Part shown: one piece after another, positions 1 through 64,000 of the stretch
Layout of the letters: each line of letters begins with the position of its first letter
Numbering within the stretch: the first letter of the stretch is position 1
From: an uncultured bacterium
GTDB taxonomy: Bacteria > Actinomycetota > Actinomycetes > JAVEEB01
NCBI GenBank assembly: GCA_964236265.1
Contig: CAXSDE010000004.1
Location: 32,331-96,330 of the forward strand
Reading direction: 5' to 3'
Length of the DNA: 64,000 bases
The notes under the pieces: model-generated
What the model saw: the letters and a program-made list of their open reading frames with translations, nothing else
Database searches by the model: none
What the model was told of the DNA's origin: nothing
Made by a program: the position numbers and the translations under genes

Positions 1-309
1 GGTGTCCAGCGGTCGTTCCCCAACCCGGCGGGCCCGGAGTCCCAGCACGGTCACTTCATCACCGAGCGGGATGTCGTCGAGTTCACGGCCCGCGTGCCGG
101 CCGAGATGCTGACGCCGGAGACGATCGGCCGCGTGCGGGTGACGCTGCACCGGGTCAGTGAAGAGGCGCAGGCGCAGCGACTGGGCACCGAGCCACTGGC
201 CCGCCAGTTCGAGCGGCAGGTCCGGCCGCTGGCGACCCTCGAGGGGCTGCCGGAAACCGTGCTGCCACAGGCGATCGAGGCCCGCGGCGGGACCACGCCG
301 AGCGTCTAG
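1..309 (+). CDS. 3' end of a gene that starts upstream of the window (hypothetical protein)
   Basis: The frame is open from base 1 and is the same frame as ORF 94..309, ending at the stop at 307-309. Composition is coding-like. No family recognised. Confidence 0.3.
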   Translation, partial: GVQRSFPNPAGPESQHGHFITERDVVEFTARVPAEMLTPETIGRVRVTLHRVSEEAQAQRLGTEPLARQFERQVRPLATLEGLPETVLPQAIEARGGTTPSV

Positions 310-392
310 GTGGCGTACGGCAACCGGCCCGATCGTGGCACCCACGGTCGGGCCGGTTGCCGCTGTGCGCAGGTGCCTGCGAGGCTGCAGCC

Positions 393-626
393 ATGGCACC
401 TGAGGACGACGATGCCGGGCGGTTCGGTGCGCTGTTCCGTCAGCTCCTGGAACAGGTCGTGCACGGGCCTGGCTCGTTCACAGCAAATCGGCCGGGCCGG
501 GTCGACCAGGCGGTCGAGATCCCGCTGTCCGACGACGCCGAGCGGCGGGGGCTGTTCCAGCTCTACTCGCGCGAGGTGCCGTTCGCGGACGACGACGACC
601 GCGACGACACGCAGCCCGGCGGCTGA
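393..626 (+). CDS. small acidic hypothetical protein
   Basis: ORF 357..626 carries an internal Met (MAPEDDD...) and has non-repetitive composition. No homology recognised. Confidence 0.2.
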   Translation: MAPEDDDAGRFGALFRQLLEQVVHGPGSFTANRPGRVDQAVEIPLSDDAERRGLFQLYSREVPFADDDDRDDTQPGG

Positions 627-747
627 CAGGGTGCTGCCGGCATCGTGAAGCGGACTGCGCCATGTGCCGGACGTCGGCATGCTGAAGGGACGAGCCGGGT
701 GGGCTCGTCTCCTTCGTGCGGTACTGCGGCCGAGATGGCCACGTGTT

Positions 748-811
748 GTCAGAAGCGGCGGGAGTCAGAAGCGGCGGGGGTCAGAAGGGGCAGGGGTCAG
801 AAGGGGCAGGG
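748..811. repeat. tandem repeat, 4 x 16 bp (GTCAGAAGSGGCRGGG)
   Basis: Four adjacent copies are seen directly in the sequence at the 3' end of the DUF222/HNH gene. Confidence 0.7.
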
Positions 812-2446
812 GATCTCGACCACTGGCCGCGGTGTCGACGGTGGCGGCGGGTCGTCGGGGACAGGTTGCCGCGGGAGGGCGCGTGGGGGTGGCAGGGAGC
901 GTTCGTGGATCGCGCACCCTGTCGGGCAGATGAACCGGGGTGACGGGATCTCGGTGGGGGCGGCGGGGTGCGCCACGACGTGGTACTCGTGCCCGGTCCG
1001 CGTGATCCAGGTCAGGCGCCCGTCGCGGCGGAGGAGTTGCCACCCGCCGGCGTCTTTCATCCGGTGATGCCGGCGGCAGAGCGGCGCGAGGTTGCACGGG
1101 CACGTGTCGCCGCCCTCACGGAACTTCACGGTGTGGTCGAGGTCGCAGAGTTCGGCGGACCGGTTGCACCCGCGCATCCGGCACGTGCCGTCGCGGGTGA
1201 TGACCGTGTCGGAGCAGAACTGCGATGCCCGGTAGATCGTGGGGTCCATCGCGATGAGCGAGCCGGTGAACGGGTCGGTCAGCAACCGGCGGACCCGGGC
1301 GTCGGCGGTGATCAGGTCGCGGGCGAGTTGCGCGTGGATCGGCCCGTAGCCTTTCAGGATCGCCGGTTGATCGGTGATCCCGAGGAACGCGCCTGCGGTC
1401 ATCGTGACGTGGATCTCCGTCAGCGGACGGCCGTGCGCGGTCACCGTTGTCGGTGCGGCGGCGAGCTGGTCGCGGGCCCACGCAACGAGCGCGTCCGCGC
1501 GGAGCTGCTCGACCGTGCGGCCGGAACCGACGTGCCGGCGTGCGTATTCATCGACGGCGGCGCGGACCTCGCCCGCCTCGTCCGCCGTGACCCGGAACGC
1601 GAGGTCGGTCATCGCGTCGGGCTGATTGACAACGCACATCCCGCGGCCCTGCTTCGCGTCCTCATGCCGTTGCGCCGCCGCGTCCGGGTCGACGGCGAGG
1701 ACCGCGGTCCGGGTCGCTGTCACCAGCTCCCCGCGCGTCATCTCCCCCGCCACCGGCAGGACTCGGTCACACACCTCATCGACCCCGACCCCGTCGAGGT
1801 CCCGCAACTCCCGGACCAGGTCATCCGCCTGCGTCGCCAATAAGGACCCGCCGGCCAGGGCCGCCCCGACGCGCGCGAGAGGACCACACCGTTCGCGGGC
1901 CGAATGCAACCGGCCCGCCGCGGTCACCGGCGCCAACCGCATCGCCATGGCGACCTCTTCCCGCCCGAAATCGTCCAAGCTCCGCTTCGACCGCCCGGCC
2001 AGTGCCACGACCGCCGCGTCCGTGCGCGCGGTCACCCATCCGGTGACCCGGACCCACACCGACAGCAGGTCAGCCGCGGCCCACGCCGGCCATCCCGCCG
2101 CCCGCCGCTCCAGCTCCGGGACCCGGGTCAGGGCATGCGCGAGCTCCACCACCCGCGGCGACGGCGGCTCGGTCGACAGCCAGCGCAGCAGGTCACCGAC
2201 CGGGACCAATCCCAGGACCTGCTCGACGTCCCATTCCCCGATGAACGCGGGCACATCGAGCTCCCCGCGCTCCAACAAGTGCGCCGGGCACTCACACTCC
2301 ACCAGCTCCTCGACACCATCCCCGGACGGCCCGTCCCACCGGTCGAGCACCCACTGCGGGATCCGCGCCTCCGCTGACGGCGGCACCGACTGACGCACCA
2401 CCGACGGCAGCACCGGGTCAGTGATCACCGAAACATATTCGAACAT
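797..2446 (-). CDS. DUF222 / HNH endonuclease protein (REP13E12-type element ORF)
   Basis: C-terminal HNH motif CRMRGC...DLDHTVKFREGGDTCPCNLAPLCRRHHRMKDAGGW. The N-terminus MFEYVSVITDPV is typical of actinobacterial DUF222 proteins. The six-frame ORF extends to 2650 only because it reads into shifted gpgS remnant sequence; the internal ATG at 2446 is the likely start. Confidence 0.8.
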   Translation of the reverse strand: MFEYVSVITDPVLPSVVRQSVPPSAEARIPQWVLDRWDGPSGDGVEELVECECPAHLLERGELDVPAFIGEWDVEQVLGLVPVGDLLRWLSTEPPSPRVVELAHALTRVPELERRAAGWPAWAAADLLSVWVRVTGWVTARTDAAVVALAGRSKRSLDDFGREEVAMAMRLAPVTAAGRLHSARERCGPLARVGAALAGGSLLATQADDLVRELRDLDGVGVDEVCDRVLPVAGEMTRGELVTATRTAVLAVDPDAAAQRHEDAKQGRGMCVVNQPDAMTDLAFRVTADEAGEVRAAVDEYARRHVGSGRTVEQLRADALVAWARDQLAAAPTTVTAHGRPLTEIHVTMTAGAFLGITDQPAILKGYGPIHAQLARDLITADARVRRLLTDPFTGSLIAMDPTIYRASQFCSDTVITRDGTCRMRGCNRSAELCDLDHTVKFREGGDTCPCNLAPLCRRHHRMKDAGGWQLLRRDGRLTWITRTGHEYHVVAHPAAPTEIPSPRFICPTGCAIHERSLPPPRALPRQPVPDDPPPPSTPRPVVEIPCPF

Positions 2447-2576
2447 GTGTTCGATCCTACGCCTCGCCGGGGGGTGTTGCAAGAAGACTGGCGGGGGAGT
2501 GTTGCAAGAAGAATCGAGCGATGTGACGACTGTTTTCAGGCCGGGCTGTCCACAGCTGGAGTTGGCGCCAGCCCCG

Positions 2577-3155
2577 TCACCATCCCTGAGCAGGCGGACA
2601 GCAGGGGCCGACGACCCCCCGGTCGCACCGCTCTTCGCGTCGAGGAACACGACGAGGTCGCCGGAGGACGCGAGCAGACCCTTCCACAGCGCCTCGCCCC
2701 TTGCCGGGGCGCTCGCCCAGATCCGGCCGGATGTCCGTAGCGGCCAGCACGCGCGCGCCGGCCGCCCCGGCGACGGCGGCCGTGTCGTGCGTCGACCCCG
2801 AGTCGATCACCAGGACCTCGTCGATCAGGCCTCCCGCACCCATGAGATGCCGCCGGATCGTCGCCGCGATCGCCCCGATGGTCGCCGCTTCATTGTGGGC
2901 CGGCAGCACCACCGAGGTCGTCGTACCGGATGCAAGGGCAGCAAGATCGACCGCGTCGTACGAGCCGACCGTCCGCAGCACCTGGCCGCCTCCCGCCAGG
3001 GGCGAGGAATGCACCCGATATTCTTTCGGTTTGACGCCTCGTGGGCAGTTGCCCACACTGAGGTCAACTCCTCGGATCGTGCAACTCCCGGGGATGACAA
3101 CTCCATACCGCTCATCCAGAGGGGCAGAGGGACCGGCCCGGTGAAGCCCCGGCAA
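2577..3155 (-). pseudogene. glucosyl-3-phosphoglycerate synthase-like GT2 gene (gpgS-like), 3'-truncated by an element insertion
   Basis: VVLPAHNEAATIGAIAATIRRH...IDSGSTHDTA...PGKG matches the GpgS N-terminal half. After GKG the reading frame shifts. The shifted frame still reads EALWKGLLASSGDLVVFLDA (GpgS-like) and then diverges into the HNH element sequence. Confidence 0.55.
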
Positions 3156-3249
3156 CCATCACCGTCATGCGCGAAAGCGCTCGGCGGCGACAGGTGCCAA
3201 TTCCGGCTCAACGTCGAAAGGCGCTGGGGAAGATGAGGAAAGGCTCACT

Positions 3250-4509
3250 GTGACCATCTCTGTCGAAGCGCCCGCGGGCGCCTTCGGTCCTGCCACCGCA
3301 CTCGTCTGTCGCGAATGTGGCACGACGTATCCCCTCGGCCCGCAGCACGTCTGCATCGAGTGCTTCGCACCCGTCGAGATGGGCTACGACGACGACCGGC
3401 TCGCAGCCGTCACCCGCGCGAGCATCGAGGCCGGCCCGCAGAACATCTGGCGGTACGCCGGGCTGCTCCCCGCCCCCGCCGAGGAGTTCCGCATCGGCGA
3501 CGGCGTCGGCATGACGAAGCTCATCCGCGCCGACAACCTCGCCCGCGCGCTCGGCATGAAATCCCTGTGGGTGAAGGACGATTCCGGCAACCCGACCCAC
3601 TCGTTCAAGGACCGCGTCGCCGCCGTCGCCCTGTCCGCAGCCAAAGCGCTCGGCTTCGAAACCGTGGCCTGCGCATCAACGGGCAACCTCGCGAACGCGG
3701 TCGCCGCCGCGGCGGCGCGGGCCAACCTCAAGTCGGTCGTGTTCATCCCCTCGGACCTCGAGCCGGCGAAGATCGTGACGACGGCCGTGTACGGCGGCCA
3801 GCTCGTCGCCATCGAGGGCACGTACGACGACGTCAACCGGTTGTGCAGCGAGGTGGCCGGTGAGTTGCCGTGGGCGTTCGTGAACGTCAACATCCGGCCG
3901 TTCTACGCGGAGGGTTCCAAGACGATGGGCTACGAGATCGCCGAGCAACTGGGTTGGCGCCTCCCGGAGCAGGTCATCAGCCCCATCGCGTCGGGCTCGC
4001 TGCTGACGAAGGTCGACAAGGCGTGGCGTGAATTCTCCAAGCTGGGCTTGGTGGACGGCACTCCGTACAAGGTGTTCGGCGCGCAGGCCGAAGGCTGCAA
4101 TCCGGTCGCCGCCGCCTACGAGGCGGGCCGTGACTTCATGATCCCCGTCAAGCCCGACACCATCGCCAAGTCGCTCGCGATCGGCAACCCGGCCGACGGC
4201 CCGTACGCCATCGACATCGCCCGCCGCACCGGCGGCGCCATCGGCCAGGTCACCGACGAGGAGATCGTCGACGGCATCCGGCTGCTGGCGTCGACCGAGG
4301 GCATCTTCGCGGAGACGGCCGGCGGCGTGACCGTCGCGACGCTGCGCAAACTGCTGCGCGAGGGCAAGGTCGACCCGGACGCCGAGACCGTGCTGCTCAA
4401 CACCGGCGACGGCCTCAAGACGATCGACGCGATCGACCACGCCGTCGGCCCGACGGTCACGATCAAGCCGTCCCTCGACGCCTTCCTGCAGACGGGCGTC
4501 GGCCAGTAG
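3250..4509 (+). CDS. thrC: threonine synthase
   Basis: GTG start preceded by GAGGAAAGG. N-terminal Cys4 zinc ribbon (CRECG...CIEC). PLP motif SFKDRVA. 419 aa, typical for actinobacterial ThrC. Confidence 0.9.
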   Translation: MTISVEAPAGAFGPATALVCRECGTTYPLGPQHVCIECFAPVEMGYDDDRLAAVTRASIEAGPQNIWRYAGLLPAPAEEFRIGDGVGMTKLIRADNLARALGMKSLWVKDDSGNPTHSFKDRVAAVALSAAKALGFETVACASTGNLANAVAAAAARANLKSVVFIPSDLEPAKIVTTAVYGGQLVAIEGTYDDVNRLCSEVAGELPWAFVNVNIRPFYAEGSKTMGYEIAEQLGWRLPEQVISPIASGSLLTKVDKAWREFSKLGLVDGTPYKVFGAQAEGCNPVAAAYEAGRDFMIPVKPDTIAKSLAIGNPADGPYAIDIARRTGGAIGQVTDEEIVDGIRLLASTEGIFAETAGGVTVATLRKLLREGKVDPDAETVLLNTGDGLKTIDAIDHAVGPTVTIKPSLDAFLQTGVGQ

Positions 4510-4546
4510 CTCGCCGGTCGGCACGCAGCGCCGCTAGATTGGCGCC

Positions 4547-6958
4547 ATGAGTCGACGGGTGGGGCGCGTCGAGAAAGACACGTGCCGCGATTTCGTGCTG
4601 CCCGCACTCGCGGCGGCAGGGTGGGGCCCGGACATGATTCGCGCGGAGTTCCCGGTTGCTGCGGATCGAGTGATGAGCCGGGGAGGCTTGAGCAGAGACA
4701 TCGGTGACGGCCGTGTCGACTACCTGCTCGAAGCCGTGCCTGGGGTGGCTGTGGCGCTTGTGGAGGCGAAACGTGAGTACCGGCAGCCGAAGCACGGGCT
4801 GCAGCAGGCGATCCGCTACGGGATGCAGCTCGACGTCCCGGTCGTCTATGCCACGAACGGGCGGGGGATCGTCGAACACAATTTCGTGACCGGAGCCGAA
4901 CGGGCTGTCGAGTCCGTGGCCACTCCGGCTGAGCTGTGGAGCCTGTACGCCGAATTCCGCGGTCTCGACGACGATGGGATGCAACTGGTCTGTCAGCCCT
5001 TCAACCGCCGGCGGACGACCGCCGCCGGTGACGTCGTGAGCCCGCGCTGGTACCAGGCAGTGGCTGTCCACCGGGTGCTTCAGGCGATCGCCACCGGCCG
5101 CGACCGGGTGCTGCTCTTGATGGCTACAGGGACAGGCAAGACCTTCACCGCGATGCAGATCGTGGCGAAACTCCGGGGTTTCGAGGCCATCAAGCATCCC
5201 GAACGGAACTATCGAGTCCTCTACCTCGCGGACCTCGACGTCCTTCTCTCCAGCCCGATGAAAAAGGACTTCATGCCGGCGTTCGGATCGGAGCCCCTCC
5301 ATCGCGTGAAGGGGGGCGCCTCCTTCAGTCGTGAGATCTACTTCGCGAGCTATCAGGCGATGACTGGACAAGGAGACGCCGACGCTCTCTTCGGCGACTA
5401 TCCACGTGATTTCTTCGACTTGGTCATCGTCGACGAGTGCCACCGGGGCAGCGCGTCGGCGGATTCCTCGTGGCGCCGGGTGCTCGACCATTTCGCGACC
5501 GCCGTGCAGCTGGGCCTCACGGCGACTCCGAAGCAGGACGCAGAGGTCGACAGCTACGAATACTTCGGTGACCCCGTTTTCACGTATTCACTGCGCCAGG
5601 GCATCGAGGAGGGGTATCTCGCGCCGTACCGGGTGCGCCGAGTCGTTCTGAGCCCGGACGCGGACGGCTGGTCGCCGTCGCCCGGCGAGCTCGACAGGTT
5701 CGGCCGAGACATCCCGGAGGGTAAGTACTCGACCAAAGATTTCGAGCGTGCCGTGTCATTGGTCGCGCGGACCAGGCTGGCCGCGCGTCACCTCTCGGCG
5801 ACCCTTCGGCAGGACCCTTCGGCTCGAACGATGGTGTTCTGCGTCGACATGGAGCACGCGCAGGATATGCGAACTGCCTTGGTCGAGGCCAACCCCGATC
5901 TCGTACGTGATGACCCGGAATGGGTGGTGCGCATCGTCGGTGACGAGCCCGAGAAGGTGCGGCTACTCGAAGCCTTCATGGACCCAGAGGCAAGCACGCC
6001 TGTCGTCGCGACGACCTCGAAGATGCTCTCGACCGGGGTCGACGTCGAGGACCTCAAGTTGGTCGTCCTCTTTCGCCCCGTGGGCTCGATGGTCGAGTTC
6101 AAGCAGATCATCGGCCGTGGCACTCGGCTCTATCCGGAGAAGGGCAAGACTTCCTTCGAGATCATCGACTACGTCGGAGCGAGCGCGAAGTTCAGCGATC
6201 CCGACTTCGACGGTGTGCCGATCCGCGTACGCATCGAGTCGGTCGACGCCGACGGCGACGTGACCACCTCCACGGAGGTGCCGACTGGCGTCGACACGCC
6301 GGAGTCTCCACAAGTGATGCTCGCCGAGCCGGTGCCGCCCTTCCTGGCACACAACCCGGACGAAGAGCTGATGCCGGGGACGGGGGACTCTCTTCGCGGG
6401 AAGCTCTACGTCGATGACGGCGAGTTCGAGGTCGTTGCGGAAGCGAGGCTGGTCCCGGACCTCTCGACCGGCCGGACGGTCTTGGTCGAATACCGCCAGT
6501 ATGTGGCCGGGGCCGTGCGGGCGATCTCCGTGTCCGCGGAAGAGTTCACCGAACGGTGGTCCAGCTCGACGACGCGCGAGGCAGTCCTGGCGGAGCTCGC
6601 ATCGCGGGGAGTGGTGCTGTCCGAGCTCGGGGGCGACGACGCGTCGGACCCGCTGGACCTTCTGCTGCAGGCAGCGTGGAACGTCCCCGGTCTCACGAGA
6701 TCCGAACGGGTCCGTCGCGTGCGGACGGCGCATGCAGGTGAGCTTGCCGCCCTGTCGGCCACCGCGCGCAACGTCCTCAGTGCGCTACTCGACCGCTACG
6801 CAACGCATGGCGTCGAAGAGATCATGTCGGGAGAGCTCCTCGTCGTCGAGCCCTTCCGCACCCTCGGGTCGCCGACCGAGCTGGCCGGCGCGTTCGGCGG
6901 AGCGGCAGCCTGGCATGAGTCAGTCGAAAGACTCCAGGCCTGGCTGTACTCAGCGTAA
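4547..6958 (+). CDS. hsdR: type I restriction enzyme R subunit (EcoEI-like HsdR)
   Basis: HSDR_N-like N-terminus. Helicase motif I LLMATGTGKTFTA and motif II VIVDECHRG. C-terminal EcoEI_R_C-like region. 803 aa. Confidence 0.9.
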   Translation: MSRRVGRVEKDTCRDFVLPALAAAGWGPDMIRAEFPVAADRVMSRGGLSRDIGDGRVDYLLEAVPGVAVALVEAKREYRQPKHGLQQAIRYGMQLDVPVVYATNGRGIVEHNFVTGAERAVESVATPAELWSLYAEFRGLDDDGMQLVCQPFNRRRTTAAGDVVSPRWYQAVAVHRVLQAIATGRDRVLLLMATGTGKTFTAMQIVAKLRGFEAIKHPERNYRVLYLADLDVLLSSPMKKDFMPAFGSEPLHRVKGGASFSREIYFASYQAMTGQGDADALFGDYPRDFFDLVIVDECHRGSASADSSWRRVLDHFATAVQLGLTATPKQDAEVDSYEYFGDPVFTYSLRQGIEEGYLAPYRVRRVVLSPDADGWSPSPGELDRFGRDIPEGKYSTKDFERAVSLVARTRLAARHLSATLRQDPSARTMVFCVDMEHAQDMRTALVEANPDLVRDDPEWVVRIVGDEPEKVRLLEAFMDPEASTPVVATTSKMLSTGVDVEDLKLVVLFRPVGSMVEFKQIIGRGTRLYPEKGKTSFEIIDYVGASAKFSDPDFDGVPIRVRIESVDADGDVTTSTEVPTGVDTPESPQVMLAEPVPPFLAHNPDEELMPGTGDSLRGKLYVDDGEFEVVAEARLVPDLSTGRTVLVEYRQYVAGAVRAISVSAEEFTERWSSSTTREAVLAELASRGVVLSELGGDDASDPLDLLLQAAWNVPGLTRSERVRRVRTAHAGELAALSATARNVLSALLDRYATHGVEEIMSGELLVVEPFRTLGSPTELAGAFGGAAAWHESVERLQAWLYSA

Positions 6959-6999
6959 ATTTTAGTTACAGGTCGTGAGACTCAGATGAAACTAAAAAT

Positions 7000-7623
7000 A
7001 TGGATGAGTGCTACGGTCGCTCAGTGCCCGGTCCCCGACAGGAGCTCCGTCAGAAACTGACGGCACTCGCCTTCTCGCAGTCTGGCTACTTCACGGCGTC
7101 TCAGGCTCTGTCGGTGGGCTACACCTACCAGGCGCAGAAATATCACGTCGACCACGGAAACTGGCTTCGGGTGGACCGCGCGCTTTTTCGCCTCCCCCAC
7201 TGGCCCGCCGATCGTGCCGACTCCTTCGTGCGGTGGTCGCTCTGGAGCGGCGGGCGGGGCGTCGTCTCCCACGAGTCCGCCCTGGCTGTGCACGAGTTGT
7301 CGGACATCGACCCCTCGCGCGTCCATCTCACCGTCGACCCCACTTTCCATACGCGAGACGACGCGGTGGTGCTTCACGTCGCACAACTCCGAGATGACGA
7401 GATCGACAGGCGTGGGGCGTGGGGCGTGACCACGCCTATGCGCACCCTTCTCGACGCCGCCGCCTCGGCCCTTTCCCAAGAGCATGTCGACGGCGCCGTC
7501 TCTGACGCCCTCCGGCTCGGACTCATCACGAGACGCGGTCTCCTCGCAGTGACGGATGGCAGCGACCTCATGGCTGCGCTGCGGCTCGAGCGCGCGTTGG
7601 CGAGTGCGGAGGCGCACCAGTGA
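7000..7623 (+). CDS. abiEi: AbiEi-family antitoxin / transcriptional regulator (type IV TA)
   Basis: 207 aa with the COG5340/AbiEi architecture (N-terminal wHTH, C-terminal domain). Its stop overlaps the GTG start of the downstream nucleotidyltransferase toxin gene (GTGA). It sits directly after an AT-rich spacer. Confidence 0.7.
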   Translation: MDECYGRSVPGPRQELRQKLTALAFSQSGYFTASQALSVGYTYQAQKYHVDHGNWLRVDRALFRLPHWPADRADSFVRWSLWSGGRGVVSHESALAVHELSDIDPSRVHLTVDPTFHTRDDAVVLHVAQLRDDEIDRRGAWGVTTPMRTLLDAAASALSQEHVDGAVSDALRLGLITRRGLLAVTDGSDLMAALRLERALASAEAHQ

Positions 7624-8490
7624 CGGGGTCCGACGCCGCACGCAATCTCGGCCATCGTGTGCGGGAAAGCGCTGCAGCGAGGGGGATCGACGCCGCGCGT
7701 CTGAGGCGTCAATTGGTATTTCAACGGATCCTGGCCCGTCTCGCCCCGACTGGCCTGTGGGTGCTCAAGGGCGGCTATTGCCTCGAAGTCCGGCTCGACA
7801 CGCAGGCGAGGGCGACTCGCGACCTTGACCTCGCTTTGCTGTCGTCCGTCGTTTCCACCGTGCTCGACGTCCAGGATCTCCTGGGCGCAGCCCTGGAAAC
7901 CGACGTCGACGGGGACGGGTTCCGCTTCGACGTGGAACTGCCCGTCGCGCTGGCAACGGATGAGGCGGGCAATCGAGGCTGGCGCGCCACCGTGCACGCG
8001 GCGCTCGGCGGCGAGAGATTCGCGTCCATCAAGCTCGACGTCGTCGCGCGCGCTGCGGAGATCGAGGGAGGGACGGAGACGCTCGACGTTCCCTGCCCGT
8101 TGCCCAGCTTGACGTACGACGCGGTCTCGATGCCGGCAGTGGACGTCGCGCAGCATGCGGCGGAGAAGGTGCATGCCTATTCGCGGGTCTATGCGAACGA
8201 CCGGCCGTCGACTCGGGTCAAGGATCTCGTCGACCTCGCCCTGCTTCTTGATGCCGAGCTCCTGGACGACGCGCGCTGGGCGGCGCGGCTGCGACATGTC
8301 TTCTCCGTCCGGGACTCATCGCCCCCTCCGCCTGCGCTTCCACCACCACCCGTCAGTTGGACCGGTCCGTACAAGGGCCATGGCCGCCGAGCTGTCGCTG
8401 ACAGGGACCGACGTGGTCGCAGCGTGGCAGCGGGTCAATGCGAAGTACGAAGGCGCGATCGACCCCACCATCCAGGAAGGCGCATCATGA
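7620..8490 (+). CDS. abiEii: AbiEii/AbiGii-family nucleotidyltransferase toxin (DUF1814), apparently frameshifted near 8375
   Basis: N-terminal NTase motif (KGGYCLEV...RATRDLDLAL) typical of DUF1814. The C-terminal about 40 aa (MAAELSLTGTDVVAAWQRVNAKYEGAIDP, stop 8488-8490) lie in the +1 frame. Frame 0 instead runs on, with no stop, into hsdM. Confidence 0.65.
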
Positions 8491-9989
8491 CCAGCCGCGG
8501 GCATAAGAACGCAGAGCCGATGACGACGCAGGCCCGGCTCTCGTCCGTCATCAAGGAGTCGCGAAACATCATGCGTAAGGACGCCGGCCTCAACGGCGAG
8601 CTCGATCGGCTGCCGCAGATGGCTTGGTTGTTGTTCCTCAAGGCTTTCGATGACTTGGAGGAGCAACGTGCCGTGAAGGAGCGCGGCTATCAGCCGGCCG
8701 TCGCGACGGAGTTTCGGTGGTCGTCGTGGGGCAGTGACAGTTCGCTGACAGGCGACCCGTTGCTCGTCTTCGTCAACAACCGCCTGCTGCCGCACCTGCG
8801 CGGCCTGCAGGGGTCGGGCAAGGCCACCGACCCTAAGGACACGCTCGCTCGCGTCTTCCAGGACACGCGCAACCGCATGCTGTCGGGCTACTTGCTGCGT
8901 GACCTGATCAACCAGCTCGACAAGGTGCAGTTCACCAACCGCGACGACATCCACACCATGGCTCACCTCTATGAGTCGATGCTGCGCGAGATGCGTGATG
9001 CCGCTGGTGACTCGGGAGAGTTCTACACCCCGCGGCCACTGGTGCGCTTCATGGTCGACATGATCGATCCGCGGCCTGGCGAGAAGGTGCTCGATCCGGC
9101 CGCCGGCACGGGTGGCTTCCTGGTGGAGGCATTCGAGCACATGACGGCCGACGCGACCCTGACGCCCACGGCCATGCGGAAAGTCAAGGACGGCATCCGT
9201 GGCATCGAGAAGAAGCCGATGCCCTACTTGCTCTGTCAGATGAACCTCCTCCTGCACGGCATCGAGGAGCCGAACGTCGATGAGGCGAACGCGCTCAACT
9301 TCGGTCTCGCCGAGATGCGCAAGGACGGCGTGGACGTCGTCCTGACCAACCCCCCGTTCGGCGGGGAGGAAGAGACCTTGATCCAGACGCACTTCCCGAC
9401 GAAGTACCGCACCGCTGAGACCGTGTGGCTGTTTTTGCAAGCGGTCATGGCTCGCCTGGAACGGAGTAAGTCGGGTCGCTGCGCGATCGTCGTACCCAAC
9501 AGCGTGCTCTTCGACCAGGGTGTGGGCGGACGTATCAAGGCTGACTTGATGGCGCGCTTCAACCTGCACACGGTGCTCCGGCTGCCGAACGGCGTCTTCG
9601 CGCCCTACACCCTCATCCCGAGCAATGTGCTGTTCTTCGAGAAGGGCAAGCAGGAGCCGCACATCTGGTTCTACGAGCATCCGATGCCGGAGGGTCGCAA
9701 GAACTACACGAAGACCAAGCCGTTGCGGTACGAGGAGTTCGAGGAGTGCGCGACGTGGTGGGGTGGATCGACGCGGAGCGGTCGTGTCGAGAACGAGCAC
9801 GCGTGGAAGGTTGAAGCAGCGTCCGTTAGGGCCGCTGGCTGCAACCTCGACCTGCGTAGCCCAAACCGCGCCGACGACCTCGTGCACCGAGCGCCTGCCG
9901 GTCTAGTCGCTGAGCTGATTGAGGTCGAGCAACAGATCCTCGACCTCCTCCGTCAGCTTCAGGTCGACGTGGAAGCCTTCACGATATGA
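8487..9989 (+). CDS. hsdM: type I R-M N6-adenine DNA methyltransferase subunit
   Basis: HsdM_N-like start (LWLLFLKAFDD). SAM-binding motif DPAAGTGGFLVEA. Catalytic NPPFGG. ATG overlaps the abiEii stop (ATGA). 501 aa. Confidence 0.9.
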   Translation: MTSRGHKNAEPMTTQARLSSVIKESRNIMRKDAGLNGELDRLPQMAWLLFLKAFDDLEEQRAVKERGYQPAVATEFRWSSWGSDSSLTGDPLLVFVNNRLLPHLRGLQGSGKATDPKDTLARVFQDTRNRMLSGYLLRDLINQLDKVQFTNRDDIHTMAHLYESMLREMRDAAGDSGEFYTPRPLVRFMVDMIDPRPGEKVLDPAAGTGGFLVEAFEHMTADATLTPTAMRKVKDGIRGIEKKPMPYLLCQMNLLLHGIEEPNVDEANALNFGLAEMRKDGVDVVLTNPPFGGEEETLIQTHFPTKYRTAETVWLFLQAVMARLERSKSGRCAIVVPNSVLFDQGVGGRIKADLMARFNLHTVLRLPNGVFAPYTLIPSNVLFFEKGKQEPHIWFYEHPMPEGRKNYTKTKPLRYEEFEECATWWGGSTRSGRVENEHAWKVEAASVRAAGCNLDLRSPNRADDLVHRAPAGLVAELIEVEQQILDLLRQLQVDVEAFTI

Positions 9990-11125
9990 CCGTCTCGTGG
10001 TCGCCGGCGGGGCGAGTCCTTGAGTTGCAACGGCGTTCGGTCGAAGTTCTGACCGACCAGGAATATCATGAAATCGGTGTCAGATCGTTTGGCAAGGGCC
10101 TGTTTCAGAAGGAGCCGACGAGCGGTGCTAGCCTCGGTGACAAGCGGGTCTTCTGTGTCCGTACGGGTGACCTAGTCATCAGCAACGTGTTCGCATGGGA
10201 GGGAGCCGTTGCAGTCGCTGGGCCGGAACACGACGGCATGATTGGCTCTCATCGCTTCATGACATGGACATCGCGCGGCGACGTTGATGTCAGCTACCTC
10301 CGTCACTATTTTCTGTCCGATCCAGGGCTGGGCAATCTGCGTCGGGCCTCGCCGGGATCAGCCGGCCGAAACAGAACGTTGTCGATCGCGGCGTTCGAGG
10401 CCATTAAGGTGCCTCTGCCGAGCCTGACCGAACAGCGTCGGATTGCAGATCATTTAACGGACCTGGGCGCGATGTCCGACGTCGCTCGCACAGCGACGGA
10501 TCGACTCAAGGCCACTAGTCACAGCATCTTCGATCGATTGGTGCTAGTCCCCGACCACAGCAAGTACCCACTTGGAGACGTCGTACAGCTAGCTCGCGAG
10601 TCGGTCGATGTTGTTCCTGACAGGTCTTACAAGACCCTCGGTCTGAAGAATCGTGGGCGGGGATTGTTCGAGCGCGCGGAGTTTACGGGGGGCGAAACGA
10701 AGTATCCGCGGCTCTTCGCGGTGAGGTCCGGTCAGCTGGTCTACAGCAAGTTGTTCGGATGGGAGGGTTCGGTTGCCATAGTTCCAGATCGATTCGATGG
10801 GCGGTTCGTGTCGCCGGAGTTCCCAACGTTTGACGTCGACGCGGAGCACATTCTGCCCGACTACCTGGAGCACTTGGCCCAACACCAAGCATTTACCAGT
10901 CAGCTGGCGTCCTCAACGACGGGCATGGGGCAGCGTCGTCAGCGCGTGAACATCGACGATTTTCTTAACATCGACGTTCCTGTGCCGAGCGTTTTGGAAC
11001 AGCAGTCCATCGTCCGGCAGCTGGATCAAGTCAGGCACCTCGATCTCCTCATGCGCAACCGAGCTCGCCTTGCCGACGCGCTTCTCCCGGCCGCTCGGAA
11101 CGAGATTTTCAACGCGATGCGCTGA
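9986..11125 (+). CDS. hsdS: type I R-M specificity subunit
   Basis: Two target-recognition-domain halves with conserved HsdS spacer/coiled regions. Start overlaps the hsdM stop. GC content is visibly lower than the flanks. Confidence 0.85.
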   Translation: MTVSWSPAGRVLELQRRSVEVLTDQEYHEIGVRSFGKGLFQKEPTSGASLGDKRVFCVRTGDLVISNVFAWEGAVAVAGPEHDGMIGSHRFMTWTSRGDVDVSYLRHYFLSDPGLGNLRRASPGSAGRNRTLSIAAFEAIKVPLPSLTEQRRIADHLTDLGAMSDVARTATDRLKATSHSIFDRLVLVPDHSKYPLGDVVQLARESVDVVPDRSYKTLGLKNRGRGLFERAEFTGGETKYPRLFAVRSGQLVYSKLFGWEGSVAIVPDRFDGRFVSPEFPTFDVDAEHILPDYLEHLAQHQAFTSQLASSTTGMGQRRQRVNIDDFLNIDVPVPSVLEQQSIVRQLDQVRHLDLLMRNRARLADALLPAARNEIFNAMR

Positions 11126-11783
11126 CACTCGACCATTGGTCGCCGGCGACTATCACGTGATCGAGGAGCCGCAAACCTACGTCTGCACTGGAGCCTTGCA
11201 GTCGCTGGGTCGCTGCCACGTCGTCCGCGCTCGGGGCAACAGTCCCGCCGGGATGGTTGTGGGCAAGCGCGAACGACAACCCGTCATGGCGAAGCACGAG
11301 TGACAGGATTTCGCGGATCGGAACGGCGCAGTGACTTGCCGACCCCCGTGCGACGAGCACCGTCCGTCGTACACGATGTTGGTTGTCGGCGACCAGTAGC
11401 AGCAACTCTTCCACGGCGGTGTGGCCGATCAGGGGAACTGCAATGGCTGCAATGTCAGCCGACGACGCCAACGACCGGCCCTCGGGTGCCCCGATCGCCC
11501 GCCGCGCCAACGCGAACGCCGAGACCAGCCGGGCAGCCTTCGCGGGACCGATGCCGTGGCGGCGTGCGAGCTCGTCGGTGTCCGCCCGCGCGAGCCCGGC
11601 TACACCGCCCCACTCGGCGAGAAGCGCCTGCGCAAGGTCGAGGGCGCTTTCGCCGGGCCGACCAGACCCCAGCTGAATCGCGACGAGTTCCGCGTCGGAG
11701 AGCGATCGTGCGCCGTGCCGCTGCATTCGCTCCCGAGGCCGCTCATGGTTTGCCATGTCTCTGAGCGGTGTGCTGGGACTCAT
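11109..11783 (-). CDS. radC: RadC-like JAB/MPN-domain protein
   Basis: Helix-hairpin-helix N-terminus (ERPRERL...LSDAELVAIQLG) and JAMM motif HNHPGG. Convergent with hsdS, with a 17 bp overlap. The internal Met at 11756 is a possible start. Confidence 0.8.
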   Translation of the reverse strand: MSPSTPLRDMANHERPRERMQRHGARSLSDAELVAIQLGSGRPGESALDLAQALLAEWGGVAGLARADTDELARRHGIGPAKAARLVSAFALARRAIGAPEGRSLASSADIAAIAVPLIGHTAVEELLLLVADNQHRVRRTVLVARGSASHCAVPIREILSLVLRHDGLSFALAHNHPGGTVAPSADDVAATQRLQGSSADVGLRLLDHVIVAGDQWSSVSASR

Positions 11784-11840
11784 CCCGGCAGCGTACGGCC
11801 GGTCACTGCCTTCCGCCGCCGTCGTCCACAGGCGAGGAAC

Positions 11841-12308
11841 TCACGACAGGCGCTGCCCGGCGCGCAGCATGTTGATCGCCTTCGCTGCGCGCCGGTCACG
11901 CGTCGCGGCCTGCTTGGCCTCACCCACCCACACCGCGTACTCCTTGCGGTGCGTGAAGGCCAGCGCGTCGTAGCGCGCCGCGGCGTCCGGACTGGCGTCG
12001 AGCGCCCTCCGTAGTTCATCCGACACGACGATCTCGACCGGCTGGCTGTCCAGGGACAGGGTGATGTCGAGCACCGAGCCGTCCGTGATGCCCGCCTCCT
12101 CGCGGACCGCCTTGACGAAGCCGAGAACGGTGCTGCCGCCGGACACCATGAGCCTGGTGCGGAACGCATGACCGTTGACGGTGCCGACCACCGGCGCCCG
12201 CGCGGAGCCGAAGACCGCCTTGCCGTCGAACGGGCACTCGACCCAGCGGCCGCCGACGCCGTTCGCCTCGGTCAGCCGGCCCCGGAAGCGCACGGGCTCC
12301 GCGCTCAT
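11841..12308 (-). CDS. DUF1905 / YdeI-OmpD-associated family protein
   Basis: 156 aa from the internal Met (MSAEPVRFRG...). Domain order is DUF1905 then a bacteriocin-protection-like C-terminus. The upstream part of the 295-aa ORF is an Arg-rich artefact. Confidence 0.55.
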   Translation of the reverse strand: MSAEPVRFRGRLTEANGVGGRWVECPFDGKAVFGSARAPVVGTVNGHAFRTRLMVSGGSTVLGFVKAVREEAGITDGSVLDITLSLDSQPVEIVVSDELRRALDASPDAAARYDALAFTHRKEYAVWVGEAKQAATRDRRAAKAINMLRAGQRLS

Positions 12309-12829
12309 CGACCCGGTGCGGCAGCGTGGACACGACCCGCGGAGTCGCGCAGCGTCGACCGCACCTGCTCGGTGATGCGTTGTGCGTCGACGGCGAACAC
12401 GCGGCTCCGCAGCCGGACGAAGGACCAGGCGAAGCCGCCGAACGCGATCGCTGCCGGTCCCAGCACATACGCGCCCGGCGTGGGATCGCCGTTGACGATG
12501 GGGACGACGGTCATGACGGCGCAGAACGTGGCGACGACGGCGTACATCCACGGGACGACGACCTCCGCGAACGACTCCACGATCGTCGCCGTGAGTGTCA
12601 GCACGCCGCCGTCCGTCGTCAGCCGGCCCCTGAGGTGGGGGTAGGCGTGATAGCGCGACGGGAGCACGGTCCGCGCACGGACGGCTCCGTCCGCGCCCAC
12701 GCGCAGTGCCAGGTGGTGCGATGCCCACTCCCTGCGCAGCGAGTCGGCCCGCGCGGCGAGGGCCGCGAGGCCCCCGGCGCCGCTCGAGGGCCCCAGGTCC
12801 ATCGCCACGTCGCGCTGCTGCCGTCCCAT
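12305..12829 (-). CDS. hypothetical membrane protein (2 predicted C-terminal TM helices)
   Basis: Internal Met MGRQQRDV. Hydrophobic stretches WMYAVVATFCAVMTVVPIV and LGPAAIAFGGFAWSFV. The stop is coupled to the DUF1905 start (ATGA). Confidence 0.35.
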   Translation of the reverse strand: MGRQQRDVAMDLGPSSGAGGLAALAARADSLRREWASHHLALRVGADGAVRARTVLPSRYHAYPHLRGRLTTDGGVLTLTATIVESFAEVVVPWMYAVVATFCAVMTVVPIVNGDPTPGAYVLGPAAIAFGGFAWSFVRLRSRVFAVDAQRITEQVRSTLRDSAGRVHAAAPGR

Positions 12830-12917
12830 GCGGCGATTGTCGCGCCCCGGGGAGGGCACGTCGATCGCGGACCGGGAGAAGGTGGGCAGAGGTCTAGACC
12901 TGTTGTACGGTCGCGAG

Positions 12918-14627
12918 ATGCGGCGCAGAGCGGGCACACGCGCGGGCGTCCTGGTGATCGTGGCCGCCGTGGCCGCCGGCTGCTCGCGTCCGACGACCAC
13001 CCCGAACGCGCCGATCACCACGAACGCGACGACAGTGACAACGCCAGCCAGCCCCGCACCGAGCAGCAGCAGCCCGCTTCCGATCCCCTCCCCGAAGGAC
13101 GGCGACACCGCCATGACAGTTGCGACGCCCGACGCGGCCCTCACGCTGGTGCCCGCCCCGGCGCAGGTCACCGCGACGCCAGGCGGCCCGTTCGTCCTGA
13201 CCGAGGCGACCGCCGTGATCGCCGGGGACGGTGCGACGGCCGTCGCCGAGCAGCTCGCCGCGCTGCTGCGCCCGGCCACCGGCTATCCGGTGCCCGTGAC
13301 GCGCGTGACGACGGGCGCGACCCCCGCCCACGGCACGATCCGCCTCGCCCTCGAGGCCGCCGCCACCGACCTCGGCGACGAAGGTTACGAGCTGTCGGTC
13401 ACGGCGAGGGCCATCACGGTCAAGGCGCAAGCTCCGGCCGGCCTGTTCTACGGCGTGCAGACCCTCCGGCAACTCCTGCCGGTGACCATCGAGTCGCGGA
13501 CCTCGCAAGCGGGCCCGTGGTCGATCGGGGCGACGCACATCGTCGACACCCCGCGTTACCCGTGGCGGGGCGCCATGCTCGATGTCTCGCGGCACTTCTT
13601 CGCCCCGGCCGACGTGCAGAGGTACATCGACGAGATCGCCCTCTACAAGCTCAACGTCCTGCACCTGCACCTGTCGGACGACCAGGGCTGGCGCATCGCG
13701 ATCGCGGGCCGCCCGCGGCTGACCGAGATCGGCGCGCTCACCGCGGTCGGGGGTGGCGCCGGCGGCTACTACACCAAGCAGGACTACACGAACATCGTCG
13801 AGTACGCGGCCGCGCGGTTCGTGACGGTCATCCCCGAGATCGACATGCCGGGGCACACGAATGCCGCGCTGTCGTCGTACGAGGAACTCAACTGCAACGG
13901 CAAGGCGACCGAGCCCTACACGGGGATCGAGGTCGGCTTCAGTTCTCTCTGCATCGACGCCGACGCCACCTACGAGTTCCTCGACATCGTGCTCGGTGAG
14001 CTCGCCGCGATGACACCGGGGCCGTACCTGCACATCGGCGGCGATGAGGTGCAGACCCTCAGTGACGAGCAATACACGTCATTCATCGAGCGGGTGCAGG
14101 CGATCGTGACGAAGCACGGCAAGACGCTCGTCGGCTGGGAGGAGACGGCGCAGGCCACGCTCCGCGCCGGCTCGGTCGTGCAGTACTGGAACACCACCAG
14201 CAAGTTCGCGGCACTGCTGGCGAAGTCGTCGGCGCGCGGGGTGAAGCTCGTCCTGTCGCCGGCGGACCGCTCGTACCTCGACATGAGGTACGACGACGAC
14301 CACCCGCTCGGCCTCGAGTGGGCCGGCCGGGTCAGCGTGCTGCAGAGCTACGACTGGGACCCCGGCTCCGTGATCCGCGATGCGGCCCCCGGCAGTGTGC
14401 TCGGCGTCGAAGCGCCGCTGTGGTCCGAGACCCTGGAGACGTTGGCCGACGTCGAATCGATGGCATTTCCGCGGCTCCCGGCGATTGCGGAGGCGGGCTG
14501 GTCATCCGCCGGGCGCGACTGGGCGGCGTTCCGCGCGCGCCTGGCCGCGCAGGCGCTGCGGTGGGAGGCGATGGGCGTCAACTACCACCGCGCCCCGGGC
14601 GTCGACTGGCCGGCAGCGCGCGCGTGA
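12918..14627 (+). CDS. beta-N-acetylhexosaminidase (GH20) lipoprotein
   Basis: Lipoprotein signal LVIVAAVAAGCS. GH20 catalytic region HIVDTPRYPWRGAMLDVSRHF...LHLHLSDDQGWR...HIGGDEV. Confidence 0.85.
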   Translation: MRRRAGTRAGVLVIVAAVAAGCSRPTTTPNAPITTNATTVTTPASPAPSSSSPLPIPSPKDGDTAMTVATPDAALTLVPAPAQVTATPGGPFVLTEATAVIAGDGATAVAEQLAALLRPATGYPVPVTRVTTGATPAHGTIRLALEAAATDLGDEGYELSVTARAITVKAQAPAGLFYGVQTLRQLLPVTIESRTSQAGPWSIGATHIVDTPRYPWRGAMLDVSRHFFAPADVQRYIDEIALYKLNVLHLHLSDDQGWRIAIAGRPRLTEIGALTAVGGGAGGYYTKQDYTNIVEYAAARFVTVIPEIDMPGHTNAALSSYEELNCNGKATEPYTGIEVGFSSLCIDADATYEFLDIVLGELAAMTPGPYLHIGGDEVQTLSDEQYTSFIERVQAIVTKHGKTLVGWEETAQATLRAGSVVQYWNTTSKFAALLAKSSARGVKLVLSPADRSYLDMRYDDDHPLGLEWAGRVSVLQSYDWDPGSVIRDAAPGSVLGVEAPLWSETLETLADVESMAFPRLPAIAEAGWSSAGRDWAAFRARLAAQALRWEAMGVNYHRAPGVDWPAARA

Positions 14628-14780
14628 GCGGTGACCCACAGTGATCGTGGCCGAACCCCTGTCGACCGGCGCTCTTCACGTGTAGCGTGCCGTCAGGTCG
14701 CAACGCGGTCCCCAGCCGCCCGACCGCGTCGGCCCGTGCACTGCGGGTCGCACGACCATCGAACGACACCGGGAGCAACA

Positions 14781-14981
14781 GTGGCACAGGGCAGCGTCAA
14801 GTGGTTCAACTCCGAGAAGGGCTACGGTTTCATCGCCGTCGACCAGGGCCCGGACGTGTTCGTCCACTACAGCTCCATCGAGACCGAGGGATACAAGTCC
14901 CTCGATGAAGGCCAGCGGGTGGAGTTCGAGGTCACGCAGGGACAGAAAGGTCCGCAGGCCGACAAGGTCCGCACGATTTGA
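14781..14981 (+). CDS. cspA: cold-shock protein CspA family
   Basis: GTG start after GGGAG. The 66 aa [33 protein letters not shown]... sequence is canonical CspA. Long 5' leader. Confidence 0.9.
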
Positions 14982-15006
14982 TTCGTCGTACGAGTCGTAC
15001 GACAAG

Positions 15007-15035
15007 AGGCCGGTGACCCGCGGGGTCGCCGGCCT
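15007..15035 (+). terminator. GC-rich hairpin downstream of cspA (putative intrinsic / bidirectional terminator)
   Basis: AGGCCGGTGACCC-GCG-GGGTCGCCGGCCT forms a 12 bp stem with 1 mismatch. It lies between convergent genes. Confidence 0.4.
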
Positions 15036-15120
15036 CTGCCGTCCCGCCGGCCTCTGCCGTCCCGCCGGCCTCTGACGTCCCGCCGGCCTCTGACGTCCCG
15101 CCGGCCTCTGACGTCCCGCC
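15027..15120. repeat. tandem repeat, 5.2 x 18 bp (CGCCGGCCTCTGMCGTCC)
   Basis: Perfect head-to-tail copies with a single C/A variant, in the convergent intergenic region between cspA and the VOC gene. Confidence 0.75.
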
Positions 15121-15126
15121 TCAGGA

Positions 15127-15558
15127 TCAACTGACGCAGAACTCATTGCCCTCCGGGTCGCGCATCGTGGTGGTGACGGGCCCGCGGTCGGCCGTCGTCC
15201 AGGCGACCGTCGCGCCCAGGGCACGCAGGCGCTCGACCTCGGCAGGGGCCAGCACGGGACCCACCTGGACGTCGAGATGCACGCGGTTCTTGGTCGACTT
15301 CCGCTCCGGAACGCGTTGGAAGAACAGCCGCGGCCCCGCGCCAGCGGGGTCGGAGCAGGCAGCCACGTCGCGGAAAGCCCGCTGGCCGTCGAGCTCGATC
15401 GTCTCCTCCGCCGCGAGCAGCCCGTCGGCGACGAGCTTGTCCACGAACGGCCCGTGGTGCTCGACGTCGTAGTGCAGCGCGGCGGCCCAGAAACGGGCGA
15501 GCGCGTGCGGGTCGGCGGCATCCATGGCCACCTGCAGGCGGGGCACCATCGAGACCAT
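15127..15558 (-). CDS. VOC / glyoxalase-family protein
   Basis: The internal Met MVSMVPRLQV... has a glyoxalase-like fold signature (LHYDVEHHGPFV...RVHLDVQV). The upstream part of the 250-aa ORF is not coding-like. Confidence 0.65.
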   Translation of the reverse strand: MVSMVPRLQVAMDAADPHALARFWAAALHYDVEHHGPFVDKLVADGLLAAEETIELDGQRAFRDVAACSDPAGAGPRLFFQRVPERKSTKNRVHLDVQVGPVLAPAEVERLRALGATVAWTTADRGPVTTTMRDPEGNEFCVS

Positions 15559-15739
15559 CGAGACCTCCCGTGTCGGCGCTCGTCGCGACAAGTATCGCGA
15601 CGGGCGCCGATCCAGGACACGGGCGCCCCGTTGAGGGGCACGGGCCTCGAGGAACGACTCGCCGAACTGCTCCGCGGTCGTCAGCGGATACACCGGGTTC
15701 GCGGGCAATCGCTGGCCGCTCTCCTTGAGCTGGTAGGAC

Positions 15740-17548
15740 GTGGCTGCGTCGCTACGCGATGTCCGACGTGAGCACCCTGGGCGCGCGCGGGGAGACAAAG
15801 TTCTTGCCACCCGCACGTCGGCGGCCCGCGAAAGGGTCGAGACGGCCCAGGGCGGGGACGTTGGCCGCGTGACGATCACCTCAGGCGGCCCGCCGCTGCT
15901 CGACGCTCTGCTGCGGTTGCGCGCGGCGGTCGCCGTGACGCACCTGACCCTCGATGTCCCCGGTGCCGCTGCAGCGCGCGACGACCAGCGCCGGCTTCTC
16001 GATCAACTCGACGACTACGTCCTGCCACGCCTGCGCCGGCTGGACGCGCCGCTGCTCGCTGTCGTCGGGGGCTCGACCGGCGCGGGCAAGTCGACGCTGG
16101 TCAACTCACTCGTCGGTGAACGCGTCACCCGCTCGGGTGTGCTGCGCCCGACGACCCGGGCCCCGATGCTGATCTGCCACCCCGACGATGCGGCGTGGTT
16201 CGCCGACGAGCGGATCCTGCCCGGGATGACGCGCGCACCAGGCGGCTCCGACGCGCCGGCGACTCTCGGGCTCGTCTCCTCCGACGCCGTGCCCCGCGGC
16301 CTGGCACTGCTCGACGCCCCGGACGTCGACTCGATCGTCGTGGAAAACCGGCGGCTGGCGCGTCAGCTGCTCGACGCGGCCGACATGTGGCTGTTCGTCA
16401 CGACAGCCGCGCGCTACGCCGACGCGGTCCCGTGGGATCTCCTGCGCGAGGCCGGCGAGCGCGGGATCGCCCTCGCGATCGTCCTCGACCGCGTCCCGGC
16501 CGAGGCGCTCGGCGAGGTCGCCGCGGATCTGACCGCCAACCTCGAGGCCAACGGCCTCGGCTGGGCGCCATTGTTTTCCGTCGTCGAGACGCCCGCCGTC
16601 GACGGGCTGCTGCCGCCCGAGGCCGTCGCGCCGCTGCGCGACTGGCTGCAGGCCCTCGCCGCCGACGCCGCCTCCCGCGACGAGGTCGTGCGCCAGACCC
16701 TCGCCGGCGCGCTGCGGACCGTGGCAGAAAGGGCCCGCGCCCTGGTTGCCGCCCAGGAAGCGGAGGCCCAAGGTGCCGCCGAGTTGTCGGGCGTGGCCGG
16801 GTCGGCCTTCGCCGCGGCCTTGACCGACACCGACGACGCACTGCGCGACGGCCGCGTGCTGCGCGGCGAGGTGCTCGTGCGCTGGCAGGAGTTCGTCGGG
16901 ACCGGTGAACTGCTGCGCACGCTCGAGTCGCGTATCGGTCGGCTGCGCGACCGGATCGCGGCAGCGGTGACCGGCCGCCCGCCGGCCGGCGCCGACCTCA
17001 CCGCCGCGCTCGAGACCGGCGTGGAGGCCCTGGTCCGCGACGCCGACGCGCGCGCCGCGCAGCGCATCGCCGATGCGTGGGGGCACCGCCCGGACGGGGC
17101 GTCGCTCGTCCGCGAGCACGCCCTCGATCGCCCGTCGCCCGAGTTCGCCGGGCGCGCGAAGGACATGGTCCGCGAGTGGCAGCACGGAATCCTGGACATC
17201 GTCCGCGACACGGCTCAGGGGAAGCGGACGGTGGCGCGCATCCTCTCGTACGGCGTGAACGGAGCCGCACTCTTCGTCATGGTTGCCGTCTTCGCGCACA
17301 CCGGTGGGCTGAGCGGCGGAGAGGTCGCGGTCGCCGGCGGCGCGTCCGCCGTCGGGCAGAAGCTGCTCGAGGCGCTGCTCGGCGACCAGGCCGTGCGGGA
17401 CCTCGCGGCCCAGGCGCGCTCGGACCTCCGTCGGCGCGTCGAGGAGCTGTTCGCGACGGAGCGCGCCCGCTACGACTCGGTCCTGCCGGCGCCCGCGCCG
17501 CCGGCGCTCGCGGAGGCTGCCGCGAGCGTCGAGCGGGCGACCCGGTGA
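15740..17548 (+). CDS. dynamin-like / MMR_HSR1-type GTPase (paralog 1)
   Basis: P-loop GGSTGAGKSTLVNSL. G2/G3-like LLDAPDVDS. Long alpha-helical C-terminus. Start codon uncertain. Confidence 0.65.
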   Translation: MAASLRDVRREHPGRARGDKVLATRTSAARERVETAQGGDVGRVTITSGGPPLLDALLRLRAAVAVTHLTLDVPGAAAARDDQRRLLDQLDDYVLPRLRRLDAPLLAVVGGSTGAGKSTLVNSLVGERVTRSGVLRPTTRAPMLICHPDDAAWFADERILPGMTRAPGGSDAPATLGLVSSDAVPRGLALLDAPDVDSIVVENRRLARQLLDAADMWLFVTTAARYADAVPWDLLREAGERGIALAIVLDRVPAEALGEVAADLTANLEANGLGWAPLFSVVETPAVDGLLPPEAVAPLRDWLQALAADAASRDEVVRQTLAGALRTVAERARALVAAQEAEAQGAAELSGVAGSAFAAALTDTDDALRDGRVLRGEVLVRWQEFVGTGELLRTLESRIGRLRDRIAAAVTGRPPAGADLTAALETGVEALVRDADARAAQRIADAWGHRPDGASLVREHALDRPSPEFAGRAKDMVREWQHGILDIVRDTAQGKRTVARILSYGVNGAALFVMVAVFAHTGGLSGGEVAVAGGASAVGQKLLEALLGDQAVRDLAAQARSDLRRRVEELFATERARYDSVLPAPAPPALAEAAASVERATR

Positions 17549-19176
17549 AGGGCCGCCGCCCCGCGGCACCGGACGTCGGCGACCGGCTCACCGCCCTCGA
17601 AGCGGTGCTGTCCGACGCCGACGGACGCCTGTCGGCGGCGGACGTGGCGGATGCGCGCGCAGTGCTCTCCCGCGCCGGCGAGCGGCTGCGGATCGCGGGG
17701 CGGCACACCGTCGTGGCGCTCGCAGGAGCCACCGGCAGCGGCAAGTCCTCCCTGTTCAACGCCATCACGGGGACGCAAACCGCCCGCGTCGGGGTGACGC
17801 GACCGACCACGTCGACCCCGCACGCGGCGGTGTGGGGGGCAGACCCGGCGGCCGCCCTGCTCGAACGGCTGGGTGTCCCGGCCGGCGACATCACGGCACT
17901 GCCGCCCCGCGCCGTCGACGGCGACGGGCGTGCCGACGGGCACGGGCTCGCCGACGGGCTCGTGCTCGTCGACCTGCCCGACTTCGACTCCACCGAGCGC
18001 GGCAACCGCGCTCAGGTCGACCGGCTGCTCGATCTCGTCGACCTGTTCGTGTGGGTCGTCGACCCGCAGAAGTATGCCGACGGCGTCCTGCATGAGGACT
18101 ACCTGCGGCCGCTGTCGTCGTACGCCGAAGTCATGGTCGTCGTGTTCAACCAGATCGACCGGGTGACGGCCGCGCAGGCCGGTCAATGCCTCGCCGACCT
18201 GGGCGGTCTGCTGCGGGCCGATGGCCTGGCCGGCGTGCCGATCGTCGCCACGTCCGCACGCACCGGCGCCGGTCTGGTCGAGCTGCAGACGCTGCTGACG
18301 GGAGCCGTCGAGCGCCACGAGGCGCACGTCGCCCGCATCACGGCGGACGTCGCGCGCGTGACCGCGAGGCTCGCCGATCAGGTGGCGGGCGGCGACCCGG
18401 CGACGATCGGCCGCGGGGAGCGGGCGCAGCTCATCGCGGCGCTCGAAGTCGCCGCGGGAGCGCCGGGGTTGGCCGCGGCCGCAGGGGCGTCGTACCGGCG
18501 GGAGGCGGCGCTGCGCACCGGCTGGCCCGTGACGCGCTGGGTGGGCCGGTTGCGCCGCGACCCGCTGCGGGCGCTCGGCCGTGGTCGCGCCCCCGCGGTC
18601 GCGCCGACGGCAGCGGCCGGCGGTGCGGCGACGGTGGGACAGGCGCAGCTCGCCAACGCGGTGCGCGCCGTCGTCACCGGCGTGAGCGACAGCGTGCCGG
18701 CCGCGTGGCAGCCGTCCGTGCGCCGGGCGGTGGGCAGTGATGACCGGCGCCTGGGAATGGCCGTGCAGGAGGCGGTGGCACCGACGGCGATCCCGGTCGT
18801 GCGCCCCCGGTCGTGGTGGCGGGTGCTCGGCGCCGTGCAGCTCGTGCTGGTGCTCGCGCTGCTCGCCGGCGTCGTCTGGCTGGGCGTGCTCGCCGCCCTC
18901 CAGTATTTCCGGCTGCCGGATCCGCCCATGTATGAATGGCACCGCGTTCCGTTGCCCACCTGGCTCGTCGCCGGGGGTGCGCTCGCCGGCCTACTGGTCG
19001 CGCTCGTCGGTCGCCTGTTCGCGCGGGTCGGCGGCCGCCGCCGCAGTCGGCAGGTGCGTGCGTTGCTGCACGAACGGCTCGCCGCGGTCGCCCGCACGAC
19101 GGTGATCGACCCGCTGGTGGCGGAGCTGGCGACGCTCGAGCGCGTCCGGGCGGGGTTGCGCCGCGCGGCCGGCTGA
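17545..19176 (+). CDS. dynamin-like / MMR_HSR1-type GTPase (paralog 2, with C-terminal TM helices)
   Basis: GTG start overlaps the upstream stop (GTGA). P-loop AGATGSGKSSLFNAITG and VLVDLPDFDS. Two hydrophobic helices near the C-terminus (WWRVLGAVQLVLVLALLAGVVWLGVL, WLVAGGALAGLLVALV). Confidence 0.7.
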   Translation: MKGRRPAAPDVGDRLTALEAVLSDADGRLSAADVADARAVLSRAGERLRIAGRHTVVALAGATGSGKSSLFNAITGTQTARVGVTRPTTSTPHAAVWGADPAAALLERLGVPAGDITALPPRAVDGDGRADGHGLADGLVLVDLPDFDSTERGNRAQVDRLLDLVDLFVWVVDPQKYADGVLHEDYLRPLSSYAEVMVVVFNQIDRVTAAQAGQCLADLGGLLRADGLAGVPIVATSARTGAGLVELQTLLTGAVERHEAHVARITADVARVTARLADQVAGGDPATIGRGERAQLIAALEVAAGAPGLAAAAGASYRREAALRTGWPVTRWVGRLRRDPLRALGRGRAPAVAPTAAAGGAATVGQAQLANAVRAVVTGVSDSVPAAWQPSVRRAVGSDDRRLGMAVQEAVAPTAIPVVRPRSWWRVLGAVQLVLVLALLAGVVWLGVLAALQYFRLPDPPMYEWHRVPLPTWLVAGGALAGLLVALVGRLFARVGGRRRSRQVRALLHERLAAVARTTVIDPLVAELATLERVRAGLRRAAG

Positions 19177-19185
19177 CGCCGCGGA

Positions 19186-19951
19186 TCAGAAGCCGGGAAA
19201 GACGGCCTTCACGTCATCGAACGACACACCGGCCGCGTCGAGGACGGCGCCATCGGCGCCGTCGAGCCGTCCGTAGACCAGGCGGATGAGCTGTTCGGCC
19301 GGCAGCGTCAGCGTGCCGTCCGCCTGCTCTGGGGCCCCGGCGGTCAGCGTCGAGGACTCGCCGCCCCGCAGCGCGAACTCGCGTCCCGGGCCCGTCGTCG
19401 TGACCGCCAGCGTGAAGGTCTTGTCGCTCGGCTTGGCTGCCCAGCGCGCGGTGCGCGGTGCGCGTGTCGACGAGCAGCGCCGACGCGTCTGCGCTGAGGA
19501 CCGCGCCCGGCTCACGCATCACAGCGATGTCCCACGTGTGCACGGCGTGCTCGGCAAGGCGGATGCCGACAACCCCCGCGAGGTCGAACTCCATCCCGAG
19601 CCACGACAGGTGCGCCGACTCGCGCTCCGCCGGCGGGATGTCCAGCAGGCGCTGCACGGCGGCGGCGTCGGTCGAAATGGCGTCGGCGGCCTTCTCCTCG
19701 GGCGTCTTGGCGTTCCAGCGGTCCCAGATCGGCTGCATCTGCTGGCCGCCGGGCGCCTCGCCGCCGGTGAGGGCCGCCGTCGTCATGAGGGCGCTGTGTT
19801 CGGCGCCGCTGCCGAGGTGGGACAGGACGTCCGCGATGGTCCATTCGCGTACGACGGGCTGCGCACGTCGTCGGCGCCCAGATCCGCCGCCAGCTTCGCG
19901 AGGCGCTGGTGCGAGTTGCGCAGGGCGTCGGTCCAGGGCTGGGCGTCACTC
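19186..19951 (-). pseudogene. mycothiol-dependent maleylpyruvate-isomerase-like (DinB_2 / TIGR03083 family) gene with two frameshifts
   Basis: Three successive frames carry the N-terminal (MSDAQPWTDALRNSHQRLAKLAADL), middle (EWTIADVLSHLGSGAEH... inferred, ...MTTAALTGGEAPGG) and C-terminal (KTFTLAVTTTGPGREFAL...LIRLVYGRLD) parts of one family member. Confidence 0.55.
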
Positions 19952-20004
19952 ATGTGCGGGTCCTCCGGGTGCAGGGGGCGAAAACGTCGTACAGGAAAGG
20001 ATTG

Positions 20005-20330
20005 TCAGACGGCGCAGGCGGCGTCGATGCACGACGCGTCGTCGCCCCCGCCGGCCATGACGATGGGGTGGGCTGACGCCCAGGCTTGCCGCAACATGCC
20101 GAGTGGCACGTCCGCGGGCTGCGCCGGAGAGCCGTAGCGCCGGTCGGCGACGAAGAACGGCACGCCGCTGATGCCGAGCGCCGGCGCCTCGGCGATGCCC
20201 GCGGCGAGGTGGAGAACGCGGTGCACGTCGAGCGTGTTGCCCGAGAGTCGGACCAGATCTCGACCTGCACGGGGCGCCTCCACGAAGTTGAGCGTTAACG
20301 TCACCCAACGCGCGGCGATCGCCGATCCTT
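20005..20330 (-). pseudogene. DsbA/FrnE-like thioredoxin-fold gene fragment (C-terminal part only)
   Basis: ISGVPFFVADRRYGSPAQPADVPLGMLRQA resembles the FrnE/DsbA C-terminus. Sequence upstream in the same frame is non-coding-like. Confidence 0.3.
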
Positions 20331-20453
20331 CCGCACTCCGTCGTTGGAGGAAACCTCCAGAACCGCCGGGTGAACGCGGTGCCCTACCGGCATCGGCAGC
20401 GCCTGCCGGCGCCGACACGATGCTCCTCGGCAACGACATCCACTGGAGGAACC

Positions 20454-21044
20454 ATGACGACATTTCTGCCGCCGCTCGCTGGGCGCCGCCGGGTGCTGGC
20501 GGACGCGTGGGCGCCCCGGGTGTCCCCGGCTGCGCGTTCCGCGGCACTCGTGGTGGCCGGGGCCGCTCTGGTCGGCCTGTGCGCCCAGCTGTCGCTGCGT
20601 GTGCCGGGCACGCCCGTGCCGGTGACCGGCCAGACGTTCGCGGTGCTGCTCGTCGGGGCCGCGCTCGGCTGGCGGGACGCCGGCCTGTCGATGGCGCTCT
20701 ATGCGGTTGCCGGGAGTCTCGGGGTGCCCTGGTTCGCGCACGGCGGGTCCGGGTGGGCGGTGACCTTCGGCTACGTGCTCGGGTTCGTCGTGGCCGCCGC
20801 GGTGGTGGGGCGCCTCGCCGAGCGGGGCGGCGACCGGTCCCCGCTGCGGACGGCCACCACGATGGTGCTCGGGACGGCGCTGATCTATGCCATCGGCGTG
20901 CCGTGGCTCGCGCATGCCGTGCACGTGTCCCTGCCCCGCGCGTGGGCCCTCGGTGCGCGACCCTTCCTCGTCGGCGACGCGCTCAAGGTGCTGCTGGCGG
21001 CCGGGCTGTTGCCCGGAGCGTGGGCGGCCCTGCATCGCCGCTGA
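20454..21044 (+). CDS. bioY: biotin transporter BioY
   Basis: ATG after GGAGG. The 196 aa sequence carries BioY hallmarks (VPGTPVPVTGQTFAVLLVGAALG...GVPWFAHGGSG...GYVLGF). Confidence 0.85.
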   Translation: MTTFLPPLAGRRRVLADAWAPRVSPAARSAALVVAGAALVGLCAQLSLRVPGTPVPVTGQTFAVLLVGAALGWRDAGLSMALYAVAGSLGVPWFAHGGSGWAVTFGYVLGFVVAAAVVGRLAERGGDRSPLRTATTMVLGTALIYAIGVPWLAHAVHVSLPRAWALGARPFLVGDALKVLLAAGLLPGAWAALHRR

Positions 21045-21360
21045 CCGTGACCGGTCCCCGACACGGCGACGTGTCAGGCTGCGGAACACGACGGCAGCGT
21101 CGCGCTCGCGGTGGGAGGCGGGCCCGCCGCATCGTGGGTCGAGTCGTGGGACAGCGCAAGATCGGTACGGCGATGGCGGCCGCCGTTGCGCAAGCGGTCA
21201 CTGCCGCCGTCACGACGCGTCGGCGACGCACGCTGCGGCGAGCGGCCGACACCAGCCGGCCCACCGGGGCGTCGGGCGAGGACCCGTCGGCGGCCGCCCG
21301 CAGGAGGGTGCGGATGCGTTCGTCGTCAGCCATGGCGCGGTTCCGTTTCCTCGTGGTCGT

Positions 21361-21540
21361 CAGCCTCCGACAGGTCCTCGAAGTAGCGCAGGACGAGCAC
21401 CGCCCGCTGCTGCGGAGGAAGGGCAGCTTCTCGGTGGGGCGCTCGTCACCCCTGAGCAGGAAGCCCAGCCGCGCGAGCCCGTCGTACCGGAGCCGCACGA
21501 ACTCACTGAACTGCTCGTCGCGCGCTCCCGACGGACCCAT
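21361..21540 (-). pseudogene. remnant of an ECF (SigE-family) sigma factor, with the start of a downstream anti-sigma-like ORF
   Basis: Region-2-like FSEFVRLRYDGLARLGFLLRGDERPTE is followed, after a frameshift, by region-4-like QRAVLVLRYFEDLSEA and a stop. An adjacent MADDERIRTLLRAAADGSSPD... resembles anti-sigma N-termini but runs into non-coding sequence. Confidence 0.3.
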
Positions 21541-21630
21541 GCACCCCTCCTCCCTGGAAGAGACGCTGGAGGGCGCCGACGGTTCCGTGGACGAGGCACG
21601 GGATCCGGCGGCCGCGCCCGCCGGTGTCGC

Positions 21631-22503
21631 TCACGGCAGGGCGCGCTCCACGGGGATCCACAGTTCGGCCTCCGCGGTGCTGCCATCGGCTGAGATGCGG
21701 GTGCGGAGGATCTCCGGCCCCGGCCGGCTGCGGTAGGGGTTGGCGGGGAACCACTGCGTGAACACGTCGCGCCAGAGGTTCTGCACGGCCGCGGGGAACG
21801 GGCCGTCGCTGTCGAAGACCGCCCAGCTGCCGGCGGCGACATCAATCGAGTCGAGTGAGTCCGGCACCGGCGCAGACGTGGCGACGCCGAGGAAATAGTC
21901 GTAGTCGGTGCCTTCTTGCGTGCGGTCGACGATGTTGTCGCTCACGCTCACGACGCCGGCGGGGTCCTGGTCGCCCAGCGCCTTGATCTGCGCCAGTTGG
22001 GCGGGGTCGATGCCGCGGATGAAGTCCGTCACCGCCGGGTTGAGGCCTTCGTGGACCAACGGGACGCGCGCCCGGCGGCCCGCAATCCGGAAGCTGTCCT
22101 TCTCGACGAGGCGATATCGCATGCTGCTACTTCCTTCGACGGTGAGACGAAAGGACATGCGGGGTTGGGACGACAGCGCCGCTCCTGCGCGGCGCACCTC
22201 GCCGGGCCCGACCCCGTGCACGGCCCGGAAGGCGCGGGCGAAGGCCTCGCCCGACCCGTAGCCGTACCGGATGGCCACATCGAGCAGGGACGTGCGGTCC
22301 GCGAGAACCTCCGCGGCGGCCACTGTGAGGCGGCGGCGGCGGACGTACTCGGACAGCGGCATCCCGGAGAGCGCGGAGAACATGCGGCGAAAGTGGTATT
22401 CCGACGTCAGGGCGATGCGCGCGAGCTCGGCCACATCGATCGGCTGATCGAGGTGGCTCTCGATGTGGTCCAGGGCCTGGTTCAGTCGATCCAACACCTG
22501 CAC
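21631..22503 (-). CDS. AraC-family transcriptional regulator with GyrI-like effector domain
   Basis: AraC HTH (AELARIALTSEYHFRRMFSALSGMPLSEYVRRRRL...) plus a GyrI-like C-terminal domain. 290 aa. Confidence 0.85.
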   Translation of the reverse strand: MQVLDRLNQALDHIESHLDQPIDVAELARIALTSEYHFRRMFSALSGMPLSEYVRRRRLTVAAAEVLADRTSLLDVAIRYGYGSGEAFARAFRAVHGVGPGEVRRAGAALSSQPRMSFRLTVEGSSSMRYRLVEKDSFRIAGRRARVPLVHEGLNPAVTDFIRGIDPAQLAQIKALGDQDPAGVVSVSDNIVDRTQEGTDYDYFLGVATSAPVPDSLDSIDVAAGSWAVFDSDGPFPAAVQNLWRDVFTQWFPANPYRSRPGPEILRTRISADGSTAEAELWIPVERALP

Positions 22504-22601
22504 TCCTTCGGTGGGGCTCCTGACGCTAGGGCGCTCGCTGTCGGCTGACCCGACATCTGTGGCCCGGCGCTGTCGGGATGACCCCGTGGACGACCCTGCG
22601 C

Positions 22602-22627
22602 TTGCACTCGGCAGGGTCGAGTGCTAA
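22602..22627 (+). promoter_or_regulatory. CIRCE element (HrcA operator) 1 upstream of groEL
   Basis: TTGCACTC-N9-GAGTGCTAA is a near-perfect match to the CIRCE consensus TTAGCACTC-N9-GAGTGCTAA. Confidence 0.8.
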
Positions 22628-22637
22628 ACCTGAGAGC

Positions 22638-22663
22638 TGGCACTCGCACCAGTCGAGTGACAA
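22638..22663 (+). promoter_or_regulatory. CIRCE-like element 2 (degenerate)
   Basis: TGGCACTC-N9-GAGTGACAA. Tandem CIRCE copies are typical upstream of actinobacterial groEL2. Confidence 0.55.
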
Positions 22664-22667
22664 CTGA

Positions 22668-24398
<1,731 letters not shown>

Positions 24399-24461
24399 GT
24401 CCAGCAACAGTTTGACGGTCCGCGGTTTGCAACTGTAGGCAGTTGCAAACCGCGGACCGTG

Positions 24462-26042
24462 CTACTTGGCGCCGGCGGGAGTGATCTCCCAGGTGATGTT
24501 GTCGCCGTGCTGCTGCGTCCAGAAGATGCGCCAGCCGTTGGCGAACGGGGTCGGCACCCGCGTGCCGAGCAGCCCGCCGATCGTCGGGTCGCCGTTGGAC
24601 GTGTGGATGCCGGTGATCTCGTTGTCACCGTCGTTGTAGCCCGGCGACGTGAGCGCGTCGTACGTGGCGGAAGCGTCGCGGCCCTCGGCGAGCAACCGCA
24701 GCGTCGGAGTCGCCTCGTGCTCCTTGTGCACGTTGATGACGTACATGGAGTCGAGGGCGTTGCGCTGCTGGTGCAAGCCGTCCCCGGCGTCCTCGACGAC
24801 GATCACGTCGTCATGGCCGGCGAAGGAGATGTTGTCGAAGCCGGTGTGCTCGACGTCGCCTATCGTGACCGGCCACAGCTTGCCCGACTTCGCGCTCGGC
24901 GTGTCCTGCTGCAGCGCGAAGATCCCGCCGAACGCACCCGGAAGCGGGCTGGCGGAGTTGGTGTCGCCGGTCTCGGTGAAGTAGAACTGCCGGAAGCCGT
25001 TGCCGGGCCGGAAGACGCCGTTCTCCGGGCGCTTGAACGGAGTCGCGCCGGCCGCCGCTGCACCCTTCGTGGAGTTGAAACCGGCGGGGTCGGTGAGCGT
25101 CGTTGCGGAGTTGACCGTCACCCAGTCCGTCGCGAACGTGTTGCCGAGCGTGTGCAGCGCCGTCACGAACGGATCCGCGGGGTTGGCGGCGAGCTCGGCG
25201 GCGGTGACGGGAGCGCCACCCTCGCGGTGCACGCGCAGCGCCTCGAGCGTGCCACCGGCGGTCAGATCAGCCTTGTTGACCGGGCGGAAGCGGTAGACGT
25301 AGCTGTTGGGCGCCTTGCCCTTGCCGTTGGCGCCCGCCGCCGCGCCGCCGATGTCCTCGACGAGCCAGATGTTGCCGTCGCTGTCGTTCTGCACGCCTTC
25401 GTAACCACCGGAACCCAGGGCGGGAACGCGCGTCGCCGTCCCTGCGGTGGGGTTGCCGGCGTCGTCGAGCGTGACCGCCCAGACACCGCCGACCGGATAC
25501 TTGGCCTCGGACGTCAGGAACAGCTGGTGCGTCCACGGGTCCCACGTGATGCCGTCGAAGGACGGCAGCGGGGCGCCCGCGGCGTCGACGTCGGCGACGA
25601 GCGAGACCTTGAGCGTCGGGTCCGTCTGATCGAGGTCGACCCGCGTGACGTAACCGCGCGGGGCACCCTCGTGGCCCTGGTAGAGGTAGTGGTGGCCGCC
25701 GACCGCGAGGTAGACGTTCTTGTCGGGCTCGGTTTTGAACGCTTCCTTCGGGTCCTGCGTCAGCGGACCGCCGTTGGAGGTGTTGTAGCCGTAGTGCGTG
25801 ATGCCACCGGCCGTGTCGGCGTTGCCGAGGCGCAGGGCACCCCAGGCGACCGGGTTCTCGTCGAGGCCCGAGATGAGGCGGTTGTCCTGCACGCCGACGC
25901 GGGCGTTGGCGTCGGGCGTCACCCCGGCGGCGATGGTGCTGCGCCAATCAGCGACGGCCGGTGCCGACACTGCGGAGATGCTGGTCGCGACGGCCAGGCC
26001 GAGGCCTGCTGCCATCGCGCCGTACGTGGGAATCGAGCGCAT
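24462..26042 (-). CDS. secreted PhoX/DUF839-like protein (putative phosphatase)
   Basis: Signal peptide MRSIPTYGAMAAGLGLAVATSISAVSA. DUF839-like blocks (GITWDPWT...LFLTSE, FKRPENGVFRPG, GFDNISF). Start chosen at the second ATG because of GGAAGG spacing. Confidence 0.5.
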   Translation of the reverse strand: MRSIPTYGAMAAGLGLAVATSISAVSAPAVADWRSTIAAGVTPDANARVGVQDNRLISGLDENPVAWGALRLGNADTAGGITHYGYNTSNGGPLTQDPKEAFKTEPDKNVYLAVGGHHYLYQGHEGAPRGYVTRVDLDQTDPTLKVSLVADVDAAGAPLPSFDGITWDPWTHQLFLTSEAKYPVGGVWAVTLDDAGNPTAGTATRVPALGSGGYEGVQNDSDGNIWLVEDIGGAAAGANGKGKAPNSYVYRFRPVNKADLTAGGTLEALRVHREGGAPVTAAELAANPADPFVTALHTLGNTFATDWVTVNSATTLTDPAGFNSTKGAAAAGATPFKRPENGVFRPGNGFRQFYFTETGDTNSASPLPGAFGGIFALQQDTPSAKSGKLWPVTIGDVEHTGFDNISFAGHDDVIVVEDAGDGLHQQRNALDSMYVINVHKEHEATPTLRLLAEGRDASATYDALTSPGYNDGDNEITGIHTSNGDPTIGGLLGTRVPTPFANGWRIFWTQQHGDNITWEITPAGAK

Positions 26043-26253
26043 GCCCATCCTTCCGGAAGTGCGGCCCCGGGTGGACCGCTGCACCGCTCAAGCAACTCCG
26101 CTCAGACGTCGTGGCGGCGACGGGAAGGTGGCCTGCGGGTGGACGGTAGGCGAAAGCTGCGCATGGCTTTACCTGCTCGCACAGGAGCGGGGAGCGCCGT
26201 AGCCTAAGCTGACGCAAGTTTTCCCGCCCCCCATCGATGACGAGGTTCCCGCG

Positions 26254-26655
26254 GTGCCCACCGGCAAGGTCAAGTGGTACGACGCAGCAAAGGGTTTCGG
26301 CTTCGTCTCACGCGACGACGGCGAAGGCGATGTCTTCGTGCCCAAGGCGTCCCTGCCCGCGGGCGTCGAGGAGCTCAAGGCCGGCGCCAAGATCGAGTTC
26401 GGCGTCGTGGACAGCCGGCGAGGCCAGCAGGCGATGACCGTGCACCTGATCGACGCGCCGAAGAGCGTCGTCGCGGCGCAGGCGGAGCTCAAGCGGCGCG
26501 ACCCCGACCAGCTGCACGGCATGATCGAGGACATGGTCAAGGTGCTGGAGTCGGCGGTGCAGGAGGACCTGCGCCGCGGCAAATACCCGGACCGCAAGAC
26601 GGCACAGAAGGTCGCCGAGCTCATGCACGCGGTGGCCCGCGACCTCGAGATCTAG
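26254..26655 (+). CDS. cold-shock-domain protein with C-terminal extension (CspB-like)
   Basis: N-terminal CSD (GKVKWYDAAKGFGFVSRDDGEGDVFV) plus an about 65 aa helical extension, as in mycobacterial CspB. Confidence 0.85.
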   Translation: MPTGKVKWYDAAKGFGFVSRDDGEGDVFVPKASLPAGVEELKAGAKIEFGVVDSRRGQQAMTVHLIDAPKSVVAAQAELKRRDPDQLHGMIEDMVKVLESAVQEDLRRGKYPDRKTAQKVAELMHAVARDLEI

Positions 26656-26658
26656 CGG

Positions 26659-27369
26659 GTGACGCGGTCGGCTCTCGAGCGGGCCGCTGAGCACTGGGGT
26701 GGCTTGCTCGGCGTGGATCCGGCGTTCGTCGCCGACGACAACGTGGTCATCGTGCCGTCCGACGGTGACATCGCCGTCCTGGCTCTCGGCAGCGGGTGCG
26801 TCGTGTCGGCGCCGGTCTCACTCCACGACCGGCTGGCGGCGCTCCCGCGTGCTGTGTTCGGCGACGTCCACGCGCTCGCCGACTCCTTCGCCGACCTCGG
26901 GGCCCGCCCCTTTCGTGATGTCGGTACGGCGTCGCTCTCCTATCTCGAGGAACGCGATTTCGTGGATGTCGCGCCGTCGCGAGCGGTCAGGCCCGCGAGC
27001 CCCCAGGACATTGCCGTCGTGTTGGCTCAGTGCTCGGCGGACGACATCGACGAAGCAGCGGTCGGCCGCGACGACAGTGTCGTCGTCGCCGTCACCCCCG
27101 CGGGCGCACCGGCCGCACTGGCGACGACCGAATACTGGGGCGCGCACGTCGGGCACCTCGGCGTGCTGACGGCGCCCGGTTGCCGGGGCTCGGGATACGC
27201 CACGGCTGCCGCGGCCGGGGCGACCCGCGACGTGCTGACCCGCGGGTTGCTGCCGCAATGGCGGGCCGCCGCGGGTCACGCGGCGTCGTTGTCGATCGCA
27301 CGGCGGCTGGGCTTCGTCGCACTCGGTCAGCAGTCGCTGGTGCTTCTCACGCGCGGCCCAGCGCTCTAG
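26659..27369 (+). CDS. hypothetical protein, possibly GNAT-like acetyltransferase fold
   Basis: 236 aa ORF with coding-like composition. Weak GNAT motif-A-like RGSGYATAAAAGA. Low confidence on function. Confidence 0.4.
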   Translation: MTRSALERAAEHWGGLLGVDPAFVADDNVVIVPSDGDIAVLALGSGCVVSAPVSLHDRLAALPRAVFGDVHALADSFADLGARPFRDVGTASLSYLEERDFVDVAPSRAVRPASPQDIAVVLAQCSADDIDEAAVGRDDSVVVAVTPAGAPAALATTEYWGAHVGHLGVLTAPGCRGSGYATAAAAGATRDVLTRGLLPQWRAAAGHAASLSIARRLGFVALGQQSLVLLTRGPAL

Positions 27370-27439
27370 CGTCGGTGCGGACGTCGCCCAACGGAGTGAC
27401 GCGTGCACAAGCGATTCACCGCGCCGCCGGCAGGCAGAA

Positions 27440-28258
27440 TCAGCTGCGCAGCGCCGCGGGGTCGACGCGTGGCAGCAGCCCCGCGTCGGCGGCCCGCCCG
27501 AGCAGCGCCTCGATCGCCGCATACCCCTCGTCGCCGAGCTCGGCGCTGAACGACGTCACGTAGGTCGCGATGTGCGCCGACTCCACCTCGGGGCTCATCT
27601 CCTGCGCGTGATCGGCGACGAAGGCGGCGCTGTCAGCCGGGTGCGCCCACGCGTGCTCGACCGAGCCGCGCAGCGCCGCAACGAGCGGCGCCGGGTCCAG
27701 TGAGCGGCGGGCGATGATCGCGCCGAGCGGGATCGGCAAGCCCGTCTCGCCCTCCCACCACGCGCCGAGGTCGACCACCGCCTCGAGCCCGAACGTCGAA
27801 AAAGTGAAGCGGGCCTCGTGAATCACGAGCCCGAGATCGACCTCGCCCGCAGCGACGGCCGGCATGATCTTCTCGAACGGCAGCACCGCGATCTCGCCTG
27901 CGTCGCTCGCGGCCCACAGCCGGTAGAGCAGGTAGGCCGTCGTCCGGTCGCCCGGGATCGCGACGCGCGACCCGCTGACGGGTCGCGCCGTGTCGCCGGC
28001 CCGGGACAACACGAGCGGCCCGCACCCGCGACCGAGCGCCCCGCCGGCGGGGAGCAAGCGGTAGTTGTCGAGGACGTACGGCAAGGCGGCGTACGAAATC
28101 TTGAGCACGTCGGCCTCGCCGCGCTCGGCCATGCCGTTCGCGACGTCGACGTCATGAAAATCGAGCGTCACGGTCGGAGCGCCGGGCACGAGCCCGTGCA
28201 GCCACGCGTGCACGATGAACGTGTCGTTGGGACACGGCGATACGACCAGGCTCACCAC
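27440..28258 (-). CDS. mqnD: 1,4-dihydroxy-6-naphthoate synthase (futalosine pathway, MqnA/MqnD family)
   Basis: N-terminus VSLVVSPCPNDTFIVHAWLHG...DVLKISYAALPYVLDNYRLL is the MqnD signature. GTG start overlaps the mqnB stop (GTGGTGA). The six-frame ORF is over-extended upstream. Confidence 0.8.
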   Translation of the reverse strand: MVSLVVSPCPNDTFIVHAWLHGLVPGAPTVTLDFHDVDVANGMAERGEADVLKISYAALPYVLDNYRLLPAGGALGRGCGPLVLSRAGDTARPVSGSRVAIPGDRTTAYLLYRLWAASDAGEIAVLPFEKIMPAVAAGEVDLGLVIHEARFTFSTFGLEAVVDLGAWWEGETGLPIPLGAIIARRSLDPAPLVAALRGSVEHAWAHPADSAAFVADHAQEMSPEVESAHIATYVTSFSAELGDEGYAAIEALLGRAADAGLLPRVDPAALRS

Positions 28259-28923
28259 GGCCAAGGCTCCCCGAAGACGGCGGTCAGGACGGCGCCGATC
28301 GCCGTGAGGGCGTCGGCTGTGCGCCACGCGGCGACGTTGCGCGGGCCGACGGAGTTGGACACCGCGCGCACCTCGATGAACGGAACGTCGTGCACGGCGG
28401 CGGCTGTTGCCACGCCGAAGCCCTCCATGGCTTCGGCTGACGTCGCGTTGCGGGCGCGGTGTTCGTGGGCCCCTTCGGCGGTGCCGGTGATGGTCGAGAC
28501 GGTCCCAATAACCCCGGTCGTCACCGGCAGTCCGGTCGACTCGGCACGCGAGACGAACTCCTCGGCCCAGTCGACAGGCACGTCGTACGCATCGACCCCG
28601 AGGCCCATCTCCGACAGCGACAGGAAGCCGTCGCGCGTCTGGCAACCGAGATCGGCAGCGATCGATCGGGAGGCGACGACCACCGACCCGACCGCGACGT
28701 CGAAGCCACCGGCGATCCCCACCGACACGACGAGGTCGAAGGACTCGACCGCCAGCACGCTCGCCGTTGCGGCGGTCACGGCGGCGACCCCGACTCCGCC
28801 GGCGACGACGACCACCTCACCGGCTGCAGTGCGCATCGACAGCCCGGCAAGACGCCCCAGGATGACAGGACGGGCGTCGTGACCTGCGACGAGCGTCTCG
28901 ACCTCCATGGCGACGGCGACCAT
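28252..28923 (-). CDS. mqnB: futalosine hydrolase (MTA/SAH-nucleosidase family)
   Basis: MVAVAMEVETLVAG...VVVAGGVGVAAV...VVSVGIAGG...EGFGVATAA has a PNP_UDP_1 fold. Adjacent to and coupled with mqnD. Confidence 0.8.
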   Translation of the reverse strand: MVAVAMEVETLVAGHDARPVILGRLAGLSMRTAAGEVVVVAGGVGVAAVTAATASVLAVESFDLVVSVGIAGGFDVAVGSVVVASRSIAADLGCQTRDGFLSLSEMGLGVDAYDVPVDWAEEFVSRAESTGLPVTTGVIGTVSTITGTAEGAHEHRARNATSAEAMEGFGVATAAAVHDVPFIEVRAVSNSVGPRNVAAWRTADALTAIGAVLTAVFGEPWPW

Positions 28924-28934
28924 CACGAGAGTCC

Positions 28935-30398
28935 TCACGAGGACAGCTCGCGCGGCTGCGGATCGGGTTCGGCCGCGTGGCGACCCTCCCGGTCGGGCAA
29001 CCAGTGCAGGCCCGCCTTGATCGACACGATCAGCCCGGCCGTGACGACGACCGCGGCGAGCCCGAAGCCCCACGTGCCCACGATGGGCGCGAGGCCGAGC
29101 GCGCCGCCGACGACCCATGCCAGCTGCAGCAGCGTCTCCGTGCGGGCGAAGGCGGAGGCGCGCCCGTCATCGACCGTGTCGCGCTGGATCACAGCGTCGA
29201 GGGCGAGCTTGCCGAGGGCCTGCGAGAAGCCGGCGAGCGCCGCCATCGTCATCGCGGATGCAGCGCTGAAGAAGACCGCTGCGACTGCGCACGCGAGTGC
29301 GGTGGCCGCGACGAGGCCGGCGAGGAGCTGGTGGGGGCTGCGGGTGGGGATCCGATCACCGGCCCACGTGCCAGCCACGCCGCCGAGCAGCGCGCTCGCG
29401 ACGAGCAGGCCGAGCGCAGTCGTCTGCGAGAGCCCGCCGAGGTGGCCCGTGCGGATGAGAAAGGCGACGTACAGGGTGAGGAAGCCGACGAGGGCACGGA
29501 GCGCGGCCTGTGCGCGCAACGCCGCGATGATCGACGGCGGCAGCGGCGTCGGCCGGGGGAGCTGAAAGCGTCGCCGGGCGGGTGGCGCCGGCGGGGGCGT
29601 CGGGAGGAGCAGCTGCGTGCCGTGCGGGCCGACCTCGACGAGCGGGTTGGAATCGAGCGGCGAATCGACGGCCGCGGGCAGCCGCAGCGCGAGCACCATC
29701 GACGTGAGGTAGAGCAGCGCGCTCGCGCGCAGCAGCCAGTCGCTCCCGGCGAAATGGGAGATGCCGACGCCTATCGGGCCGAAGAAGACCGCCGCGATCG
29801 TGCCGGCGAGGGTCACCCGCGCGTTGGCCCGCACCAGGCCGAGACTGCGCGGCAACAGGCGCGGGACGGCGGCGGACCGGGCCACGCCGTAGCCCTTGCC
29901 GAGGACCAGCACCCCGAAGGCCGCCGGATACAACGCGAGGCCCTCCCCGTGCAGCGCGCCCGCCATGACCCAGACGAGGAAGGCACGGGCCAGGCAGGTC
30001 GCGGCGATCGCGTAGCGGCGACCCGAGCGGAACCGGTCCAGCAGCGGGCCGACGAACGGCGCGACGATCGCGAACGGCGCCAGCGTCATCAGCAGGTAGA
30101 GAGCGACCTTGCCGCGGGCCTGCCCGACGGGCACGTTGAAGAACAGCGTGCCGGCCAGCGCGATGGCCACCGCGGCGTCGGCGGCGCTCTGGACCGCGTG
30201 GAGCTCGATGAGCCGGTCGAGCCCGCTGGTCTGCGCGCCGTGCTTGCGGGCCGACCCGCGCAGCCACTGCCACCAGCGCCGGCTGCCCCGCCCGGCGGTC
30301 ACGGCCACGAAGGCACCTGCCCGCCCGCCGGCGCGCGCGGCGGTCCCGACCCCCCGGGCGGTTGCGCGCACAGCGCGCCGACGCGCCACGGGATCCAT
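28935..30398 (-). CDS. MFS-type membrane transporter
   Basis: 487 aa from the internal ATG (MDPVARRR...) with about 12 hydrophobic helices. The upstream 400 codons of the 890-aa ORF are an antisense artefact. Confidence 0.75.
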   Translation of the reverse strand: MDPVARRRAVRATARGVGTAARAGGRAGAFVAVTAGRGSRRWWQWLRGSARKHGAQTSGLDRLIELHAVQSAADAAVAIALAGTLFFNVPVGQARGKVALYLLMTLAPFAIVAPFVGPLLDRFRSGRRYAIAATCLARAFLVWVMAGALHGEGLALYPAAFGVLVLGKGYGVARSAAVPRLLPRSLGLVRANARVTLAGTIAAVFFGPIGVGISHFAGSDWLLRASALLYLTSMVLALRLPAAVDSPLDSNPLVEVGPHGTQLLLPTPPPAPPARRRFQLPRPTPLPPSIIAALRAQAALRALVGFLTLYVAFLIRTGHLGGLSQTTALGLLVASALLGGVAGTWAGDRIPTRSPHQLLAGLVAATALACAVAAVFFSAASAMTMAALAGFSQALGKLALDAVIQRDTVDDGRASAFARTETLLQLAWVVGGALGLAPIVGTWGFGLAAVVVTAGLIVSIKAGLHWLPDREGRHAAEPDPQPRELSS

Positions 30399-30425
30399 GC
30401 GCCCAGTGTCGCTGGTTGGGCCGAC

Positions 30426-31385
30426 ATGCGCGACACTCGACACATGCCGGATACGTCGACCCCTCTGGACCGCCTCTGCGCCGAGGCCGTCGATCTCGCG
30501 CGCGCCGTCGCGCTGGAGGCCGGCGGGGACGAGGTGGGCGAGCACGTCGAGGTGCTCCCCGATGACGAACTCGTCGCCACCCACTACTTCGCGTGCCTGT
30601 CCAACGGCTACCGCGGGTGGCGCTGGGCCGTCACCGTCGCCCGGGCACCCGGCGTCGACGAGGTCACGGTCGACGAGGTGGTGCTGCTGCCCGGCGCGAG
30701 CGCCGTCCTGTCGAAGGACTGGGTCCCGTACGACCAGCGGCTGCGTCCCGGCGACATCGGCCCCGGCGACCTGCTGCCGCACCGGCCCGACGACATCCGT
30801 CTCGTCCCTTCGTACACCGATGTCGTGGACGCTCTCGACGCGCCGGTGATCGACGAGCTCGGCTTCGGCCGCGAACGCGTCCTGTCGCGGATCGGTCGTG
30901 AGGAGGCTGCCGAACGCTGGTACGACGGCGACAACGGGCCGTTCGCCCCGATCGCCAAGCAGGCCCCCGGCCCGTGCGCCTCGTGTGGTTTCTACTACCG
31001 GCTCTCCGGTGGTCTGGGTGCCCTGTTTGGCGCCTGCACCAACGTTTTCGCGCCCGATGACGGCCGCGTCGTGTCGGTCGATCACGGCTGCGGCGCGCAC
31101 TCGGAGGCCGTGCCCGACATCCCGTTGCTGCCGGAGCCCCTGCCGGTCATCGTCGATGACCTCGCGATCGACATGGAAGGCCGCGAACCGGACGCCGACT
31201 ACGTCGAGCCCCTGGCCCTCGCGGTGGGTCCCATCGGGGACGACGTCGAGGTCGACGATCTGGACGATCTGGACGACGTGGACGGCCTGGACGATGCTGC
31301 GGCTCCCGTGGAGCTCACCGACGCCGACTACGACGCGATGTACGAGGCAGCGCTGCGCAACGGCGAGATCAGCCCCAACTACTGA
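30426..31385 (+). CDS. DUF3027-family protein
   Basis: Conserved CASCGFYYRLSGGLGALFGAC and HGCGAHSE motifs. Acidic Asp-rich C-terminus. Divergent from the MFS gene, with a 27 bp gap. Confidence 0.75.
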   Translation: MRDTRHMPDTSTPLDRLCAEAVDLARAVALEAGGDEVGEHVEVLPDDELVATHYFACLSNGYRGWRWAVTVARAPGVDEVTVDEVVLLPGASAVLSKDWVPYDQRLRPGDIGPGDLLPHRPDDIRLVPSYTDVVDALDAPVIDELGFGRERVLSRIGREEAAERWYDGDNGPFAPIAKQAPGPCASCGFYYRLSGGLGALFGACTNVFAPDDGRVVSVDHGCGAHSEAVPDIPLLPEPLPVIVDDLAIDMEGREPDADYVEPLALAVGPIGDDVEVDDLDDLDDVDGLDDAAAPVELTDADYDAMYEAALRNGEISPNY

Positions 31386-31687
31386 GGCTGCCGCCCGTCG
31401 CGCAGGTCGGGTTGCCCGCCGGGTTCTCCCAAGCCGTGCTCCTTCAAGAAGGCCCGCCGTTTCCAGATCGCGTACGGGCCCCAGGTCAGCCCGACACCGA
31501 TGCCCGTCACGGCCACCCAGGTCCACCAGAGCGCGTCGTGCTGACGGAGCCAGCCGCGGGTGAGCAACAGCACGCCGAGGGCCACGCACCAGATGGCAGT
31601 GCCCCACAGGACGACGGCCGCTTCGTTGGTCACGAGCGGCGGCGGGGACGGCAGGGACGCTTTGGGTGTCTTGGTCACGGACGGCAT
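31379..31687 (-). CDS. DUF2530-like small membrane protein
   Basis: 102 aa with two TM helices (VVLWGTAIWCVALGVLLL, WWTWVAVTGIGVGLTWGPYAIW). Confidence 0.55.
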   Translation of the reverse strand: MPSVTKTPKASLPSPPPLVTNEAAVVLWGTAIWCVALGVLLLTRGWLRQHDALWWTWVAVTGIGVGLTWGPYAIWKRRAFLKEHGLGEPGGQPDLRDGRQPQ

Positions 31688-31706
31688 GGCGCGACGGGCT
31701 CCGCTC

Positions 31707-32765
31707 TCACGTGGAGTCGCGGAGGATGAGCTCCGTGTCGAGGATCGCGTTGTCCACCTCGGCCTGGCCTGCCATCTTCTGCACGAGCAGTTCGATCATC
31801 ATGCGGCCCATGACGTCGATGGGGTGGCGCACCGTCGTCAGCCTCGGCCGGGTGTGGCTCGCGACGACGCTGTCGTCGAACCCGACGACCGACACGTCTG
31901 TCGGCACGCTGCGGCCGGCGTCGGCCAGGGCATGAAGGGCACCGGACGCCATGAGGTCGGAGCCACTGAACAGACCGTCGACCTCCGGGTGACGCTTCAG
32001 CAGCTCCTGCATGGCGTCGTAGCCGCCGTGCTCGAGGAAATGGCCCTCGACGACGAGCGATGGGACGTACGGGAGCCCGGCCGCCTCCAGGCCGGCTCGG
32101 TAACCGCGGTGGCGATCGACGGCAGCCAACATGTCGGTGGAGCCGGCGATGTGGGCGATCCGGCGGCGCCCCTTGGCGTAGAGATGTTCGACCGCGATGC
32201 GGCCGCCTCCGAAGTTGTCGGCGTCGACCCACGGCAGGCTCGGCACGTCGGTCTGGAAAGACCGGCCCATGACGACCGTGGGGAGACGGGCCTTGGCGAG
32301 GATCGCGGGGACCGGGTCGCTGTCGTGCGCGGAGACGACCAGCGCGCCGTCGACGTGTGCCTTGGCGTAGCGGCCGAGGCGTTCGTGGTCCTGCCCGGTC
32401 TGCGTCATGAGCAGCACCAGCTGCAGCGGTGTCTCGGCGAGGCCCGTCGAGATCGCCCGGATGATGCCGCCGAAGAACGGGTCGGAGAAGACGCGTTGGT
32501 CCTGTTCGGACACGATGAGGGCGATGGAGTCGGTGCGCCGCGTGACGAGCGATCGGGCCGCCCGGTTGGGGACGTAGCCGAGCTCGGTGATCGCCTTGTT
32601 CACCCGCGCGAGGGCCGTCTCGCTGACCCGCGGGGAGTCGTTGATGACGCGGGAGACAGTGGCGCGCGAGACGCCGGCGACGCTGGCGACCTGCTCGAGC
32701 GTCGGCTGGCCGAACGTCGCGAGCAAGGGGGCGTTCCTCATCGTCATGTCGACGGGGGCGCTCAT
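31707..32765 (-). CDS. LacI-family transcriptional regulator
   Basis: HTH LEQVASVAGVSRATVSRVIN plus a periplasmic-binding-fold sugar-binding domain. A start at 32747 (MTMRN) is also possible. Confidence 0.85.
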   Translation of the reverse strand: MSAPVDMTMRNAPLLATFGQPTLEQVASVAGVSRATVSRVINDSPRVSETALARVNKAITELGYVPNRAARSLVTRRTDSIALIVSEQDQRVFSDPFFGGIIRAISTGLAETPLQLVLLMTQTGQDHERLGRYAKAHVDGALVVSAHDSDPVPAILAKARLPTVVMGRSFQTDVPSLPWVDADNFGGGRIAVEHLYAKGRRRIAHIAGSTDMLAAVDRHRGYRAGLEAAGLPYVPSLVVEGHFLEHGGYDAMQELLKRHPEVDGLFSGSDLMASGALHALADAGRSVPTDVSVVGFDDSVVASHTRPRLTTVRHPIDVMGRMMIELLVQKMAGQAEVDNAILDTELILRDST

Positions 32766-32787
32766 CGCGAGCTGCCCATGGTCGCGC

Positions 32788-33033
32788 CTACGGCGACGTG
32801 ACCTGGACGGCGCCGAGCTGCGCCGCGTCCGCGCGCATCATCCAATGACGGAGGCGCCGGATGCGGACGGCGTCGCGCGGGTGCCGGCGAATCATCGCGG
32901 CGAGGATGACCTCCACGCGGCTGGCGAGTTGCAGCCGGCGGCGGAAGTAGGAACAGCGCTGGCACAGACCCTCCGCGCGTTGGGTGCTTGCGGAGTCGTA
33001 GCCACCGCAACAGTCGCAGCGTATCGCCTCCAT
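32788..33033 (-). CDS. small Cys-rich (CxxC...CxxC) hypothetical protein
   Basis: 81 aa with GC-rich third codon positions. Cys cluster CDCCGG...CQRC. Function unknown. Confidence 0.3.
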   Translation of the reverse strand: MEAIRCDCCGGYDSASTQRAEGLCQRCSYFRRRLQLASRVEVILAAMIRRHPRDAVRIRRLRHWMMRADAAQLGAVQVTSP

Positions 33034-33362
33034 GGAGCACCTCCTGCGGGTTCGTCAGAGCGAGTCGGCTGCCTACAGCGGCGAACTCTAGCGACGACCT
33101 CCGGATGTGAACAGGGAGAGGGACAACTATCGCTATCCGTGCTCGAGCGACTACGCAGCGCTTCTGTCGACCCATGGAGGAACCGACCCGTTTGCCCGGT
33201 TTGGGAAAGAGATACATGTCGTCGTACAACGACGAACTGTCGTCGGTCGTTCGAAGGGAGGCGCGCACGTGAGCAGTGTGCCGATGTCACTGCTCGTCCT
33301 GCTCTTCGTGGCGTCCGGAGCGGCGATCTGGCTCGCCGGGATGAAGCTGTCCGACAGTCGAC

Positions 33363-34337
33363 GTGCTGGACGAGCGGCTGCATCTCGGATCCGCCGTGGG
33401 TGGCGTCGTCCTGCTGGCCGTCGCGACGAACCTGCCCGAGCTCGCGATCACGGTGAGCGCCGCACTCAGCGGGTCGATCGGGGTCGCCATCGGCAACATC
33501 CTCGGTGGCATTGCGATCCAGACGGTGGTCCTGGTCATTCTCGACGCGGTCGGCATGAAGGTGCGCCGGCCGTTGACGTACCAGGCGGCAAGTCTCAACC
33601 TCGTCCTCGAAGCGACGCTGGTCCTGGCAGTCCTCGTGACGGTCGTCATGGGCACCCAGTTGCCCACGCACCTGTATTGGGCGCGGTTGAGCCCGTCGTC
33701 GGTGCTCATTGCCGTCGTCTGGGTCATCGGCGTCTTTCTGATCAACCGGGCGAGTGGCCGGCTCCCGTGGCAGGACTCCGGAGAGGCGCCCGACAATCAG
33801 GACAAGCCGAAGGGGCACGCGCAGAAGACCAAGGAGGCCAAGGCGCGAGCGGCGGGCACCTCCACCGTGCACTCCGTTGTCGTATTCGCGGTTGCTGCCG
33901 TCGTGACCCTCGTCGCGGGCGTCGTGCTGGAGCACAGTGGCGATGCGATCGCTGAGCACATCCACCTGACGGGCGTGCTGTTCGGCGCGACGGTGCTGGC
34001 CGCGGCCACTTCACTGCCCGAACTGTCGACCGGCATCACGTCCGTGCGGATGGGCGACTATCAGCTGGCGATGAGCGACATCTTCGGCGGAAACGCCTTC
34101 CTGCCCGTCCTCTTCGTCCTCGCCGACCTGCTGTCCGGGAGTGCGGTGCTGCCGCAATCGCAGAACTCGGACGTCTACCTCACCGGCCTCGGGGCTCTGC
34201 TGACGACCGTCTACGCCGCCGGGCTGCTCTTCCGGCCTCGCCGCAATGTGCTGCGCATGGGTATCGATTCGGTGGCTGTCCTCGTCCTGTACGTGCTGGG
34301 GTTCGCCGGCCTGCTCGCGCTCGCCGGGGGCGCCTGA
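33363..34337 (+). CDS. Ca2+/Na+ antiporter (CaCA/YrbG family); N-terminal TM lies in another frame (frameshift near 33359)
   Basis: GSAVGGVVLLAVATNLPELAITVSAAL...GNILGG and a second GNAFLP repeat. The upstream frame, from GTG 33269 (RBS GAAGGGAGG), encodes the missing first helix MSLLVLLFVASGAAIWLAGMKLSDS. Confidence 0.7.
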   Translation: MLDERLHLGSAVGGVVLLAVATNLPELAITVSAALSGSIGVAIGNILGGIAIQTVVLVILDAVGMKVRRPLTYQAASLNLVLEATLVLAVLVTVVMGTQLPTHLYWARLSPSSVLIAVVWVIGVFLINRASGRLPWQDSGEAPDNQDKPKGHAQKTKEAKARAAGTSTVHSVVVFAVAAVVTLVAGVVLEHSGDAIAEHIHLTGVLFGATVLAAATSLPELSTGITSVRMGDYQLAMSDIFGGNAFLPVLFVLADLLSGSAVLPQSQNSDVYLTGLGALLTTVYAAGLLFRPRRNVLRMGIDSVAVLVLYVLGFAGLLALAGGA

Positions 34338-34340
34338 CCG

Positions 34341-34982
34341 GTGACGTGCGCAGGGCCGGAGTCCGTGATCGCCCCACGGCGCTACGGTGGCCCCGTGACG
34401 ATCGAACCGGTGCCCGTGCCCCGTGGCCGGGGGCGGGTCATCCACCTCAACGGTGCGTCAAGTGCGGGCAAATCGACGCTCGCCCGCCGGCTGCAGCCGG
34501 CCCTGGACGAGCCCTACCTGTACGTGTCGTCCGACCTGTTCGTGGCGGCCGGCATGTTGCCCGCTCGCCGCGAGGAGGCGGGCGAGTTCGCGTGGTGGCC
34601 GTCGATGAGGCCCAGGTTCTTCGACGGCTTCCATCGGTGCCTGCCCGCATTGGCGTCGGCGGGCAACGACCTGATCGTGGAGGAGGTCGTCGAGTTCGTC
34701 GCGTGGCGCGCCCGGCTCGCGCAGGTGCTCGACGGCTTCGACGTCTTCCTCGTCGGCGTGCATTGCGACCTCGACGAGCTCGAGCGACGTGAACGGGTCC
34801 GCGGCGACCGGCGGATTGGTGAGGGCCGTGCCCATCTGGAGCAGAACGCGATCCACACCTTCGGTCCGTACGACGTCGAGGTGGACACGAGCGCCGGCGT
34901 TACCGACGCACTTGTCGACACGGTCCTCGGCGCTTGGCGAAACCGCGTCCCACCATCGGCGCTCTTCGCCGGCGGTGCGTGA
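34341..34982 (+). CDS. chloramphenicol-phosphotransferase-like P-loop kinase (CPT family)
   Basis: Walker A HLNGASSAGKSTLARRL. CPT-like layout. A start at 34395 is possible. Confidence 0.7.
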   Translation: MTCAGPESVIAPRRYGGPVTIEPVPVPRGRGRVIHLNGASSAGKSTLARRLQPALDEPYLYVSSDLFVAAGMLPARREEAGEFAWWPSMRPRFFDGFHRCLPALASAGNDLIVEEVVEFVAWRARLAQVLDGFDVFLVGVHCDLDELERRERVRGDRRIGEGRAHLEQNAIHTFGPYDVEVDTSAGVTDALVDTVLGAWRNRVPPSALFAGGA

Positions 34983-34997
34983 CGCGCCCGGCCGCGG

Positions 34998-37754
<2,757 letters not shown>

Positions 37755-37826
37755 CTGTCGGCTAGCTGAACGGCTAGCTGGCCAGTGCTCCGGGCAGTCG
37801 GTGGTCCGGCCCAGGTCCGCAAAAGT

Positions 37827-38966
<1,140 letters not shown>

Positions 38967-39058
38967 TCAGGCGGTGGTGCGGCGAGGGGCACGGGAAATG
39001 TTCGCGGAGGCGCGGGCGGGCGAGGCGCGGCTACGTCACACACAGCGGCGACGAGCCG

Positions 39059-40132
39059 CTACAGCGACGACAGCGAGCGGGCCCCAGGACCGGTGTAGCG
39101 GGCCGCGGGGCGGACGAGCTTGCCGAGCCGCTTCTGCTCGAGGATGTGCGCCGACCAGCCGGCGGTGCGGGCGCAGGCGAACAGCGGCGTGAACAGGTCG
39201 GACGGGATCTGGGCGAAGTCGAGCACGACGGACGCCCAGTAGTCGACGTTCGTCGGCAGCACGCGGTCGGGCTTGCGCTCGGCCAGTTCGGCCAGGGCAA
39301 CCTTCTCCAGCGCCTCCGCCACCTCGTAGCGCGGGGCGCCGAGCTCCTTCGCGGTGCGGCGCAGGACGCGGGCGCGGGGGTCCTCGGCGCGGTAGATGCG
39401 GTGGCCGAAGCCCATGAGCCGCCCACCCTCGTCGAGCGTCTTCTTCACGTACGCGTCCGGGTCGCCCGTGCGCTCGACCTCTTCGATCATGCTGATAACC
39501 CGGGTCGGGGCGCCGCCGTGGAGGGGGCCCGACAGCGCGCCCACGGCTCCGGATATGGCGGCACCTGCGTCCGCGCCGGTGGAGGCGATGACGCGTGCGG
39601 TGAAGGTTGAGGCGTTCATTCCGTGCTCGGCGGCAGAAACCCAATAGGCGTCGATAGCCGCCGCCTGCGCCGAGTCCAGCTCGCCGCGCCACCGGATCAA
39701 GAAGCGCTCGGCAAGGGTCGAGCCCTCGGCGATGGATGCCTCGTCAACGGGCGCCGCGTTGCCGCGCGCGGACTGTGCGGTGAAGGAGATGAGGGCGGCT
39801 GACACGCGAGCGAGGTCAGTGCGTGCCTGCGCCTCGTCGATGTCGTAGAACGTCTTGAGCGGCCACGACCCCGCGACGGCGGCGACGCCCGCCTGGATGT
39901 CGGCGGTGATGTTGCCGGTGCGCAAGGGGAGAGGGTCGCTCGGCCCCGGCTCGAGCCCCGGCTCGACCGCACCGTCGACCAGCAGGCCCCAGACCTGCTC
40001 GTACGGCGTCTGCCCGACGAGCTCCTCGATGTCTACGCCCCGGTAGCGCAGCGCGCCGCCTTCCTTGTCGGGCTCGGCGATCTCCGTCTCGAAAGCGACG
40101 ACGCCTTCGAGGCCTGGGATGAAGTCCGTCAT
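39059..40132 (-). CDS. citA: citrate synthase (CitA / type II-like)
   Basis: Internal ATG MTDFIPGLEGVVAFETEI. Active-site region GFGHRIYRAEDPRA. 357 aa. Confidence 0.85.
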   Translation of the reverse strand: MTDFIPGLEGVVAFETEIAEPDKEGGALRYRGVDIEELVGQTPYEQVWGLLVDGAVEPGLEPGPSDPLPLRTGNITADIQAGVAAVAGSWPLKTFYDIDEAQARTDLARVSAALISFTAQSARGNAAPVDEASIAEGSTLAERFLIRWRGELDSAQAAAIDAYWVSAAEHGMNASTFTARVIASTGADAGAAISGAVGALSGPLHGGAPTRVISMIEEVERTGDPDAYVKKTLDEGGRLMGFGHRIYRAEDPRARVLRRTAKELGAPRYEVAEALEKVALAELAERKPDRVLPTNVDYWASVVLDFAQIPSDLFTPLFACARTAGWSAHILEQKRLGKLVRPAARYTGPGARSLSSL

Positions 40133-40261
40133 ACGTGCCGTCTCCTGACCGAATGCGCTCGCGGTCCCCCATTGTTCCTCGCCAGCCACTGGCCTGCGCA
40201 CCGGGTCCCTGCCGGTCGCCTGACGATCGGCCGCGCGAGCGGCGTCGTACAAGATGGGGCA

Positions 40262-41572
40262 ATGACTGCGGGCGCGCCGGACACGGCGGACGAGACCTCG
40301 CCGCCGCGCGCCGGACGCGTCGGCGGCCGGCTCGCGAGAGTCGCCCTCGACATCACGCCGTTGCGGCGATCAGCCCCGTTCCGGCGGCTGTGGTTCGGGT
40401 CGATCGTGTCGATCGTCGGGTCGCAGATGACGGCCGTCGCGGTCCTCATCCAGATCGACGCGATGACGCACTCGCCGTTGCTCGTCGGTCTGACCGGCGT
40501 GTTCGGGTTCGTCCCGCTCGTGGTCTTCGGCTTGTACGGCGGGTCCATCGTCGATGCGTACGACCGCAGGACGCTGATGCTGATCGCCAACTCGGGGGAG
40601 GCCCTCGCGAGTGCGGGCGTCGCGCTCGCGGTCCTTGCCGGCCTGCACTCCGTGTGGCCGCTGTATGCACTCGTCGCGGTCCAGTCGGCGCTCACGGCGA
40701 TCGACAGCCCGGCGCGCAACGCCGCGCTGCCGACCCTGATCGCGCCCGAGTTGCTCCCCGCGGCCAACGCGATCGGGCAGGTCGCGTTCAACGCGGGCAC
40801 GATCGTCGGCCCGTTGTTCGGCGGTCTCCTCGCCTCGCACAGCTTCGCCGCGGTCTACGGCCTCGATGCGCTCTCGTTCACGGCCGTGCTGATCGCGGCG
40901 GCGCGCCTGCCGCGGCTGCGGCCCGCGGGTGGCGGTCGCCGGGCGGGCCACTCGTCGGTGTTGGAAGGCCTGCGGTGGTTGAAGGCCGCGCCGCTGATCG
41001 CGATGACGTTCTACGTCGACCTCATCGCGATGATCTTCGGGATGCCGCGGGCGCTGTTTCCCGTCCTCGCCCGTGAGCAGTTCCACGTCGGCCCCGCTGC
41101 CGTCGGCATCATGTATGCCGGCGTCGCGGCCGGTGCGCTCCTCGGCGGCCTGTCCGGTGGGTGGATGTCGCGGGTGCACCGCCACGGTCTGGCGATCGTC
41201 GCGGCCATCGTGGCGTGGGGGCTGGCGATCACCGCGTTCGGCCTGACGCACGTGTTCTGGGTCGGCATCCTGCTGCTCGCCGCGGCGGGTGCCGCCGACT
41301 TCGTCAGCGCCGTCTACCGCAACGCGATGCTCCAGTCGGGCACCCCGGACGAGATGCGCGGACGCACCGGCGGCGTCTTCATCGCGGTGGTCGCCGGCGG
41401 CCCGCGCCTCGGCGACCTCGAGTCGGGTGGCGTCGCGCGGCTCGTCTCGCCCGGCTTCGCGGTCGTCAGCGGCGGGTTGGCTTGCGTCGCGTGCGTGCTC
41501 GCGCTGGCGGCAGCCGTCCCGGCGTTCCTGCGTTACGACGCCAGGACCTCCGCAAGGACCACGCGCACCTAG
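40262..41572 (+). CDS. MFS transporter (EntS/YbdA-like)
   Basis: 436 aa from the internal ATG. 12 TM. Conserved LPTLIAPELLPAANAIGQVAFNAGTIVGP. Confidence 0.8.
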   Translation: MTAGAPDTADETSPPRAGRVGGRLARVALDITPLRRSAPFRRLWFGSIVSIVGSQMTAVAVLIQIDAMTHSPLLVGLTGVFGFVPLVVFGLYGGSIVDAYDRRTLMLIANSGEALASAGVALAVLAGLHSVWPLYALVAVQSALTAIDSPARNAALPTLIAPELLPAANAIGQVAFNAGTIVGPLFGGLLASHSFAAVYGLDALSFTAVLIAAARLPRLRPAGGGRRAGHSSVLEGLRWLKAAPLIAMTFYVDLIAMIFGMPRALFPVLAREQFHVGPAAVGIMYAGVAAGALLGGLSGGWMSRVHRHGLAIVAAIVAWGLAITAFGLTHVFWVGILLLAAAGAADFVSAVYRNAMLQSGTPDEMRGRTGGVFIAVVAGGPRLGDLESGGVARLVSPGFAVVSGGLACVACVLALAAAVPAFLRYDARTSARTTRT

Positions 41573-41706
41573 TCATTTCGGTGGAGCCGAAGATGGCCCG
41601 CCGTTGACTCAAGATCCATCGGAAGGCACCGATTGACACCCCAACGGCAGAGCCAGGGGAGCGAACGCTGACCGTCGCGCACGGCTGACGAACGGAAGGC
41701 ACGCAC

Positions 41707-44700
41707 ATGTCGGACACCACCTCAGGTCGGGGACCCACCACTGTTTCGCGCGGGATGCGCGCGTTGCTCAGCGCCGTGCTCGTCGCCGCCTCGATGCTGT
41801 TCGGCGCCGTCACTGCCACCAGCGCGAACGCGACAGGACCGACGCTGACGGTGACGCCGAGCTCCACCGTGCGCGTCCCGCCGAGTGGGTCGACGGGCCT
41901 GTCGGGTCTCACGGTGTCGGGGGATGCGATCGACGACCTCACGGTCACCGTTGCCACGGACTTCGCCACGTTGAGCGTCGGCACGACCACCAACGTCGTC
42001 CTCGGCTACAACAACAGCTGGACCGGCACGCAGTCGGTCACCTTCTCGGGTCTGCAGTCCGACATCGACACGGCCCTGGCTTCCGTCTCGCTCGTGACGA
42101 CCGGGACGACCGGCACGGCGCACGTGTCGCTGACCGCGTTCGTGTCGCAGGCGGGGCTGTATTACCTGGCCAGCAACCAGCACTTCTACCAGTACGTCGC
42201 GAGCCCCTCGGTGACGTGGACGACCAGCGACATCAACGCCCGCGCCTCCAGTTTCCAAGGCCAACAAGGCTATCTCGCCACGATCCCCAACGACACGGTC
42301 AACGCATTCATCTCCACGAAGATCGCCAACGCCACCAACATCTGGTTCGGCGCGCGAGCATATGAAGCCGCCGCCACGGACGGTTCCCAGTCGTATGCGG
42401 TCGTCGGCGGAACGACCTACGCGCGGGTGTGGCGCTGGGCGGTCGGCGCCAACGAGAGTCCCATCCAGGGCACGGTCATCAGCGAGTGCACCAACGCGGC
42501 CGGCGCCTGCACGTTCCAGAACGCCGGGAGTTTCTACAGCAGCTGGGCCGGCGGCGAACCCAACAACTTCAACGTGAACGGCGCCGTCGCGTACGCGGGC
42601 GAGTACGTCGCCGTCACCAACTGGAGCGGCACTCTCGGCAAGTGGAACGATTTGCCGCCGGGCAACACGGGCACCAGCGGCTACGTCGTCGAGTACGGCG
42701 GCCGGACCAACGCCGACGCCTCCTTGGGCACGGGCTTCGCCGGTGTCGTGACGGCCACGGGCACCACGACGGTCGCCAACGCACCGGCCGTCCCCGCCGC
42801 CCCCGTTCTCAACGGAGTGCGCGGCGACACCGTGATCGACCTGTCGTGGACCCCGCCGAACGACGGTGGCTCCTCGATCACGGGTTATGAGAGCTCCGTC
42901 AACGGCGGCGCGTGGGCCACCCAGCCGACGACGTCGAGCAACGCGGTCGTCAACGGCAACGTCGTCACCACGGTCGCCGCGACGCTCACCGGTCTCACGA
43001 ACGGCACGTCGTACACCGTGCAGGTCCGTGCGTTGAGCAGCGCCGGCACGGGCGCCGCGAGCAACACCGTGACGCTGACGCCCGCGGCGGTGCCCGGCGC
43101 CCCGACCATCGGCACGGCGACCGGTGGCAACGCGCAGGCGACCGTCGCCTTCACCCCGCCGGGCGCCACCGGCGGCTCGGCCATCACGTCCTACACCGTG
43201 ACCTCCGGACCCGGCACGCCGGTGACGGCGACGTGCGCGGCGAGCCCCTGCACCGTCACGGGTTTGTCGAACGGCGCCTCCTACGTGTTCACCGTGCACG
43301 CCACCAACGCGGCCGGCTCGGGAGCCGAATCGGGTGCGTCCACCTCCGTCACGCCGATGACCGTGCCGGGTGCGCCGACGGTTCTCGCCGCGACGCGCGG
43401 CAACGGTTTCGCGAGCGTCGCGTTCGCGGCGCCCGCGAGCAACGGTGGCTCGCCCATCACCGGCTACACCATGACGACCTCACCGGGCGGCGCGACGGTG
43501 GCCTGCTCCGCCAGCCCGTGCGTGAAGAGCTCGCTCACCAATGGGACGGCCTACACGTTCACCATCCACGCGACCAACGTCGTGGGCAACAGCGTCGAGT
43601 CGGCGGCGTCCAACAGCGTCACTCCGGCGACCACCCCGGGAGTCCCGACCGGCGTCTCGGCGGTGCGTGGCAATGCGTCCGCGGTCGTGACCTGGACGGC
43701 GCCCGCGTCGACGGGCGGCTCCGCGATCACCAGCTACGTCGTGTCCGTCCACCCCGGCAGCGGCACGCAGTCGTGCGGCAGCCCGTGCACGGTCAGCGGC
43801 CTGACGAACGGCACGTCCTACACGTTCTCCGTGCACGCCGTGAACGCCGTTGGCGCCGGCACGGAGTCGGCCAACTCCGCTGCCGTCACCCCGGCCGGGC
43901 CCCCGAGCGCGCCGAGCGGACTCGTCGTCACCCGCGGCGACCAGACGGCCGTGGTCTCGTTCACGGCTCCCGGCGCGAACGGGTCAGCGATCACGGGCTA
44001 CGAGGTGTCCATCAACGGCGGGACCACGTGGCAGTCGCTGGCCACCGCCGGTTCGCCCACGGTCACGGGAACCGTGACCGGCTTGACGAACGGCACCAGT
44101 TACCCGGTGACCGTGCGGGCGGTGAACGCCATCGGCGCGAGCCCGCAGGCGACGCCGCAGGCCGTCACTCCCGCGACGGTCCCCGGCGCGCCGGGCACCC
44201 CGTCGGTGCTGCGCGGCGCGTCGCAGGTCAGCGTGAGCTGGACCGCGCCGGCGAGCAACGGCGGCGACCCGCTCACCGGCTACACGGTGACCTCGAGCCC
44301 GGGTGGCAACACCTGCACGGCGGCGGCCGCCGCGACGTCGTGCACCGTGACGGGGCTGACCAACGGCACCAGCTACACCTTCACGGTCCACGCGAGCAAC
44401 ACCGTCGGCAACGGCAGCGAGTCACCGGCGTCGGCCGCGGCTGTTCCGATGACGACGCCCGGCGCGCCGACGGGCGTGTCCGGTGTGCCGGGTGACCAGT
44501 CGGTCTCCGTCAGCTTCAGTGCGCCGGCCTCGAACGGCGGCAGCGCCATCATCTCGTTCACGGTGACCGCGTCCCCGGGGGGCGCCACCGCGACCTGCAG
44601 TGCGTCGCCGTGCGTCGTGCCCGGCCTGACCAACGGCACCGCCTACACGTTCACCGTGCACGCGGCCAACAGCATCGGCAACGGGGCGGAGTCCGCACCG

Positions 44701-47283
44701 TCCCCGTCCATCACCCCGATCACGGTCGCGGGGCCGCCGACCGCGGCAGCCGCCAGTCGCGGCGACGGGCAAGCGGTCGTGACGTTCGCGCCACCCGCGG
44801 CCAACGGCGGCGGCGCCATCACCGGTTACCGCGTCACGACGCATCCCGGCGGCGCCGTCCTGCTGTGCGCGGCGAGCCCGTGCACCGTCGGCGGACTGAC
44901 GAACGGCACCGCCTACACCTTCACCATCGCCGCCATCAACGCCGCGGGCCCGGGCCCCGATTCGGCACCGACGGCTCCAGTGACGCCGGCCACGCTGCCG
45001 GACGCGCCGACGGCCGTCACCGCGACACGCGGCGACTCGTCCGCGGCGGTGACGTTCAACGCGCCGCCGTCGGACGGCGGTTCGGCGGTCACCGGCTACA
45101 CCGTCACCGCGTCACCGTCGGGGATGACGGGCTCGTGTGCGGTCAGCCCGTGCACCGTCAGCGGCCTCACGAACGGCACCTCCTACACGTTCACCGTGCA
45201 CGCCACGAACGCGATCGGCGACAGTGTGGAGTCCGTGCCGTCCACCGCTGTCACACCGGCCACCGTGCCGGGCGCCCCGACAGGGGTGGGCGCGACCGCG
45301 GGCGACTCGTCCGCCGTCGTGACGTTCACGGCGCCCGTTGCCACCGGCGGATCCGCCGTCACCGGATACCGCGTCACGGCGCAGCCGGGTGGGTCGGTCA
45401 CGCTCTGCGCCGCCAGCCCGTGCGCGGTCAGCGGTCTCACGAACGGCACCGCATACACCTTCGTGGTCGCCGCCGGCAACGCCGTCGGGACGGGACCCGA
45501 CTCCGCCGCCTCCGCCGCCGTCGCCCCCGCCGGTGCACCGGACGCCCCGACCGCCGTCGGCGCCGTCGCTGGTGACCAGTCCGCGTCGGTCAGCTTCAGT
45601 GCGCCGGCCTTCGACGGCGGCTCGCCGATCACCGGCTACACCGTCAGCGCCAGCCCCGGCTCCGCGACGGTCTCGTGCGCAGCGTCCCCGTGTGTCGTGT
45701 CCGGGTTGACCAATGGGTCCTCGTACAGCTTCACCGTGCACGCCACGAACGCCATCGGCAGCGGTCCGGAGTCCGCGGCCTCCACCCCGGTCGTGCCCGG
45801 GCCCGTGCCGGCCGCACCGACAGGAGTCACTGCCGCCGCCGGGAACGCCGGAGCCGTCGTCACATGGACGGCGCCGAGTGACGGTGGGACGCCGATCACC
45901 GGTTACTCCGTGACCGTCTCGCCGGGCGGCGGGGTCACCACGTGCACGAGTCCCTGCACGATTGCGGGGCTGACGAACGGCGTCTCGTACACGTTCACCG
46001 TCACCGCGACGAACAGCGTCGGCACCGGGGCCGCGTCCGCGCCGTCGGCCGCCGTGACCCCCGCCGCCGTGCCCGACGCTCCGACGGCCGTCGGTGCGAC
46101 GCCCGGCGACGGCCTCGTGACCGTCACCTTCACCGCGCCGGGATCCGACGGCGGGACGCCCATCACCGGTTACCGCGTCACGGTGACGCCCGGCGGTGCC
46201 GCGACGCTGTGTACGGCGAGTCCGTGCACCGTTTCCGGGTTGACCAACGGCACGCCGTACACGGTCACCGTGGCCGCGATCAATGCGGTCGGCACCGGCC
46301 CGGACTCCGCGTCGTCGGCCGCCGTGACACCGGTCGCACCCGCGCCTTCGGTCACGCCGACTCCGACGGTGTCGAGCACTCCGACGGTGTCGGCTACTCC
46401 GACGGTGTCGGCTACTCCGACGGTGTCCGCTACCCCTAGCGCATCGACTACCCCGACCGGTTCTGTCTTCCCGACCGTGTCCGCTACCCCGACCGGGTCC
46501 GCTACCCCGACCGGGTCCGCTACCCCAACCGGGTCCGCTACCCCAACCGGGTCCGCTACCCCGGCGCCCACCCCCTCGAGCCCCCCGACGTCGGTCAGCC
46601 CGGGCAGCAAGCCGCCGGTGCCGCAGGGCATCCGCGCCGTTCCCGGCAACGCCCGCGTGACGATCAGCTGGTCGACGTTCGCCGGCGCCGGCGTCTCGGC
46701 GGTGACGACCTACACGGTGACCGCGCAGCCGGGTGGCGGCACCTGCTCGACGACCGGGTCCTCGTGTGTCGTGGAGCCGCTGACGAATGGCAAGACCTAC
46801 CGCTTCTCGGTCGTCGCGGCGAACCTCGTCGGTGCAAGCGCGCCGTCCGCCGTGGTGAGCGCGATGCCCGCCGGGCCCCCGTCGGCGCCGGTGGCGCCGG
46901 CCGTCGACGGGTCGGGCACGTCGGTGACCGTCACGTGGCAGGTGCCGGCCCACCTGTTCGGGTCGACCATCACCGGCTACACGGTCACCGCGGCACCGGG
47001 CGGCGCCACGTGCACACCGACGCCGGAAACGGCGACATGGTGCGTGGTGTCCGGGCTCACCGCGGGGAGGGCCTACACCTTCCGCGTCGTCGCGCACAGC
47101 ACGGCCGGCGACTCGGACGTGAGCCTCAGCTCCCGTCCGGTGCAGATCGTCGCCGCCGGGCCGTCGCTGTCCTACACCGGCGCCCCGATCGAGCAGATCC
47201 TCGTTCTCGGCCTCGTTCTGGTCGGTCTCGGCACCGCCGCGACCACGGTCGGTCGCCGCCGCCGTCGCCCCGACGCCGCATGA
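41707..47283 (+). CDS. giant cell-surface protein: signal peptide, C-type lectin domain, about 18 fibronectin type III repeats, Pro/Thr linker, sortase-like anchor
   Basis: Signal MRALLSAVLVAASMLFGAVTATSANA. CTLD motifs (WFGA, GEPNN, WND). About 16 consecutive 88-aa FN3 units with the consensus GGS.ITGY.VT.SPGG...C.ASPC.V.GLTNGT.YTFTV, plus two more after the linker. C-terminal LSYTG followed by a hydrophobic stretch and RRRRR. Confidence 0.85.
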   Translation: MSDTTSGRGPTTVSRGMRALLSAVLVAASMLFGAVTATSANATGPTLTVTPSSTVRVPPSGSTGLSGLTVSGDAIDDLTVTVATDFATLSVGTTTNVVLGYNNSWTGTQSVTFSGLQSDIDTALASVSLVTTGTTGTAHVSLTAFVSQAGLYYLASNQHFYQYVASPSVTWTTSDINARASSFQGQQGYLATIPNDTVNAFISTKIANATNIWFGARAYEAAATDGSQSYAVVGGTTYARVWRWAVGANESPIQGTVISECTNAAGACTFQNAGSFYSSWAGGEPNNFNVNGAVAYAGEYVAVTNWSGTLGKWNDLPPGNTGTSGYVVEYGGRTNADASLGTGFAGVVTATGTTTVANAPAVPAAPVLNGVRGDTVIDLSWTPPNDGGSSITGYESSVNGGAWATQPTTSSNAVVNGNVVTTVAATLTGLTNGTSYTVQVRALSSAGTGAASNTVTLTPAAVPGAPTIGTATGGNAQATVAFTPPGATGGSAITSYTVTSGPGTPVTATCAASPCTVTGLSNGASYVFTVHATNAAGSGAESGASTSVTPMTVPGAPTVLAATRGNGFASVAFAAPASNGGSPITGYTMTTSPGGATVACSASPCVKSSLTNGTAYTFTIHATNVVGNSVESAASNSVTPATTPGVPTGVSAVRGNASAVVTWTAPASTGGSAITSYVVSVHPGSGTQSCGSPCTVSGLTNGTSYTFSVHAVNAVGAGTESANSAAVTPAGPPSAPSGLVVTRGDQTAVVSFTAPGANGSAITGYEVSINGGTTWQSLATAGSPTVTGTVTGLTNGTSYPVTVRAVNAIGASPQATPQAVTPATVPGAPGTPSVLRGASQVSVSWTAPASNGGDPLTGYTVTSSPGGNTCTAAAAATSCTVTGLTNGTSYTFTVHASNTVGNGSESPASAAAVPMTTPGAPTGVSGVPGDQSVSVSFSAPASNGGSAIISFTVTASPGGATATCSASPCVVPGLTNGTAYTFTVHAANSIGNGAESAPSPSITPITVAGPPTAAAASRGDGQAVVTFAPPAANGGGAITGYRVTTHPGGAVLLCAASPCTVGGLTNGTAYTFTIAAINAAGPGPDSAPTAPVTPATLPDAPTAVTATRGDSSAAVTFNAPPSDGGSAVTGYTVTASPSGMTGSCAVSPCTVSGLTNGTSYTFTVHATNAIGDSVESVPSTAVTPATVPGAPTGVGATAGDSSAVVTFTAPVATGGSAVTGYRVTAQPGGSVTLCAASPCAVSGLTNGTAYTFVVAAGNAVGTGPDSAASAAVAPAGAPDAPTAVGAVAGDQSASVSFSAPAFDGGSPITGYTVSASPGSATVSCAASPCVVSGLTNGSSYSFTVHATNAIGSGPESAASTPVVPGPVPAAPTGVTAAAGNAGAVVTWTAPSDGGTPITGYSVTVSPGGGVTTCTSPCTIAGLTNGVSYTFTVTATNSVGTGAASAPSAAVTPAAVPDAPTAVGATPGDGLVTVTFTAPGSDGGTPITGYRVTVTPGGAATLCTASPCTVSGLTNGTPYTVTVAAINAVGTGPDSASSAAVTPVAPAPSVTPTPTVSSTPTVSATPTVSATPTVSATPSASTTPTGSVFPTVSATPTGSATPTGSATPTGSATPTGSATPAPTPSSPPTSVSPGSKPPVPQGIRAVPGNARVTISWSTFAGAGVSAVTTYTVTAQPGGGTCSTTGSSCVVEPLTNGKTYRFSVVAANLVGASAPSAVVSAMPAGPPSAPVAPAVDGSGTSVTVTWQVPAHLFGSTITGYTVTAAPGGATCTPTPETATWCVVSGLTAGRAYTFRVVAHSTAGDSDVSLSSRPVQIVAAGPSLSYTGAPIEQILVLGLVLVGLGTAATTVGRRRRRPDAA
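46360..46562. repeat. in-frame 18 bp tandem repeats (PTVSAT x3, PTGSAT x4) in the Pro/Thr linker of the giant protein
   Basis: ACTCCGACGGTGTCGGCT and ACCCCGACCGGGTCCGCT units. Confidence 0.7.
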
Positions 47284-47336
47284 CCGTGCGGCGGGGCTGC
47301 GCACCGCGGTCGGTCTGACGGGCCGAGCTCGTCCTG

Positions 47337-47687
47337 CTACACAGGGAACAGGACGTGCGCCAGTGCGCTGAGCGCCTCGGGGATGGTCCGGTAGTAGACG
47401 TTCATTCCGACGCGCTCTTTGGTCACAAGGCCGGCTTCGAAGAGTTGCTTGAGGTGGTGGCTGGCGGTGCCCTCGCTGAGACCAACCGCGGGCGCCAGGT
47501 CACAGGTGCAGCAGCCGTCGACCGGGGCGTCGGCGAGCATCGACAGCAGCTGCACCCGGACCGGGTCGGCGACAGCCTTGAGTCGCTTGGCGACAGCGAG
47601 CGCGTCCTTGTAGGACATCACACCCGCACTGAGCGGCGCACAACACAGCGGCGCCGTCGCATCGATGACGGGAAGCTGTTTGGGCAT
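47337..47687 (-). CDS. arsR: ArsR/SmtB-family metalloregulator
   Basis: HTH VRVQLLSMLADAPVDGCCTCDL with a Cys triad in the DNA-binding helix. Divergent from arsM. Confidence 0.85.
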   Translation of the reverse strand: MPKQLPVIDATAPLCCAPLSAGVMSYKDALAVAKRLKAVADPVRVQLLSMLADAPVDGCCTCDLAPAVGLSEGTASHHLKQLFEAGLVTKERVGMNVYYRTIPEALSALAHVLFPV

Positions 47688-47707
47688 CGCGCAAGCATCC
47701 TTGATAA

Positions 47708-47747
47708 TTTGACAAACGTCAAAGATGCCATTTCGATGTGAATCGAA
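47708..47747. promoter_or_regulatory. two perfect palindromes in the arsR-arsM divergent promoter (putative ArsR operators)
   Basis: TTTGAC-AAAC-GTCAAA (47708-47723) and TTCGAT-GTGA-ATCGAA (47732-47747) in an unusually AT-rich spacer just upstream of the arsM RBS AGAGGAG. Confidence 0.5.
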
Positions 47748-47759
47748 GATCTAGAGGAG

Positions 47760-48554
47760 ATGCGGACCGTGGCAAACGAATCAGCAGTGGTGCGCGAGCA
47801 GGTGCGGGAGCGGTACGCGAGTGCCGCGCTCGCCGTGATCGGCGGCGGGCAGGCGTCAAGCGGCCCTGACTCTGTGTCCGGCTGCTGCGCCCCTGCAGCA
47901 GATGCTTTTCAGAACATGGGCGTCGACTTCGGAGCTGAGCTCTACACGGCCGCCGACGGTGCCGAACTCCCTGCCGCGGCCGTCGCCGCGAGCCTCGGTT
48001 GCGGCAACCCGCTCGCCGTGGCTGACCTCCGCGAAGGCGAGACAGTCCTTGACCTCGGATCCGGTGGCGGCATCGACGTCATCCTGTCCGCGCGCCGCGT
48101 CGGCGCGACCGGGAAGGCGTACGGGGTCGACATGACCGACGAGATGCTCACCCTCGCCCGCGCGAACGCGCAGACGGCCGGCGTGACCAATGTCGAGTTC
48201 CTCAAGGGAACGATCGAGACTCTGCCCCTGGGTGACGCGAGCATCGACGTAGTCATCAGCAACTGCGTCATCAACCTTTCGACCGACAAGCCGGCCGTGT
48301 TCGCGGAGATGAGCCGCGTCCTTCGCGCCGGCGGACGCGTCGGCGTCAGCGATGTCGTTGCCGAGGACCGCCTGCCCGTCGCCGAACGCGCGGAGCGCGG
48401 CGAACACGCTGGATGCATCGCCGGAGCGCTGTCCGTCGCCGAATACACCGATGGTCTGACCTCAGCCGGTTTCGTCGAGGTGACGGTGACGTTCACCCAC
48501 GAGGTCGCGGACGGGCTGCACGGCGCCATCGTGCGCGCCACCAAGCAGGCATGA
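47760..48554 (+). CDS. arsM: arsenite S-adenosylmethionine methyltransferase
   Basis: SAM motif [12 protein letters not shown]. Conserved Cys (GCC near the N-terminus, NCVINL, GC). 264 aa. Confidence 0.85.
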
Positions 48555-49285
48555 CGCGCAACCGGTCCGCGTTCGCCGAGTTCCTCGGCACCGCCCTGCT
48601 GATGGCGACCGTGATCGGGTCCGGCATCGCCGCGCAGCGCCTGTCGCCGAACGACGTCGGCCTCGAGCTGCTCGAGAACGCTCTCGTCACGGGGGCCGCG
48701 CTCGTCGCCTTGATTCTCGCCCTGGGCCCGGTGTCGGCTGCGTTCAACCCGGTCGTGACGCTCACGGAGCGGGTGATGGGTGCGATCAGCACGTCCGACG
48801 CGGTCGTGTTCGTCGCGGCACAGCTCGCCGGTGGGTTCGTCGGTGCCGTCGTTGCCAACCTCATGTTCGACGAGCCCGCCGTCGCCATCTCCACGCACGT
48901 GCGCTCCACGGGAGCGTTGTGGCTCAGCGAGGTCGTCGCCACCTTCGGTCTCGTCCTCGTCATCTTCGGAGTCGTCCGCTCGGGCCGGAAGTCGACGGTC
49001 GCTTTCGCGGTCGGCGGCTACATCACTGCGGCGTACTGGTTCACCAGCTCGACAAGTTTCGCCAACCCGGCGGCCGCGTTCGCGCGGATGTTCTCCAACA
49101 CGTTCGCGGGGATCGCCCCGTCGTCGGTGCCGGCGTTCATCGCCGCGCAGCTTGTCGGAGGCGCCCTCGGGCTGGCCGCCGTGCGTGTGCTCTACCCATC
49201 GGCGGCGAGCTTGGCCGGCGACGTTGCCCATCTCGACTCGTTGCCGCGCGACGCGGCTCCCAACGCCACGGAGGCAACCCGATGA
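48551..49285 (+). CDS. MIP-family aquaglyceroporin (arsenite channel AqpS-like)
   Basis: NPV (first) and NPA (second) half-helix motifs. 6 TM. Start overlaps the arsM stop (ATGA). Confidence 0.8.
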
Positions 49286-49710
49286 CCAAGCCCACCGTCC
49301 TTTTCGCGTGCATCCACAACTCCGGCCGCTCCGTCGCCGCCGCGAAACTCGCCCAGCTCTACGGCGGCGATCAGGTCACCGTGCTCTCTGCCGGCTCAGA
49401 GCCGGCAACAGACGTCAACCCCGCCGTTGCCCAGGTCCTCGCCGAGCGGGGGATCTCCACCGACGACCACGTCCCGACGCTCCTGGACTACGACCTCGTC
49501 GAGGGGTGCGACGTCGTCATCACCATGGGCTGCGGCGAGACCTGTCCCGCCTTCCCCGGCAAGCGCTACGAGGACTGGCAGCTCGACGACCCCAAGGGTC
49601 AAGGCATCGACAAGGTCCGCGGCACCGTCGCCGAGATTGACACACACGTCCGCGCACTGCTCATGGAGCTTGTGCCCGACCTGCAGATGCCTGCGACCGC
49701 GTCAGCATGA
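49282..49710 (+). CDS. arsC: arsenate reductase, LMW-PTP family
   Basis: CIHNSGRS P-loop at the N-terminus. 142 aa. Start overlaps the aqpS stop. Confidence 0.85.
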
Positions 49711-49905
49711 CCTGCGAGGACACCGGGCACGACGCGACCGTGCCACCCGAACACGGGGCTCACTGATCAAGGCGGGCTGGTAACAGAGCGACGAGTCGGC
49801 TGACGCCTCCGCCTGGATCCACGAGACCGCTCGCACCGCCGTGGCGGTCACTCGCTTGTCCCAACTCCAGCAGAAGAATTGGACGAACGGTCGAGGGCGG
49901 GTCGA

Positions 49906-51033
49906 TCAGGTGGCCAACTCGGCGCGAATGGCGGCGACGAAGCTGTCGATGTCGGCGGGGGTCGTGTCGAAGGAGCACATCCAGCGCACCTCACCCGTGT
50001 GCTCGTCCCAGACGTAGAACGGGAACCGCGCCTGCAGCCGCGACGTCACCGCCGCGGGCAGAACCGCAAACACCGCATTCGCGTGCGACGGCCGGCTGAT
50101 GCCGACGCCGGGGACGGCGGAGATACCGGGGATAGCGGCGATGCCGGCGGCCAGACGCGCCGCCATCGCGTTGGCGTGGCGTGCGCTGCGCAGCCACAGA
50201 TCCGTGCCGAGCAGCGTCTCGAACTGCACGCCGACGAAGCGCATCTTCGATGACAACTGCATCGCGGCTTTGCGCAGGAACGCAATGCCCCGCACCGCGT
50301 TCGGATCGAGGACGACCACCGCTTCGCCGTACAGGAGTCCGTTCTTCGTTCCTCCGAAGCTGACGACGTCGACGCCGACGTCCGTCGTGAACGCGTGCAA
50401 CGGAAGCTCGAGCGCGGCGGCGGCGTTGGCGATGCGCGCACCGTCGAGGTGCACGAGCATCCCGCGCTCGTGCGCGTGGCTGGAGATAGCGGCGATCTCG
50501 GCCGGTGTGTAGACAGTGCCGAGCTCGGTGGTCTGGGTAATGGACACGACCCTCGGCTGCGCCCGGTGCTGGTCACCGAATCCCCACGCGCGGGTATCGA
50601 TCAGCGACGGCGTGAGCTTGCCGTCCGGGGTCGCGAGGGGCAGCAGTTTGAGCCCCGCGACCTTCTCGGGGGCGCCGCACTCGTCCACGTTGATGTGCGC
50701 GGTGTCGGCGCACACCACGGCGTCCCAGCGTTCGGTCATCGACTGCAGGGACACGACGTTCGCGCCGGTGCCGTTGAAGACGAAGAACGTCTCCGCCTGC
50801 TCGCCGAAGTGCCGGCGGAACGTGGCGATGGCAGCCGCCGTGTATGGATCGCCCCCGTAACTGGCGACGTGGCCGCCGTTCGCGACGGCGAGCGCGGCGA
50901 GGACCTCCGGATGCACACCGGCGTAGTTGTCGCTGGCGAAACCGCGCTTGTCGGGATCGTGCAGCCGCTTGGTCGCCTCGCCCGCCGCCGGCTCGCCCCC
51001 CGCCGGCTCGGCGGTCGTCACGTCGTCAGTCAC
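49906..51033 (-). CDS. ltaE: low-specificity L-threonine aldolase
   Basis: GFASDNY... and FGGTKNG (PLP Lys). Fold-type I aminotransferase-like. Confidence 0.85.
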   Translation of the reverse strand: MTDDVTTAEPAGGEPAAGEATKRLHDPDKRGFASDNYAGVHPEVLAALAVANGGHVASYGGDPYTAAAIATFRRHFGEQAETFFVFNGTGANVVSLQSMTERWDAVVCADTAHINVDECGAPEKVAGLKLLPLATPDGKLTPSLIDTRAWGFGDQHRAQPRVVSITQTTELGTVYTPAEIAAISSHAHERGMLVHLDGARIANAAAALELPLHAFTTDVGVDVVSFGGTKNGLLYGEAVVVLDPNAVRGIAFLRKAAMQLSSKMRFVGVQFETLLGTDLWLRSARHANAMAARLAAGIAAIPGISAVPGVGISRPSHANAVFAVLPAAVTSRLQARFPFYVWDEHTGEVRWMCSFDTTPADIDSFVAAIRAELAT

Positions 51034-51123
51034 GCGCGCTCCCCTTGATCTGACCGGCAGGGCCGCCCTCGGCAGTTACCGTCACTCCCGCAACAATGCT
51101 CCGCCCCTCGATGCAGGCGAGCA

Positions 51124-51846
51124 TCAGCCCGTCCTGGCCACGAACGTCGTGACGTCCACCGCAAACCAGGTGCTGGCGGCCAGCCCCACCAGCGCGCCGT
51201 GCCCGTCGTACACGGCGGATCCGCACTGGGCGATCCGCCGGCTCGTCCGCTCGCGCACCCAGCCCACCACCACGTGTCGCTCACCCACCCGGGGTGCCCC
51301 GGTCAGCAGGGCGGTGATGCGCCCGAGGACCACCGCGCGGCCCTCGTCGTCGATCGCCCAGGCGCTGGGGCAGTCCAGGGCCGCCCAGACGGCGGGCAGG
51401 ACGGCGTGGCCGGTGCCGTCGTCGGTCCAGGCTGCGGGCCGCCACGGCGCCGCGACCACGTCAGGTGCGACGCGGCCGGGCCGCAGCCGCAGGGCGTCGG
51501 ACTCGTCACGGCCCGTCCCGCAGACGACGCAGCCGGGAAAGGGATGACGAACGTCTCCGATGTAGGACGGCGCTGCCGCGACCGCGGCGTCCCACGACAC
51601 GGGAGCGGGTGGATCGAGAGCAACGTCCCCGGGAACGGCGGTCGCCAGCTCGGCGCCGTCGAGCGTGAGGGAAGCGGAGCCGGCAGCGGTCAGCACCGTC
51701 AGTGCGGTGTCGACCGGCGTCGGGCGCCGCAGCGTGACCGTCGCGGACAGGGGATCGCCGGCCGCCGCCGCGAGCAGGCCCGCGAGCCAGCCGCCGTTGG
51801 CAATTGCGGGCGGGCCCTGGAAACGGCCGGGAATCATGAGCATCAC
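51124..51846 (-). CDS. hypothetical protein, possibly hotdog-fold thioesterase-like
   Basis: 240 aa ORF with coding-like composition. Weak PaaI-like features. Function uncertain. Confidence 0.35.
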   Translation of the reverse strand: MMLMIPGRFQGPPAIANGGWLAGLLAAAAGDPLSATVTLRRPTPVDTALTVLTAAGSASLTLDGAELATAVPGDVALDPPAPVSWDAAVAAAPSYIGDVRHPFPGCVVCGTGRDESDALRLRPGRVAPDVVAAPWRPAAWTDDGTGHAVLPAVWAALDCPSAWAIDDEGRAVVLGRITALLTGAPRVGERHVVVGWVRERTSRRIAQCGSAVYDGHGALVGLAASTWFAVDVTTFVARTG

Positions 51847-51935
51847 GCGAGACAGGCTAACCGGACCGCCGGTTTACTGGACGTCCAGTAAACGTCCAGG
51901 AACCGTCCAGGTGCAGCACAGTGGGAGTTCCGACG

Positions 51936-52670
51936 ATGAGCTTCCGAGGAACAGGAGACGTCGTGACCACGACCACCGCGGCGCTGCCGAGGCTGCTCGT
52001 CGTGGATGACGAGCCCAACATCCTCGAGTTGCTGGGCGCGAGTCTGCGCTATGAGGGGTTCGAGATCGCGACCGCGACGAACGGGCGCGAGGCGCTGGCC
52101 CTCGCGCGGACCTTCCGGCCGGACGCCCTGGTCGTGGATGTGATGATGCCGATCATGGACGGGTTCGACATGACCCGCCGGATGCGTGCGGACGGTCTGC
52201 TCGCCCCCGTGCTGTTCCTCACCGCTAGGGACGGCACCGACGACAAGGTCACCGGGCTCACGCTCGGCGGCGACGACTACGTCACCAAGCCGTTCAGCCT
52301 CGACGAGCTCGTCGCGCGGCTGCGGGCGCTGCTGCGCCGCCACGGCTCGGGGGAGCCCACCACCTCGGCGCGGTTGGCGTTCGCGGACGTCGAGCTCGAC
52401 GACGACACGCACGAGGTCATCAAAGCCGGCGAGTCGGTGACGCTGTCGCCGACCGAATTCAAGCTGCTGCGCTATTTCCTGCTCAACCCGGGCCGCGTGC
52501 TGTCGAAGGCGCAGATCCTCGACCACGTGTGGCAGTACGACTTCGGTGGCGACGCCAACATCGTCGAGTCCTACATGTCCATGCTGCGCCGGAAGGTGGA
52601 CACCGGCGATCCGCGATTGCTCCATACCTTGCGCGGAGTGGGATACGTGTTGCGCGTCCCGCGTCGATGA
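51936..52670 (+). CDS. OmpR-family two-component response regulator
   Basis: Receiver domain (LLVVDDEPNILELL...D...DVMMP...K) plus a winged-helix output domain (LSPTEFKLLRYFLLNPGRVLSKAQIL). Confidence 0.9.
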   Translation: MSFRGTGDVVTTTTAALPRLLVVDDEPNILELLGASLRYEGFEIATATNGREALALARTFRPDALVVDVMMPIMDGFDMTRRMRADGLLAPVLFLTARDGTDDKVTGLTLGGDDYVTKPFSLDELVARLRALLRRHGSGEPTTSARLAFADVELDDDTHEVIKAGESVTLSPTEFKLLRYFLLNPGRVLSKAQILDHVWQYDFGGDANIVESYMSMLRRKVDTGDPRLLHTLRGVGYVLRVPRR

Positions 52671-54292
52671 TCCGTCCCGCCGGCTCCTACCTCGCACGCG
52701 CGCCCTTGCGCGTCAAACTCGTCGCGGCTGTCCTCCTGCTCGTGACGATCGCCCTCGCGGTCGCCGGGCTCCTCGCGACGACTGCATTGCGCAGCTATCT
52801 CGTCTCCCGCGACGACCAGCAGCTGCGCGATGTGCTCGCCGAGGTCGTCCAGTGCACGCCGGCCACCGTGTCGACCACGGGCCGCGACGACCACTTCTGC
52901 GGCCGGTCGGGGCCACGGCCGGGCCGCACCGTCACCGGTAGTGCGGGTGGCGCGGGCACGGCCGCGGGAGGCGCGGGCGCGGGAGGCGCGGGCGCGGGCG
53001 CGGGCGACGGGCCAGGCCGCGCCGCTGGGCCGCCGAGCCCGTTCTTCGTGCAGTTCTCCGCGGGGGACGGGACCGTGTCGACGCAGGTTCTCAACCCGAT
53101 CCGGGTCGGGGGGGAGCACCCGGTGCTGCCCGTCCTGACCCTCGCCGCGGCCCAAACGCGCTCCCGGAAACCGTTCACCGTCGACGGCTCGGCGGGCAGG
53201 ACGCAATGGCGGGTGATGGCCGCCCCTATCGCGTCCGGCGACGGCTCGGTGATGGTCGCGCAGAGCCTGGGACCGGTCGACGCCACGGTCGGACACCTCG
53301 CGCTGCTCGAGGCCATCGTCGGTGCCGCCCTGCTGGTCGCGGTGGCAGTGGTGGGCCGGTTCGTCGTCCGCCGCAGTTTGCGCCCGCTCGAGGACGTCGA
53401 GGCCACTGCCGAGGCCATCGCCGCCGGCGACCTGTCCCAGCGCGTCCCGCACGACGCTCACCCCACGACGGAGGTCGGCCGGTTGTCGGCCGCGCTCAAC
53501 GGCATGTTGCACCAGATCGAGACCGCCTTCGCCGAACGTGCGGCGTCCGAATCGGCGGCGCGGGAGTCCGAGGAGCGCATGCGCCGCTTCGTCGCGGACG
53601 CCAGCCACGAGTTGCGTACGCCGCTCACGTCCATCCACGGCTTCGCCGACCTCGTCGGTCGCGGCGCCGTCGAGGACCTGCCCGAGATCGTGCGCTTCAT
53701 GGCGCGGATCGAGGGCGAGGCGGACAGGATGCGCGGCCTCGTCGAGGATCTCCTGCTCCTGGCCCGCCTGGACGAGCAGCGCCCGCTCGACCTTGTCGCG
53801 GTGCCACTCGTCGACGTGGCGGCGGACGTGGTGCTCGACGCCGAAGCCCTCGAGCCGGGGCGGGCGATCACGCTCGTCGTCGACGACAACGAGTTGCCGT
53901 CGGTCCTGGCGGACGAGACGCGGCTGCGTCAGGTCGTCACCAACCTCGTGCGCAACGCCATCGTCCATACGCCGTCGACGGCGTCCGTCACCGTGCGGGT
54001 CGCGACAGTGGATGCGGACGGTGAACGGTGGGGTGCGCTGGAGGTCATCGATGACGGGCCCGGCCTGAGCGCGCAGGACGCGGCCCGTGTGTTCAGCCGC
54101 TTCTACCGCGTCGACGCGTCGCGCAGCCGGGACCAGGGCGGCAGCGGACTCGGCCTGTCGATCGTGAGCGCGCTGGTCGCCGCGCACCACGGGAGGGTTC
54201 AGCTGGACACGGAGGTGGGCCGCGGCGCGACGTTCCGGGTGCTGCTGCCGCTGGTCGCATCGAGGACGACGGTCACCGGTTTGACCGGTTGA
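52667..54292 (+). CDS. sensor histidine kinase
   Basis: Two TM helices, a HAMP domain, an H-box (FVADASHELRTPLTSI), and N/G1/G2 boxes (LVRNAIVHTP, DDGPGL, GGSGLGLSIV). ATG overlaps the regulator stop. Confidence 0.85.
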   Translation: MIRPAGSYLARAPLRVKLVAAVLLLVTIALAVAGLLATTALRSYLVSRDDQQLRDVLAEVVQCTPATVSTTGRDDHFCGRSGPRPGRTVTGSAGGAGTAAGGAGAGGAGAGAGDGPGRAAGPPSPFFVQFSAGDGTVSTQVLNPIRVGGEHPVLPVLTLAAAQTRSRKPFTVDGSAGRTQWRVMAAPIASGDGSVMVAQSLGPVDATVGHLALLEAIVGAALLVAVAVVGRFVVRRSLRPLEDVEATAEAIAAGDLSQRVPHDAHPTTEVGRLSAALNGMLHQIETAFAERAASESAARESEERMRRFVADASHELRTPLTSIHGFADLVGRGAVEDLPEIVRFMARIEGEADRMRGLVEDLLLLARLDEQRPLDLVAVPLVDVAADVVLDAEALEPGRAITLVVDDNELPSVLADETRLRQVVTNLVRNAIVHTPSTASVTVRVATVDADGERWGALEVIDDGPGLSAQDAARVFSRFYRVDASRSRDQGGSGLGLSIVSALVAAHHGRVQLDTEVGRGATFRVLLPLVASRTTVTGLTG

Positions 54293-54375
54293 CCGGTTGG
54301 CGGCGCGGGCGCGTCACCCGCGTCTACGGTCATGTCCGAATGCTCCGCCCGCCGGGCTTCGCACGTGTCACGTCG

Positions 54376-55395
54376 TCAGCGACCGCGCCACAGCTCCGCG
54401 ACGAGCTCGAACGACCGTGCGCGGTCGGCCGGGTCGAACGTCGATGTGGTGACCATCAGCTCGTCGGCGCCTGTCGCATCGAGGAGCTGTTGGAGCCCCT
54501 TCCCGACGGTCGCGGCCGAGCCGACGATCTGCGTCGAGAGCCGGTCGTCCACGAAGCGGCGCTCGACGTCCGAGTAGGGGTAGGCCGCGGCTTCCTCCGG
54601 TGTCGGCAGCGTCGAGGGGCGCCCGGAACGCAGCTTGAGGAACGAGAGCAGCCCCGGCTCGGCGAGCACGCCGGCCTGCTCGTCGGTGTCGGCGCAGGTG
54701 ACGCCGGTGGCGACCATGGCGTACGGCTCGGCGAGCGTGTCCGACGGACGGAACAGGGCGCGGTACGCCGTGAGGGCTGGGATCGTGTTGGTCGGCATGA
54801 AGTGGTGGGCGAAGGCGAACGGCAACCCCAGCAGGGCAGCAACCTTGGCGCTGTAATCGCTGGAGCCCAGCAGCCACAGGGCCGGCTGGTGACCGAGCCC
54901 CGGGATCGCGGTGATGGGAGCGAAGGGATGCTCCGCGGGCCAGTCACCCGTGACATAGCCGAGCAACTCGGTCAGCTGGTCGGGGAAGTCATCTGCACCG
55001 AGTGCCTCGGCGGAGCGGCGCAGTGCATACGCGGTGCGCTGGTCGGTGCCGGGCGCACGGCCGATCCCGAGGTCGACGCGACCAGGGTGCAGTGCCTCGA
55101 GCATGCCGAACTGCTCGGCCACCACGAGCGGCGCGTGGTTGGGCAACATGACACCGCCGGAGCCGACGCGGATGCGGTGCGTGGCGGCGGCGATGTGGGC
55201 CAGGAGGACGGGCGGCGATGAGCTGGCGACACCTGGCATGCCGTGGTGCTCGGCCACCCAGAAGCGGGAGAAGCCCAGCCGCTCGACCTGCTGAGCGAGC
55301 GCGATGCTGCCGCGAAGTGCCTGCCCGACGGTCGAGCCGGTGGCGACGGGCGCGAGGTCGAGCACGGACAGCGGAACTTCGGCGAGCGTGGGCAC
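54376..55395 (-). CDS. LLM-class (luciferase-like) flavin-dependent oxidoreductase
   Basis: GTG start [16 protein letters not shown]...[11 protein letters not shown]. The six-frame ORF is over-extended across the tRNA gene. Confidence 0.8.
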
Positions 55396-55471
55396 ACGTC
55401 CCCCAACAACAGCCGCTCGCCGGCGCTTCCGCGCGCGAGGGGTCGTCCACGTCGGCCGTGCCGACTGTGCG

Positions 55472-55544
55472 TGCCCCCGGCAGGATTCGAACCTGCGACA
55501 CACGGTTTAGGAAACCGATGCTCTATCCCCTGAGCTACGGGGGC
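55472..55544 (-). tRNA. tRNA-Arg (anticodon CCT)
   Basis: 73 nt cloverleaf read by hand. Acceptor stem GCCCCCG/CGGGGGC. D-arm GCTC/GAGC. Anticodon loop TTCCTAA. T-arm GCAGG-TTCGAAT-CCTGC. Discriminator A. Confidence 0.9.
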
Positions 55545-55704
55545 GGCGGCAGCAAGATACCGTGCGGGTGCGCGCTCCGTCGCTGCCTGGAGCAGTGTAC
55601 GGGGCGTGGACGCTCGCCCTGCCACGGTCCGCGTAACCCGCCTCGGCGCTGCCGTTTCCGACAGGCCCGTTCGACGCGGCGGGGGCCGTCCGCCGCCGCG
55701 GCGT

Positions 55705-56520
55705 CTATGCCGCGCCGCCGCCGGGACCGGACGCGCCGACATCGACGTTGTCGTCTCTGCCAGCGCGGCGGTGATCGGCAGCCAGCCAGCCGACGAGCGC
55801 GGCGATCGTGACGGCGCCGACCACGGTGACCACGCCGTCGCCGTACCCCGACCCGGTCCTGTCCGTCGGCTTGCCCAGCCAGTCGGCGATCGAGGCGCCG
55901 AGGGGGCGGGTGAGCACGTACGCGCACCAGAATGCCGCGATCGGGTTGAGCCAGCGCCGCCACCACGCGACCGCGGGCACCAGGATCGCGACCCCGAACA
56001 GTGCAGCCGCGGCGAAGTAGCCGAGGTGCAGCGTCAGCGCCGCGACGTCGCCGGCAGCGGTGCCGAGGGCGAACGTCGCCAGAACTGTTGCCCAGTAGAA
56101 CATCTCGCGTCGTCGAGTGGTGATGCTGTGGATCGACAACGTGTGCTCGGCGCGGTGCCAGGTCACGAAGACGACGACAACCGCGAACGCATACAGGGTG
56201 GTCGTGACTCCGTACGGCAAACCGATGACCTTGTGCAGGCCGTCCGCGGCGATGGTCCCGAACACCGCGACCATCGACACGGCCAGCCAGTACGGGACAG
56301 GAGAATAGGCGCGCGTGCGCAGCTGCCACCACAGGGCGCCGAGGAAGCCGAGCAGACCGACGGCGCCGGCAAGGGTGATGCTCGTCGCGGCCAAGTAGTC
56401 CGAGGCGGCCTCGCCGACACCGGTGGTGAGCAGCTTCACCACCCAGAACAGGACAGTGATCTCGGGCACCTTGGTCCGCAGCGGCGTCGACGTGCCGGCA
56501 CGGTGGTCCAACTGCGGCAC
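55705..56520 (-). CDS. hypothetical polytopic membrane protein
   Basis: 271 aa with about 7 hydrophobic helices. Family not recognised. Confidence 0.5.
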   Translation of the reverse strand: MPQLDHRAGTSTPLRTKVPEITVLFWVVKLLTTGVGEAASDYLAATSITLAGAVGLLGFLGALWWQLRTRAYSPVPYWLAVSMVAVFGTIAADGLHKVIGLPYGVTTTLYAFAVVVVFVTWHRAEHTLSIHSITTRRREMFYWATVLATFALGTAAGDVAALTLHLGYFAAAALFGVAILVPAVAWWRRWLNPIAAFWCAYVLTRPLGASIADWLGKPTDRTGSGYGDGVVTVVGAVTIAALVGWLAADHRRAGRDDNVDVGASGPGGGAA

Positions 56521-56819
56521 GCGGGACTCCTGTCGGGATCGTGGGACGGGGACACGACATGTGCACCGGCCGGCCGGCCGCGCATCGGCACGACAATTAC
56601 GCTAGTGGTCGACGTGAGCTGACAGCGCAACGCGGCCACGGCTGACCAGGTTGCGCACAGGTTGCCCGACCTACGGTGCCGGACTTGATGCCTGACAGTG
56701 AGGACCTCAGCCCTGCAACGCTTTCTGGCCAGGCCGTCTGCGTTGCTCCTATGCGTTGCTCGCTGTCTGCGTTGCGCCGCTGTATGCGGCCAGGCCGGCG
56801 ACGCTCCTCGGCGTGCGCG

Positions 56820-58457
56820 TCAGAACCGGTGGGTGCGCCGGAGCCACCACGGACGACCGTCGGGGTCGAACACCGCCGAGTACGCCGGGGCGGCCCACAA
56901 CCTGTTGGCCACGCTCACCGGATCTGGCTCATGCCGGCGGACCTGCCCTCGCGGGCGGTCGTCGCGGGTGCGCGCGACATGCCACGCGTCGAGGCCTGCC
57001 GCCGTGTCGCGCCAGAGGGCGAAGCCCGCGAGAGGGTCGAGCAGCCGCTCATCATCAGCCGGCACTCCGAGATGCTCCGCCCACAGGCGCAACCGAAGGT
57101 CACGCGCCAGCGTGCGGGCCCGGTCGCCCGTGTCGCCCCAGTCGGCCGGGGACCGGTCGTCGCGTGTCTCGTCGATAACGGCGCACGTGATCTCCGAGTC
57201 GCTGGTCCAGGAGCGCCGGTTGAAGTTGTCAGAGCCGACCGTGAACCAGAGGTCATCGACGATGCAGACCTTCGCGTGCACGTAGATGGGCGTGCCGGCA
57301 GCGTTCTCGAGGTCATACACGCCGACGCGGTCACCGCCGGCGGCGCGCAGGATCCGCAGGGCGCGCAGCTGCCCGAGGCGATTCGGCGGACCGCTCAGCG
57401 GGCCATCGGCGTCGGGGTATCGCGGCACGACCACGATCACCCGCAGGTGGGGCTCCCGGCGCAAGGCTTGTGCGATGCCACGTGCGACGAGCCCGGACCA
57501 CAGATACTGGTCCTCGACGTAGATCAGGCGGCTCGCCGAGGTGAACGCCTTCTCGTAGGCCCGCGCGATGCTGCGCTCGCCCCGAGGCGCGTAGGGGTAG
57601 ATCGGGCGCCGCGCACCGTACGTCCGGAGCACTTGCACGGCGTGTGGCCCCGCGGCCGGCGGTGCCGGAAAGTCCTCGGGCAGCACAGGGGGGTGGCGCG
57701 GCAGGTGCGCCATCCGCTGCTCGAGCATGCGGATCGGCGTGCGTCGGTCCAGCGGGTGCGGATCATCCCATCGCTCGAAGAACGTACGCAGGACGTCTGC
57801 CACCGCAGGGCCGCGGACCTCGAGGGACGCGTCGTGCCAAGGGGCCTGGGCGCCGTACCTCTTGTCCATCCGCACGTGTTGCGGATCGCCGCGGTGCTGC
57901 TCGTCGTCGCGGCGCGCGTGGCAAAGGTCGATGCCGCCCACGTAGGCGACTGACTTCTCCGGCGCGTCGCGATGTCGGATGACGAACAGCTTCTGATGGT
58001 GTGAGCCGAAGAGGCGGACACGCTGGTCGAGCAGAACCTGGCCACCTGCCTCGTTGATCTCGGCGCTGAGGGCGGCGTTCTCCTTGCCGCTGAAGGCGGC
58101 GAGATCCGTGTGCGAGCGCCAGATGAGGCCGTGAACGTGGACGCCGGACCGGGCCAGCCTGCACAGCATCTGGGCGATGGTCGGGCCACCCGGGAGAAGC
58201 TGTTCGTCGCCGTCACCGCGCCAGTCGGTGAAATAGACGAAGTCGCCCGGCTGTAGCGCATCGAGCTCCTCGTGCAACCGCCGGAAGTAGGTCGCTCCGT
58301 GCACGAGCGGGTGGACGAGGTTGCCCGACGTCCATGCTTGCTCGCGGCCGTGGTCGATGCGGCTGTGCGGATTGCCCCGCTCCAGGCGCGTCAGGAACCA
58401 TCGGCCGCGCGCGTCGTCTGTCACCCGCGTGAGCTTTCCATCCTCGCCGCCGGCCAA
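56820..58457 (-). CDS. phospholipase D-family protein (two HKD motifs)
   Basis: HQKLFVI...D (first HKD) and HAKVCIVDDLWFTVGSDNFNRRS (second HKD). Confidence 0.8.
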   Translation of the reverse strand: MAGGEDGKLTRVTDDARGRWFLTRLERGNPHSRIDHGREQAWTSGNLVHPLVHGATYFRRLHEELDALQPGDFVYFTDWRGDGDEQLLPGGPTIAQMLCRLARSGVHVHGLIWRSHTDLAAFSGKENAALSAEINEAGGQVLLDQRVRLFGSHHQKLFVIRHRDAPEKSVAYVGGIDLCHARRDDEQHRGDPQHVRMDKRYGAQAPWHDASLEVRGPAVADVLRTFFERWDDPHPLDRRTPIRMLEQRMAHLPRHPPVLPEDFPAPPAAGPHAVQVLRTYGARRPIYPYAPRGERSIARAYEKAFTSASRLIYVEDQYLWSGLVARGIAQALRREPHLRVIVVVPRYPDADGPLSGPPNRLGQLRALRILRAAGGDRVGVYDLENAAGTPIYVHAKVCIVDDLWFTVGSDNFNRRSWTSDSEITCAVIDETRDDRSPADWGDTGDRARTLARDLRLRLWAEHLGVPADDERLLDPLAGFALWRDTAAGLDAWHVARTRDDRPRGQVRRHEPDPVSVANRLWAAPAYSAVFDPDGRPWWLRRTHRF

Positions 58458-58468
58458 CCACCGGCGCG

Positions 58469-59095
58469 TCAGGGGGGAGCCCGCACCGCGACCGACAGTG
58501 CACCTCCTCCGGCCGCGGCCGTCACGCGCGCGGCCGTCCGGTCGTCGGCTGCGAGCAGGAGGACGACCCCTTGGTCGTCGGCCGTGAGCACCCGCAGCAC
58601 GGTGGCCGCGCTGGCGACGGCACCGATGACGGTGCCGGCATCGGAGCGGGCATAGACGTCGATGACCGACCCTGCCTGGACGATTTGGGCAGCCGCGGGG
58701 TCGGCGATGCGGACGGGCACCGCACGCAAACCGGCGCCGAGGCGCTGCAGGAGTCCGGCATCGAGGAGGCGAACGTCGGTGACGGGCTCGAGCCGCCGCA
58801 TCGGCAGCGCGATCCGTTGTCCGACGACGGAGCCGATCAGCCCCACGGCGCCGTCGGCAGCGGTATCGGGCGGCAGCGACACGACGGCGAGATCGTCGGC
58901 GGTGAGCAGCTCGCCCGCGCGGAGGTCGTGGGCAGCCACGACGACCGGCCTGCCGGTCTGCAGCTCCCGGTAGGCGCCGAATCCGGTCAGCACCGCAAGA
59001 GCGGCGAACGCCGCGGCCAACGGACGACGGTGCCAGAGCAGCCGGCGCCGGACGGCCCGCCGAGCGGCGGTGAGTCGGGGATCCATGTCGGCCAA
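58469..59095 (-). CDS. SAF-domain / CpaB(RcpC)-like protein
   Basis: N-terminal TM followed by a SAF-like beta domain. 12 bp upstream of the PLD gene, in the same orientation. Confidence 0.55.
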   Translation of the reverse strand: MADMDPRLTAARRAVRRRLLWHRRPLAAAFAALAVLTGFGAYRELQTGRPVVVAAHDLRAGELLTADDLAVVSLPPDTAADGAVGLIGSVVGQRIALPMRRLEPVTDVRLLDAGLLQRLGAGLRAVPVRIADPAAAQIVQAGSVIDVYARSDAGTVIGAVASAATVLRVLTADDQGVVLLLAADDRTAARVTAAAGGGALSVAVRAPP

Positions 59096-59212
59096 GCTAG
59101 GGCGCCGCCACCGCCCGCGGGCCGCCCGCGGCGGCTCCTGTGGACGAACGGGCGCTGTGGACGAGCGGCTACGTGGCGGCCCCGTCGAACGGCGCCACCG
59201 GCGCCAGTCCCG

Positions 59213-59779
59213 TCAGACGGACGGGCCAGCCGCGCGGGCCCGCTGCACCGCGACGAGTGCGTCTTTCATTCCCTGCAACCAGTCGGCCTCGTGCTGGCCG
59301 ACGAGCCGCACGCACCAGGCCAGCGCGTCGGACCGCGAGCGGGCGACGCCGGCGTCGACGAGCGTGTCCAGCACCAGCCGGTCCGGTTGGCGCAGGCGTG
59401 TCATCACGGGGGCGGACAGGCTCGTGAAGACCTGCCGCGTGTCGCCGCAGGTCGCACCCCAGGCGACGGTGCGCCCGAAGTGGTGCTGCGCCTCGTCGGC
59501 GATCTGCATGCGCTTGTCGCGGGTGTCCTCACGGAAGCGCTTGATGCGCCCCGCCTCCGCCGCGCGCCGCGCCGGCTCATCGCTCCCGGTCGCCGGCTCA
59601 TCGCTCCCGGTCGCCGGTTCGTCGCTCCCGGTCGCCGGTTCGTCGCTCCCGGTCGCCGGCTCGGGCGTGCCGAGCCGTCCGACGATCACGATCTCGTCCT
59701 TGTCAACGGTCACCTCGGGGGCGCCATCGAACCAATCATCCGGCAGTCGGCCGGCCAGCCACGAGGTCAGTGTGTCCAT
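59213..59779 (-). CDS. hypothetical protein with EPATGSD x4 repeat
   Basis: 188 aa. Conserved N-terminus (MDTLTSWLAGRLPDDWFDG) and C-terminus. Internal 21 bp in-frame repeats. Confidence 0.55.
   Translation of the reverse strand: MDTLTSWLAGRLPDDWFDGAPEVTVDKDEIVIVGRLGTPEPATGSDEPATGSDEPATGSDEPATGSDEPARRAAEAGRIKRFREDTRDKRMQIADEAQHHFGRTVAWGATCGDTRQVFTSLSAPVMTRLRQPDRLVLDTLVDAGVARSRSDALAWCVRLVGQHEADWLQGMKDALVAVQRARAAGPSV
59571..59654. repeat. tandem repeat 4 x 21 bp (GCCGGYTCRTCGCTCCCGGTC), in frame
   Basis: Encodes EPATGSD heptads on the minus strand. Confidence 0.7.
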
Positions 59780-59862
59780 GTCCTGATTACATGCTTACAA
59801 ATAGTCTTTGTCAAGGCAGGTCGTGCGACGTAATCATCCCGGCGCGGCTGTGCGGGATCCGG

Positions 59863-60207
59863 TCAGGCGACCTTGTCGCCGCCGCCACTCGACGTCGCAG
59901 GCGCTGCTGGAGCAGGGGCGGGGCTGGCGGCCGGTTCACTCGTCTTCGCCGGCGCGGCCGCGCCCTCTCCCGCGCCGCCGCCGCCCGCTGGAACGGCGGA
60001 CGAGCCACCTTCGGCCGCGGAGGATGTCGACCCGCGGCTGTCGTTGCGGTAGAAGCCGGACCCCTTGAACACGACACCGACAGCTGAGAAGACCTGGCGA
60101 AGCCGGCCGTGGCAGGAGGGGCACTCGGTCAGCCGGGCATCGTTGAAGCCCTGGACGACCTCGAGGGGCTCGTCACAGGCAGTGCACAGATATTGGTACG
60201 TCGGCAC
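59863..60207 (-). CDS. FmdB-family zinc-ribbon protein
   Basis: MPTYQYLCTACDE...LTECPSCHG (CxxC-N-CxxC) followed by a low-complexity Ala/Pro/Gly tail. Confidence 0.8.
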   Translation of the reverse strand: MPTYQYLCTACDEPLEVVQGFNDARLTECPSCHGRLRQVFSAVGVVFKGSGFYRNDSRGSTSSAAEGGSSAVPAGGGGAGEGAAAPAKTSEPAASPAPAPAAPATSSGGGDKVA

Positions 60208-60379
60208 GGTCCACTCCTTGGCACTTGCGGGGTGCGAGTGCTAATGGTGCCTGGCGACGGCGGTCCGCGTCCAGTTGTCGGCGCGCGTGAACTTTGCGCG
60301 ACTTCGTGTGCACGACCGTAAAGCCCGTGTGCGCCCGATTGCCCATGTGTGCGGCCGATACGGCGACGTGTGCGCGACT

Positions 60380-60640
60380 TTGCGCTGGTGTGCGACGGGC
60401 ACCCGAGGGCGGCGGGCGAGCTGATCCATCACAGCGATGCTGGCAGCCAGTTGAATCCGCCCAGTACACGTCGATCCGGCTGACCGAGCATCTCGCGCTC
60501 GAAGAGATCCGGCCCTCGATCGGGTCCGTCGCAGACGCGTACGACAACGCCCTGATGGAGACCATCAACGGTCTCTACAAGGCCGAGTGCATCCGCACGA
60601 CCGTCTTCCACGAAGCGCCTCATCGGGCACCGCGTTCGCG
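60380..60640 (+). pseudogene. IS3-family transposase (OrfB, DDE/rve core) fragment with frameshift
   Basis: AGELIHHSDAGSQ, then after 11 extra nt QYTSIRLTEHLALEEIRPSIGSVADAYDNALMETINGLYKAECI. The N-terminal half and the C-terminal end are missing. Confidence 0.6.
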
Positions 60641-60960
60641 GGGTGATGCGCGCGTCGGAGCTGGTCTTGTTCGACGGCCGCACGCAGGTCGCCAGTCACG
60701 AACGCGCGACGGCGCGGGGCAGTGAGGTTCTGGTCCTCGATCACTACTTGGAAGTGCTGGTCCGTAAGCCGGGGCGCTACCGCGTTGGTCCAGGTGCGGG
60801 CCGCTGGGACGTTCACCAGCGCGCACGACGCGTTCTGGGCCGCGGCCCGGACGAGCCTTGGCGACGATGGCGGCACCCGTGCCCTGGTTGAAGTGTTGCT
60901 CTTGCACCGCCATCACACCCACGCTGATGTCGTCGCGAATATCACCGCAGCGCAGCGGCG
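60640..60960 (+). pseudogene. IS21-family IstA transposase C-terminal fragment (frameshifted)
   Basis: VLDHYLEVLVRKPG, then in another frame AAGTFTSAHDAFWAAARTSLGDDGGTRALVEVLLLHRHHTHADVVANITAA. Confidence 0.5.
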
Positions 60961-61329
60961 GCGCCCTCCACGCGGAGGGCGCCGTCGCTCGTGCGTGTGC
61001 CCGACGGCAATCACGACACCGGCTCCTATCCGGATTTCGGATTTCGTCATGAAAGATCAGATATTAGCGATAGCCCCGGTCGTCAGGTCCGCCGCCGGCA
61101 GCCGTTCCAGCGGCGGCGTCTCACCGGGCCGACCACTCGTTCAGCGACGGCGCCGCTTTGATCGGCGACGGCGGTACGTGAAAGCTTGGCGGCGAGGTTG
61201 TAGAAGACGGTCAGTCCCGGGCTTTCCCGGGTTTCGGCAACGAGCGTGCGCGAGGATGTTCGCTGACATGTCGCTGCGGCAGTCGGATGGGGGGAGTTGG
61301 AGGTTGCTAAGAACCCGAGGCCGACACTT

Positions 61330-61625
61330 GCCCACGACACTGGCTGGAGCGGAAGCGGCGCCGCCTCGCGGCGAAACTCGTCAACGAACTCATCGAAGCC
61401 GCCGACGAACGTCAACTTTCCCGGACCATCGCCCGCTACGGTCGCGTTGAGCTGCTCTTCCAAGTCCTCACCGAACGTGAAGAAAAGACCGCAGTCGCGA
61501 TCGCCAGCAACGACAGCTTCAGCGGCTGGACCAAACCCTTCACCGACCCCCGGCTCTGCGCCGCGATCGTCGACCGGCTCACCTTCGGCGGCAACATCAT
61601 CGAGACCGGGACCAGCAGCTACTGA
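61330..61625 (+). pseudogene. IS21-family IstB helper ATPase C-terminal fragment
   Basis: ELLFQVLTEREEKTAVAIASNDSFSGWTKPFTDPRLCAAIVDRLTFGGNIIETGTSSY* is the canonical IstB C-terminus. No Walker motifs are present upstream. Confidence 0.6.
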
Positions 61626-62058
61626 CTCGCCCACGCCCGCAGTCAACGACACCAAGGTGGGGCCACTTCAAGCCGTCCCACTGGGGCCAAGTCGGGTTGA
61701 CACGGCCAATGGTCCGAACTCGACGACGCGCATGAGCGCCTCGACTACCTCACCGCTGTGAACCGAGCGTCCACGAGGCGGAAGCGTTCATGGCCGCTCG
61801 CGTCCTGAACGCGCTCACCCACGAGTGCTTCCCCGTTGATCCGGTGCAGTTGCTCACCTTGACCTGGACGCGTTCACCGGACGCGGCCGCGCCGCCCTGT
61901 CCTATGGCGACACGAGCAGTACCGACAACGTCGGGTCATGGTGCCGGGACAGCTTCAGCGAGCACAAGGTGCTCTCGCACCTGGTTGCCGACGGCAGCCG
62001 CTGCGCGCGGGCTGGTGGTCGAGCGGCACAACGGGACCCCCGCAGGTGACCGGCGGCG

Positions 62059-64000
62059 CTACAGGTGAGTCAGCACGAGTAAAGCGATGTCGTCGTCGCC
62101 GCCGTGCGCAGCAGACAAGCTGCGCAGGATGTGGTCGGCAACCGCCTCCGGCGGCATCCGCAACTCCGCAACCGCCCGGCGCAGGCGCTCGAGCCCGACG
62201 GTGATGGATTCGCTGCGCCGTTCGATGAGCCCGTCGCTGAACAGCACCATCGTGCTCGCCCGTTCGAGCTCGACCGTGACGTCGCCATACTCGGCGGCAG
62301 CGACACCAATCGGCGGCCCCGGCTCGAGCTCGACATAGAACGGGTCGCCGGCGACTGGCGCGAGCAGCGGCGCCGGGTGACCGGCCGTCGCGGCGGTCAG
62401 CAGCCGGGTCGCCGGGTCGTACCGGCACACCAGCAACGTCGCGAGTTCCAGGTCCATCATCTGGTCGATGTCGGCGCCGAGGCGCGTCAACAACTCTGCC
62501 GGACCCAGCCCCTGCAGCGCCAGCGCCGCGACCAGGCCGTGGAGCTGGCCGGCGCGCGCAGCCGACGCGGTGCCGTGGCCCATCACGTCCCCGAGCGCGC
62601 ACACGATCGTGCCGCCGACATCGACGGTTTTGAAGAAGTCGCCGCCCGCCAGTGCGCTCGCGTTGGCGGGGAGGTAACGCGTCGCGACGAGCACGCCGGG
62701 CACCGCACGCGCCGTCCTCGGGAGCAGCGCCCGCTGCAGGGCGGTGGCCGCCCGGTGCTGGCGGGCGAAAGTCAGGGTGTTGTCGAGCGCCACGGACGCG
62801 CGGATCGCGATGTCGGCGAGCAGCACTTCGTCGAGCGGGTGGTCGCCGTCCCCTGTCACCGTGACGGTGCCCAAAGTGCGGCCGGGCGCGCGGAGCGCCA
62901 CGGTGAGTCGCGGACCGGCAACGGGCCACCCAGTGTCCGCCGCCACCGGATCGGTCGTCAGCCCCTCATTTTCCGGTACGACGTCCAGCCACTGCGGATC
63001 CCCGGTGCGCGCGACGTGCCCGAGGCCGCTCGCGCCGGTGGTGCGCAGATCCAAGGCTCGGGCGGCCTCGAGCAGGTGCTCCTCCTCGGCGGCATCGACG
63101 TGCCGCGCCCGTACGACGTGCAACTTCGTCGCGTCGTTGCCCGCGCAGATGCCGAGAAACTCCGCCACGGTGTCGGTGACCGTGACGACGGCCGAGACGG
63201 CGAGGTCCGGGACGACGAGACCGACGAGGATGTCCAGGACGTCCTGCGGCTGGACACTTGCGGCGAGGCGGGCGCCGGCGTCGGCGATGATCGCCAGGCG
63301 GGCACTGGAGCGCTCCAGGCCGAGCTGGGCCCGCTTGCTCTCGCTGATGTCGTGGAAGAACAAGGTCAGCCCGTCGCTGTCCGGCCAGATACGCACCTCG
63401 AAATGCGCGTTCATCGGCGCGAAGTAGGCCTCGATCATGTCGGGCTCGCCGGTCGCGATCGCCGCCGCGTAGTGCGTCTCGAAAGCTGTGCCGCGGCCGC
63501 CGGGAAACGCCTCCCACAGTTGCGTCCCGACGAACTGCTCCCGGGAGCCGCCCAGCAGGCCTTCGGCTATGACGTTGACGTACGTGATCGTCCAGTCGTG
63601 ACTGATCCGCACCAGCGCGACGGGCATCCGTTCCATCAACCGCAGCAACTCGTCCCGCAGGCCCCGTTCGGCCGACGCGTCGTAGGCCGCCCCGAGGATG
63701 TGCGACGCCTCGCCGAGCATGTCCGGCATGACGCGGCCGCGAAGGCGCACCCAGCGAAAGCCCCCGTCGGGCGCGGCGACCCGGTATTCGGCGACCATGT
63801 CGCCGAGGGTGTCGCGCGCGTGTGCGAACCGTTGCATGACGCCGGGCAGATCCTCCGGATGCACGGTGCGCTCGAAGTCGGCGAGCGACCCGCCGAACGT
63901 CTCCGCCGTGTGGCCGTGCAGAGCGAGCATCCGGGCGTCCCAGTCGAGCAGCCCCGTGGTGCCGAAGTGGTAGACGAACGAGCCGAGCTCCGCGGCGTCC
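62059..64000 (-). CDS. PAS/GAF-containing PP2C (SpoIIE/RsbU-type) serine phosphatase; 5' end lies beyond the window
   Basis: C-terminal PP2C block GGDFF...GDVMGHG...D...FSDGLIERR. N-terminal PAS and GAF-like regions. The frame is open to position 64000. Confidence 0.8.
   Translation of the reverse strand, partial: DAAELGSFVYHFGTTGLLDWDARMLALHGHTAETFGGSLADFERTVHPEDLPGVMQRFAHARDTLGDMVAEYRVAAPDGGFRWVRLRGRVMPDMLGEASHILGAAYDASAERGLRDELLRLMERMPVALVRISHDWTITYVNVIAEGLLGGSREQFVGTQLWEAFPGGRGTAFETHYAAAIATGEPDMIEAYFAPMNAHFEVRIWPDSDGLTLFFHDISESKRAQLGLERSSARLAIIADAGARLAASVQPQDVLDILVGLVVPDLAVSAVVTVTDTVAEFLGICAGNDATKLHVVRARHVDAAEEEHLLEAARALDLRTTGASGLGHVARTGDPQWLDVVPENEGLTTDPVAADTGWPVAGPRLTVALRAPGRTLGTVTVTGDGDHPLDEVLLADIAIRASVALDNTLTFARQHRAATALQRALLPRTARAVPGVLVATRYLPANASALAGGDFFKTVDVGGTIVCALGDVMGHGTASAARAGQLHGLVAALALQGLGPAELLTRLGADIDQMMDLELATLLVCRYDPATRLLTAATAGHPAPLLAPVAGDPFYVELEPGPPIGVAAAEYGDVTVELERASTMVLFSDGLIERRSESITVGLERLRRAVAELRMPPEAVADHILRSLSAAHGGDDDIALLVLTHL

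Follow-up and report, generated by a model that had tools for sequence, protein, structure and literature searches.

A gpgS pseudogene truncated at a rearrangement breakpoint beside an SOS-boxed DUF222/HNH nuclease gene in a Frankiaceae-like actinomycete

REP13E12 is a nucleotide repeat of Mycobacterium tuberculosis with loci such as Rv0094c/Rv0095c, Rv1148c, Rv1587c/Rv1588c, Rv1945 and Rv3466/Rv3467. The DUF222/13E12 proteins have no defined biological function (PMC13061034), while recombination between 13E12 gene copies is documented in M. tuberculosis (PMC13157036) and LexA binds to and regulates most 13E12 genes of this species at the consensus TCGAAC-N4-GTTCGA (PMC3381160). The nuclease gene described here, located in a 64-kb stretch of DNA (the window), shares with the M. 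tuberculosis 13E12 proteins the DUF222 and HNH signature (NCBI annotation for the family), a LexA box of this consensus at the promoter (PMC3381160) and an association with structural variation. On the other hand, the host is a Frankiaceae-like actinomycete and not a mycobacterium, one copy is seen in 64 kb, the SOS box contains the start codon and a leaderless transcript is predicted. Kinship to 13E12 is judged here by protein family and regulation, and membership of the cassette in the REP13E12 repeat at the nucleotide level is unlikely.

The nuclease gene adjoins the remains of gpgS, and an earlier note on this DNA had read the arrangement as a REP13E12-type element inserted into, and truncating, a gpgS-like gene next to thrC. 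Our preferred reading, to which we assign a probability of roughly 0.6, is a recent rearrangement with one end at 2635|2636 that cost the distal part of gpgS and left the stump abutting strain-specific DNA with a LexA-repressed nuclease cassette. The features of the locus are, in window coordinates:

675-723, minus strand: stem-loop (predicted fold) behind the nuclease gene; it delimits the conserved cassette on the 3′ side and is shared with L081 (local alignment score 50 versus a shuffle maximum of 29)
748-812: 16-nt tandem repeat, 4.1 copies, CCCTGCCCCTTCTGAC on the coding strand, repeating the last codons and the stop codon of the nuclease gene
797-2446, minus strand: intact DUF222 plus HNH nuclease gene (549 aa, protein P0001), ATG at 2446
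2439-2482, minus strand: promoter/operator of the nuclease gene, with -35 TTGCAA (2482-2477), a 17-nt spacer, -10 TAGGAT (2459-2454) and 7 nt to the ATG at 2446
2483-2635, minus strand: junction DNA, an open stretch linking the gpgS remnant in frame to the nuclease reading frame and covering most of a 25-nt x2 tandem duplication
2635|2636: rearrangement breakpoint inside the DXD motif region of gpgS, where homology to L168 and L169 stops right after ...VVFLDA
2636-2981, minus strand: pseudogene remnant of gpgS (glucosyl-3-phosphoglycerate synthase), GTG 2981 to the ...VVFLDA codon ending at 2636; L168 and L169 carry intact homologues
2697-2700: homopolymer CCCC (GGGG on the coding strand) whose one additional base throws gpgS out of frame after ...ERPGKG; CCC in L168 (DNA alignment)
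3109-3239, plus strand: SAM-I riboswitch preceding thrC (RF00162, 74.5 bits versus a gathering score of 44.4)
3250-4509, plus strand: thrC, a gene of the threonine synthase family, oriented divergently from gpgS and serving as conserved anchor of the locus (TIGR00260, 267.6 bits)

The evidence supports that the gpgS gene adjoining thrC is a truncated pseudogene. From its true start, GTG 2981 with GGGAGG upstream, one minus-strand frame is GpgS-like up to ...ERPGKG, after which the adjacent frame spells EALWKGLLASSGDLVVFLDA; frameshift-aware protein-to-DNA alignment with two GpgS orthologues calls for a single +1 shift (~2693-2697) and stops at 2636. The extra base and the shifted frame reported earlier are thus all present, as is the DUF222 reading frame that follows in the same orientation once GpgS similarity is lost. 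The remnant, on the minus strand from 2981 to 2636, retains 115 of ~300 codons; the 3′ portion is indeed missing, with no GpgS C-terminal similarity at 1-800 or elsewhere in the 64-kb window, but the loss amounts to ~62% (~185-190 of 300-306 codons) and not to the proposed third.

Compared with the Rv1208-type GpgS (NCBIfam equivalog NF010496), the N-terminal 115 codons align to the profile, whereas the gene is frameshifted, cut inside the DXD motif and deprived of the remaining 62% of its length. The repaired fragment scores 125 bits over profile positions 18-125 of 307, below the cut-off of 262, while the intact orthologues of L001, L168 and L169 reach 387-407 bits. A full-length match that includes the complete DXD motif and the C-terminal part is not obtained, correction of a single base does not rescue the gene, and the remnant, judged by its sequence, cannot encode an active GT-A glycosyltransferase. 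Continuations past FLDA in other frames ('RGVVGP', 'PLLS') were considered and rejected, as the frameshift-aware alignment goes no further than 2636 and the DNA alignments to L168 and L169 agree with this endpoint.

At its 5′ side, the extension of gpgS to 3155 is not coding, but a reverse reading of the riboswitch, which, located on the opposite strand, explains the spurious 5′ extension of the GT2 reading frame in the earlier note. Equally, an apparent 'N-terminus' match of 85-90% arises even in loci without a GT2 gene because 3075-3155 is opposite-strand riboswitch. Annotation should therefore not call the ORFs 797-2650 and 2577-3155 genes and should flag the riboswitch.

Related genomes with an intact gpgS, for which the earlier note had suggested a search, are at hand in L168 and L169, two close Frankiaceae-type relatives (80-83% nucleotide identity) with gpgS (300 and 306 aa, respectively) adjoining thrC. 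The divergent gpgS/thrC synteny is kept in Streptomyces and in Mycobacteriales/Frankiales metagenome-assembled genomes, and thrC is 91-95% identical at the amino acid level to that of L168 and L169. By blastn, positions 742-2606 of L168 correspond to window 2636-4509 and positions 6998-8877 of L169 to window 2636-4516, whereby the nuclease gene is absent at this site in both relatives, the right flank is conserved and the left flank is without counterpart. The genes that L169 carries in the 6.4 kb past gpgS are all missing from the 64-kb window, as are the otsA/otsB-like neighbours of L001, and none of the fetched loci contains a homologue of the junction DNA 2483-2635. From position 2635 to the left edge of the window, the DNA is new and includes orphan small ORFs, which suggests that the replaced block may exceed the nuclease cassette; these left-flank ORFs are without match in Pfam and PHROG, and their homologues number only three, all tiny and hypothetical. 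The opposite end of the rearrangement is outside the 64-kb window, such that a deletion, replacement, inversion or insertion would each be compatible with the visible end.

The gpgS stump is 68-71% identical to its orthologues at the amino acid level with dN/dS 0.25-0.43, values close to those between the intact orthologues (72%, 0.26), and carries one lesion only. As the stump is as similar to the orthologues as these are to each other, and as the lesion is single, the rearrangement appears to be recent. On the other side of thrC, a type I R-M/AbiE island of 8.65 kb begins after 7 nt, which shows the area to be variable, in line with the structural variability anticipated for the region.

As had been claimed, the gene next to the remnant is a member of the DUF222/HNH (13E12) protein family. 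Its start is ATG 2446, not the GTG 2650 that opens the long ORF; the reading frame is uninterrupted, with dN/dS 0.24 versus a 71%-identical homologue, which shows the gene to be intact and under selective constraint. P0001 combines a helical DUF222 domain (~61-345; Pfam PF02720 at 53.1-53.5 bits versus a cut-off of 24.4, with PF02720 also carried by the listed homologues) with a C-terminal domain of HNH fold, of which the beta-beta-alpha-metal core (~418-470, window ~1037-1195) displays the zinc-binding Cys/His residues and the D-H...N...H motif, and a Pro-rich tail ending in a conserved PCPF. The protein is thus probably a nuclease, with the DUF222 domain, for which the PDB provided no structural match, presumably involved in nucleic-acid or target recognition. 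PADLOC has no model for it.

The conserved cassette spans ~675-2482, ~1.8 kb from promoter to hairpin. Its terminal 16-nt repeat unit is present as a single copy in L081, while at the other end the 25-nt x2 tandem duplication (2463-2512) duplicates the -35 region. Both ends of the cassette thus carry a tandem duplication (25 nt x2 and 16 nt x4, respectively), and the L084 orthologue has an indel on its 5′ side.

The promoter bears a perfect TCGAAC-N4-GTTCGA SOS box, TCGAACACATGTTCGA (2454-2439), a consensus which is mycobacterial (PMC3381160) and applied here to a Frankiaceae-like host. The box contains the ATG 2446 and overlaps the end of the -10 element, the predicted leaderless transcription start and the start codon; it is the sole match with at most one mismatch in 64 kb, at a background of 4 core boxes in 369 kb. 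The layout recurs in the homologue loci L081, L082/83, L084, L085 and L166 and, with one mismatch, in L167: in six other loci of different context the ATG is located in the box, directly preceded in all but one case by a -10-like hexamer. Moreover, 36 of 121 homologues (~30%) have an MFE/MFD start, equivalent to ATGTTCGA, consistent with a start codon embedded in the operator.

The arrangement of SOS box and start codon is therefore conserved, and the promoter box known from most M. tuberculosis members extends, with the start codon within the operator, to Frankiaceae-like and other actinomycete lineages. LexA control of the nuclease in this organism is probable by analogy; neither a LexA gene nor other SOS genes were seen in the 64-kb window. 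SOS control does not extend to the whole family, as 72 distant DUF222 relatives (30-35% identity) are devoid of the box. A metagenome scan with a 5-sequence alignment recovered only freshwater relatives in this range of identity, without SOS box, and a scan with the single nuclease protein gave no matches. A generic sigma-70 scan had reported no promoter, as the -35/-10 pair matches at 8/12 positions, under the threshold, and had given the SOS palindrome as a 'terminator'.

How the stump and the cassette came to be neighbours can be explained in several ways, of which insertion plus deletion, as proposed in the earlier note, is only one; the truncation it assumed is confirmed, the discrete inserted element is not, and a plain adjacent deletion or recombination between two copies fits equally well. 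For a mobile DUF222/HNH element that inserted into gpgS at ~2636, with a later deletion of distal gpgS from the far side, speak the close relatives with intact gpgS and no nuclease gene here, the occurrence of close homologues in at least five different genomic contexts, the compactness of the conserved unit and the multi-copy repeats formed by the M. tuberculosis relatives (PMC10589994, PMC13061034). Yet the cassette, with the HNH nuclease as its sole protein, shows none of the hallmarks of an insertion sequence or transposon, namely terminal inverted or direct repeats, a target-site duplication, or a transposase, integrase or other recombinase. Around the cassette and the R-M island, terminal repeats amount to no more than chance 9-mers. 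With regard to prophage attachment, which the earlier note associates with such elements and which would be hypothetical here, the nuclease ORF is uninterrupted and the ORFs examined between 1 and ~24.4 kb include no integrase. Furthermore, ~150 nt of unrelated DNA separate the break from the promoter, the homologues in L081, L082/L084, L085, L166 and L167 are all located between intact genes and not inside one, and the orthologous copies of L082 and L084, which have diverged as much as their flanks, behave like vertically inherited genes. As the window holds no second DUF222 copy, 5.8 billion database clusters contain no protein more than 71% identical to P0001 (the nearest, at 71%, stems from another sample) and two events are required where one suffices, we consider this insertion unlikely.

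Homologous recombination between two DUF222 copies, whereby an inversion or deletion split an already interrupted gpgS and left the 3′ half by another copy elsewhere, would account for the absent far-side fragment without a deletion and would agree with the strong enrichment of M. tuberculosis 13E12 genes at inversion breakpoints and with their being gene-conversion hot spots (PMC13157036, PMC13061034). It is nevertheless very unlikely, with neither a second copy in 64 kb nor a near-identical paralogue in the database, and with the breakpoint 190 nt upstream of the nuclease gene instead of inside it. Even less probable is an artefact, in which 2635|2636 is a chimeric metagenome join, the extra C a homopolymer error and the true gpgS intact. 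The closest relatives are all metagenome-assembled genomes, the frameshift falls within a 4-base homopolymer and on either side of the conserved segment 2636-4516 the DNA has no counterpart in the relatives, but no repeat that could mislead an assembler is present at the junction and GC content is continuous across it. Moreover, the right-hand difference is a typical defence-island insertion beyond which synteny resumes at 13169, up to groEL, which argues for a real collinear chromosome.

According to the preferred rearrangement, a chromosomal replacement or deletion that ended on one side at 2635|2636 would have removed the distal part of gpgS together with everything beyond, so that the stump came to abut a strain-specific block, the first gene of which is the intact and self-contained DUF222-HNH cassette; the one-base homopolymer expansion would have shifted the frame of the stump later or independently. 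The cassette itself would be a LexA-repressed unit in which the -10 element, the probable leaderless start and the ATG are located in or against the SOS box, such that the protein, with its large helical DUF222 domain and, at the C-terminus, the zinc-bound HNH active site, would be made only once DNA damage inactivates LexA. The breakpoint and the loss of gpgS are directly evident from the alignments; that the nuclease, or recombination between copies, had a part in producing the breakpoint would be an inference. The locus is a real and fairly ordinary genome scar, in which a jump of the nuclease gene itself cannot be demonstrated; it illustrates the loss of a housekeeping-type gene, gpgS, where a rearrangement junction adjoins a 13E12-family nuclease gene.

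To our knowledge, no cognate cleavage or homing site is known for this nuclease. With free-standing HNH homing endonuclease genes such as mob of phage T4, the cassette has in common the single-gene organization with its own promoter, the HNH catalytic fold, the lack of transposase and terminal repeats, and a location mostly between genes in varying contexts. It differs in being chromosomal and not phage-borne (matches in phages and plasmids are weak and partial), SOS-regulated by sequence prediction and equipped with a 300-aa DUF222 domain, and the L082/L084 orthologues look vertically inherited. That the SOS-triggered nuclease cuts DNA next to the gene that encodes it, or that this gene is a free-standing homing endonuclease gene, with the local truncation, duplications and indel as scars of repair, is a distinctly unlikely proposition. 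If true, members of the 13E12 family would drive local rearrangements of the genome in response to DNA damage across Actinomycetota, and either homing or a causal role would predict site-specific cutting near ...GTGTTCCTCGACGCG... in the intact gpgS region of a relative. The combination of a compact SOS-boxed member of which only one copy is seen, purifying selection and a fresh breakpoint provides a convenient test object for nuclease-caused rearrangement. As a side possibility, the +1 frameshift was maybe selected, as the junction would otherwise encode an in-frame GpgS(1-115)-DUF222-HNH fusion outside LexA control.

The minus strand of 797-3155 carries the 5′ portion of a family-2 glycosyltransferase (GT2) gene and, after it, a DUF222 open reading frame of 549 codons (2446-797; 53 bits against a cut-off of 24.4), and the glycosyltransferase reads, as the earlier note had it, in one frame as ...TSVVLPAHNEAATIG...DSGSTHDTAAV...GERPGKG and carries on in the next frame as EALWKGLLASSGDLVVFLDA. 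The repaired fragment corresponds to positions 18-125 of 307 of NF010496 (125 bits), the NCBIfam equivalog for glucosyl-3-phosphoglycerate synthase, encoded by gpgS. Frameshift-aware protein-to-DNA alignment with two orthologues requires a single +1 shift, at around 2693-2697, and ends the similarity at 2636, while comparison with close orthologues sets the start at a GTG at 2981 with GGGAGG upstream. The remnant comprises 115 of 300-306 codons; the loss amounts to 62% of the gene, not to the 3′ third initially assumed, and, as initially reported, no C-terminal similarity is found at 1-800, nor elsewhere in the 64-kb window, which lacks the 567-570 nt that make up distal gpgS.

The start proposed for the GT2 reading frame, at 3155, had to be rejected, as 3075-3155 is non-coding, being a SAM-I riboswitch read in reverse; it is riboswitch sequence that accounts for the 85-90% matches of the supposed GT2 N-terminus in Nonomuraea and Streptosporangium loci without a GT2 gene.

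3109-3239, plus strand: SAM-I riboswitch (RF00162, 74.5 bits), leading thrC
3250-4509, plus strand: thrC, threonine-synthase-family gene directly downstream of the riboswitch, product with an N-terminal Cys-rich ribbon

The riboswitch-thrC arrangement is kept in distant actinomycetes, and SAM control of the thrC-like gene hints at a role in the methionine pathway instead of plain threonine synthesis; the product may be a MetM-like enzyme. The best thrC matches in the genome collection are only 72-75% identical. Many of those genomes (Streptomyces, Mycobacteriales metagenome-assembled genomes) carry a GT2 gene divergent to thrC, and the gpgS-thrC pairing is therefore ancestral.

A thrC protein search led to 'Frankiaceae/Frankiales bacterium' sequences grouped in a 90% cluster, of which two contigs, L168 and L169, were compared. 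Their thrC products are 91% and 95% identical, respectively, to that of the window at the amino acid level, and the intact gpgS that had been sought in related genomes stands beside thrC in both (L168, 300 aa, 390 bits; L169, 306 aa, 387 bits with NF010496). In DNA alignments, window 2636-4509 corresponds to L168 742-2606 and window 2636-4516 to L169 6998-8877; both relatives lose homology at one identical base, straight after the ...VVFLDA codons, and the breakpoint of the gpgS loss is fixed to the base pair. The extra base noticed previously is located at 2697-2700, where the window has CCCC versus CCC in the relatives. On the far side of gpgS, L169 has 6.4 kb encoding a 209-aa ORF, a two-component system and a CDC48-type ATPase; nothing of this stretch was found in the window, and the other end of the rearrangement lies outside it. 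The remnant shares 68-71% of amino acids with its orthologues at a dN/dS of 0.25-0.43, and the intact gpgS of L168 and L169 share 72% at 0.26; since the remnant is as close to its orthologues as the intact pair is to each other, the truncation is recent on the divergence scale of these orthologues. The gpgS frame after the shift is also in frame with the nuclease ORF with no intervening stop (2650-2446, 204 nt; window 2446-2981, minus strand), an open junction expected by chance in about 1 in 10 cases; before the extra C it would have encoded a GpgS(1-115)-63 aa-DUF222-HNH fusion.

With respect to the limits of the nuclease cassette, similarity with the DNA of L081, the locus of the closest homologue, extends over the coding region (window 2365-905) and the promoter/operator, and takes in a stem-loop further downstream (window 675-723; local score 50 versus a shuffle maximum of 29), while upstream of the -35 element the two show no similarity. 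As similarity stretches from the -35 element to the stem-loop, a conserved unit of approximately 675-2482 is delimited. Neither the approximately 150 nt between cassette and break nor the left flank (1-675), which bears a pair of small ORFs, has a counterpart in any locus compared.

94-309, plus strand: small ORF converging on the nuclease gene, no Pfam or PHROG match, just three homologues (78-85 aa, hypothetical) among 5.8 billion clusters
390-626, plus strand: small ORF converging on the nuclease gene, no Pfam or PHROG match
748-812: tandem duplication, 16 nt x4.1, covering the stop codon
2463-2512: tandem duplication, 25 nt x2, covering the -35 element

Short tandem duplications are thus found at either end of the cassette. 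Tandem repeats are also present in L081, upstream (about 14 nt x2, ~455-485) and downstream (about 18 nt x5, ~2340-2430).

In L081 the homologue follows a 2-oxoacid dehydrogenase E2 gene, in L082 and L084 it is convergent with ileS, in L085 it is near greA, and in L166 and L167 the contexts are others again; all copies lie between genes and none within one. L082 and L084 contain orthologous copies, with a divergence equal to that of their flanks; a 1.9-kb indel (L082 5802-6240 versus L084 1783-3706) containing a glyoxalase-like gene, an uncharacterised gene and an ECF sigma factor sits precisely on the 5′ flank of the nuclease gene, and the N-terminal ~80 codons of the two nucleases differ too. 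Thus the DUF222/HNH family shifts location over long times, yet it bears no mark of a transposon.

The junction in the window does not have the form of a clean insertion. The insertion and subsequent deletion proposed in the earlier note fit the data, but the cassette has no terminal inverted repeats, target duplication or recombinase, and two other scenarios agree with the data just as well: a single replacement or deletion adjoining a resident nuclease gene, or recombination between two DUF222 copies, which would resemble that known between 13E12 gene copies in M. tuberculosis (PMC13157036, PMC13061034). A chimeric assembly join at the breakpoint is unlikely, because synteny with L169 returns to the right of thrC and runs on to groEL. 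What was observed originally is confirmed and its interpretation partly supported: at the locus, a 13E12/DUF222-HNH gene that carries an SOS box adjoins a newly formed pseudogene.

The 1.9-kb gpgS′-thrC segment is bracketed by two strain-specific blocks, which supports the general claim of a recombinationally active area but has no bearing on the proposed prophage attachment. On the right, an 8.65-kb block of lower G+C (0.57-0.65; 4517-13168) begins 7 nt past the thrC stop; L169 has 0.73 kb at the same place, the block is missing from L168 too, and flanking repeats were not found. It encodes a type I restriction-modification system with an embedded AbiEi/AbiEii toxin-antitoxin pair.

4547-6958: hsdR
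7000-7623: AbiEi gene
7620-9989, plus strand: 789 codons with no internal stop, AbiEii (aa 4-256) and type I methyltransferase HsdM (aa 306-782)
9986-11125: hsdS

The AbiEii-HsdM frame represents a true fusion or else results from loss of the AbiEii stop codon. Further on, a dynamin-like GTPase gene pair (15740-19176, plus strand) is conserved with L168 3712-7022, and groEL (22674-24398) is 90.7% identical to L169 at the nucleotide level.

The start codon of the nuclease gene is enclosed by a perfect palindrome, TCGAAC-N4-GTTCGA (2439-2454), the window's only match when up to one mismatch is allowed. This is the LexA consensus of M. tuberculosis, where LexA binds and regulates most 13E12-family genes (PMC3381160), and we infer that LexA would bind the box here. 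The coding strand reads TTGCAA, 17 nt, TAGGAT, 7 nt, ATG, the first base of the box being the last T of the -10 hexamer, a layout that predicts a leaderless nuclease mRNA with the repressor sitting over the transcript start. The homologues in L081, L082/L083, L084, L085 and L166 show this layout too, with a -10-like hexamer followed by the box and an ATG that begins at its seventh position; in L167 the box has one mismatch and a -10 hexamer is not obvious. An MFE or MFD N-terminus, the translation of ATGTTCGA, begins 36 of 121 homologous proteins, the background frequency being 4 core boxes per 369 kb, and the box is absent from all 72 distant freshwater relatives (72/72; 30-35% identity). Because the box is shared by near homologues and missing in the distant ones, SOS control would characterise a large sub-family rather than DUF222 proteins as a whole.

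The nuclease ORF is intact, has a dN/dS of 0.24 versus the 71%-identical L081 homologue and is under purifying selection. The AlphaFold model (pLDDT 81.6, pTM 0.75) shows four regions.

N-terminus: poorly ordered
~61-345: DUF222 domain, all-helical, confident
Beta-rich region: beta-beta-alpha core at ~418-470
Tail: disordered, Pro-rich, with a conserved PCPF at the end

The protein keeps every residue that is invariant across a family alignment of 51 sequences, among them C422, D437, H438 and H461, as well as the nearly invariant N452.

Follow-up and report, generated by a model that had tools for sequence, protein, structure and literature searches.

A recurrent six-gene actinobacterial cassette combines a type I restriction-modification system with an AbiE-type pair and a convergent radC gene

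The region that follows thrC in the 64-kb stretch of DNA analyzed here (the window) was acquired horizontally and is one copy of a six-gene cassette, with the order hsdR-abiEi-abiEii-hsdM-hsdS-radC, that recurs in dozens of actinobacterial species. We consider it likely that this cassette is a mobile defense unit of Actinomycetota in which the modification operon is headed by a MenAT3/AbiE-type pair and repressed by AbiEi, with a convergent RadC/JAB gene at its end.

Gene content and junctions

The genes, the predicted regulatory elements, and a fusion reading frame are located as follows.

4535-4540, + strand: putative hsdR -10 element TAGATT, 6 nt 5' of the ATG; left edge of the cassette
4547-6958, + strand: hsdR, restriction subunit of type IB (EcoAI/FtnUII family), 803 aa
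6961-6996, no strand assigned: inverted repeat TTTAGTT-N22-AACTAAA in the AT-rich hsdR-abiEi spacer; predicted AbiEi operator
7009-7017, + strand: extended -10 element TGcTACGGT, 6 nt 5' of the GTG at 7024; predicted leaderless promoter of abiEi-abiEii-hsdM-hsdS
7024-7623 (longest ORF from 7000), + strand: abiEi, COG5340-type antitoxin/repressor
7620-8490, + strand: abiEii, DUF1814 nucleotidyltransferase toxin resembling MenT3/Rv1045, with a +1 frameshift
7620-9989, + strand: frameshift fusion ORF of 789 aa, comprising AbiEii residues 1-253, 36 out-of-frame residues, and the entire HsdM
8487-9989, + strand: hsdM, N6-adenine methyltransferase subunit, 500 aa
9986-11125, + strand: hsdS, specificity subunit with two target-recognition halves, 379 aa
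11109-11783, - strand: radC, 224 aa with UPF0758_N, HhH, and JAB domains, convergent with hsdS; right edge of the cassette

Profile searches supported the gene identities of an initial annotation, which had described a type I restriction-modification (R-M) system with AbiE genes between hsdR and hsdM and a terminal RadC/JAB gene. HsdR scored 782 bits against the NCBIfam EcoAI/FtnUII equivalog NF046051 (cut-off of 550) and matched Pfam ResIII and EcoEI_R_C as well as PADLOC REase_I (1.7e-185), and its translation retains intact nuclease (D..EAK), Walker A (GTGKT), and DECH motifs. HsdM matched Pfam N6_Mtase (212 bits), HsdM_N, and PADLOC MTase_I (1.4e-174), with DPAAGTGGF as motif I and NPPF as motif IV. 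Two stretches of HsdS matched Pfam Methylase_S (PADLOC Specificity_I, 8.7e-71), and the internal repeats D1 and D8 of hsdS lie ~565 nt apart. RadC was recovered by Pfam RadC (PF04002; 93 bits), UPF0758_N (90 bits), and TIGR00608 (135.4 bits; cut-off of 133.85), and its JAMM motif (E125, HNHPGG, S, D) is intact.

The AbiE assignments, for which HMM searches had been proposed, held in PF08843 (84 bits for AbiEii) and in PADLOC for both genes (3.1e-64 for AbiEi; 1.9e-64 for AbiEii, covering only positions 13 to 244 of the 310-position profile), whereas AbiEi reached only 17.4 bits against Pfam AbiEi_4, below the cut-off of 25. The closest solved structure to AbiEii is Rv1045 (PDB 6y5u), to which residues 8 to 275 of the repaired protein could be aligned (E = 1.7e-9); no sequence match to AbiEi was found in the PDB. 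The repaired AbiEii has a threonine at the position that we take to correspond to the MenT3 phospho-serine.

The longest abiEi ORF starts at ATG 7000 (207 aa), and an alternative GTG at 7024 gives a protein of 199 aa. Most of the 599 AbiEi homologues are 197 to 199 aa long, and their consensus N terminus, MPGPRQ, corresponds to residue 9 of the long ORF; judging from these homologues, GTG 7024 is likely the true start. The hsdR ATG (4547) lies 37 nt from the thrC stop codon (4509). The initial annotation had described overlapping start and stop codons throughout the co-directional genes. Such overlaps were found between abiEi and abiEii (GTGA, 7620-7623), between abiEii in its +1 frame and hsdM (ATGA, 8487-8490), and between hsdM and hsdS (ATGA, 9986-9989), as was the 17-nt tail-to-tail overlap of hsdS and radC (11109-11125), but hsdR and abiEi are separated by an AT-rich spacer of 41 nt, or 65 nt if abiEi begins at GTG 7024. 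The hsdM gene has its own ribosome-binding site (GGAAGG), 7 nt 5' of its start.

Recurrence of the cassette

The arrangement had been taken for a local composite, but the six-gene order proved to be a cassette conserved in many Actinomycetota. Among the 60 fully assessable species-level genomes with a close AbiEi relative, 42 have the full order, with hosts extending from Pseudonocardia, Agromyces, Knoellia, Gordonia, Nocardioides, and Dietzia through Acidimicrobiia, Solirubrobacterales, and Gaiellales. All 11 RadC-seeded metagenome loci with enough flanking sequence carry hsdS-hsdM-abiEii-abiEi-hsdR, and a search seeded on HsdM found the complete cassette in the closest relative (77% identity), between mfd and mazG/eno. 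Sequence identities of HsdR, AbiEi, HsdM, and RadC diverge together (Spearman coefficients of 0.55 to 0.78), whereas the coefficient for HsdS is ~0. Of 48 assessable R-M-bearing loci, 43 include radC; among the 80 loci with both hsdS and radC, 24 have a tail-to-tail overlap of 17 nt, 18 have one of 29 nt, and 10 have one of 8 nt. In 19 cassette RadC proteins, the E, H-N-H-P, and D residues are invariant and the serine position is variable (PS/PT/PG). AbiE pairs at 50 to 65% identity also occur without neighboring R-M genes (9 of 60 assessable loci), and stand-alone pairs were found on plasmids as well.

Insertion downstream of thrC

The initial annotation had regarded the block as foreign to its chromosomal site, and comparison of the region downstream of thrC bears this out. 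In the closest relative (L085, with a 91% identical ThrC), cold-shock and dynamin genes directly follow thrC with no cassette in between; the alignment with the window runs to the thrC stop codon at 4509 and restarts at 14629. The GC content of the cassette is 64.5%, compared with 70.9% in the rest of the window, where the lowest value among 90 cassette-sized windows is 68.5%, and GC3 is 69 to 85%, compared with 90 to 93% in neighboring genes. The GC content of hsdS is 59.3%, the minimum within the cassette, in line with the low value that had been remarked on. By this comparison and composition, the cassette is an insertion in the present genome. An ancient conserved core order with native GC had been named as the outcome that would speak against a composite island; the order is indeed conserved, but in a mobile unit with varying flanks rather than in a core region of native composition.

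Predicted promoters and operator

The TAGATT element 6 nt before the hsdR ATG suggests a leaderless promoter. Of 47 related loci, 39 have a TAnnnT motif 6 or 7 nt before the hsdR start, a combination seen in none of 1,285 control windows inside hsdR. At abiEi, TAnnnT precedes the start codon by 6 to 8 nt in 39 of 54 cassette loci, 27 of which have TGnTAnnnT. The inverted repeat in the spacer has a single match in the 64-kb window (expected number, 0.00), and its exact matches in other loci lie only just 5' of abiEi or, in L166, at the former position of abiEi. Its consensus across 44 loci is tTtta.TTt..cg-N-Cgt.aAACTAAAGtTttcaTtgAGTt.

The proposal of one transcription unit for the entire block is probably wrong, given that -10 elements are conserved before both hsdR and abiEi, with an operator-like repeat at the latter. 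A generic sigma-70 scan returned no consensus promoter, but it demands a -35 element, and extended -10 promoters can do without one. The hsdR-abiEi spacer yielded no terminator, and read-through from hsdR into abiEi is therefore possible. Because the cassette loci contain no separate hsdM promoter region, expression of hsdM and hsdS must use either the abiE promoter or read-through from hsdR. With the inverted repeat situated at the abiEi promoter, abiE, hsdM, and hsdS are probably under the joint control of the AbiEi repressor.

It is rather unlikely that abiE is instead merely a selfish addiction module that arrived between hsdR and hsdM in a single event, persists because its loss is lethal, and has no regulatory or defensive coupling to R-M. 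Type I loci often have toxin-antitoxin pairs or other genes embedded within them, and AbiE is known to stabilize plasmids (PMC3985639). In addition, this R-M family can exist without AbiE: one HsdM relative (65% identical) has hsdR-hsdM-hsdS without abiE, radC, or the operator motif. The motif also lies beside 7 of 12 stand-alone abiE pairs and belongs to abiE rather than to R-M. However, such independence is at odds with the retention of the arrangement, with its tight or overlapping junctions, over phylum-wide divergence (AbiEi down to ~50% identity), with the dependence of hsdM on upstream promoters, and with the persistence of AbiEi after AbiEii loss.

Frameshift in abiEii

The abiEii frameshift that had been proposed is real in the assembly and consists of one additional G within a GGG run (8376-8378), relative to homologues from Agromyces, L006, and L170. 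The last 37 codons are consequently in the +1 frame, in which the TGA stop overlaps the hsdM ATG, and in its public annotation the source contig carries an AbiEii-HsdM fusion protein, P0241 (PF08843 + PF02384). The 1-nt insertion would yield an AbiEii lacking its last 37 residues in a frame joined to hsdM; with the toxin truncated and fused in this manner, the toxin layer has probably been lost or changed in this copy, while HsdR, HsdM, HsdS, AbiEi, and RadC look intact in sequence.

We think it improbable that the frameshift is an assembly or sequencing artifact and that the organism's toxin is intact. The change is a single surplus G within a GGG run, in what looks like a metagenome-type assembly (best ThrC match, 91% identical). 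However, 3 nt is a short run in which to expect a homopolymer error, and a contig from a second assembly (L001, Logan ERR10807086) is 100% identical over 4981-8503, across the site, although the same reads possibly underlie both assemblies. Moreover, abiEii is independently disrupted elsewhere: it is deleted or frameshifted with the cassette retained in L008, L005, L016, L064, and L068 as well as in the present copy, although many compared loci come from metagenome-assembled genomes, in which indel errors are possible. AbiEi is retained in loci where AbiEii has been lost. Because hsdR and hsdM have also undergone pseudogenization in some loci, the decay of abiEii does not specifically point to a regulator-only role for AbiEi.

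Comparison with known systems

The cassette shares with type IB R-M systems (EcoAI/EcoEI) the hsdR-hsdM-hsdS order, an HsdR above the EcoAI/FtnUII cut-off, and the EcoEI_R_C domain. In the EcoKI and EcoAI families, hsdR and the modification genes have separate promoters. The cassette differs in that its modification operon opens with abiEi and abiEii, in its tail-to-tail radC, and in its two apparently leaderless promoters; abiE is missing from the nearest plasmid-borne EcoAI-family relative examined (44% identity). Like the type IV AbiE/MenAT systems (S. agalactiae AbiE; M. tuberculosis Rv1044-Rv1045 [MenAT3] and Rv2827c-Rv2826c), it has a COG5340 antitoxin gene overlapping a DUF1814 nucleotidyltransferase toxin gene and a promoter covered by inverted repeats, but its bicistron runs without a gap into hsdM-hsdS, and the toxin gene of the present copy is frameshifted. 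A further parallel may be drawn with the controller (C) proteins of type II R-M systems, in which a small DNA-binding protein from the R-M locus binds an inverted repeat at its own promoter, which drives R-M genes as well. AbiEi is unrelated to C proteins, is also an antitoxin, and would act on the methyltransferase and specificity genes, not on the nuclease gene.

PrrC, encoded in the type IC EcoprrI locus, likewise represents a co-oriented toxin or defense module among type I genes, but the analogy drawn by the initial annotation extends to position only. The prrC gene is not known to lie between R and M in the prr locus, as abiE does here, and PrrC is an anticodon nuclease kept in check by the R-M complex, whereas AbiEii is a nucleotidyltransferase with its own antitoxin. 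We do not favor a comparable guard role, in which the R-M complex keeps AbiEii latent until a phage anti-restriction protein inhibits the complex and frees the toxin for fail-safe abortive infection: despite the PrrC precedent (PMC12707154), the co-inheritance of abiE within the R-M locus, and the abiEii-hsdM overlap, by which the two proteins would be produced together, it is very unlikely in view of the dedicated antitoxin encoded immediately upstream, the AbiE pairs without R-M, the cassettes without intact abiEii, the R-M relative without abiE, and the lack of AbiEii similarity to PrrC.

Co-oriented modules are reported inside type I R-M, BREX, DISARM, and Hma loci, and genes embedded in type I R-M are described as common and 96.7% co-oriented (Payne et al. 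2024, bioRxiv 10.1101/2024.01.29.577857). Genes embedded in type I systems are thus a known theme, of which this region is an example and not a one-off. RadC goes unmentioned in the accessible main text and supplements of that preprint, and neither the conserved RadC partner nor the shared promoter seems to have been described before.

Proposed function of the cassette

In the AbiEi-repressed cassette that we propose, hsdR would be transcribed by itself as a leaderless mRNA, and abiEi-abiEii-hsdM-hsdS would form a second, translationally coupled leaderless operon. RadC, from a family for which nucleic-acid processing has been proposed, may act as a conserved accessory protein. AbiEi would repress the abiEi promoter via the inverted repeat, like the S. 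agalactiae and M. tuberculosis AbiEi proteins, for which autoregulation through promoter inverted repeats is known (PMC3985639, PMC7319586). AbiEii would be a tRNA-modifying nucleotidyltransferase held inactive by AbiEi; Rv1045/MenT3-type toxins target tRNA acceptor stems and are neutralized by antitoxin-dependent phosphorylation (PMC7450476, PMC7205606, PMC11375011). If AbiEi represses the shared promoter, the antitoxin would also set the levels of the methyltransferase and specificity subunits, with a burst of expression upon entry into a new host followed by repression. The toxin would provide a stabilization resembling plasmid addiction that type I systems alone are missing, and it may add an abortive-infection layer when phage shut-off halts antitoxin synthesis.

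Gene Content and Gene Junctions

Genes were called by ORF listing and translation, followed by Pfam, PADLOC, and NCBIfam scans, in a window whose GC content (~70%) is Actinomycetota-like. The calls that concern the cassette and its left neighbor are as follows.

3250-4509, ThrC-like PALP enzyme
4547-6958, hsdR
7000-7623, abiEi (longest ORF)
start at 7620, abiEii
8487-9989, hsdM
9986-11125, hsdS
11109-11783, radC, convergent

HsdR scored 782 bits against the EcoAI/FtnUII equivalog NF046051 (cut-off, 550) and is therefore assigned to type IB. It carries the ResIII, Helicase_C, and EcoEI_R_C domains of Pfam, and its translation contains the D..EAK, GTGKT, and DECH motifs of an N-terminal PD-(D/E)xK nuclease joined to an SF2 helicase. 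HsdM is a gamma-class N6-adenine methyltransferase (N6_Mtase, 212 bits, and HsdM_N, with DPAAGTGGF and NPPFGG in the translation). HsdS has two target recognition domains, as indicated by two stretches each of Methylase_S in Pfam and of Specificity_I in PADLOC (8.7e-71) and by internal direct repeats in hsdS ~565 nt apart. The convergent gene encodes a UPF0758-type RadC with an N-terminal/HhH region and a JAB domain (PF04002, PF20582, and HHH_5), scoring just above the cut-off of TIGR00608 (135.4 versus 133.85 bits) and just below that of PRK00024 (171.7 versus 180). Its motif of E, H-N-H-P, and D is invariant across 19 cassette RadC proteins, with a variable serine position (PS/PT/PG).

The AbiE assignments of the initial annotation fared well in all but one of the profile searches. 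AbiEii is a DUF1814 nucleotidyltransferase (PF08843, 84 bits versus a cut-off of 22.5) in whose translation we read the GG, DLDL, KLDV, and K..D..D motifs. AbiEi was recognized as the antitoxin by PADLOC (3.1e-64 over residues 15 to 195), and its homologues are annotated as AbiEi family antitoxins, but against Pfam AbiEi_4 alone it reached only 17.4, under the cut-off of 25. Alignment with 27 homologues places its likely start at GTG 7024, for a protein of 199 aa, which is typical of the family. Both abiE genes share the strand of hsdR and hsdM, stand between these two, and are thus embedded genes in the sense of Payne et al. 2024; PADLOC would be expected to call the region as "RM type I" plus "AbiE". 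The junctions first read from the sequence were recovered (a 37-nt gap after thrC, GTGA at 7620, ATGA at 8487 and 9986, and a 17-nt hsdS/radC overlap), except that hsdR and abiEi do not overlap and are separated by an AT-rich spacer.

Conservation of the Six-Gene Order

The initial annotation had taken the block for a local composite, a view that does not survive comparison with related loci. Contigs representing one genome per species yielded 328 related loci in a search seeded with an alignment of AbiEi homologues. The best 80 were taken with 10-kb flanks, and the six window proteins were used to score them by tblastn; in 60 of them the flanks allowed every position to be judged. The complete order hsdR-abiEi-abiEii-hsdM-hsdS with convergent radC was present in 42 of these 60 loci drawn from the best 80 of 328, and the same 60 included nine stand-alone abiEi-abiEii pairs and three loci with abiEi alone. 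Of the 48 loci with restriction-modification (R-M) genes that could be assessed in this AbiEi-seeded set (best 80 of 328), 43 had radC. Carriers include Pseudonocardia, Agromyces, Propioniciclava, Knoellia, Gordonia, Janibacter, Terrabacter, Nocardioides, Dietzia, Geodermatophilus, and Isoptericola, as well as MAGs of Acidimicrobiia, Solirubrobacterales, and Gaiellales. Starting from RadC in metagenome contigs, we found abiEii, abiEi, and hsdR in all 11 loci with enough flank past hsdM. Identities to the window proteins were correlated among HsdR, AbiEi, HsdM, and RadC (Spearman 0.55 to 0.78) and were not correlated with those of HsdS, which is expected to be out of step because its recognition domains swap.

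The neighbors of the cassette vary from genome to genome. In the closest relative from the HsdM-seeded search (77% identity), the complete cassette sits between mfd and mazG/eno, and that of Propioniciclava soli (L008) has a TrwC relaxase, an integrase, a GmrSD enzyme, and a MazEF pair nearby. The HsdM-seeded loci also include a Frigoribacterium copy without radC and a more distant locus (L172, 6476-11573, 65% HsdM identity) with hsdR-hsdM-hsdS and neither abiE nor radC, an arrangement that may be the ancestral state of the R-M system. No AbiEi of ≥60% identity was found on plasmids, where the best AbiE pairs are stand-alone, and a search of IMG/VR phages gave only one distant AbiEi match (45%).

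Two further loci deviate from the common pattern. One is a deletion variant (L166, 2411-5837) in which hsdR and an operator-type inverted repeat (3342-3376) run straight into radC, with abiE, hsdM, and hsdS gone. The other, on a Sphingobium baderi plasmid (L167, NZ_CP128179.1, 6031-14388), carries hsdR of the EcoAI family, a fused methylase gene, and, two genes beyond the latter, a convergent gene for a 775-aa Mov34/MPN/PAD-1 (JAB) protein. The JAB-gene link with the EcoAI R-M family may extend beyond Actinomycetota, or this JAB gene may belong to a separate system.

Insertion Downstream of thrC

The island reading of the initial annotation held up both in the comparison of the DNA downstream of thrC and in the GC profile. 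The best ThrC match is 91% identical (L085), and the next matches, from Mycobacteriales MAGs, are ~75% identical. The alignment of L085 with the window runs to the thrC stop at 4509 and restarts at 14629 at a cold-shock gene, followed by dynamin-like genes, so that the cassette site is empty in L085; the thrC-to-cold-shock interval is ~650 nt there versus 10.1 kb in the window. The cassette has 64.5% GC versus 70.9% in the rest of the window, where the lowest of 90 windows of the same size has 68.5%, and its GC3 is 69 to 85% versus 90 to 93% in thrC, the GH20 gene, and the dynamin gene. Besides the cassette, the extra 10.1 kb includes genes for a DUF1905/OmdA protein (minus strand, within 11841-12728) and a GH20 beta-hexosaminidase (12828-14627). 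The odd composition is limited to the cassette; these two genes have native-like GC and are absent from L085, indicating that the site is variable beyond the cassette. A search around the cassette revealed neither flanking repeats nor transposon ends, no integrase was found among the annotated ORFs adjoining it, and no tRNA is adjacent to the insertion site (the sole tRNA is at 55471). On the comparative and compositional signals, we regard the cassette as an insertion in this genome, that is, as a horizontally acquired R-M island.

The surroundings gave three observations of their own. Immediately upstream of thrC is a SAM riboswitch (RF00162, 3109-3239, plus strand, 74.5 bits versus a gathering score of 44.4); this thrC is thus probably a SAM-regulated, methionine-pathway paralogue and not the housekeeping threonine synthase. 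A ThiS-family gene follows thrC in L086 (ThrC 74% identical); no ORF resembling ThiS turned up in the window. A 617-aa ORF (797-2650, minus strand) precedes the glycosyltransferase and thrC genes and carries DUF222 (Pfam E value of 4e-14), a domain known from the HNH/13E12-repeat family of actinobacterial proteins.

Promoters and a Predicted AbiEi Operator

The idea that the block forms one transcription unit is contradicted by conserved −10 elements ahead of both hsdR and abiEi and by an operator-like repeat between the two genes. The window has TAGATT-ggcgcc-ATG at the 5′ end of hsdR, and a TAnnnT-N6/7-start pattern occurs there in 39 of 47 related loci versus none of 1,285 control windows inside hsdR. 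At abiEi the window sequence is TGcTACGGT-cgctca-GTG; TAnnnT stands 6 to 8 nt ahead of the start in 39 of 54 cassette loci, often in the extended form TGnTAnnnT. In Actinomycetota, a −10 element at such a distance from the start codon is a signature of leaderless transcripts.

Upstream of the abiEi promoter lies a conserved inverted repeat (short form, TTTAGTT-N-AACTAAAG) with the consensus cTTTAGTTT..CG-N-CG..AAACTAAAG, then TTGAGTT. A search for TTTAGTT-N18-24-AACTAAA gave one match in the window, at 6961-6996 (0.00 expected by chance), and across all loci taken, exact matches were confined to sites immediately ahead of abiEi or to the former abiEi position. The motif also accompanies 7 of 12 stand-alone abiE pairs, and the 77-nt hsdR-hsdM gap of the abiE-less L172 is without it, with a Shine-Dalgarno-led hsdM instead. 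The predicted AbiEi-controlled promoter has a −10 element together with a conserved, window-unique inverted repeat, and the antitoxin and toxin genes behind it overlap at GTGA. In the window, as in most relatives, stop and start codons overlap or nearly abut at the junctions from abiEi through hsdS. AbiEi proteins bind inverted repeats and repress their own promoters (PMC3985639, PMC7319586), and a two-promoter arrangement is therefore the simplest reading; the second promoter would be AbiEi controlled and drive abiEi-abiEii-hsdM-hsdS. A generic promoter scan, uninformative for the GC-rich leaderless style, gave no promoters. A generic terminator scan gave one terminator-like site inside radC and none in the hsdR-abiEi spacer, which is compatible with some read-through from hsdR into abiEi.

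The 3′ overlap of hsdS and radC measured 17 nt in 24, 29 nt in 18, and 8 nt in 10 of the 80 loci with both genes. The convergent transcripts must therefore collide, and mutual antisense effects between hsdS and radC are possible.

Frameshift in abiEii

The window abiEii lacks a full-length reading frame: relative to the intact genes of Agromyces, L006, and L170, it has an extra G in the run at 8376-8378, and the PADLOC match ends at profile position 244 of 310. The part upstream of the extra G encodes residues 1 to 253, including the nucleotidyltransferase motifs as read, and the last 37 residues (MAAELSL...EGAS) are in the +1 frame, ending at a TGA that shares bases with the ATG of hsdM. Once repaired, AbiEii aligns over residues 8 to 275 with Mycobacterium tuberculosis Rv1045/MenT3 (E value of 1.7e-9), with the displaced segment falling at the C-terminal end of the Rv1045/MenT3 structure. 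The original frame is stop-free up to hsdM and coincides with the hsdM frame, resulting in a 789-aa AbiEii′-HsdM ORF, which public annotation also calls as a fusion protein (P0241). We consider this fusion a by-product of the frameshift. Since hsdM retains its own ribosome-binding site (GGAAGG), free HsdM is probably still made alongside the fusion frame.

An assembly error appears quite unlikely as the source of the extra G; a second assembly (L001, a Logan contig) is identical across the site, possibly from the same reads. Programmed frameshifting was rejected, as no slippery heptamer was seen at the site and the homologues are single frame. A recurrent AbiEii-HsdM fusion was also rejected, since the longer relatives (P0286, 685 aa, and P0347, 713 aa, from a Gordonia amarae MAG) are instead HsdM with a C-terminal half-size HsdS bearing a single recognition domain. 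The toxin of the window copy is therefore probably inactivated, and this copy of the cassette is partly degraded.

Damage to abiEii recurs in other cassettes, with frameshifts in L005, L016, and L068 and in-frame stops in L016 and L064. In the Propioniciclava soli cassette, an internal deletion has reduced abiEii to a 62-aa ORF (10603-10740) of which only a 33-residue C-terminal tail matches AbiEii (MAAEIGLNETTLDAAAALVRRFYMSAFDDEEPQ), and abiEi and the hsdM junction are kept. Loss of abiEii with abiEi retained might point to a lasting need for AbiEi and the abiEi promoter, but the pattern is weak evidence because hsdR and hsdM are likewise disrupted at some loci and MAG assemblies are error-prone.

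How the Cassette May Work

Defense genes embedded in type I R-M, BREX, DISARM, and Hma loci are well established, and 96.7% of them are co-oriented (bioRxiv 10.1101/2024.01.29.577857). The classic embedded case is PrrC (PMC12707154), and it is conceivable, though unlikely, that AbiEii acts likewise as a guard, lying latent on the R-M complex until released by an anti-restriction factor. The embedded position is the only likeness between the two systems and the sole support for this proposal; AbiE has its own antitoxin, its close relatives are stand-alone pairs, the R-M system and AbiE are each found without the other, and there is no sequence similarity to PrrC. That abiE is a purely selfish hitch-hiker in an R-M locus is hard to reconcile with the exact gene order retained phylum-wide and with an hsdM that has no upstream region of its own.

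A scheme built on the two predicted promoters would have hsdR expressed separately. In a newly entered naive cell, the abiE promoter would at first be free of repressor and yield a burst of AbiEi, AbiEii, HsdM, and HsdS, until AbiEi repressed it. Strong post-segregational killing is not known from type I systems, and an embedded toxin-antitoxin pair would therefore stabilize the cassette. The pair might further impose growth arrest once host expression is shut off by a phage. Toxins of the Rv1045/MenT3 type modify tRNA acceptor stems, blocking translation (PMC7450476), and are neutralized by COG5340 antitoxins via toxin phosphorylation (PMC7205606, PMC11375011).

RadC is placed tail-to-tail with hsdS in ~90% of cassettes. 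The family was proposed by Aravind and colleagues to process nucleic acids (PMC5512222), and M. tuberculosis and Kineococcus have no RadC homologue listed in a comparative DNA-repair table (PMC2587704), consistent with an accessory gene. One conceivable task for RadC is to process DNA or protein when restriction takes place or is alleviated. The strongest version of the scheme, in which the six genes form one integrated system with AbiEi as a controller of the modification operon that times the onset of methylation in a new host, AbiEii as the addiction and abortive layer missing from type I systems, and RadC as a required accessory, is speculative, and we think it unlikely to hold as a whole.

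Significance

Type I R-M and AbiE are among the commonest prokaryotic defenses, and embedding is a recognized guide to finding functional partnerships, of which this cassette is a clean and phylogenetically broad case. The literature searched, which mostly excludes subscription journals, gave no description of the six-gene unit, of an AbiEi-type operator heading a modification operon, or of the RadC partner. For the window genome alone the conclusion is modest: an R-M island that was acquired horizontally and whose toxin is probably inactivated. Across the carriers, a toxin-antitoxin repressor appears to have been placed at the promoter of a methyltransferase gene, an R-M type that is nonaddictive alone carries its own addiction module, and RadC, a family without an assigned function, is consistently attached. 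If the six genes do act as an integrated system, they would constitute a distinct "type I R-M + TA + JAB" defense class and provide the first defined context for RadC in Actinomycetota.

Follow-up and report, generated by a model that had tools for sequence, protein, structure and literature searches.

An open reading frame on the forward strand of an actinobacterial contig joins most of an AbiEii nucleotidyltransferase (NTase) toxin to a complete type I methyltransferase, HsdM, in one predicted protein of 789 amino acids. Such a frame could represent a functional toxin-methylase fusion, a toxin gene broken by mutation, a sequencing or consensus error, or a site of ribosomal recoding. The question is which of these readings fits the locus. 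All positions refer to the window, which is the whole 64,000-nt stretch of DNA that was analysed.

Gene content of the cassette

The 789-aa frame lies in a six-gene cassette in which an abiEi-abiEii pair is located between hsdR and hsdM. The features are as follows.

4547-6958, forward: hsdR, type I restriction subunit, intact (Pfam ResIII, Helicase_C and EcoEI_R_C)
6959-7023, forward: hsdR-abiEi spacer, 65 nt, AT-rich, probable AbiEi operator and promoter
7024-7623, forward: abiEi, antitoxin/regulator of the COG5340 type, intact (PADLOC AbiEi, E=4.8e-64)
7620-8378, forward: 5′ part of abiEii in frame A, native residues 1 to ~252 (Pfam AbiEii, E=1.8e-23)
8373-8379, forward: indel site AAGGGCC with one surplus base (homologue alignment after removal of one base)
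8381-8490, forward: native 3′ part of abiEii in frame B (MAAELSL...EGAS, then stop), now untranslated
8474-8480, forward: Shine-Dalgarno-like AGGAAGG, 6 nt 5′ of the hsdM ATG
8487-9989, forward: hsdM, type I methyltransferase, intact (Pfam HsdM_N and N6_Mtase; PADLOC MTase_I, E=2.2e-175)
9986-11125, forward: hsdS, two target-recognition domains, intact (Pfam Methylase_S; PADLOC Specificity_I, E=8.7e-71)
11109-11783, reverse: radC-like JAB-domain gene, convergent (Pfam RadC and UPF0758_N)

These matches bear out the gene identities given in a preliminary description of the same DNA, with toxin and methylase domains recognised by Pfam and AbiEi, AbiEii and MTase_I by PADLOC; the antitoxin/regulator that it had called live is intact. 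The hsdR product matches PADLOC REase_I over residues 9-801 (E=1.7e-185) and is collinear with its homologues over residues 6-803. The hsdM product corresponds to the C-terminal 500 aa of the 789-aa frame in the present sequence, and HsdM homologues of ~500 aa (57-78% identity) start at the identical position. By Pfam, PADLOC and collinearity, HsdR, HsdM and HsdS are all present and full length, as expected of a type I restriction-modification (R-M) enzyme. The genes abiEi, abiEii, hsdM and hsdS are linked in a chain by 4-nt overlaps: GTGA at 7620-7623, where the abiEi stop meets the abiEii GTG in a bicistronic pair, ATGA between the native abiEii stop (TGA, 8488-8490) and the hsdM start (ATG, 8487-8489), and ATGA again between hsdM and hsdS. 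The radC-like gene overlaps the end of hsdS by 17 nt. G+C content is 0.59-0.68 in the cassette and 0.70-0.74 in the flanks.

Position and sign of the frameshift

The ORF listing gives a frame from GTG 7620 to 9989 on the forward strand that is open to the end of hsdM, as had been described earlier, and that comprises AbiEii residues 1-252 and the entire HsdM. Its Pfam domains are AbiEii (PF08843) at residues 41-237 (profile positions 9-192 of 238), HsdM_N at 309-432 and N6_Mtase at 444-748. The +1 frame at 8381-8490 encodes the native AbiEii C-terminus, MAAELSLTGTDVVAAWQRVNAKYEGAIDPTIQEGAS, and stops at the TGA at 8488-8490; the translations agree with the earlier reading on this tail and on the overlap of its stop with the hsdM ATG. 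The switch, placed near 8375 in that description, lies in TAC AAG GGC C/ATG (8370-8383). The toxin is not found as one uninterrupted frame of ~290 aa, since the frame changes at codon ~253.

The sign of the lesion is opposite to that first proposed, a 1-nt deletion or 2-nt insertion. Codons of the tail begin one base later than the register set at 7620, a +1 shift from the upstream to the downstream frame that means a surplus of one base or a shortage of two; the lesion is therefore a 1-nt insertion (or a 2-nt deletion). Removal of any single base within 8373-8379 yields a 289-aa protein. Alignment to intact AbiEii homologues, a check suggested earlier, was gapless across the junction for all 21 of them (278-309 aa, 47-59% identity), with SWTGPYK[A/G]MAAEL in the repaired protein and SWTGPYAAMAxELGL in the homologues. 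In the repaired protein the invariant W247 also stands at its usual distance from the conserved L258 and Y276, and PADLOC AbiEii PDLC02291 matches over residues 4-282 (E=6.7e-70). The Pfam AbiEii model stops short of the C-terminal 46 profile positions even for the repaired protein; the junction, which Pfam could not place, was placed by homologue alignment and PADLOC. Most simply, the lesion would be GG to GGG at 8375-8377, and its reversal would restore Y-K-A-M; this is the most economical reconstruction because Ala precedes Met in most homologues, with an extra A or C as alternatives. Judged from the reading frames, abiEii at this locus is a disrupted AbiE member, by pseudogenisation or by error, and not an intact one.

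Why the open frame continues into hsdM

An open path from the toxin into the methylase gene follows from the arrangement of the genes. Owing to the ATGA overlap, hsdM is in the -1 frame relative to the native 3′ end of abiEii, and therefore any net +1 insertion in abiEii sets its 5′ part in the hsdM frame. In the same off-frame of the five cassette genes, stop codons occur at a frequency of 0.023 per codon, giving a probability of ~0.43 that 36 off-frame codons contain no stop. The read-through is no more than chance, and because a stop-free stretch of this length is likely, the joined frame is an expected by-product for which selection is not needed.

The linker itself bears on the time of the event. 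As the preliminary description had it, the linker is Arg-rich (12 Arg), although its length is 36 aa (H254-I289) rather than 38. It does not have coding-type composition in the frame now used, where GC3 is 0.51, compared with 0.82 in the native frame and 0.78-0.85 in the cassette genes. The linker is without adaptation, and the frameshift event is either recent or not real.

Search for a conserved fusion

A natural toxin-methylase fusion had been offered as one explanation, to be recognised by its consistent presence in orthologues. For the family comparison, one genome per species was taken, giving 43 related loci onto which the six window proteins were mapped. Across these species representatives abiEii ran into hsdM in none of the 32 loci with a downstream hsdM, and in none of the 43 overall. 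Similarly, none of the best 150 hits in a HMMER search of 1.84 billion cluster representatives matched both halves of the 789-aa protein; the best AbiEii-type match there covered query residues 10-253 and ended at the frame change. Together with the off-frame codon usage of the linker, these results leave the natural fusion unsupported.

When the 789-aa protein was searched against 5.8 billion proteins, the only sequences among the best 120 to carry both domains were the query itself and P0146, a 795-aa protein from the same six-gene cassette in a JGI metagenome (3300086412, locus L046). P0146 keeps the entire AbiEii with its C-terminal helices, and its frame goes on without a TGA (…TCA ATG CCC…). 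Read-through frames were also found at the hsdM-hsdS overlap (P0173 and P0232). From their sequences, these sporadic singleton fusions at 4-nt overlaps look like accidents.

A functional fusion, in which the 789-aa protein is made and selected and tethers the AbiEii NTase to the methyltransferase, would draw on the open frame with every NTase motif kept, on the second in-frame junction in L046, where the AbiEii C-terminus is complete, and on the conserved, tight translational coupling of abiEii to hsdM, which makes a joint function plausible. Against this, the 789-aa version destroys conserved and confidently folded helices (see below), its linker has off-frame codon usage, the two fusion frames are singletons of different origins, the species representatives and best cluster-representative hits contain no such fusion, and the hsdM-hsdS read-throughs suggest that overlapping junctions fuse by accident. 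We regard a functional fusion as very unlikely.

What the toxin loses and keeps

In a 22-sequence alignment the NTase residues K50-G51-G52, D68/D70, D140 and K183...D202 were invariant, and all lie upstream of the shift; motifs I-IV were defined as hGG, DhD, hDh and K...D (PMC3985639). T66 is also invariant and aligns with S78 of Rv1045/MenT3, the phospho-acceptor of that toxin (PMC11375011). By analogy, T66 is the probable phospho-acceptor of the abiEii product.

For P0001, the closest intact homologue, AlphaFold gave a model with mean pLDDT 92.8 from a 60-sequence alignment. Its C-terminal helices, residues 246-259 and 266-285, had pLDDT values of ~94-98, and the model superposed on the MenT3/Rv1045 crystal structures over their full length (TM 0.80). 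The confidence of these helices and the full-length superposition indicate that the lost segment is part of the fold. In the model, the shift at codon ~253 is predicted to remove half of the penultimate helix and the whole of the last. The shifted toxin, with its catalytic motifs all retained, is probably inactive.

Mutation, artefact or recoding

The reading we lean towards, with modest confidence, is real pseudogenisation of abiEii, that is, a recent and non-adaptive decay of the toxin in a retained module rather than an evolved fusion. One surplus base, most simply the third G at 8375-8377, would have been inserted into the NTase toxin gene of an AbiE pair embedded between hsdR and hsdM of a conserved actinobacterial type I R-M cassette. 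Ribosomes starting at GTG 7620 would leave the native frame after residue ~252 and miss the stop at 8488-8490; being then already in the hsdM frame, they would continue to 9989 and make AbiEii(1-252)-36 aa-HsdM. The toxin would probably be inactive; abiEi, hsdR, hsdM and hsdS stay intact. Free HsdM could presumably still be made from its own Shine-Dalgarno sequence and ATG, and independent initiation is plausible because AGGAAGG sits 6 nt before the ATG.

A sequencing or consensus artefact, in which the organism has an intact 289-aa AbiEii ending at 8490, is a real but rather unlikely alternative. Run ERR10807086 has also been assembled in Logan with a different assembler, and one contig of that assembly (L001, 3,523 nt) is identical to positions 4981-8503, including the GGG; a second (L002) is identical to 9582-11493, with hsdS identical. 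That a second assembler gives the same 3.5 kb argues against an artefact; the Logan and deposited contigs probably derive from the same reads, however, and a systematic read error would therefore be reproduced. The run is only three G, a poor substrate for homopolymer errors. On the other hand, the contig appears to be metagenome-assembled, its proteins are singletons in a 15-billion-protein collection, and the Logan contig number, which exceeds 250,000, indicates that the run is a metagenome. The frame-B tail is perfectly preserved (L258, W, Y276; GC3 0.82), as an artefact would predict, but this is equally expected for a very recent mutation.

The best AbiEii homologue in the databases was only 63% identical, with no closer relative found. 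The three possible repaired AbiEii proteins, with M or V as first residue, were absent from the 15-billion-protein collection, as was HsdM starting at 8487 or 8520.

Other genes of the window were compared for similar damage. At least three other broken genes are present in the 64 kb: a GT2 gene, an MDMPI-like gene and an ECF sigma remnant. In the GT2 gene, CAAGGGGC near 2699 contains a surplus G, only the first half of the Pfam domain is retained and a DUF222/HNH gene is adjacent; the MDMPI-like gene has two frame changes, the first of which is spanned by the Pfam MDMPI_N alignment. These lesions came from a codon-usage Viterbi parse of the window, which made 23 calls, about one third of them ordinary overlapping gene boundaries and several others repeats or artefacts; only calls confirmed by eye and by Pfam were used. 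This parse replaced a scan of GC3 "tails", which was too crude and left abiEii itself without a flag. An ORF at 20005-20547, considered as a DsbA/FrnE remnant, had no Pfam match and was left out of the comparison.

The damage can be read in two ways. At least five further indels or truncations in three other genes, and an extra G in CAAGG(G)C at both of the insertions that could be resolved, fit an error-prone consensus. Yet the lesions cluster in the same few genes, as in real pseudogenes and unlike errors, which are distributed uniformly. Clustered lesions and truncations suit real pseudogenes better than uniform error, with a locally poor consensus as the alternative. Real broken copies of abiEii are also common in the cassette family (see below), a further point against an artefact.

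Programmed +1 ribosomal frameshifting, restoring a low level of full-length AbiEii and so throttling toxin dosage, is extremely improbable. Its only points are the intact native tail and the restoration of the frame by a +1 shift in AAG-GGC-C. The site has no stop, no rare or clearly hungry codon and no recognised slippery pattern; the homologues are single-frame, the five broken ones differ in position and there is no conserved shift site. Functional fusion and recoding taken together remain quite improbable.

The cassette family and recurrent breakage of the toxin

The complete order hsdR-abiEi-abiEii-hsdM-hsdS with a convergent radC, in the same orientation, was found in 29 of the 43 related loci, among them members of the genera Agromyces, Agrococcus, Nocardioides, Knoellia, Terrabacter, Janibacter, Geodermatophilus, Blastococcus, Isoptericola, Cellulosimicrobium, Tersicoccus and Gordonia and several MAGs. 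The gene hsdM is directly 3′ of abiEii in 32 loci, and in 23 the two genes share an ATGA or GTGA that contains both the abiEii stop and the hsdM start, with a purine-rich stretch of the GGAG/GAAGG type shortly 5′ of it (by eye). The radC-like gene, kept at the same position and orientation in ~30 related loci, is a conserved sixth member. By gene content and order, the present locus is an ordinary member of this family except for the frameshift.

Among 41 evaluable species representatives, abiEii was broken in five, each time at a different position:

L004, Pseudonocardia MAG: shift near residue 239
L035, Tersicoccus phoenicis isolate: 1-nt deletion right after W247
L041, Gordonia sp. B7-2, complete chromosome: shift near residue 45 and a stop
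L043, Bifidobacteriaceae MAG: shift near residue 197
L045, Blastococcus haudaquaticus DSM 44270: two shifts

These include one complete chromosome and two isolate genomes. Breaks were found in 0/41 AbiEi, 0/31 HsdM and one or two of 31 HsdR, together 1-2/103 for the neighbours (Fisher's exact test, one-sided p=0.007 with one HsdR break, or p=0.02 when the truncated HsdR of L017 is counted). AbiEi breaks flagged automatically in five loci were false, the stop in each lying upstream of the true start. The number of sequencing errors in a gene should scale with its length; the excess of breaks in the toxin points to a genuine and repeated decay of this gene, in which the antitoxin/regulator is spared.

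The spacer and the reach of its putative operator

The hsdR-abiEi spacer contains a 9-nt inverted repeat, ATTTTAGTT (6959-6967) and AACTAAAAAT (6990-6999), and a -10-like hexamer, TACGGT (7012-7017), 6 nt before GTG 7024. In 29 of the 43 related loci the abiEi start is preceded, at a distance of 34-45 nt, by a box of the AACTAAAG type, and in many a TAnnnT hexamer was seen by eye 6-7 nt before the start codon. By analogy with the autoregulation of AbiE systems by AbiEi (PMC3985639), the spacer probably contains an AbiEi operator and a promoter. In several homologues the V/M-P-G-P start of AbiEi is preceded by stop codons; abiEi therefore probably starts at GTG 7024 and not at ATG 7000, and its mRNA is probably leaderless.

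An AbiEi-type operator may control the methylase and specificity genes as well, because abiEi, abiEii, hsdM and hsdS form a chain of 4-nt overlaps; such reach would account for the survival of the antitoxin in loci with a decayed toxin. A further proposal is that the two layers of this cassette family, AbiE and the type I R-M enzyme, are integrated into a single system. Expression of abiEi-abiEii-hsdM-hsdS as a translationally coupled unit would depend on a leaderless promoter in the spacer under the control of AbiEi, and AbiEii would act with, or be guarded by, the methyltransferase in a manner like PrrC/EcoprrI. If this were true, the two independent read-throughs of the 789-aa frame and of L046 would be "Rosetta-stone" hints of a physical association between AbiEii and HsdM. 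We consider such an integrated system unlikely.

Comparison with known systems

AbiE is a type IV toxin-antitoxin and abortive infection system composed of AbiEi and AbiEii, described in Lactococcus and Streptococcus agalactiae (Dy et al., 2014, PMC3985639). The present pair resembles it in the bicistronic arrangement of abiEi (a wHTH antitoxin/repressor) and abiEii (a DUF1814 NTase) with overlapping stop and start, in NTase motifs I-IV, in the inverted repeats upstream of abiEi and in the Pfam and PADLOC matches. It differs in its place between hsdR and hsdM, where its translation is coupled to that of hsdM and the pair is not free-standing, and in the interruption of the toxin ORF.

The closest solved structure is that of MenT3/TglT (Rv1045), which is paired with MenA3/TakA (Rv1044) in Mycobacterium tuberculosis (PDB 6Y5U, 6J7S and 7C48; PMC7450476, PMC7205606, PMC11375011). 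Beyond the superposition and the correspondence of its S78 position to T66 noted above, it matches in sequence with E=1e-8, aligned to residue 274, but is only ~26% identical to the present AbiEii. For MenT3, NTase activity on the tRNA acceptor stem and antitoxin-induced autophosphorylation are known; for the present AbiEii they would be predictions. The M. tuberculosis Rv1044-Rv1045 pair is not known to lie inside an hsd operon.

Defence genes embedded in type I R-M loci form a general pattern, described in a "guilt-by-embedding" survey (bioRxiv 10.1101/2024.01.29.577857). The present locus and 29-32 related ones share with PrrC/EcoprrI the location of an abortive-infection toxin gene within a type I hsd operon. 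PrrC, however, is an ABC-ATPase/anticodon nuclease without an antitoxin gene, and the R-M complex itself keeps it latent, whereas the toxin here is a DUF1814 NTase with its own antitoxin and is not of the PrrC type. In EPEC, the DarTG2 toxin-antitoxin system is embedded in a type I R-M locus and controlled by the repressor RptR (PMC12255303). Both this system and the present cassette place a toxin-antitoxin module within a type I R-M operon and have a small DNA-binding regulator as well as repeats in the promoter. DarT, in contrast, is an ADP-ribosyltransferase, and the toxin family, regulator and phylum all differ; here, regulation probably falls to the antitoxin itself. A literature search for an AbiE-in-hsd cassette returned only the general concept of embedding and other embedded toxin-antitoxin systems.

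Implications

The right annotation of this locus is a frameshifted abiEii pseudogene and a separate hsdM, not a 789-aa "type I M protein". More generally, where genes in GC-rich genomes overlap by the 4-nt ATGA, any +1 indel in the upstream gene gives an apparent domain fusion, and frames derived from such overlaps systematically add false "Rosetta-stone" fusions to metagenome protein catalogues, as exemplified by the 789-aa frame, P0146, P0173 and P0232.

The frameshift itself affects a known kind of module, AbiEi/AbiEii; the cassette and the toxin-biased decay within it are the more interesting by-products of the analysis. That the toxin breaks preferentially while the antitoxin/regulator is kept fits a second job for the antitoxin, which may, for example, be the regulation of the methylase genes.

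Conservation of the cassette

The broken abiEii lies within a cassette that has related loci within L005-L045 (loci from species-representative genomes):

4547-11783: hsdR-abiEi-abiEii-hsdM-hsdS with a convergent radC-like gene

All six genes were retained in 29 of the 43 actinobacterial loci, and in 23 of them the abiEii stop codon shares an [AG]TGA with the hsdM start codon. A literature search found no description of the hsdR-abiEi-abiEii-hsdM-hsdS-radC cassette specifically. The G+C content of the cassette region (window 4500-11500) is 0.59-0.68 versus 0.70-0.74 in the flanks, as expected of horizontally acquired DNA. No tRNA gene was found near the cassette; the sole tRNA gene of the window is at 55471-55544.

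Broken abiEii in other species

Frameshifts or stops in abiEii were found in five further species (L004, L035, L041, L043 and L045), in each at a different site, and the antitoxin gene was unbroken in all five. Including the window, a Pro/Gly-rich stretch (residues 239-253) was the break site in 3 of the 6 broken copies.

Read-through ORFs at gene overlaps

Open frames running across gene overlaps were also present in other proteins recovered by homology search:

L046 6001-8388: second cassette with abiEii to hsdM read-through (metagenome contig, JGI metagenome 3300086412, protein P0146)
P0173: 685 aa, HsdM homologue running into an HsdS-like half with one target-recognition domain
P0232: 713 aa, same arrangement, from a MAG of Gordonia amarae

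In P0146, a singleton fusion, the whole of AbiEii, including the C-terminal helices, is joined in frame to HsdM, and the junction reads TCA ATG CCC, without TGA. Both P0173 and P0232 read through the junction where hsdM overlaps hsdS, a counterpart of the abiEii-hsdM case.

Other disrupted genes and repeats in the window

Further genes with interrupted frames, and one neighbor, were annotated on the minus strand:

1057-2446, -: DUF222/HNH-type gene, directly adjoining the next
~2536-2981, -: GT2 (GpgS-like) glycosyltransferase gene, frame-disrupted
19186-19990, -: MDMPI_N + MDMPI_C gene, mycothiol-dependent maleylpyruvate isomerase-like
~21330-21540, -: ECF sigma factor remnant

The GT2 gene has one surplus G in CAAGGGGC near 2699 and covers only positions 1-87 of the 168 in the Pfam profile. 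The MDMPI-like gene is split into three frame segments by frameshifts near 19440 and 19880. The sigma factor remnant retains, in differing frames, a region-2-like start and a partial region 4 that covers positions 9-31 of the 54 in its Pfam profile, and is followed by a probable anti-sigma gene (N-terminus MADDERIRTLL).

Separately, short tandem peptide repeats were observed on the plus strand: pentapeptide units in an ORF near 37500 (~37480-37620), and TPTVS(A/S) units near 46350 (~46330-46440) in a very long ORF (41755-47283).

The hsdR-abiEi spacer

6959-7026: AT-rich spacer with inverted repeat ATTTTAGTT/AACTAAAAAT

The spacer contains a AACTAAAG box common across the cassette family. A -10-like TACGGT is located 6 nt upstream of GTG 7024, which is probably the abiEi start, on a leaderless mRNA. 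The predicted spacer promoter may drive hsdM and hsdS as well.

Follow-up and report, generated by a model that had tools for sequence, protein, structure and literature searches.

[quoted passage not shown] The pair was reportedly studied by Schlimpert and colleagues in 2017, and to our knowledge experimental characterization of DynA/DynB is confined to this genus. Bacillus subtilis DynA and mycobacterial IniA/IniC are the models for another task of bacterial dynamins, the surveillance and repair of membranes. The Streptomyces features compared below are drawn from papers that postdate the 2017 study and from published primer tables. In S. venezuelae, DynA and DynB are encoded by vnz_12110 and vnz_12105 (Bush et al., 2022; Liu et al., 2025, preprint). 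DynB, which has two transmembrane segments, is a binding partner of SepX, SsgB, and SepF2 and brings in DynA (PMC8748795); at the divisome, this recruitment requires that each of the two proteins bind GTP (preprint 10.1101/2025.06.23.661029). DynB homologs have been reported in unicellular actinobacteria as well (PMC8748795). Elsewhere among bacteria, Campylobacter jejuni DLP1/DLP2 and the E. coli Leo proteins act as heterotypic complexes (PMC6104087).

How does a new pair of GTPase genes compare with these systems? The pair described here lies in a 64,000-nucleotide stretch of DNA from an uncultured actinomycete (the window); while SsgB, SepF2, and SepX are known partners of the Streptomyces proteins, the window pair is known from sequence alone. 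It very probably belongs to the actinobacterial DynA/DynB family, and is an uncharacterized but recognizable member of this known family.

The gene pair and its relation to Streptomyces DynA/DynB

The initial annotation of this DNA described two paralogous GTPase genes on the same strand joined by a GTGA overlap, and these are indeed present as + strand ORFs 15740..17548 and 17077/17545..19176, whose translations hold GGSTGAGKSTLVNSL and AGATGSGKSSLFNAITG. In the string cccGGTGAagg at 17540-17549, the TGA stop of ORF1 overlaps the GTG start of ORF2 by four bases (17545..17548, +). Counted from this GTG, ORF2 encodes 543 aa, and its product has an identical database protein (P0121, 100%). The 602 aa initially assigned to the first gene correspond only to the longest possible ORF: the start is most likely GTG 15869 rather than 15740, since a database protein 100% identical to ORF1 has 559 aa, the homologs align from this point, and Streptomyces DynA is collinear with the shorter product. 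The dynA-like gene so delimited (15869..17548, +, 559 aa) encodes N-terminal helices, a compact GTPase domain, a long helical stalk, and a hydrophobic helix-loop-helix; the dynB-like gene (17545..19176, +, 543 aa) encodes N-terminal helices, a GTPase domain, a helical stalk, a transmembrane hairpin, and a long C-terminal helix. The codon-position GC content fits both frames (GC3 0.85-0.95, GC2 about 0.5). Long antisense ORFs at 16106-17569 and 17470-18942 (-) are high-GC artefacts, ruled out by codon-position GC and homology.

DynA/DynB had at first been named as an analog only; published primers, BLASTP, and the gene junction establish direct homology. Primers for the S. venezuelae DynA K74A substitution translate into STGAGKSTLVNSLVG, in which 15/15 residues are the same as in ORF1 and the lysine is residue 74 in both; those for DynB K129A give TVIAIAGATGSGKSTLFNALAG, to be compared with TVVALAGATGSGKSSLFNAITG in ORF2. 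The S. coelicolor dynA/dynB junction, deduced from published primers, is likewise GTGA. A Streptomyces-type locus from a metagenome, L099, contains perfect matches (0 mismatches) to the dynA primers of S. coelicolor and encodes a 535-aa DynA with K74 and a 695-aa DynB, with GTGA between them. In BLASTP, ORF1 and L099 DynA are 48% identical over aa 8-359 (E 1e-92) and, with the 559-aa start, share the same residue numbering (8 to 8, K74 to K74), and ORF2 is 38% identical to L099 DynB over aa 14-543, the transmembrane hairpin included (E 8e-79).

The window pair thus shares with the Streptomyces one (i) the order dynA then dynB, with the GTGA overlap; (ii) an identical DynA P-loop peptide with K74; (iii) the position of the DynB transmembrane hairpin; and (iv) a DxPDxDS motif in both proteins. 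The two pairs also differ. Streptomyces DynB has a low-complexity N-terminal extension of 60-160 aa, which places its P-loop lysine at K128-130 or K226 instead of K67 in the window, and Streptomyces DynA is devoid of the conserved hydrophobic helix-loop-helix. The C-terminal third of ORF1 (200 aa, hydrophobic segment included) could not be aligned with L099 DynA by BLASTP, so the recruitment model may differ here. It is the Streptomyces proteins, with an extended DynB N-terminus and a divergent DynA C-terminus, that are atypical for the family; in neighbor-joining trees, the Streptomyces pair falls outside the large clade that contains the window.

Upstream, the interval 15559..15868 between the dynA-like gene and a divergent glyoxalase-like gene (15127-15558, -; as mapped on Logan contig L001, which is identical) is the presumed promoter region. 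A promoter/terminator scan of the locus found no sigma-70-like promoter and no terminator. The interval contains a GACAC; such WhiA-type sequences are not enriched upstream of dynA-like genes (25/77 loci, against a background of 0.35). Downstream, a convergent ORF (19214..19786, -), the codon-position GC pattern of which fits a minus-strand gene, probably closes the two-gene operon; it has no Pfam match and is not conserved beside the pair in other loci.

Fold and membrane elements

In both proteins, a GTPase domain is followed by a long helical stalk with a putative membrane-binding element at its tip, a dynamin-like architecture; the paralogy of the two extends over the N-terminal helices and the GTPase domain (hhalign 99.3%, E 1e-20, 223 columns). 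The DynA-like P-loop (G1), GSTGAGKS (16070..16093, +; lysine 74), is invariant in the DynA-like alignment, and so are D149, A150, P151, D152, D154, and S155 of the G3-position motif DAPDVDS (16313..16333, +), in which Asp replaces the usual DxxG Gly; DxPDxDS is found in 78/78 DynA-like proteins. The DynB-like P-loop, GATGSGKS (17725..17748, +; lysine 67), is invariant in the corresponding DynB-like alignment. With Asp in place of the G3 glycine, the catalytic chemistry of these predicted GTPases may differ from the canonical one.

The Pfam families singled out by the initial annotation, MMR_HSR1 (36.2) and Dynamin_N (32.0), both exceed their cut-offs on the DynB-like protein, the latter above its gathering score but over positions 1-45 of 168 only. 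A typical dynamin G domain comprises about 300 aa with a canonical DxxG and a full Dynamin_N match; here, G3 is DxPD and the G domains span about 190-205 aa. "Short and divergent", as the pair had been called, is apt for these domains but not for the overall lengths, which are normal for the DynA/DynB family. By sequence alone, the G domains look nearest to Era/Der/HflX/MnmE-type GTPases, and sequence and profile searches of the PDB returned nothing but Era-like G-domain stretches, with not one dynamin-like protein among them. Could the two be ribosome-associated GTPases of the Era/EngA/EngB/HflX type and not membrane remodelers? We regard this as highly improbable: the matches are confined to the P-loop and G-domain stretches and fall far under the family cut-offs (12-29 bits for the Era, EngA (Der), EngB, and HflX NCBIfam models against 116-307; Era itself scores 28.5 against 237), and nothing in NCBIfam exceeds any cut-off. 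KH, tandem-G, and other ribosome-binding domains are absent, about 300 residues of helical stalk together with the transmembrane hairpin match dynamin-like folds, so that the locus does not encode stalkless relatives of Era/EngA, and the homology to Streptomyces DynAB is direct. For the window, the gain is mainly a clean annotation: the database names "ABC transporter", "EcfA2", "EngB", and "YfjP family GTPase" mislead, and the proteins are DynA/DynB-family dynamin-like GTPases.

The DynB-like hairpin (aa about 423-457 and 468-497; 18811..19023, +) consists of two hydrophobic helices, with Kyte-Doolittle maxima of 2.79 and 2.07, joined by a short Pro/Trp-rich loop, and occupies the place of the paddle in other bacterial dynamins. 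Hydrophobic segments are present in this region in 78/78 DynB-like proteins, and the AF2 model (pLDDT 86.9, pTM 0.76) has helices at 423-454 and 470-542. At the equivalent place, the DynA-like protein has a conserved hydrophobic helix-loop-helix (aa 455-504; 17231..17380, +). Its segment 455-481 reaches a Kyte-Doolittle maximum of 1.96; F475, T478, G480, E485, A489, and G491 are near-invariant in the DynA-like alignment; and the AF2 model (pLDDT 82 overall, low in this region) sets helices 463-478 and 490-504 between the stalk helices. By analogy with BDLP (PMC6715688), we propose that this element is a membrane-inserting paddle. The initial statement that only the second protein has two hydrophobic helices is right about the two strong helices of ORF2 but overlooks the conserved segment of ORF1, and the first protein may touch the membrane as well. 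If the hydrophobic segment of the common-form DynA does insert into the membrane, the Streptomyces recruitment model would need adjusting for most of the family.

Nostoc punctiforme BDLP and mitofusin/Fzo1 give no sequence-profile match to the window proteins, share 11-16% identity with them, and have a G domain about 100 residues larger; the TM-scores are low (0.2-0.4) for a common fold class, owing to differences between models and crystal structures in the conformation of the hinge or in detail. The C. jejuni DLP1/DLP2 and E. coli LeoA/LeoB/LeoC genes resemble the window pair in being adjacent within one operon, and chains of 5owv (C. jejuni DLP1/DLP2) were recovered as fold matches; however, these proteins are larger (about 600-700 aa), cytosolic, and devoid of a transmembrane hairpin, and the Leo system has three genes.

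Candidate functions

Taken together, the locus is likely a two-gene operon for a heterotypic bacterial dynamin-like GTPase pair of the actinobacterial DynA/DynB family. The following sequence of events can be envisaged. The GTGA overlap would couple translation, ensuring that both proteins are made together; the DynB-like protein would reside in the cytoplasmic membrane, where, with GTP bound to each partner, it would recruit the DynA-like protein into a membrane hetero-oligomer. Homology with Streptomyces DynAB makes the division septum the likeliest site of this assembly, where the complex could stabilize the FtsZ ring and the divisome while the membrane invaginates. By analogy with Streptomyces, we put the chances that the pair has a role in cell division in the source organism at about even.

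What if the pair instead guards the membrane? It could be a surveillance and repair system acting where the membrane is damaged by envelope stress, antibiotics, or phage, and not a division factor. A link to stress is common among bacterial DLP pairs (PMC6104087), the fold class is that of IniA and C. jejuni DLP1/DLP2, and both partners in the clade of the window have hydrophobic membrane elements. PADLOC reports weak matches to the Leo proteins, among them LeoBC, matched by aa 336-530 in the stalk of ORF1 (E 5e-6), although the LeoA/LeoBC scores are marginal (16-24 bits; 23.9 and 16-18) and no stretch passes alone. In the window, moreover, a block of type I restriction-modification, AbiEii, and RadC genes lies 4-11 kb upstream of the pair. 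This block is lower in GC and stands beside the pair in no other locus, on which ground we reject a functional tie between the two; elsewhere, the pair is found among housekeeping genes (tRNA-Arg, tRNA-His, gltX, ABC-F). To the models themselves, the pair shows no similarity in sequence. IniA (6j72) was not found with phmmer or a profile search at E <= 1, and IniA/IniC show no detectable similarity; the window has no iniB-like gene, the upstream gene being the divergent glyoxalase-like one; and IniA is a soluble protein that has a lipid-binding loop, neither Ini protein having been described with a DynB-like transmembrane hairpin (PMC6715688). Bacillus DynA is a two-headed fused protein; with its NCBIfam model (DynmDynABac), the score here is 13.6 bits, the cut-off being 1600. 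Given also that the sole characterized homologs act in division, we consider a surveillance function unlikely. No division genes were identified among the neighbors of the pair in the window, and none of these neighbors is conserved beside the pair at other loci.

Conservation and genomic position

The main scan of genome contigs used the P-loop pattern TGSGKSS[LI]F, to which Streptomyces TGSGKSTLF does not conform, and hence returned no Streptomyces locus; Streptomyces-type loci were recovered from metagenome contigs with a degenerate DNA pattern. Lack of co-conservation, which the initial annotation had named as evidence against its reading, was not observed: in 76/76 loci with enough upstream DNA, the gene immediately before the dynB-like one is dynA-like. 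The overlap between the two genes is not due to chance, since a four-base (A/G)TGA overlap is present in 63/77 related loci and a one-base overlap in 5 more.

The flanks of the pair are more variable. Streptomyces-type loci carry both tRNA-Arg(TCT) upstream and an ABC-F gene downstream, and among the other full-length loci ABC-F is downstream in 34/45 and tRNA-Arg(TCT) upstream in 27/45. This position is ancestral, a supporting rather than a defining feature of the family. By contrast, the window locus and the rest of its subclade (L022, L096, and 8 Streptosporangiales loci) have neither flank (0/11), and may therefore represent a relocated or second DynAB system. Has this sub-lineage ("DynAB2") also acquired a function other than that of Streptomyces DynAB? 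Its separation from the ancestral locus and the presence of two pair types within Nonomuraea, the L003 type and the divergent but syntenic L082, would fit relocation and possibly duplication, and the source genome could hold another pair at a different place. Yet N. gerenzanensis appears to carry the L082 type only, all family hallmarks (motifs, overlap, hairpin) are kept in the window subclade, and a new function does not follow from relocation alone; we find such a change of function quite doubtful.

A broader proposal, to which we likewise give little credence, combines several of these features: in most actinobacteria outside Streptomyces, the source organism among them, DynA would not be a soluble protein that DynB recruits but a membrane inserter in its own right, by virtue of the near-invariant Gly-rich hydrophobic helix-loop-helix lost in Streptomyces; the window subclade would be a relocated or second DynAB with a role distinct from sporulation septation, for example in membrane repair or stress tolerance; and DxPDxDS would mark an unusual GTPase mechanism. 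Returning to the DynA/DynB family as a whole, the two genes form a tightly coupled module that is widespread beyond Streptomyces and found in many non-sporulating and unicellular actinobacteria, including Arthrobacter, Rothia, Cutibacterium, Kribbella, Nocardioides, and Nonomuraea.

An overlapping pair of GTPase genes

The locus is a conserved unit of two overlapping genes whose products have helical stalks and paralogous G domains. Both genes are on the forward strand: ORF1 (dynA-like) occupies 15740..17548 in its longest form, and ORF2 (dynB-like) has a longest frame of 17077..19176. The DNA at 17540-17549 reads cccGGTGAagg, the TGA stop of ORF1 overlapping the GTG start of a 543-aa ORF2; translations and the DNA sequence bear out the initial annotation on the common strand, the P-loops, the GTGA junction and the 543-aa product that starts there. 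Translation of the two genes would thus be coupled. Codon-position GC (third 0.85-0.95, second about 0.5) backs both frames from ~15800 to 19200, exposing the long antisense ORFs across the pair as high-GC artefacts, and indicates a convergent minus-strand gene from ~19214; the operon therefore consists of two genes. The 602 aa previously assigned to ORF1 hold for the longest ORF but not for the likely protein, whose start is most probably GTG 15869 on three grounds: an identical database protein has 559 aa, homologues begin at this point, and in the alignment with Streptomyces DynA residue 8 faces residue 8.

Relatives are numerous: more than 8000 for the ORF1 protein (best matches 57-70% identical) and 4066 for the ORF2 protein in a word-indexed search; searching all 50%-identity representatives exhaustively gave 1559 at E <= 1e-30. 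When a single genome was scanned for each species, 563 loci were confirmed, the best 80 of which belong to Nonomuraea, Kribbella, Nocardioidaceae, Arthrobacter, Rothia, Cutibacterium, Janibacter, Terrabacter, Jiangella and others. The pair is co-conserved: a same-strand DynA-like gene (45-59% identical) directly adjoins upstream in 76/76 loci with enough upstream DNA. Junctions are mostly 4-base (A/G)TGA overlaps (63/77), with a 1-base overlap in five. Five database relatives of the DynB-like protein (P0294, P0301, P0323, P0350, P0381) are much longer, at 847-1483 aa with the DynB part at one end, and may be fusions with other domains.

Predicted folds and hydrophobic elements

Are these proteins dynamin-like or Era-like? 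Pfam Dynamin_N exceeds its gathering score of 27 in both (38.1 for ORF1, 32.0 for ORF2), although in each the match is confined to positions 1-45 of 168; the ORF2 protein also scores above the MMR_HSR1 cut-off. NCBIfam returned solely sub-threshold matches to Era, Der, HflX and HydF, and PDB sequence and profile searches found no solved dynamin-like protein, matching only G-domain stretches of Era-like GTPases. The AlphaFold2 models are confident (pLDDT 82.1, pTM 0.75 for ORF1; pLDDT 86.9, pTM 0.76 for ORF2), and each combines a pair of N-terminal helices with a compact G domain (~190-205 residues) and ~300 residues of long helices. With the ORF1 model, the best 50 Foldseek matches all belong to the dynamin superfamily, including BDLP (E 1.4e-9), IniA, Drp1, SynDLP, Fzo1, mitofusins and Cj-DLP1/2; the predicted fold resolves the ambiguity between Era-like and dynamin-like for this protein. 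PADLOC gave a weak LeoBC match across the ORF1 stalk.

Paralogy of the two families spans their N-terminal helices plus the G domain (hhalign 99.3%, E 1e-20, 223 columns), and hhalign between them detects no similarity past this region. In both G domains the P-loop, the switch-I threonines and the Walker-B aspartate are intact. Where G3 is usually DxxG, both families have an invariant DxPDxDS (window 16313-16333 in ORF1; aa 143-149 of ORF2), found in both proteins of 78/78 pairs analysed, Streptomyces DynA/DynB included.

The initial annotation placed membrane helices in the second protein only. Hydropathy does identify two strong ones there (aa ~423-457 and 468-497), and every DynB-like protein of the 78 pairs shows two or more hydrophobic segments towards its C-terminal end, but the ORF1 protein also has one conserved hydrophobic segment (aa 455-481). 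The DynB-like partner thus carries a transmembrane hairpin, modelled as helices 423-454 and 470-542, and the DynA-like partner a hydrophobic hairpin in the same place, modelled at low confidence as a helix-loop-helix (463-478, 490-504) between stalk helices.

Kinship with Streptomyces DynA/DynB

In S. venezuelae, dynA (vnz_12110) is followed by dynB (vnz_12105). DynB, a protein with two transmembrane segments, is a binding partner of SepX, SsgB and SepF2 and also interacts with DynA (PMC8748795). P-loop mutants DynA K74A and DynB K129A are described in a 2025 preprint (10.1101/2025.06.23.661029), from whose primer tables we deduced the Streptomyces P-loop peptides and junction. The translated K74A primers give STGAGKSTLVNSLVG, identical in the ORF1 protein, with the lysine at residue 74 in both; the K129A primers give TVIAIAGATGSGKSTLFNALAGVPVSE, the window counterpart being TVVALAGATGSGKSSLFNAITG; and the junction implied by the S. 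coelicolor primers is AAGGAGAGGTGACC, again overlapping as GTGA. With a degenerate DNA pattern for AGATGSGKSTLFNALAG, 24 metagenome contigs were recovered. Among these is the Streptomyces dynAB locus L099. Both S. coelicolor dynA primers, forward and reverse, fit it without mismatch, and the "confirm" primers on the flanks fit with 1-2 mismatches; L099 encodes DynA (535 aa, K74) and DynB (695 aa, K226) across a GTGA junction; locus L092 matches an S. venezuelae primer exactly. The DynB lysine is at 130 in L084 and 128 in L085, resembling S. venezuelae.

Across residues 8-359 the ORF1 protein shares 48% identity with L099 DynA (E 1e-92); the ORF2 protein shares 38% identity with L099 DynB across residues 14-543, hairpin included (E 8e-79). 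This direct similarity supports the dynamin-like reading of the pair given in the initial annotation, and membership of the DynA/DynB family is firm. The last 200 residues of the window DynA-like protein, by contrast, do not align with Streptomyces DynA, and include a nearly invariant segment (F475, T478, G480, E485, A489, G491). Of 78 DynA-like proteins, 77 carry a hydrophobic segment within the last 40% of their length, at ~residue 455-500 in the main-clade proteins checked. Streptomyces-type DynA (L099 1149-2756; L084, L085) lacks the C-terminal hydrophobic helix-loop-helix of other actinobacteria, its sole hydrophobic feature being a buried-looking helix far earlier; the DynA of the model organism is thus perhaps not typical of the family. 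Streptomyces DynB, unlike the window protein, has a long low-complexity N-terminal extension.

The DynB-like protein would be anchored in the membrane and would assemble heterotypically with the DynA-like protein, in a GTP-dependent manner, on the cytoplasmic face of the membrane. By homology, the two would act at the division septum, stabilising the divisome.

Genomic neighbourhood and other features of the window

None of the genes flanking the pair in the window is conserved beside it in the other loci compared. Other loci have a context in common: on the upstream side tRNA-Arg(TCT), in many cases together with tRNA-His, and on the downstream side an ABC-F ATPase, MarR and YceI. Streptomyces-type loci have tRNA-Arg(TCT) ~300 bp upstream, and L084 and L103 have ABC-F downstream; among 45 other full-length loci (from L002-L081), ABC-F is present in 34 and tRNA-Arg(TCT) in 27. 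The 11 with neither, all Arthrobacter, Paenarthrobacter or Rothia, have gltX-tRNA-Gln-tRNA-Glu upstream instead. The tRNA-Arg(TCT)/ABC-F arrangement, common to Streptomyces (L084, L099, L103, L104) and many actinobacteria, is the ancestral dynAB neighbourhood, and the window subclade (the window, L022, L096 and eight Streptosporangiales loci; either flank in 0/11) has lost it. The window pair may be a relocated or duplicated lineage and is not necessarily a strict one-to-one orthologue of Streptomyces DynAB. Nonomuraea gerenzanensis L082 (NZ_LT559118.1, 9994983-10008227) has a divergent second-type pair, which shares 42.6% and 36% identity with the window proteins and keeps its ABC-F neighbour, and neighbour-joining trees place it and the Streptomyces pairs outside the large clade holding the window. 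(NZ_LT559118.1, entered in PLSDB as an 11.85-Mb "plasmid", is evidently a chromosome.) DynB homologues in unicellular actinobacteria were already noted by Bush et al. 2022 (PMC8748795), and the locus is a so far uncharacterised member of a known family; of note are the DxPD motif, the conserved DynA hydrophobic element missing in Streptomyces, and the subclade with its changed neighbourhood.

A lower-GC block at 4538-11783 (64-66% versus ~70-75% around) has the look of a mobile or defence island and holds type I restriction-modification genes and RadC: an HsdR-like helicase (4538-6958), N6_Mtase/HsdM with an AbiEii-like domain in one stop-to-stop frame (7506-9989), HsdS (9986-11125) and RadC (11109-11783). 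Less probably, the GTPase pair may serve to repair membranes, to tolerate stress or to defend the cell. In no other genome is this type I R-M/AbiEii/RadC block (4.5-11.8 kb) linked to the pair. Some 3 kb downstream of the pair lie a Cpn60/GroEL-family chaperonin gene (22674-24398, + strand) and a divergent AraC/GyrI-like regulator (21631-22503, - strand), neither linked to the pair in the other loci compared. A SAM riboswitch (3109-3239, + strand; Rfam RF00162, 74.5 bits) overlaps the start of a stop-to-stop ORF for a PLP-dependent enzyme (3145-4509), presumably in the leader of that gene. A very large plus-strand ORF (41689-47283, 1864 aa) encodes 14 or more fibronectin type III repeats, and its codon-position composition is unusual (GC1 0.58, GC2 0.69).
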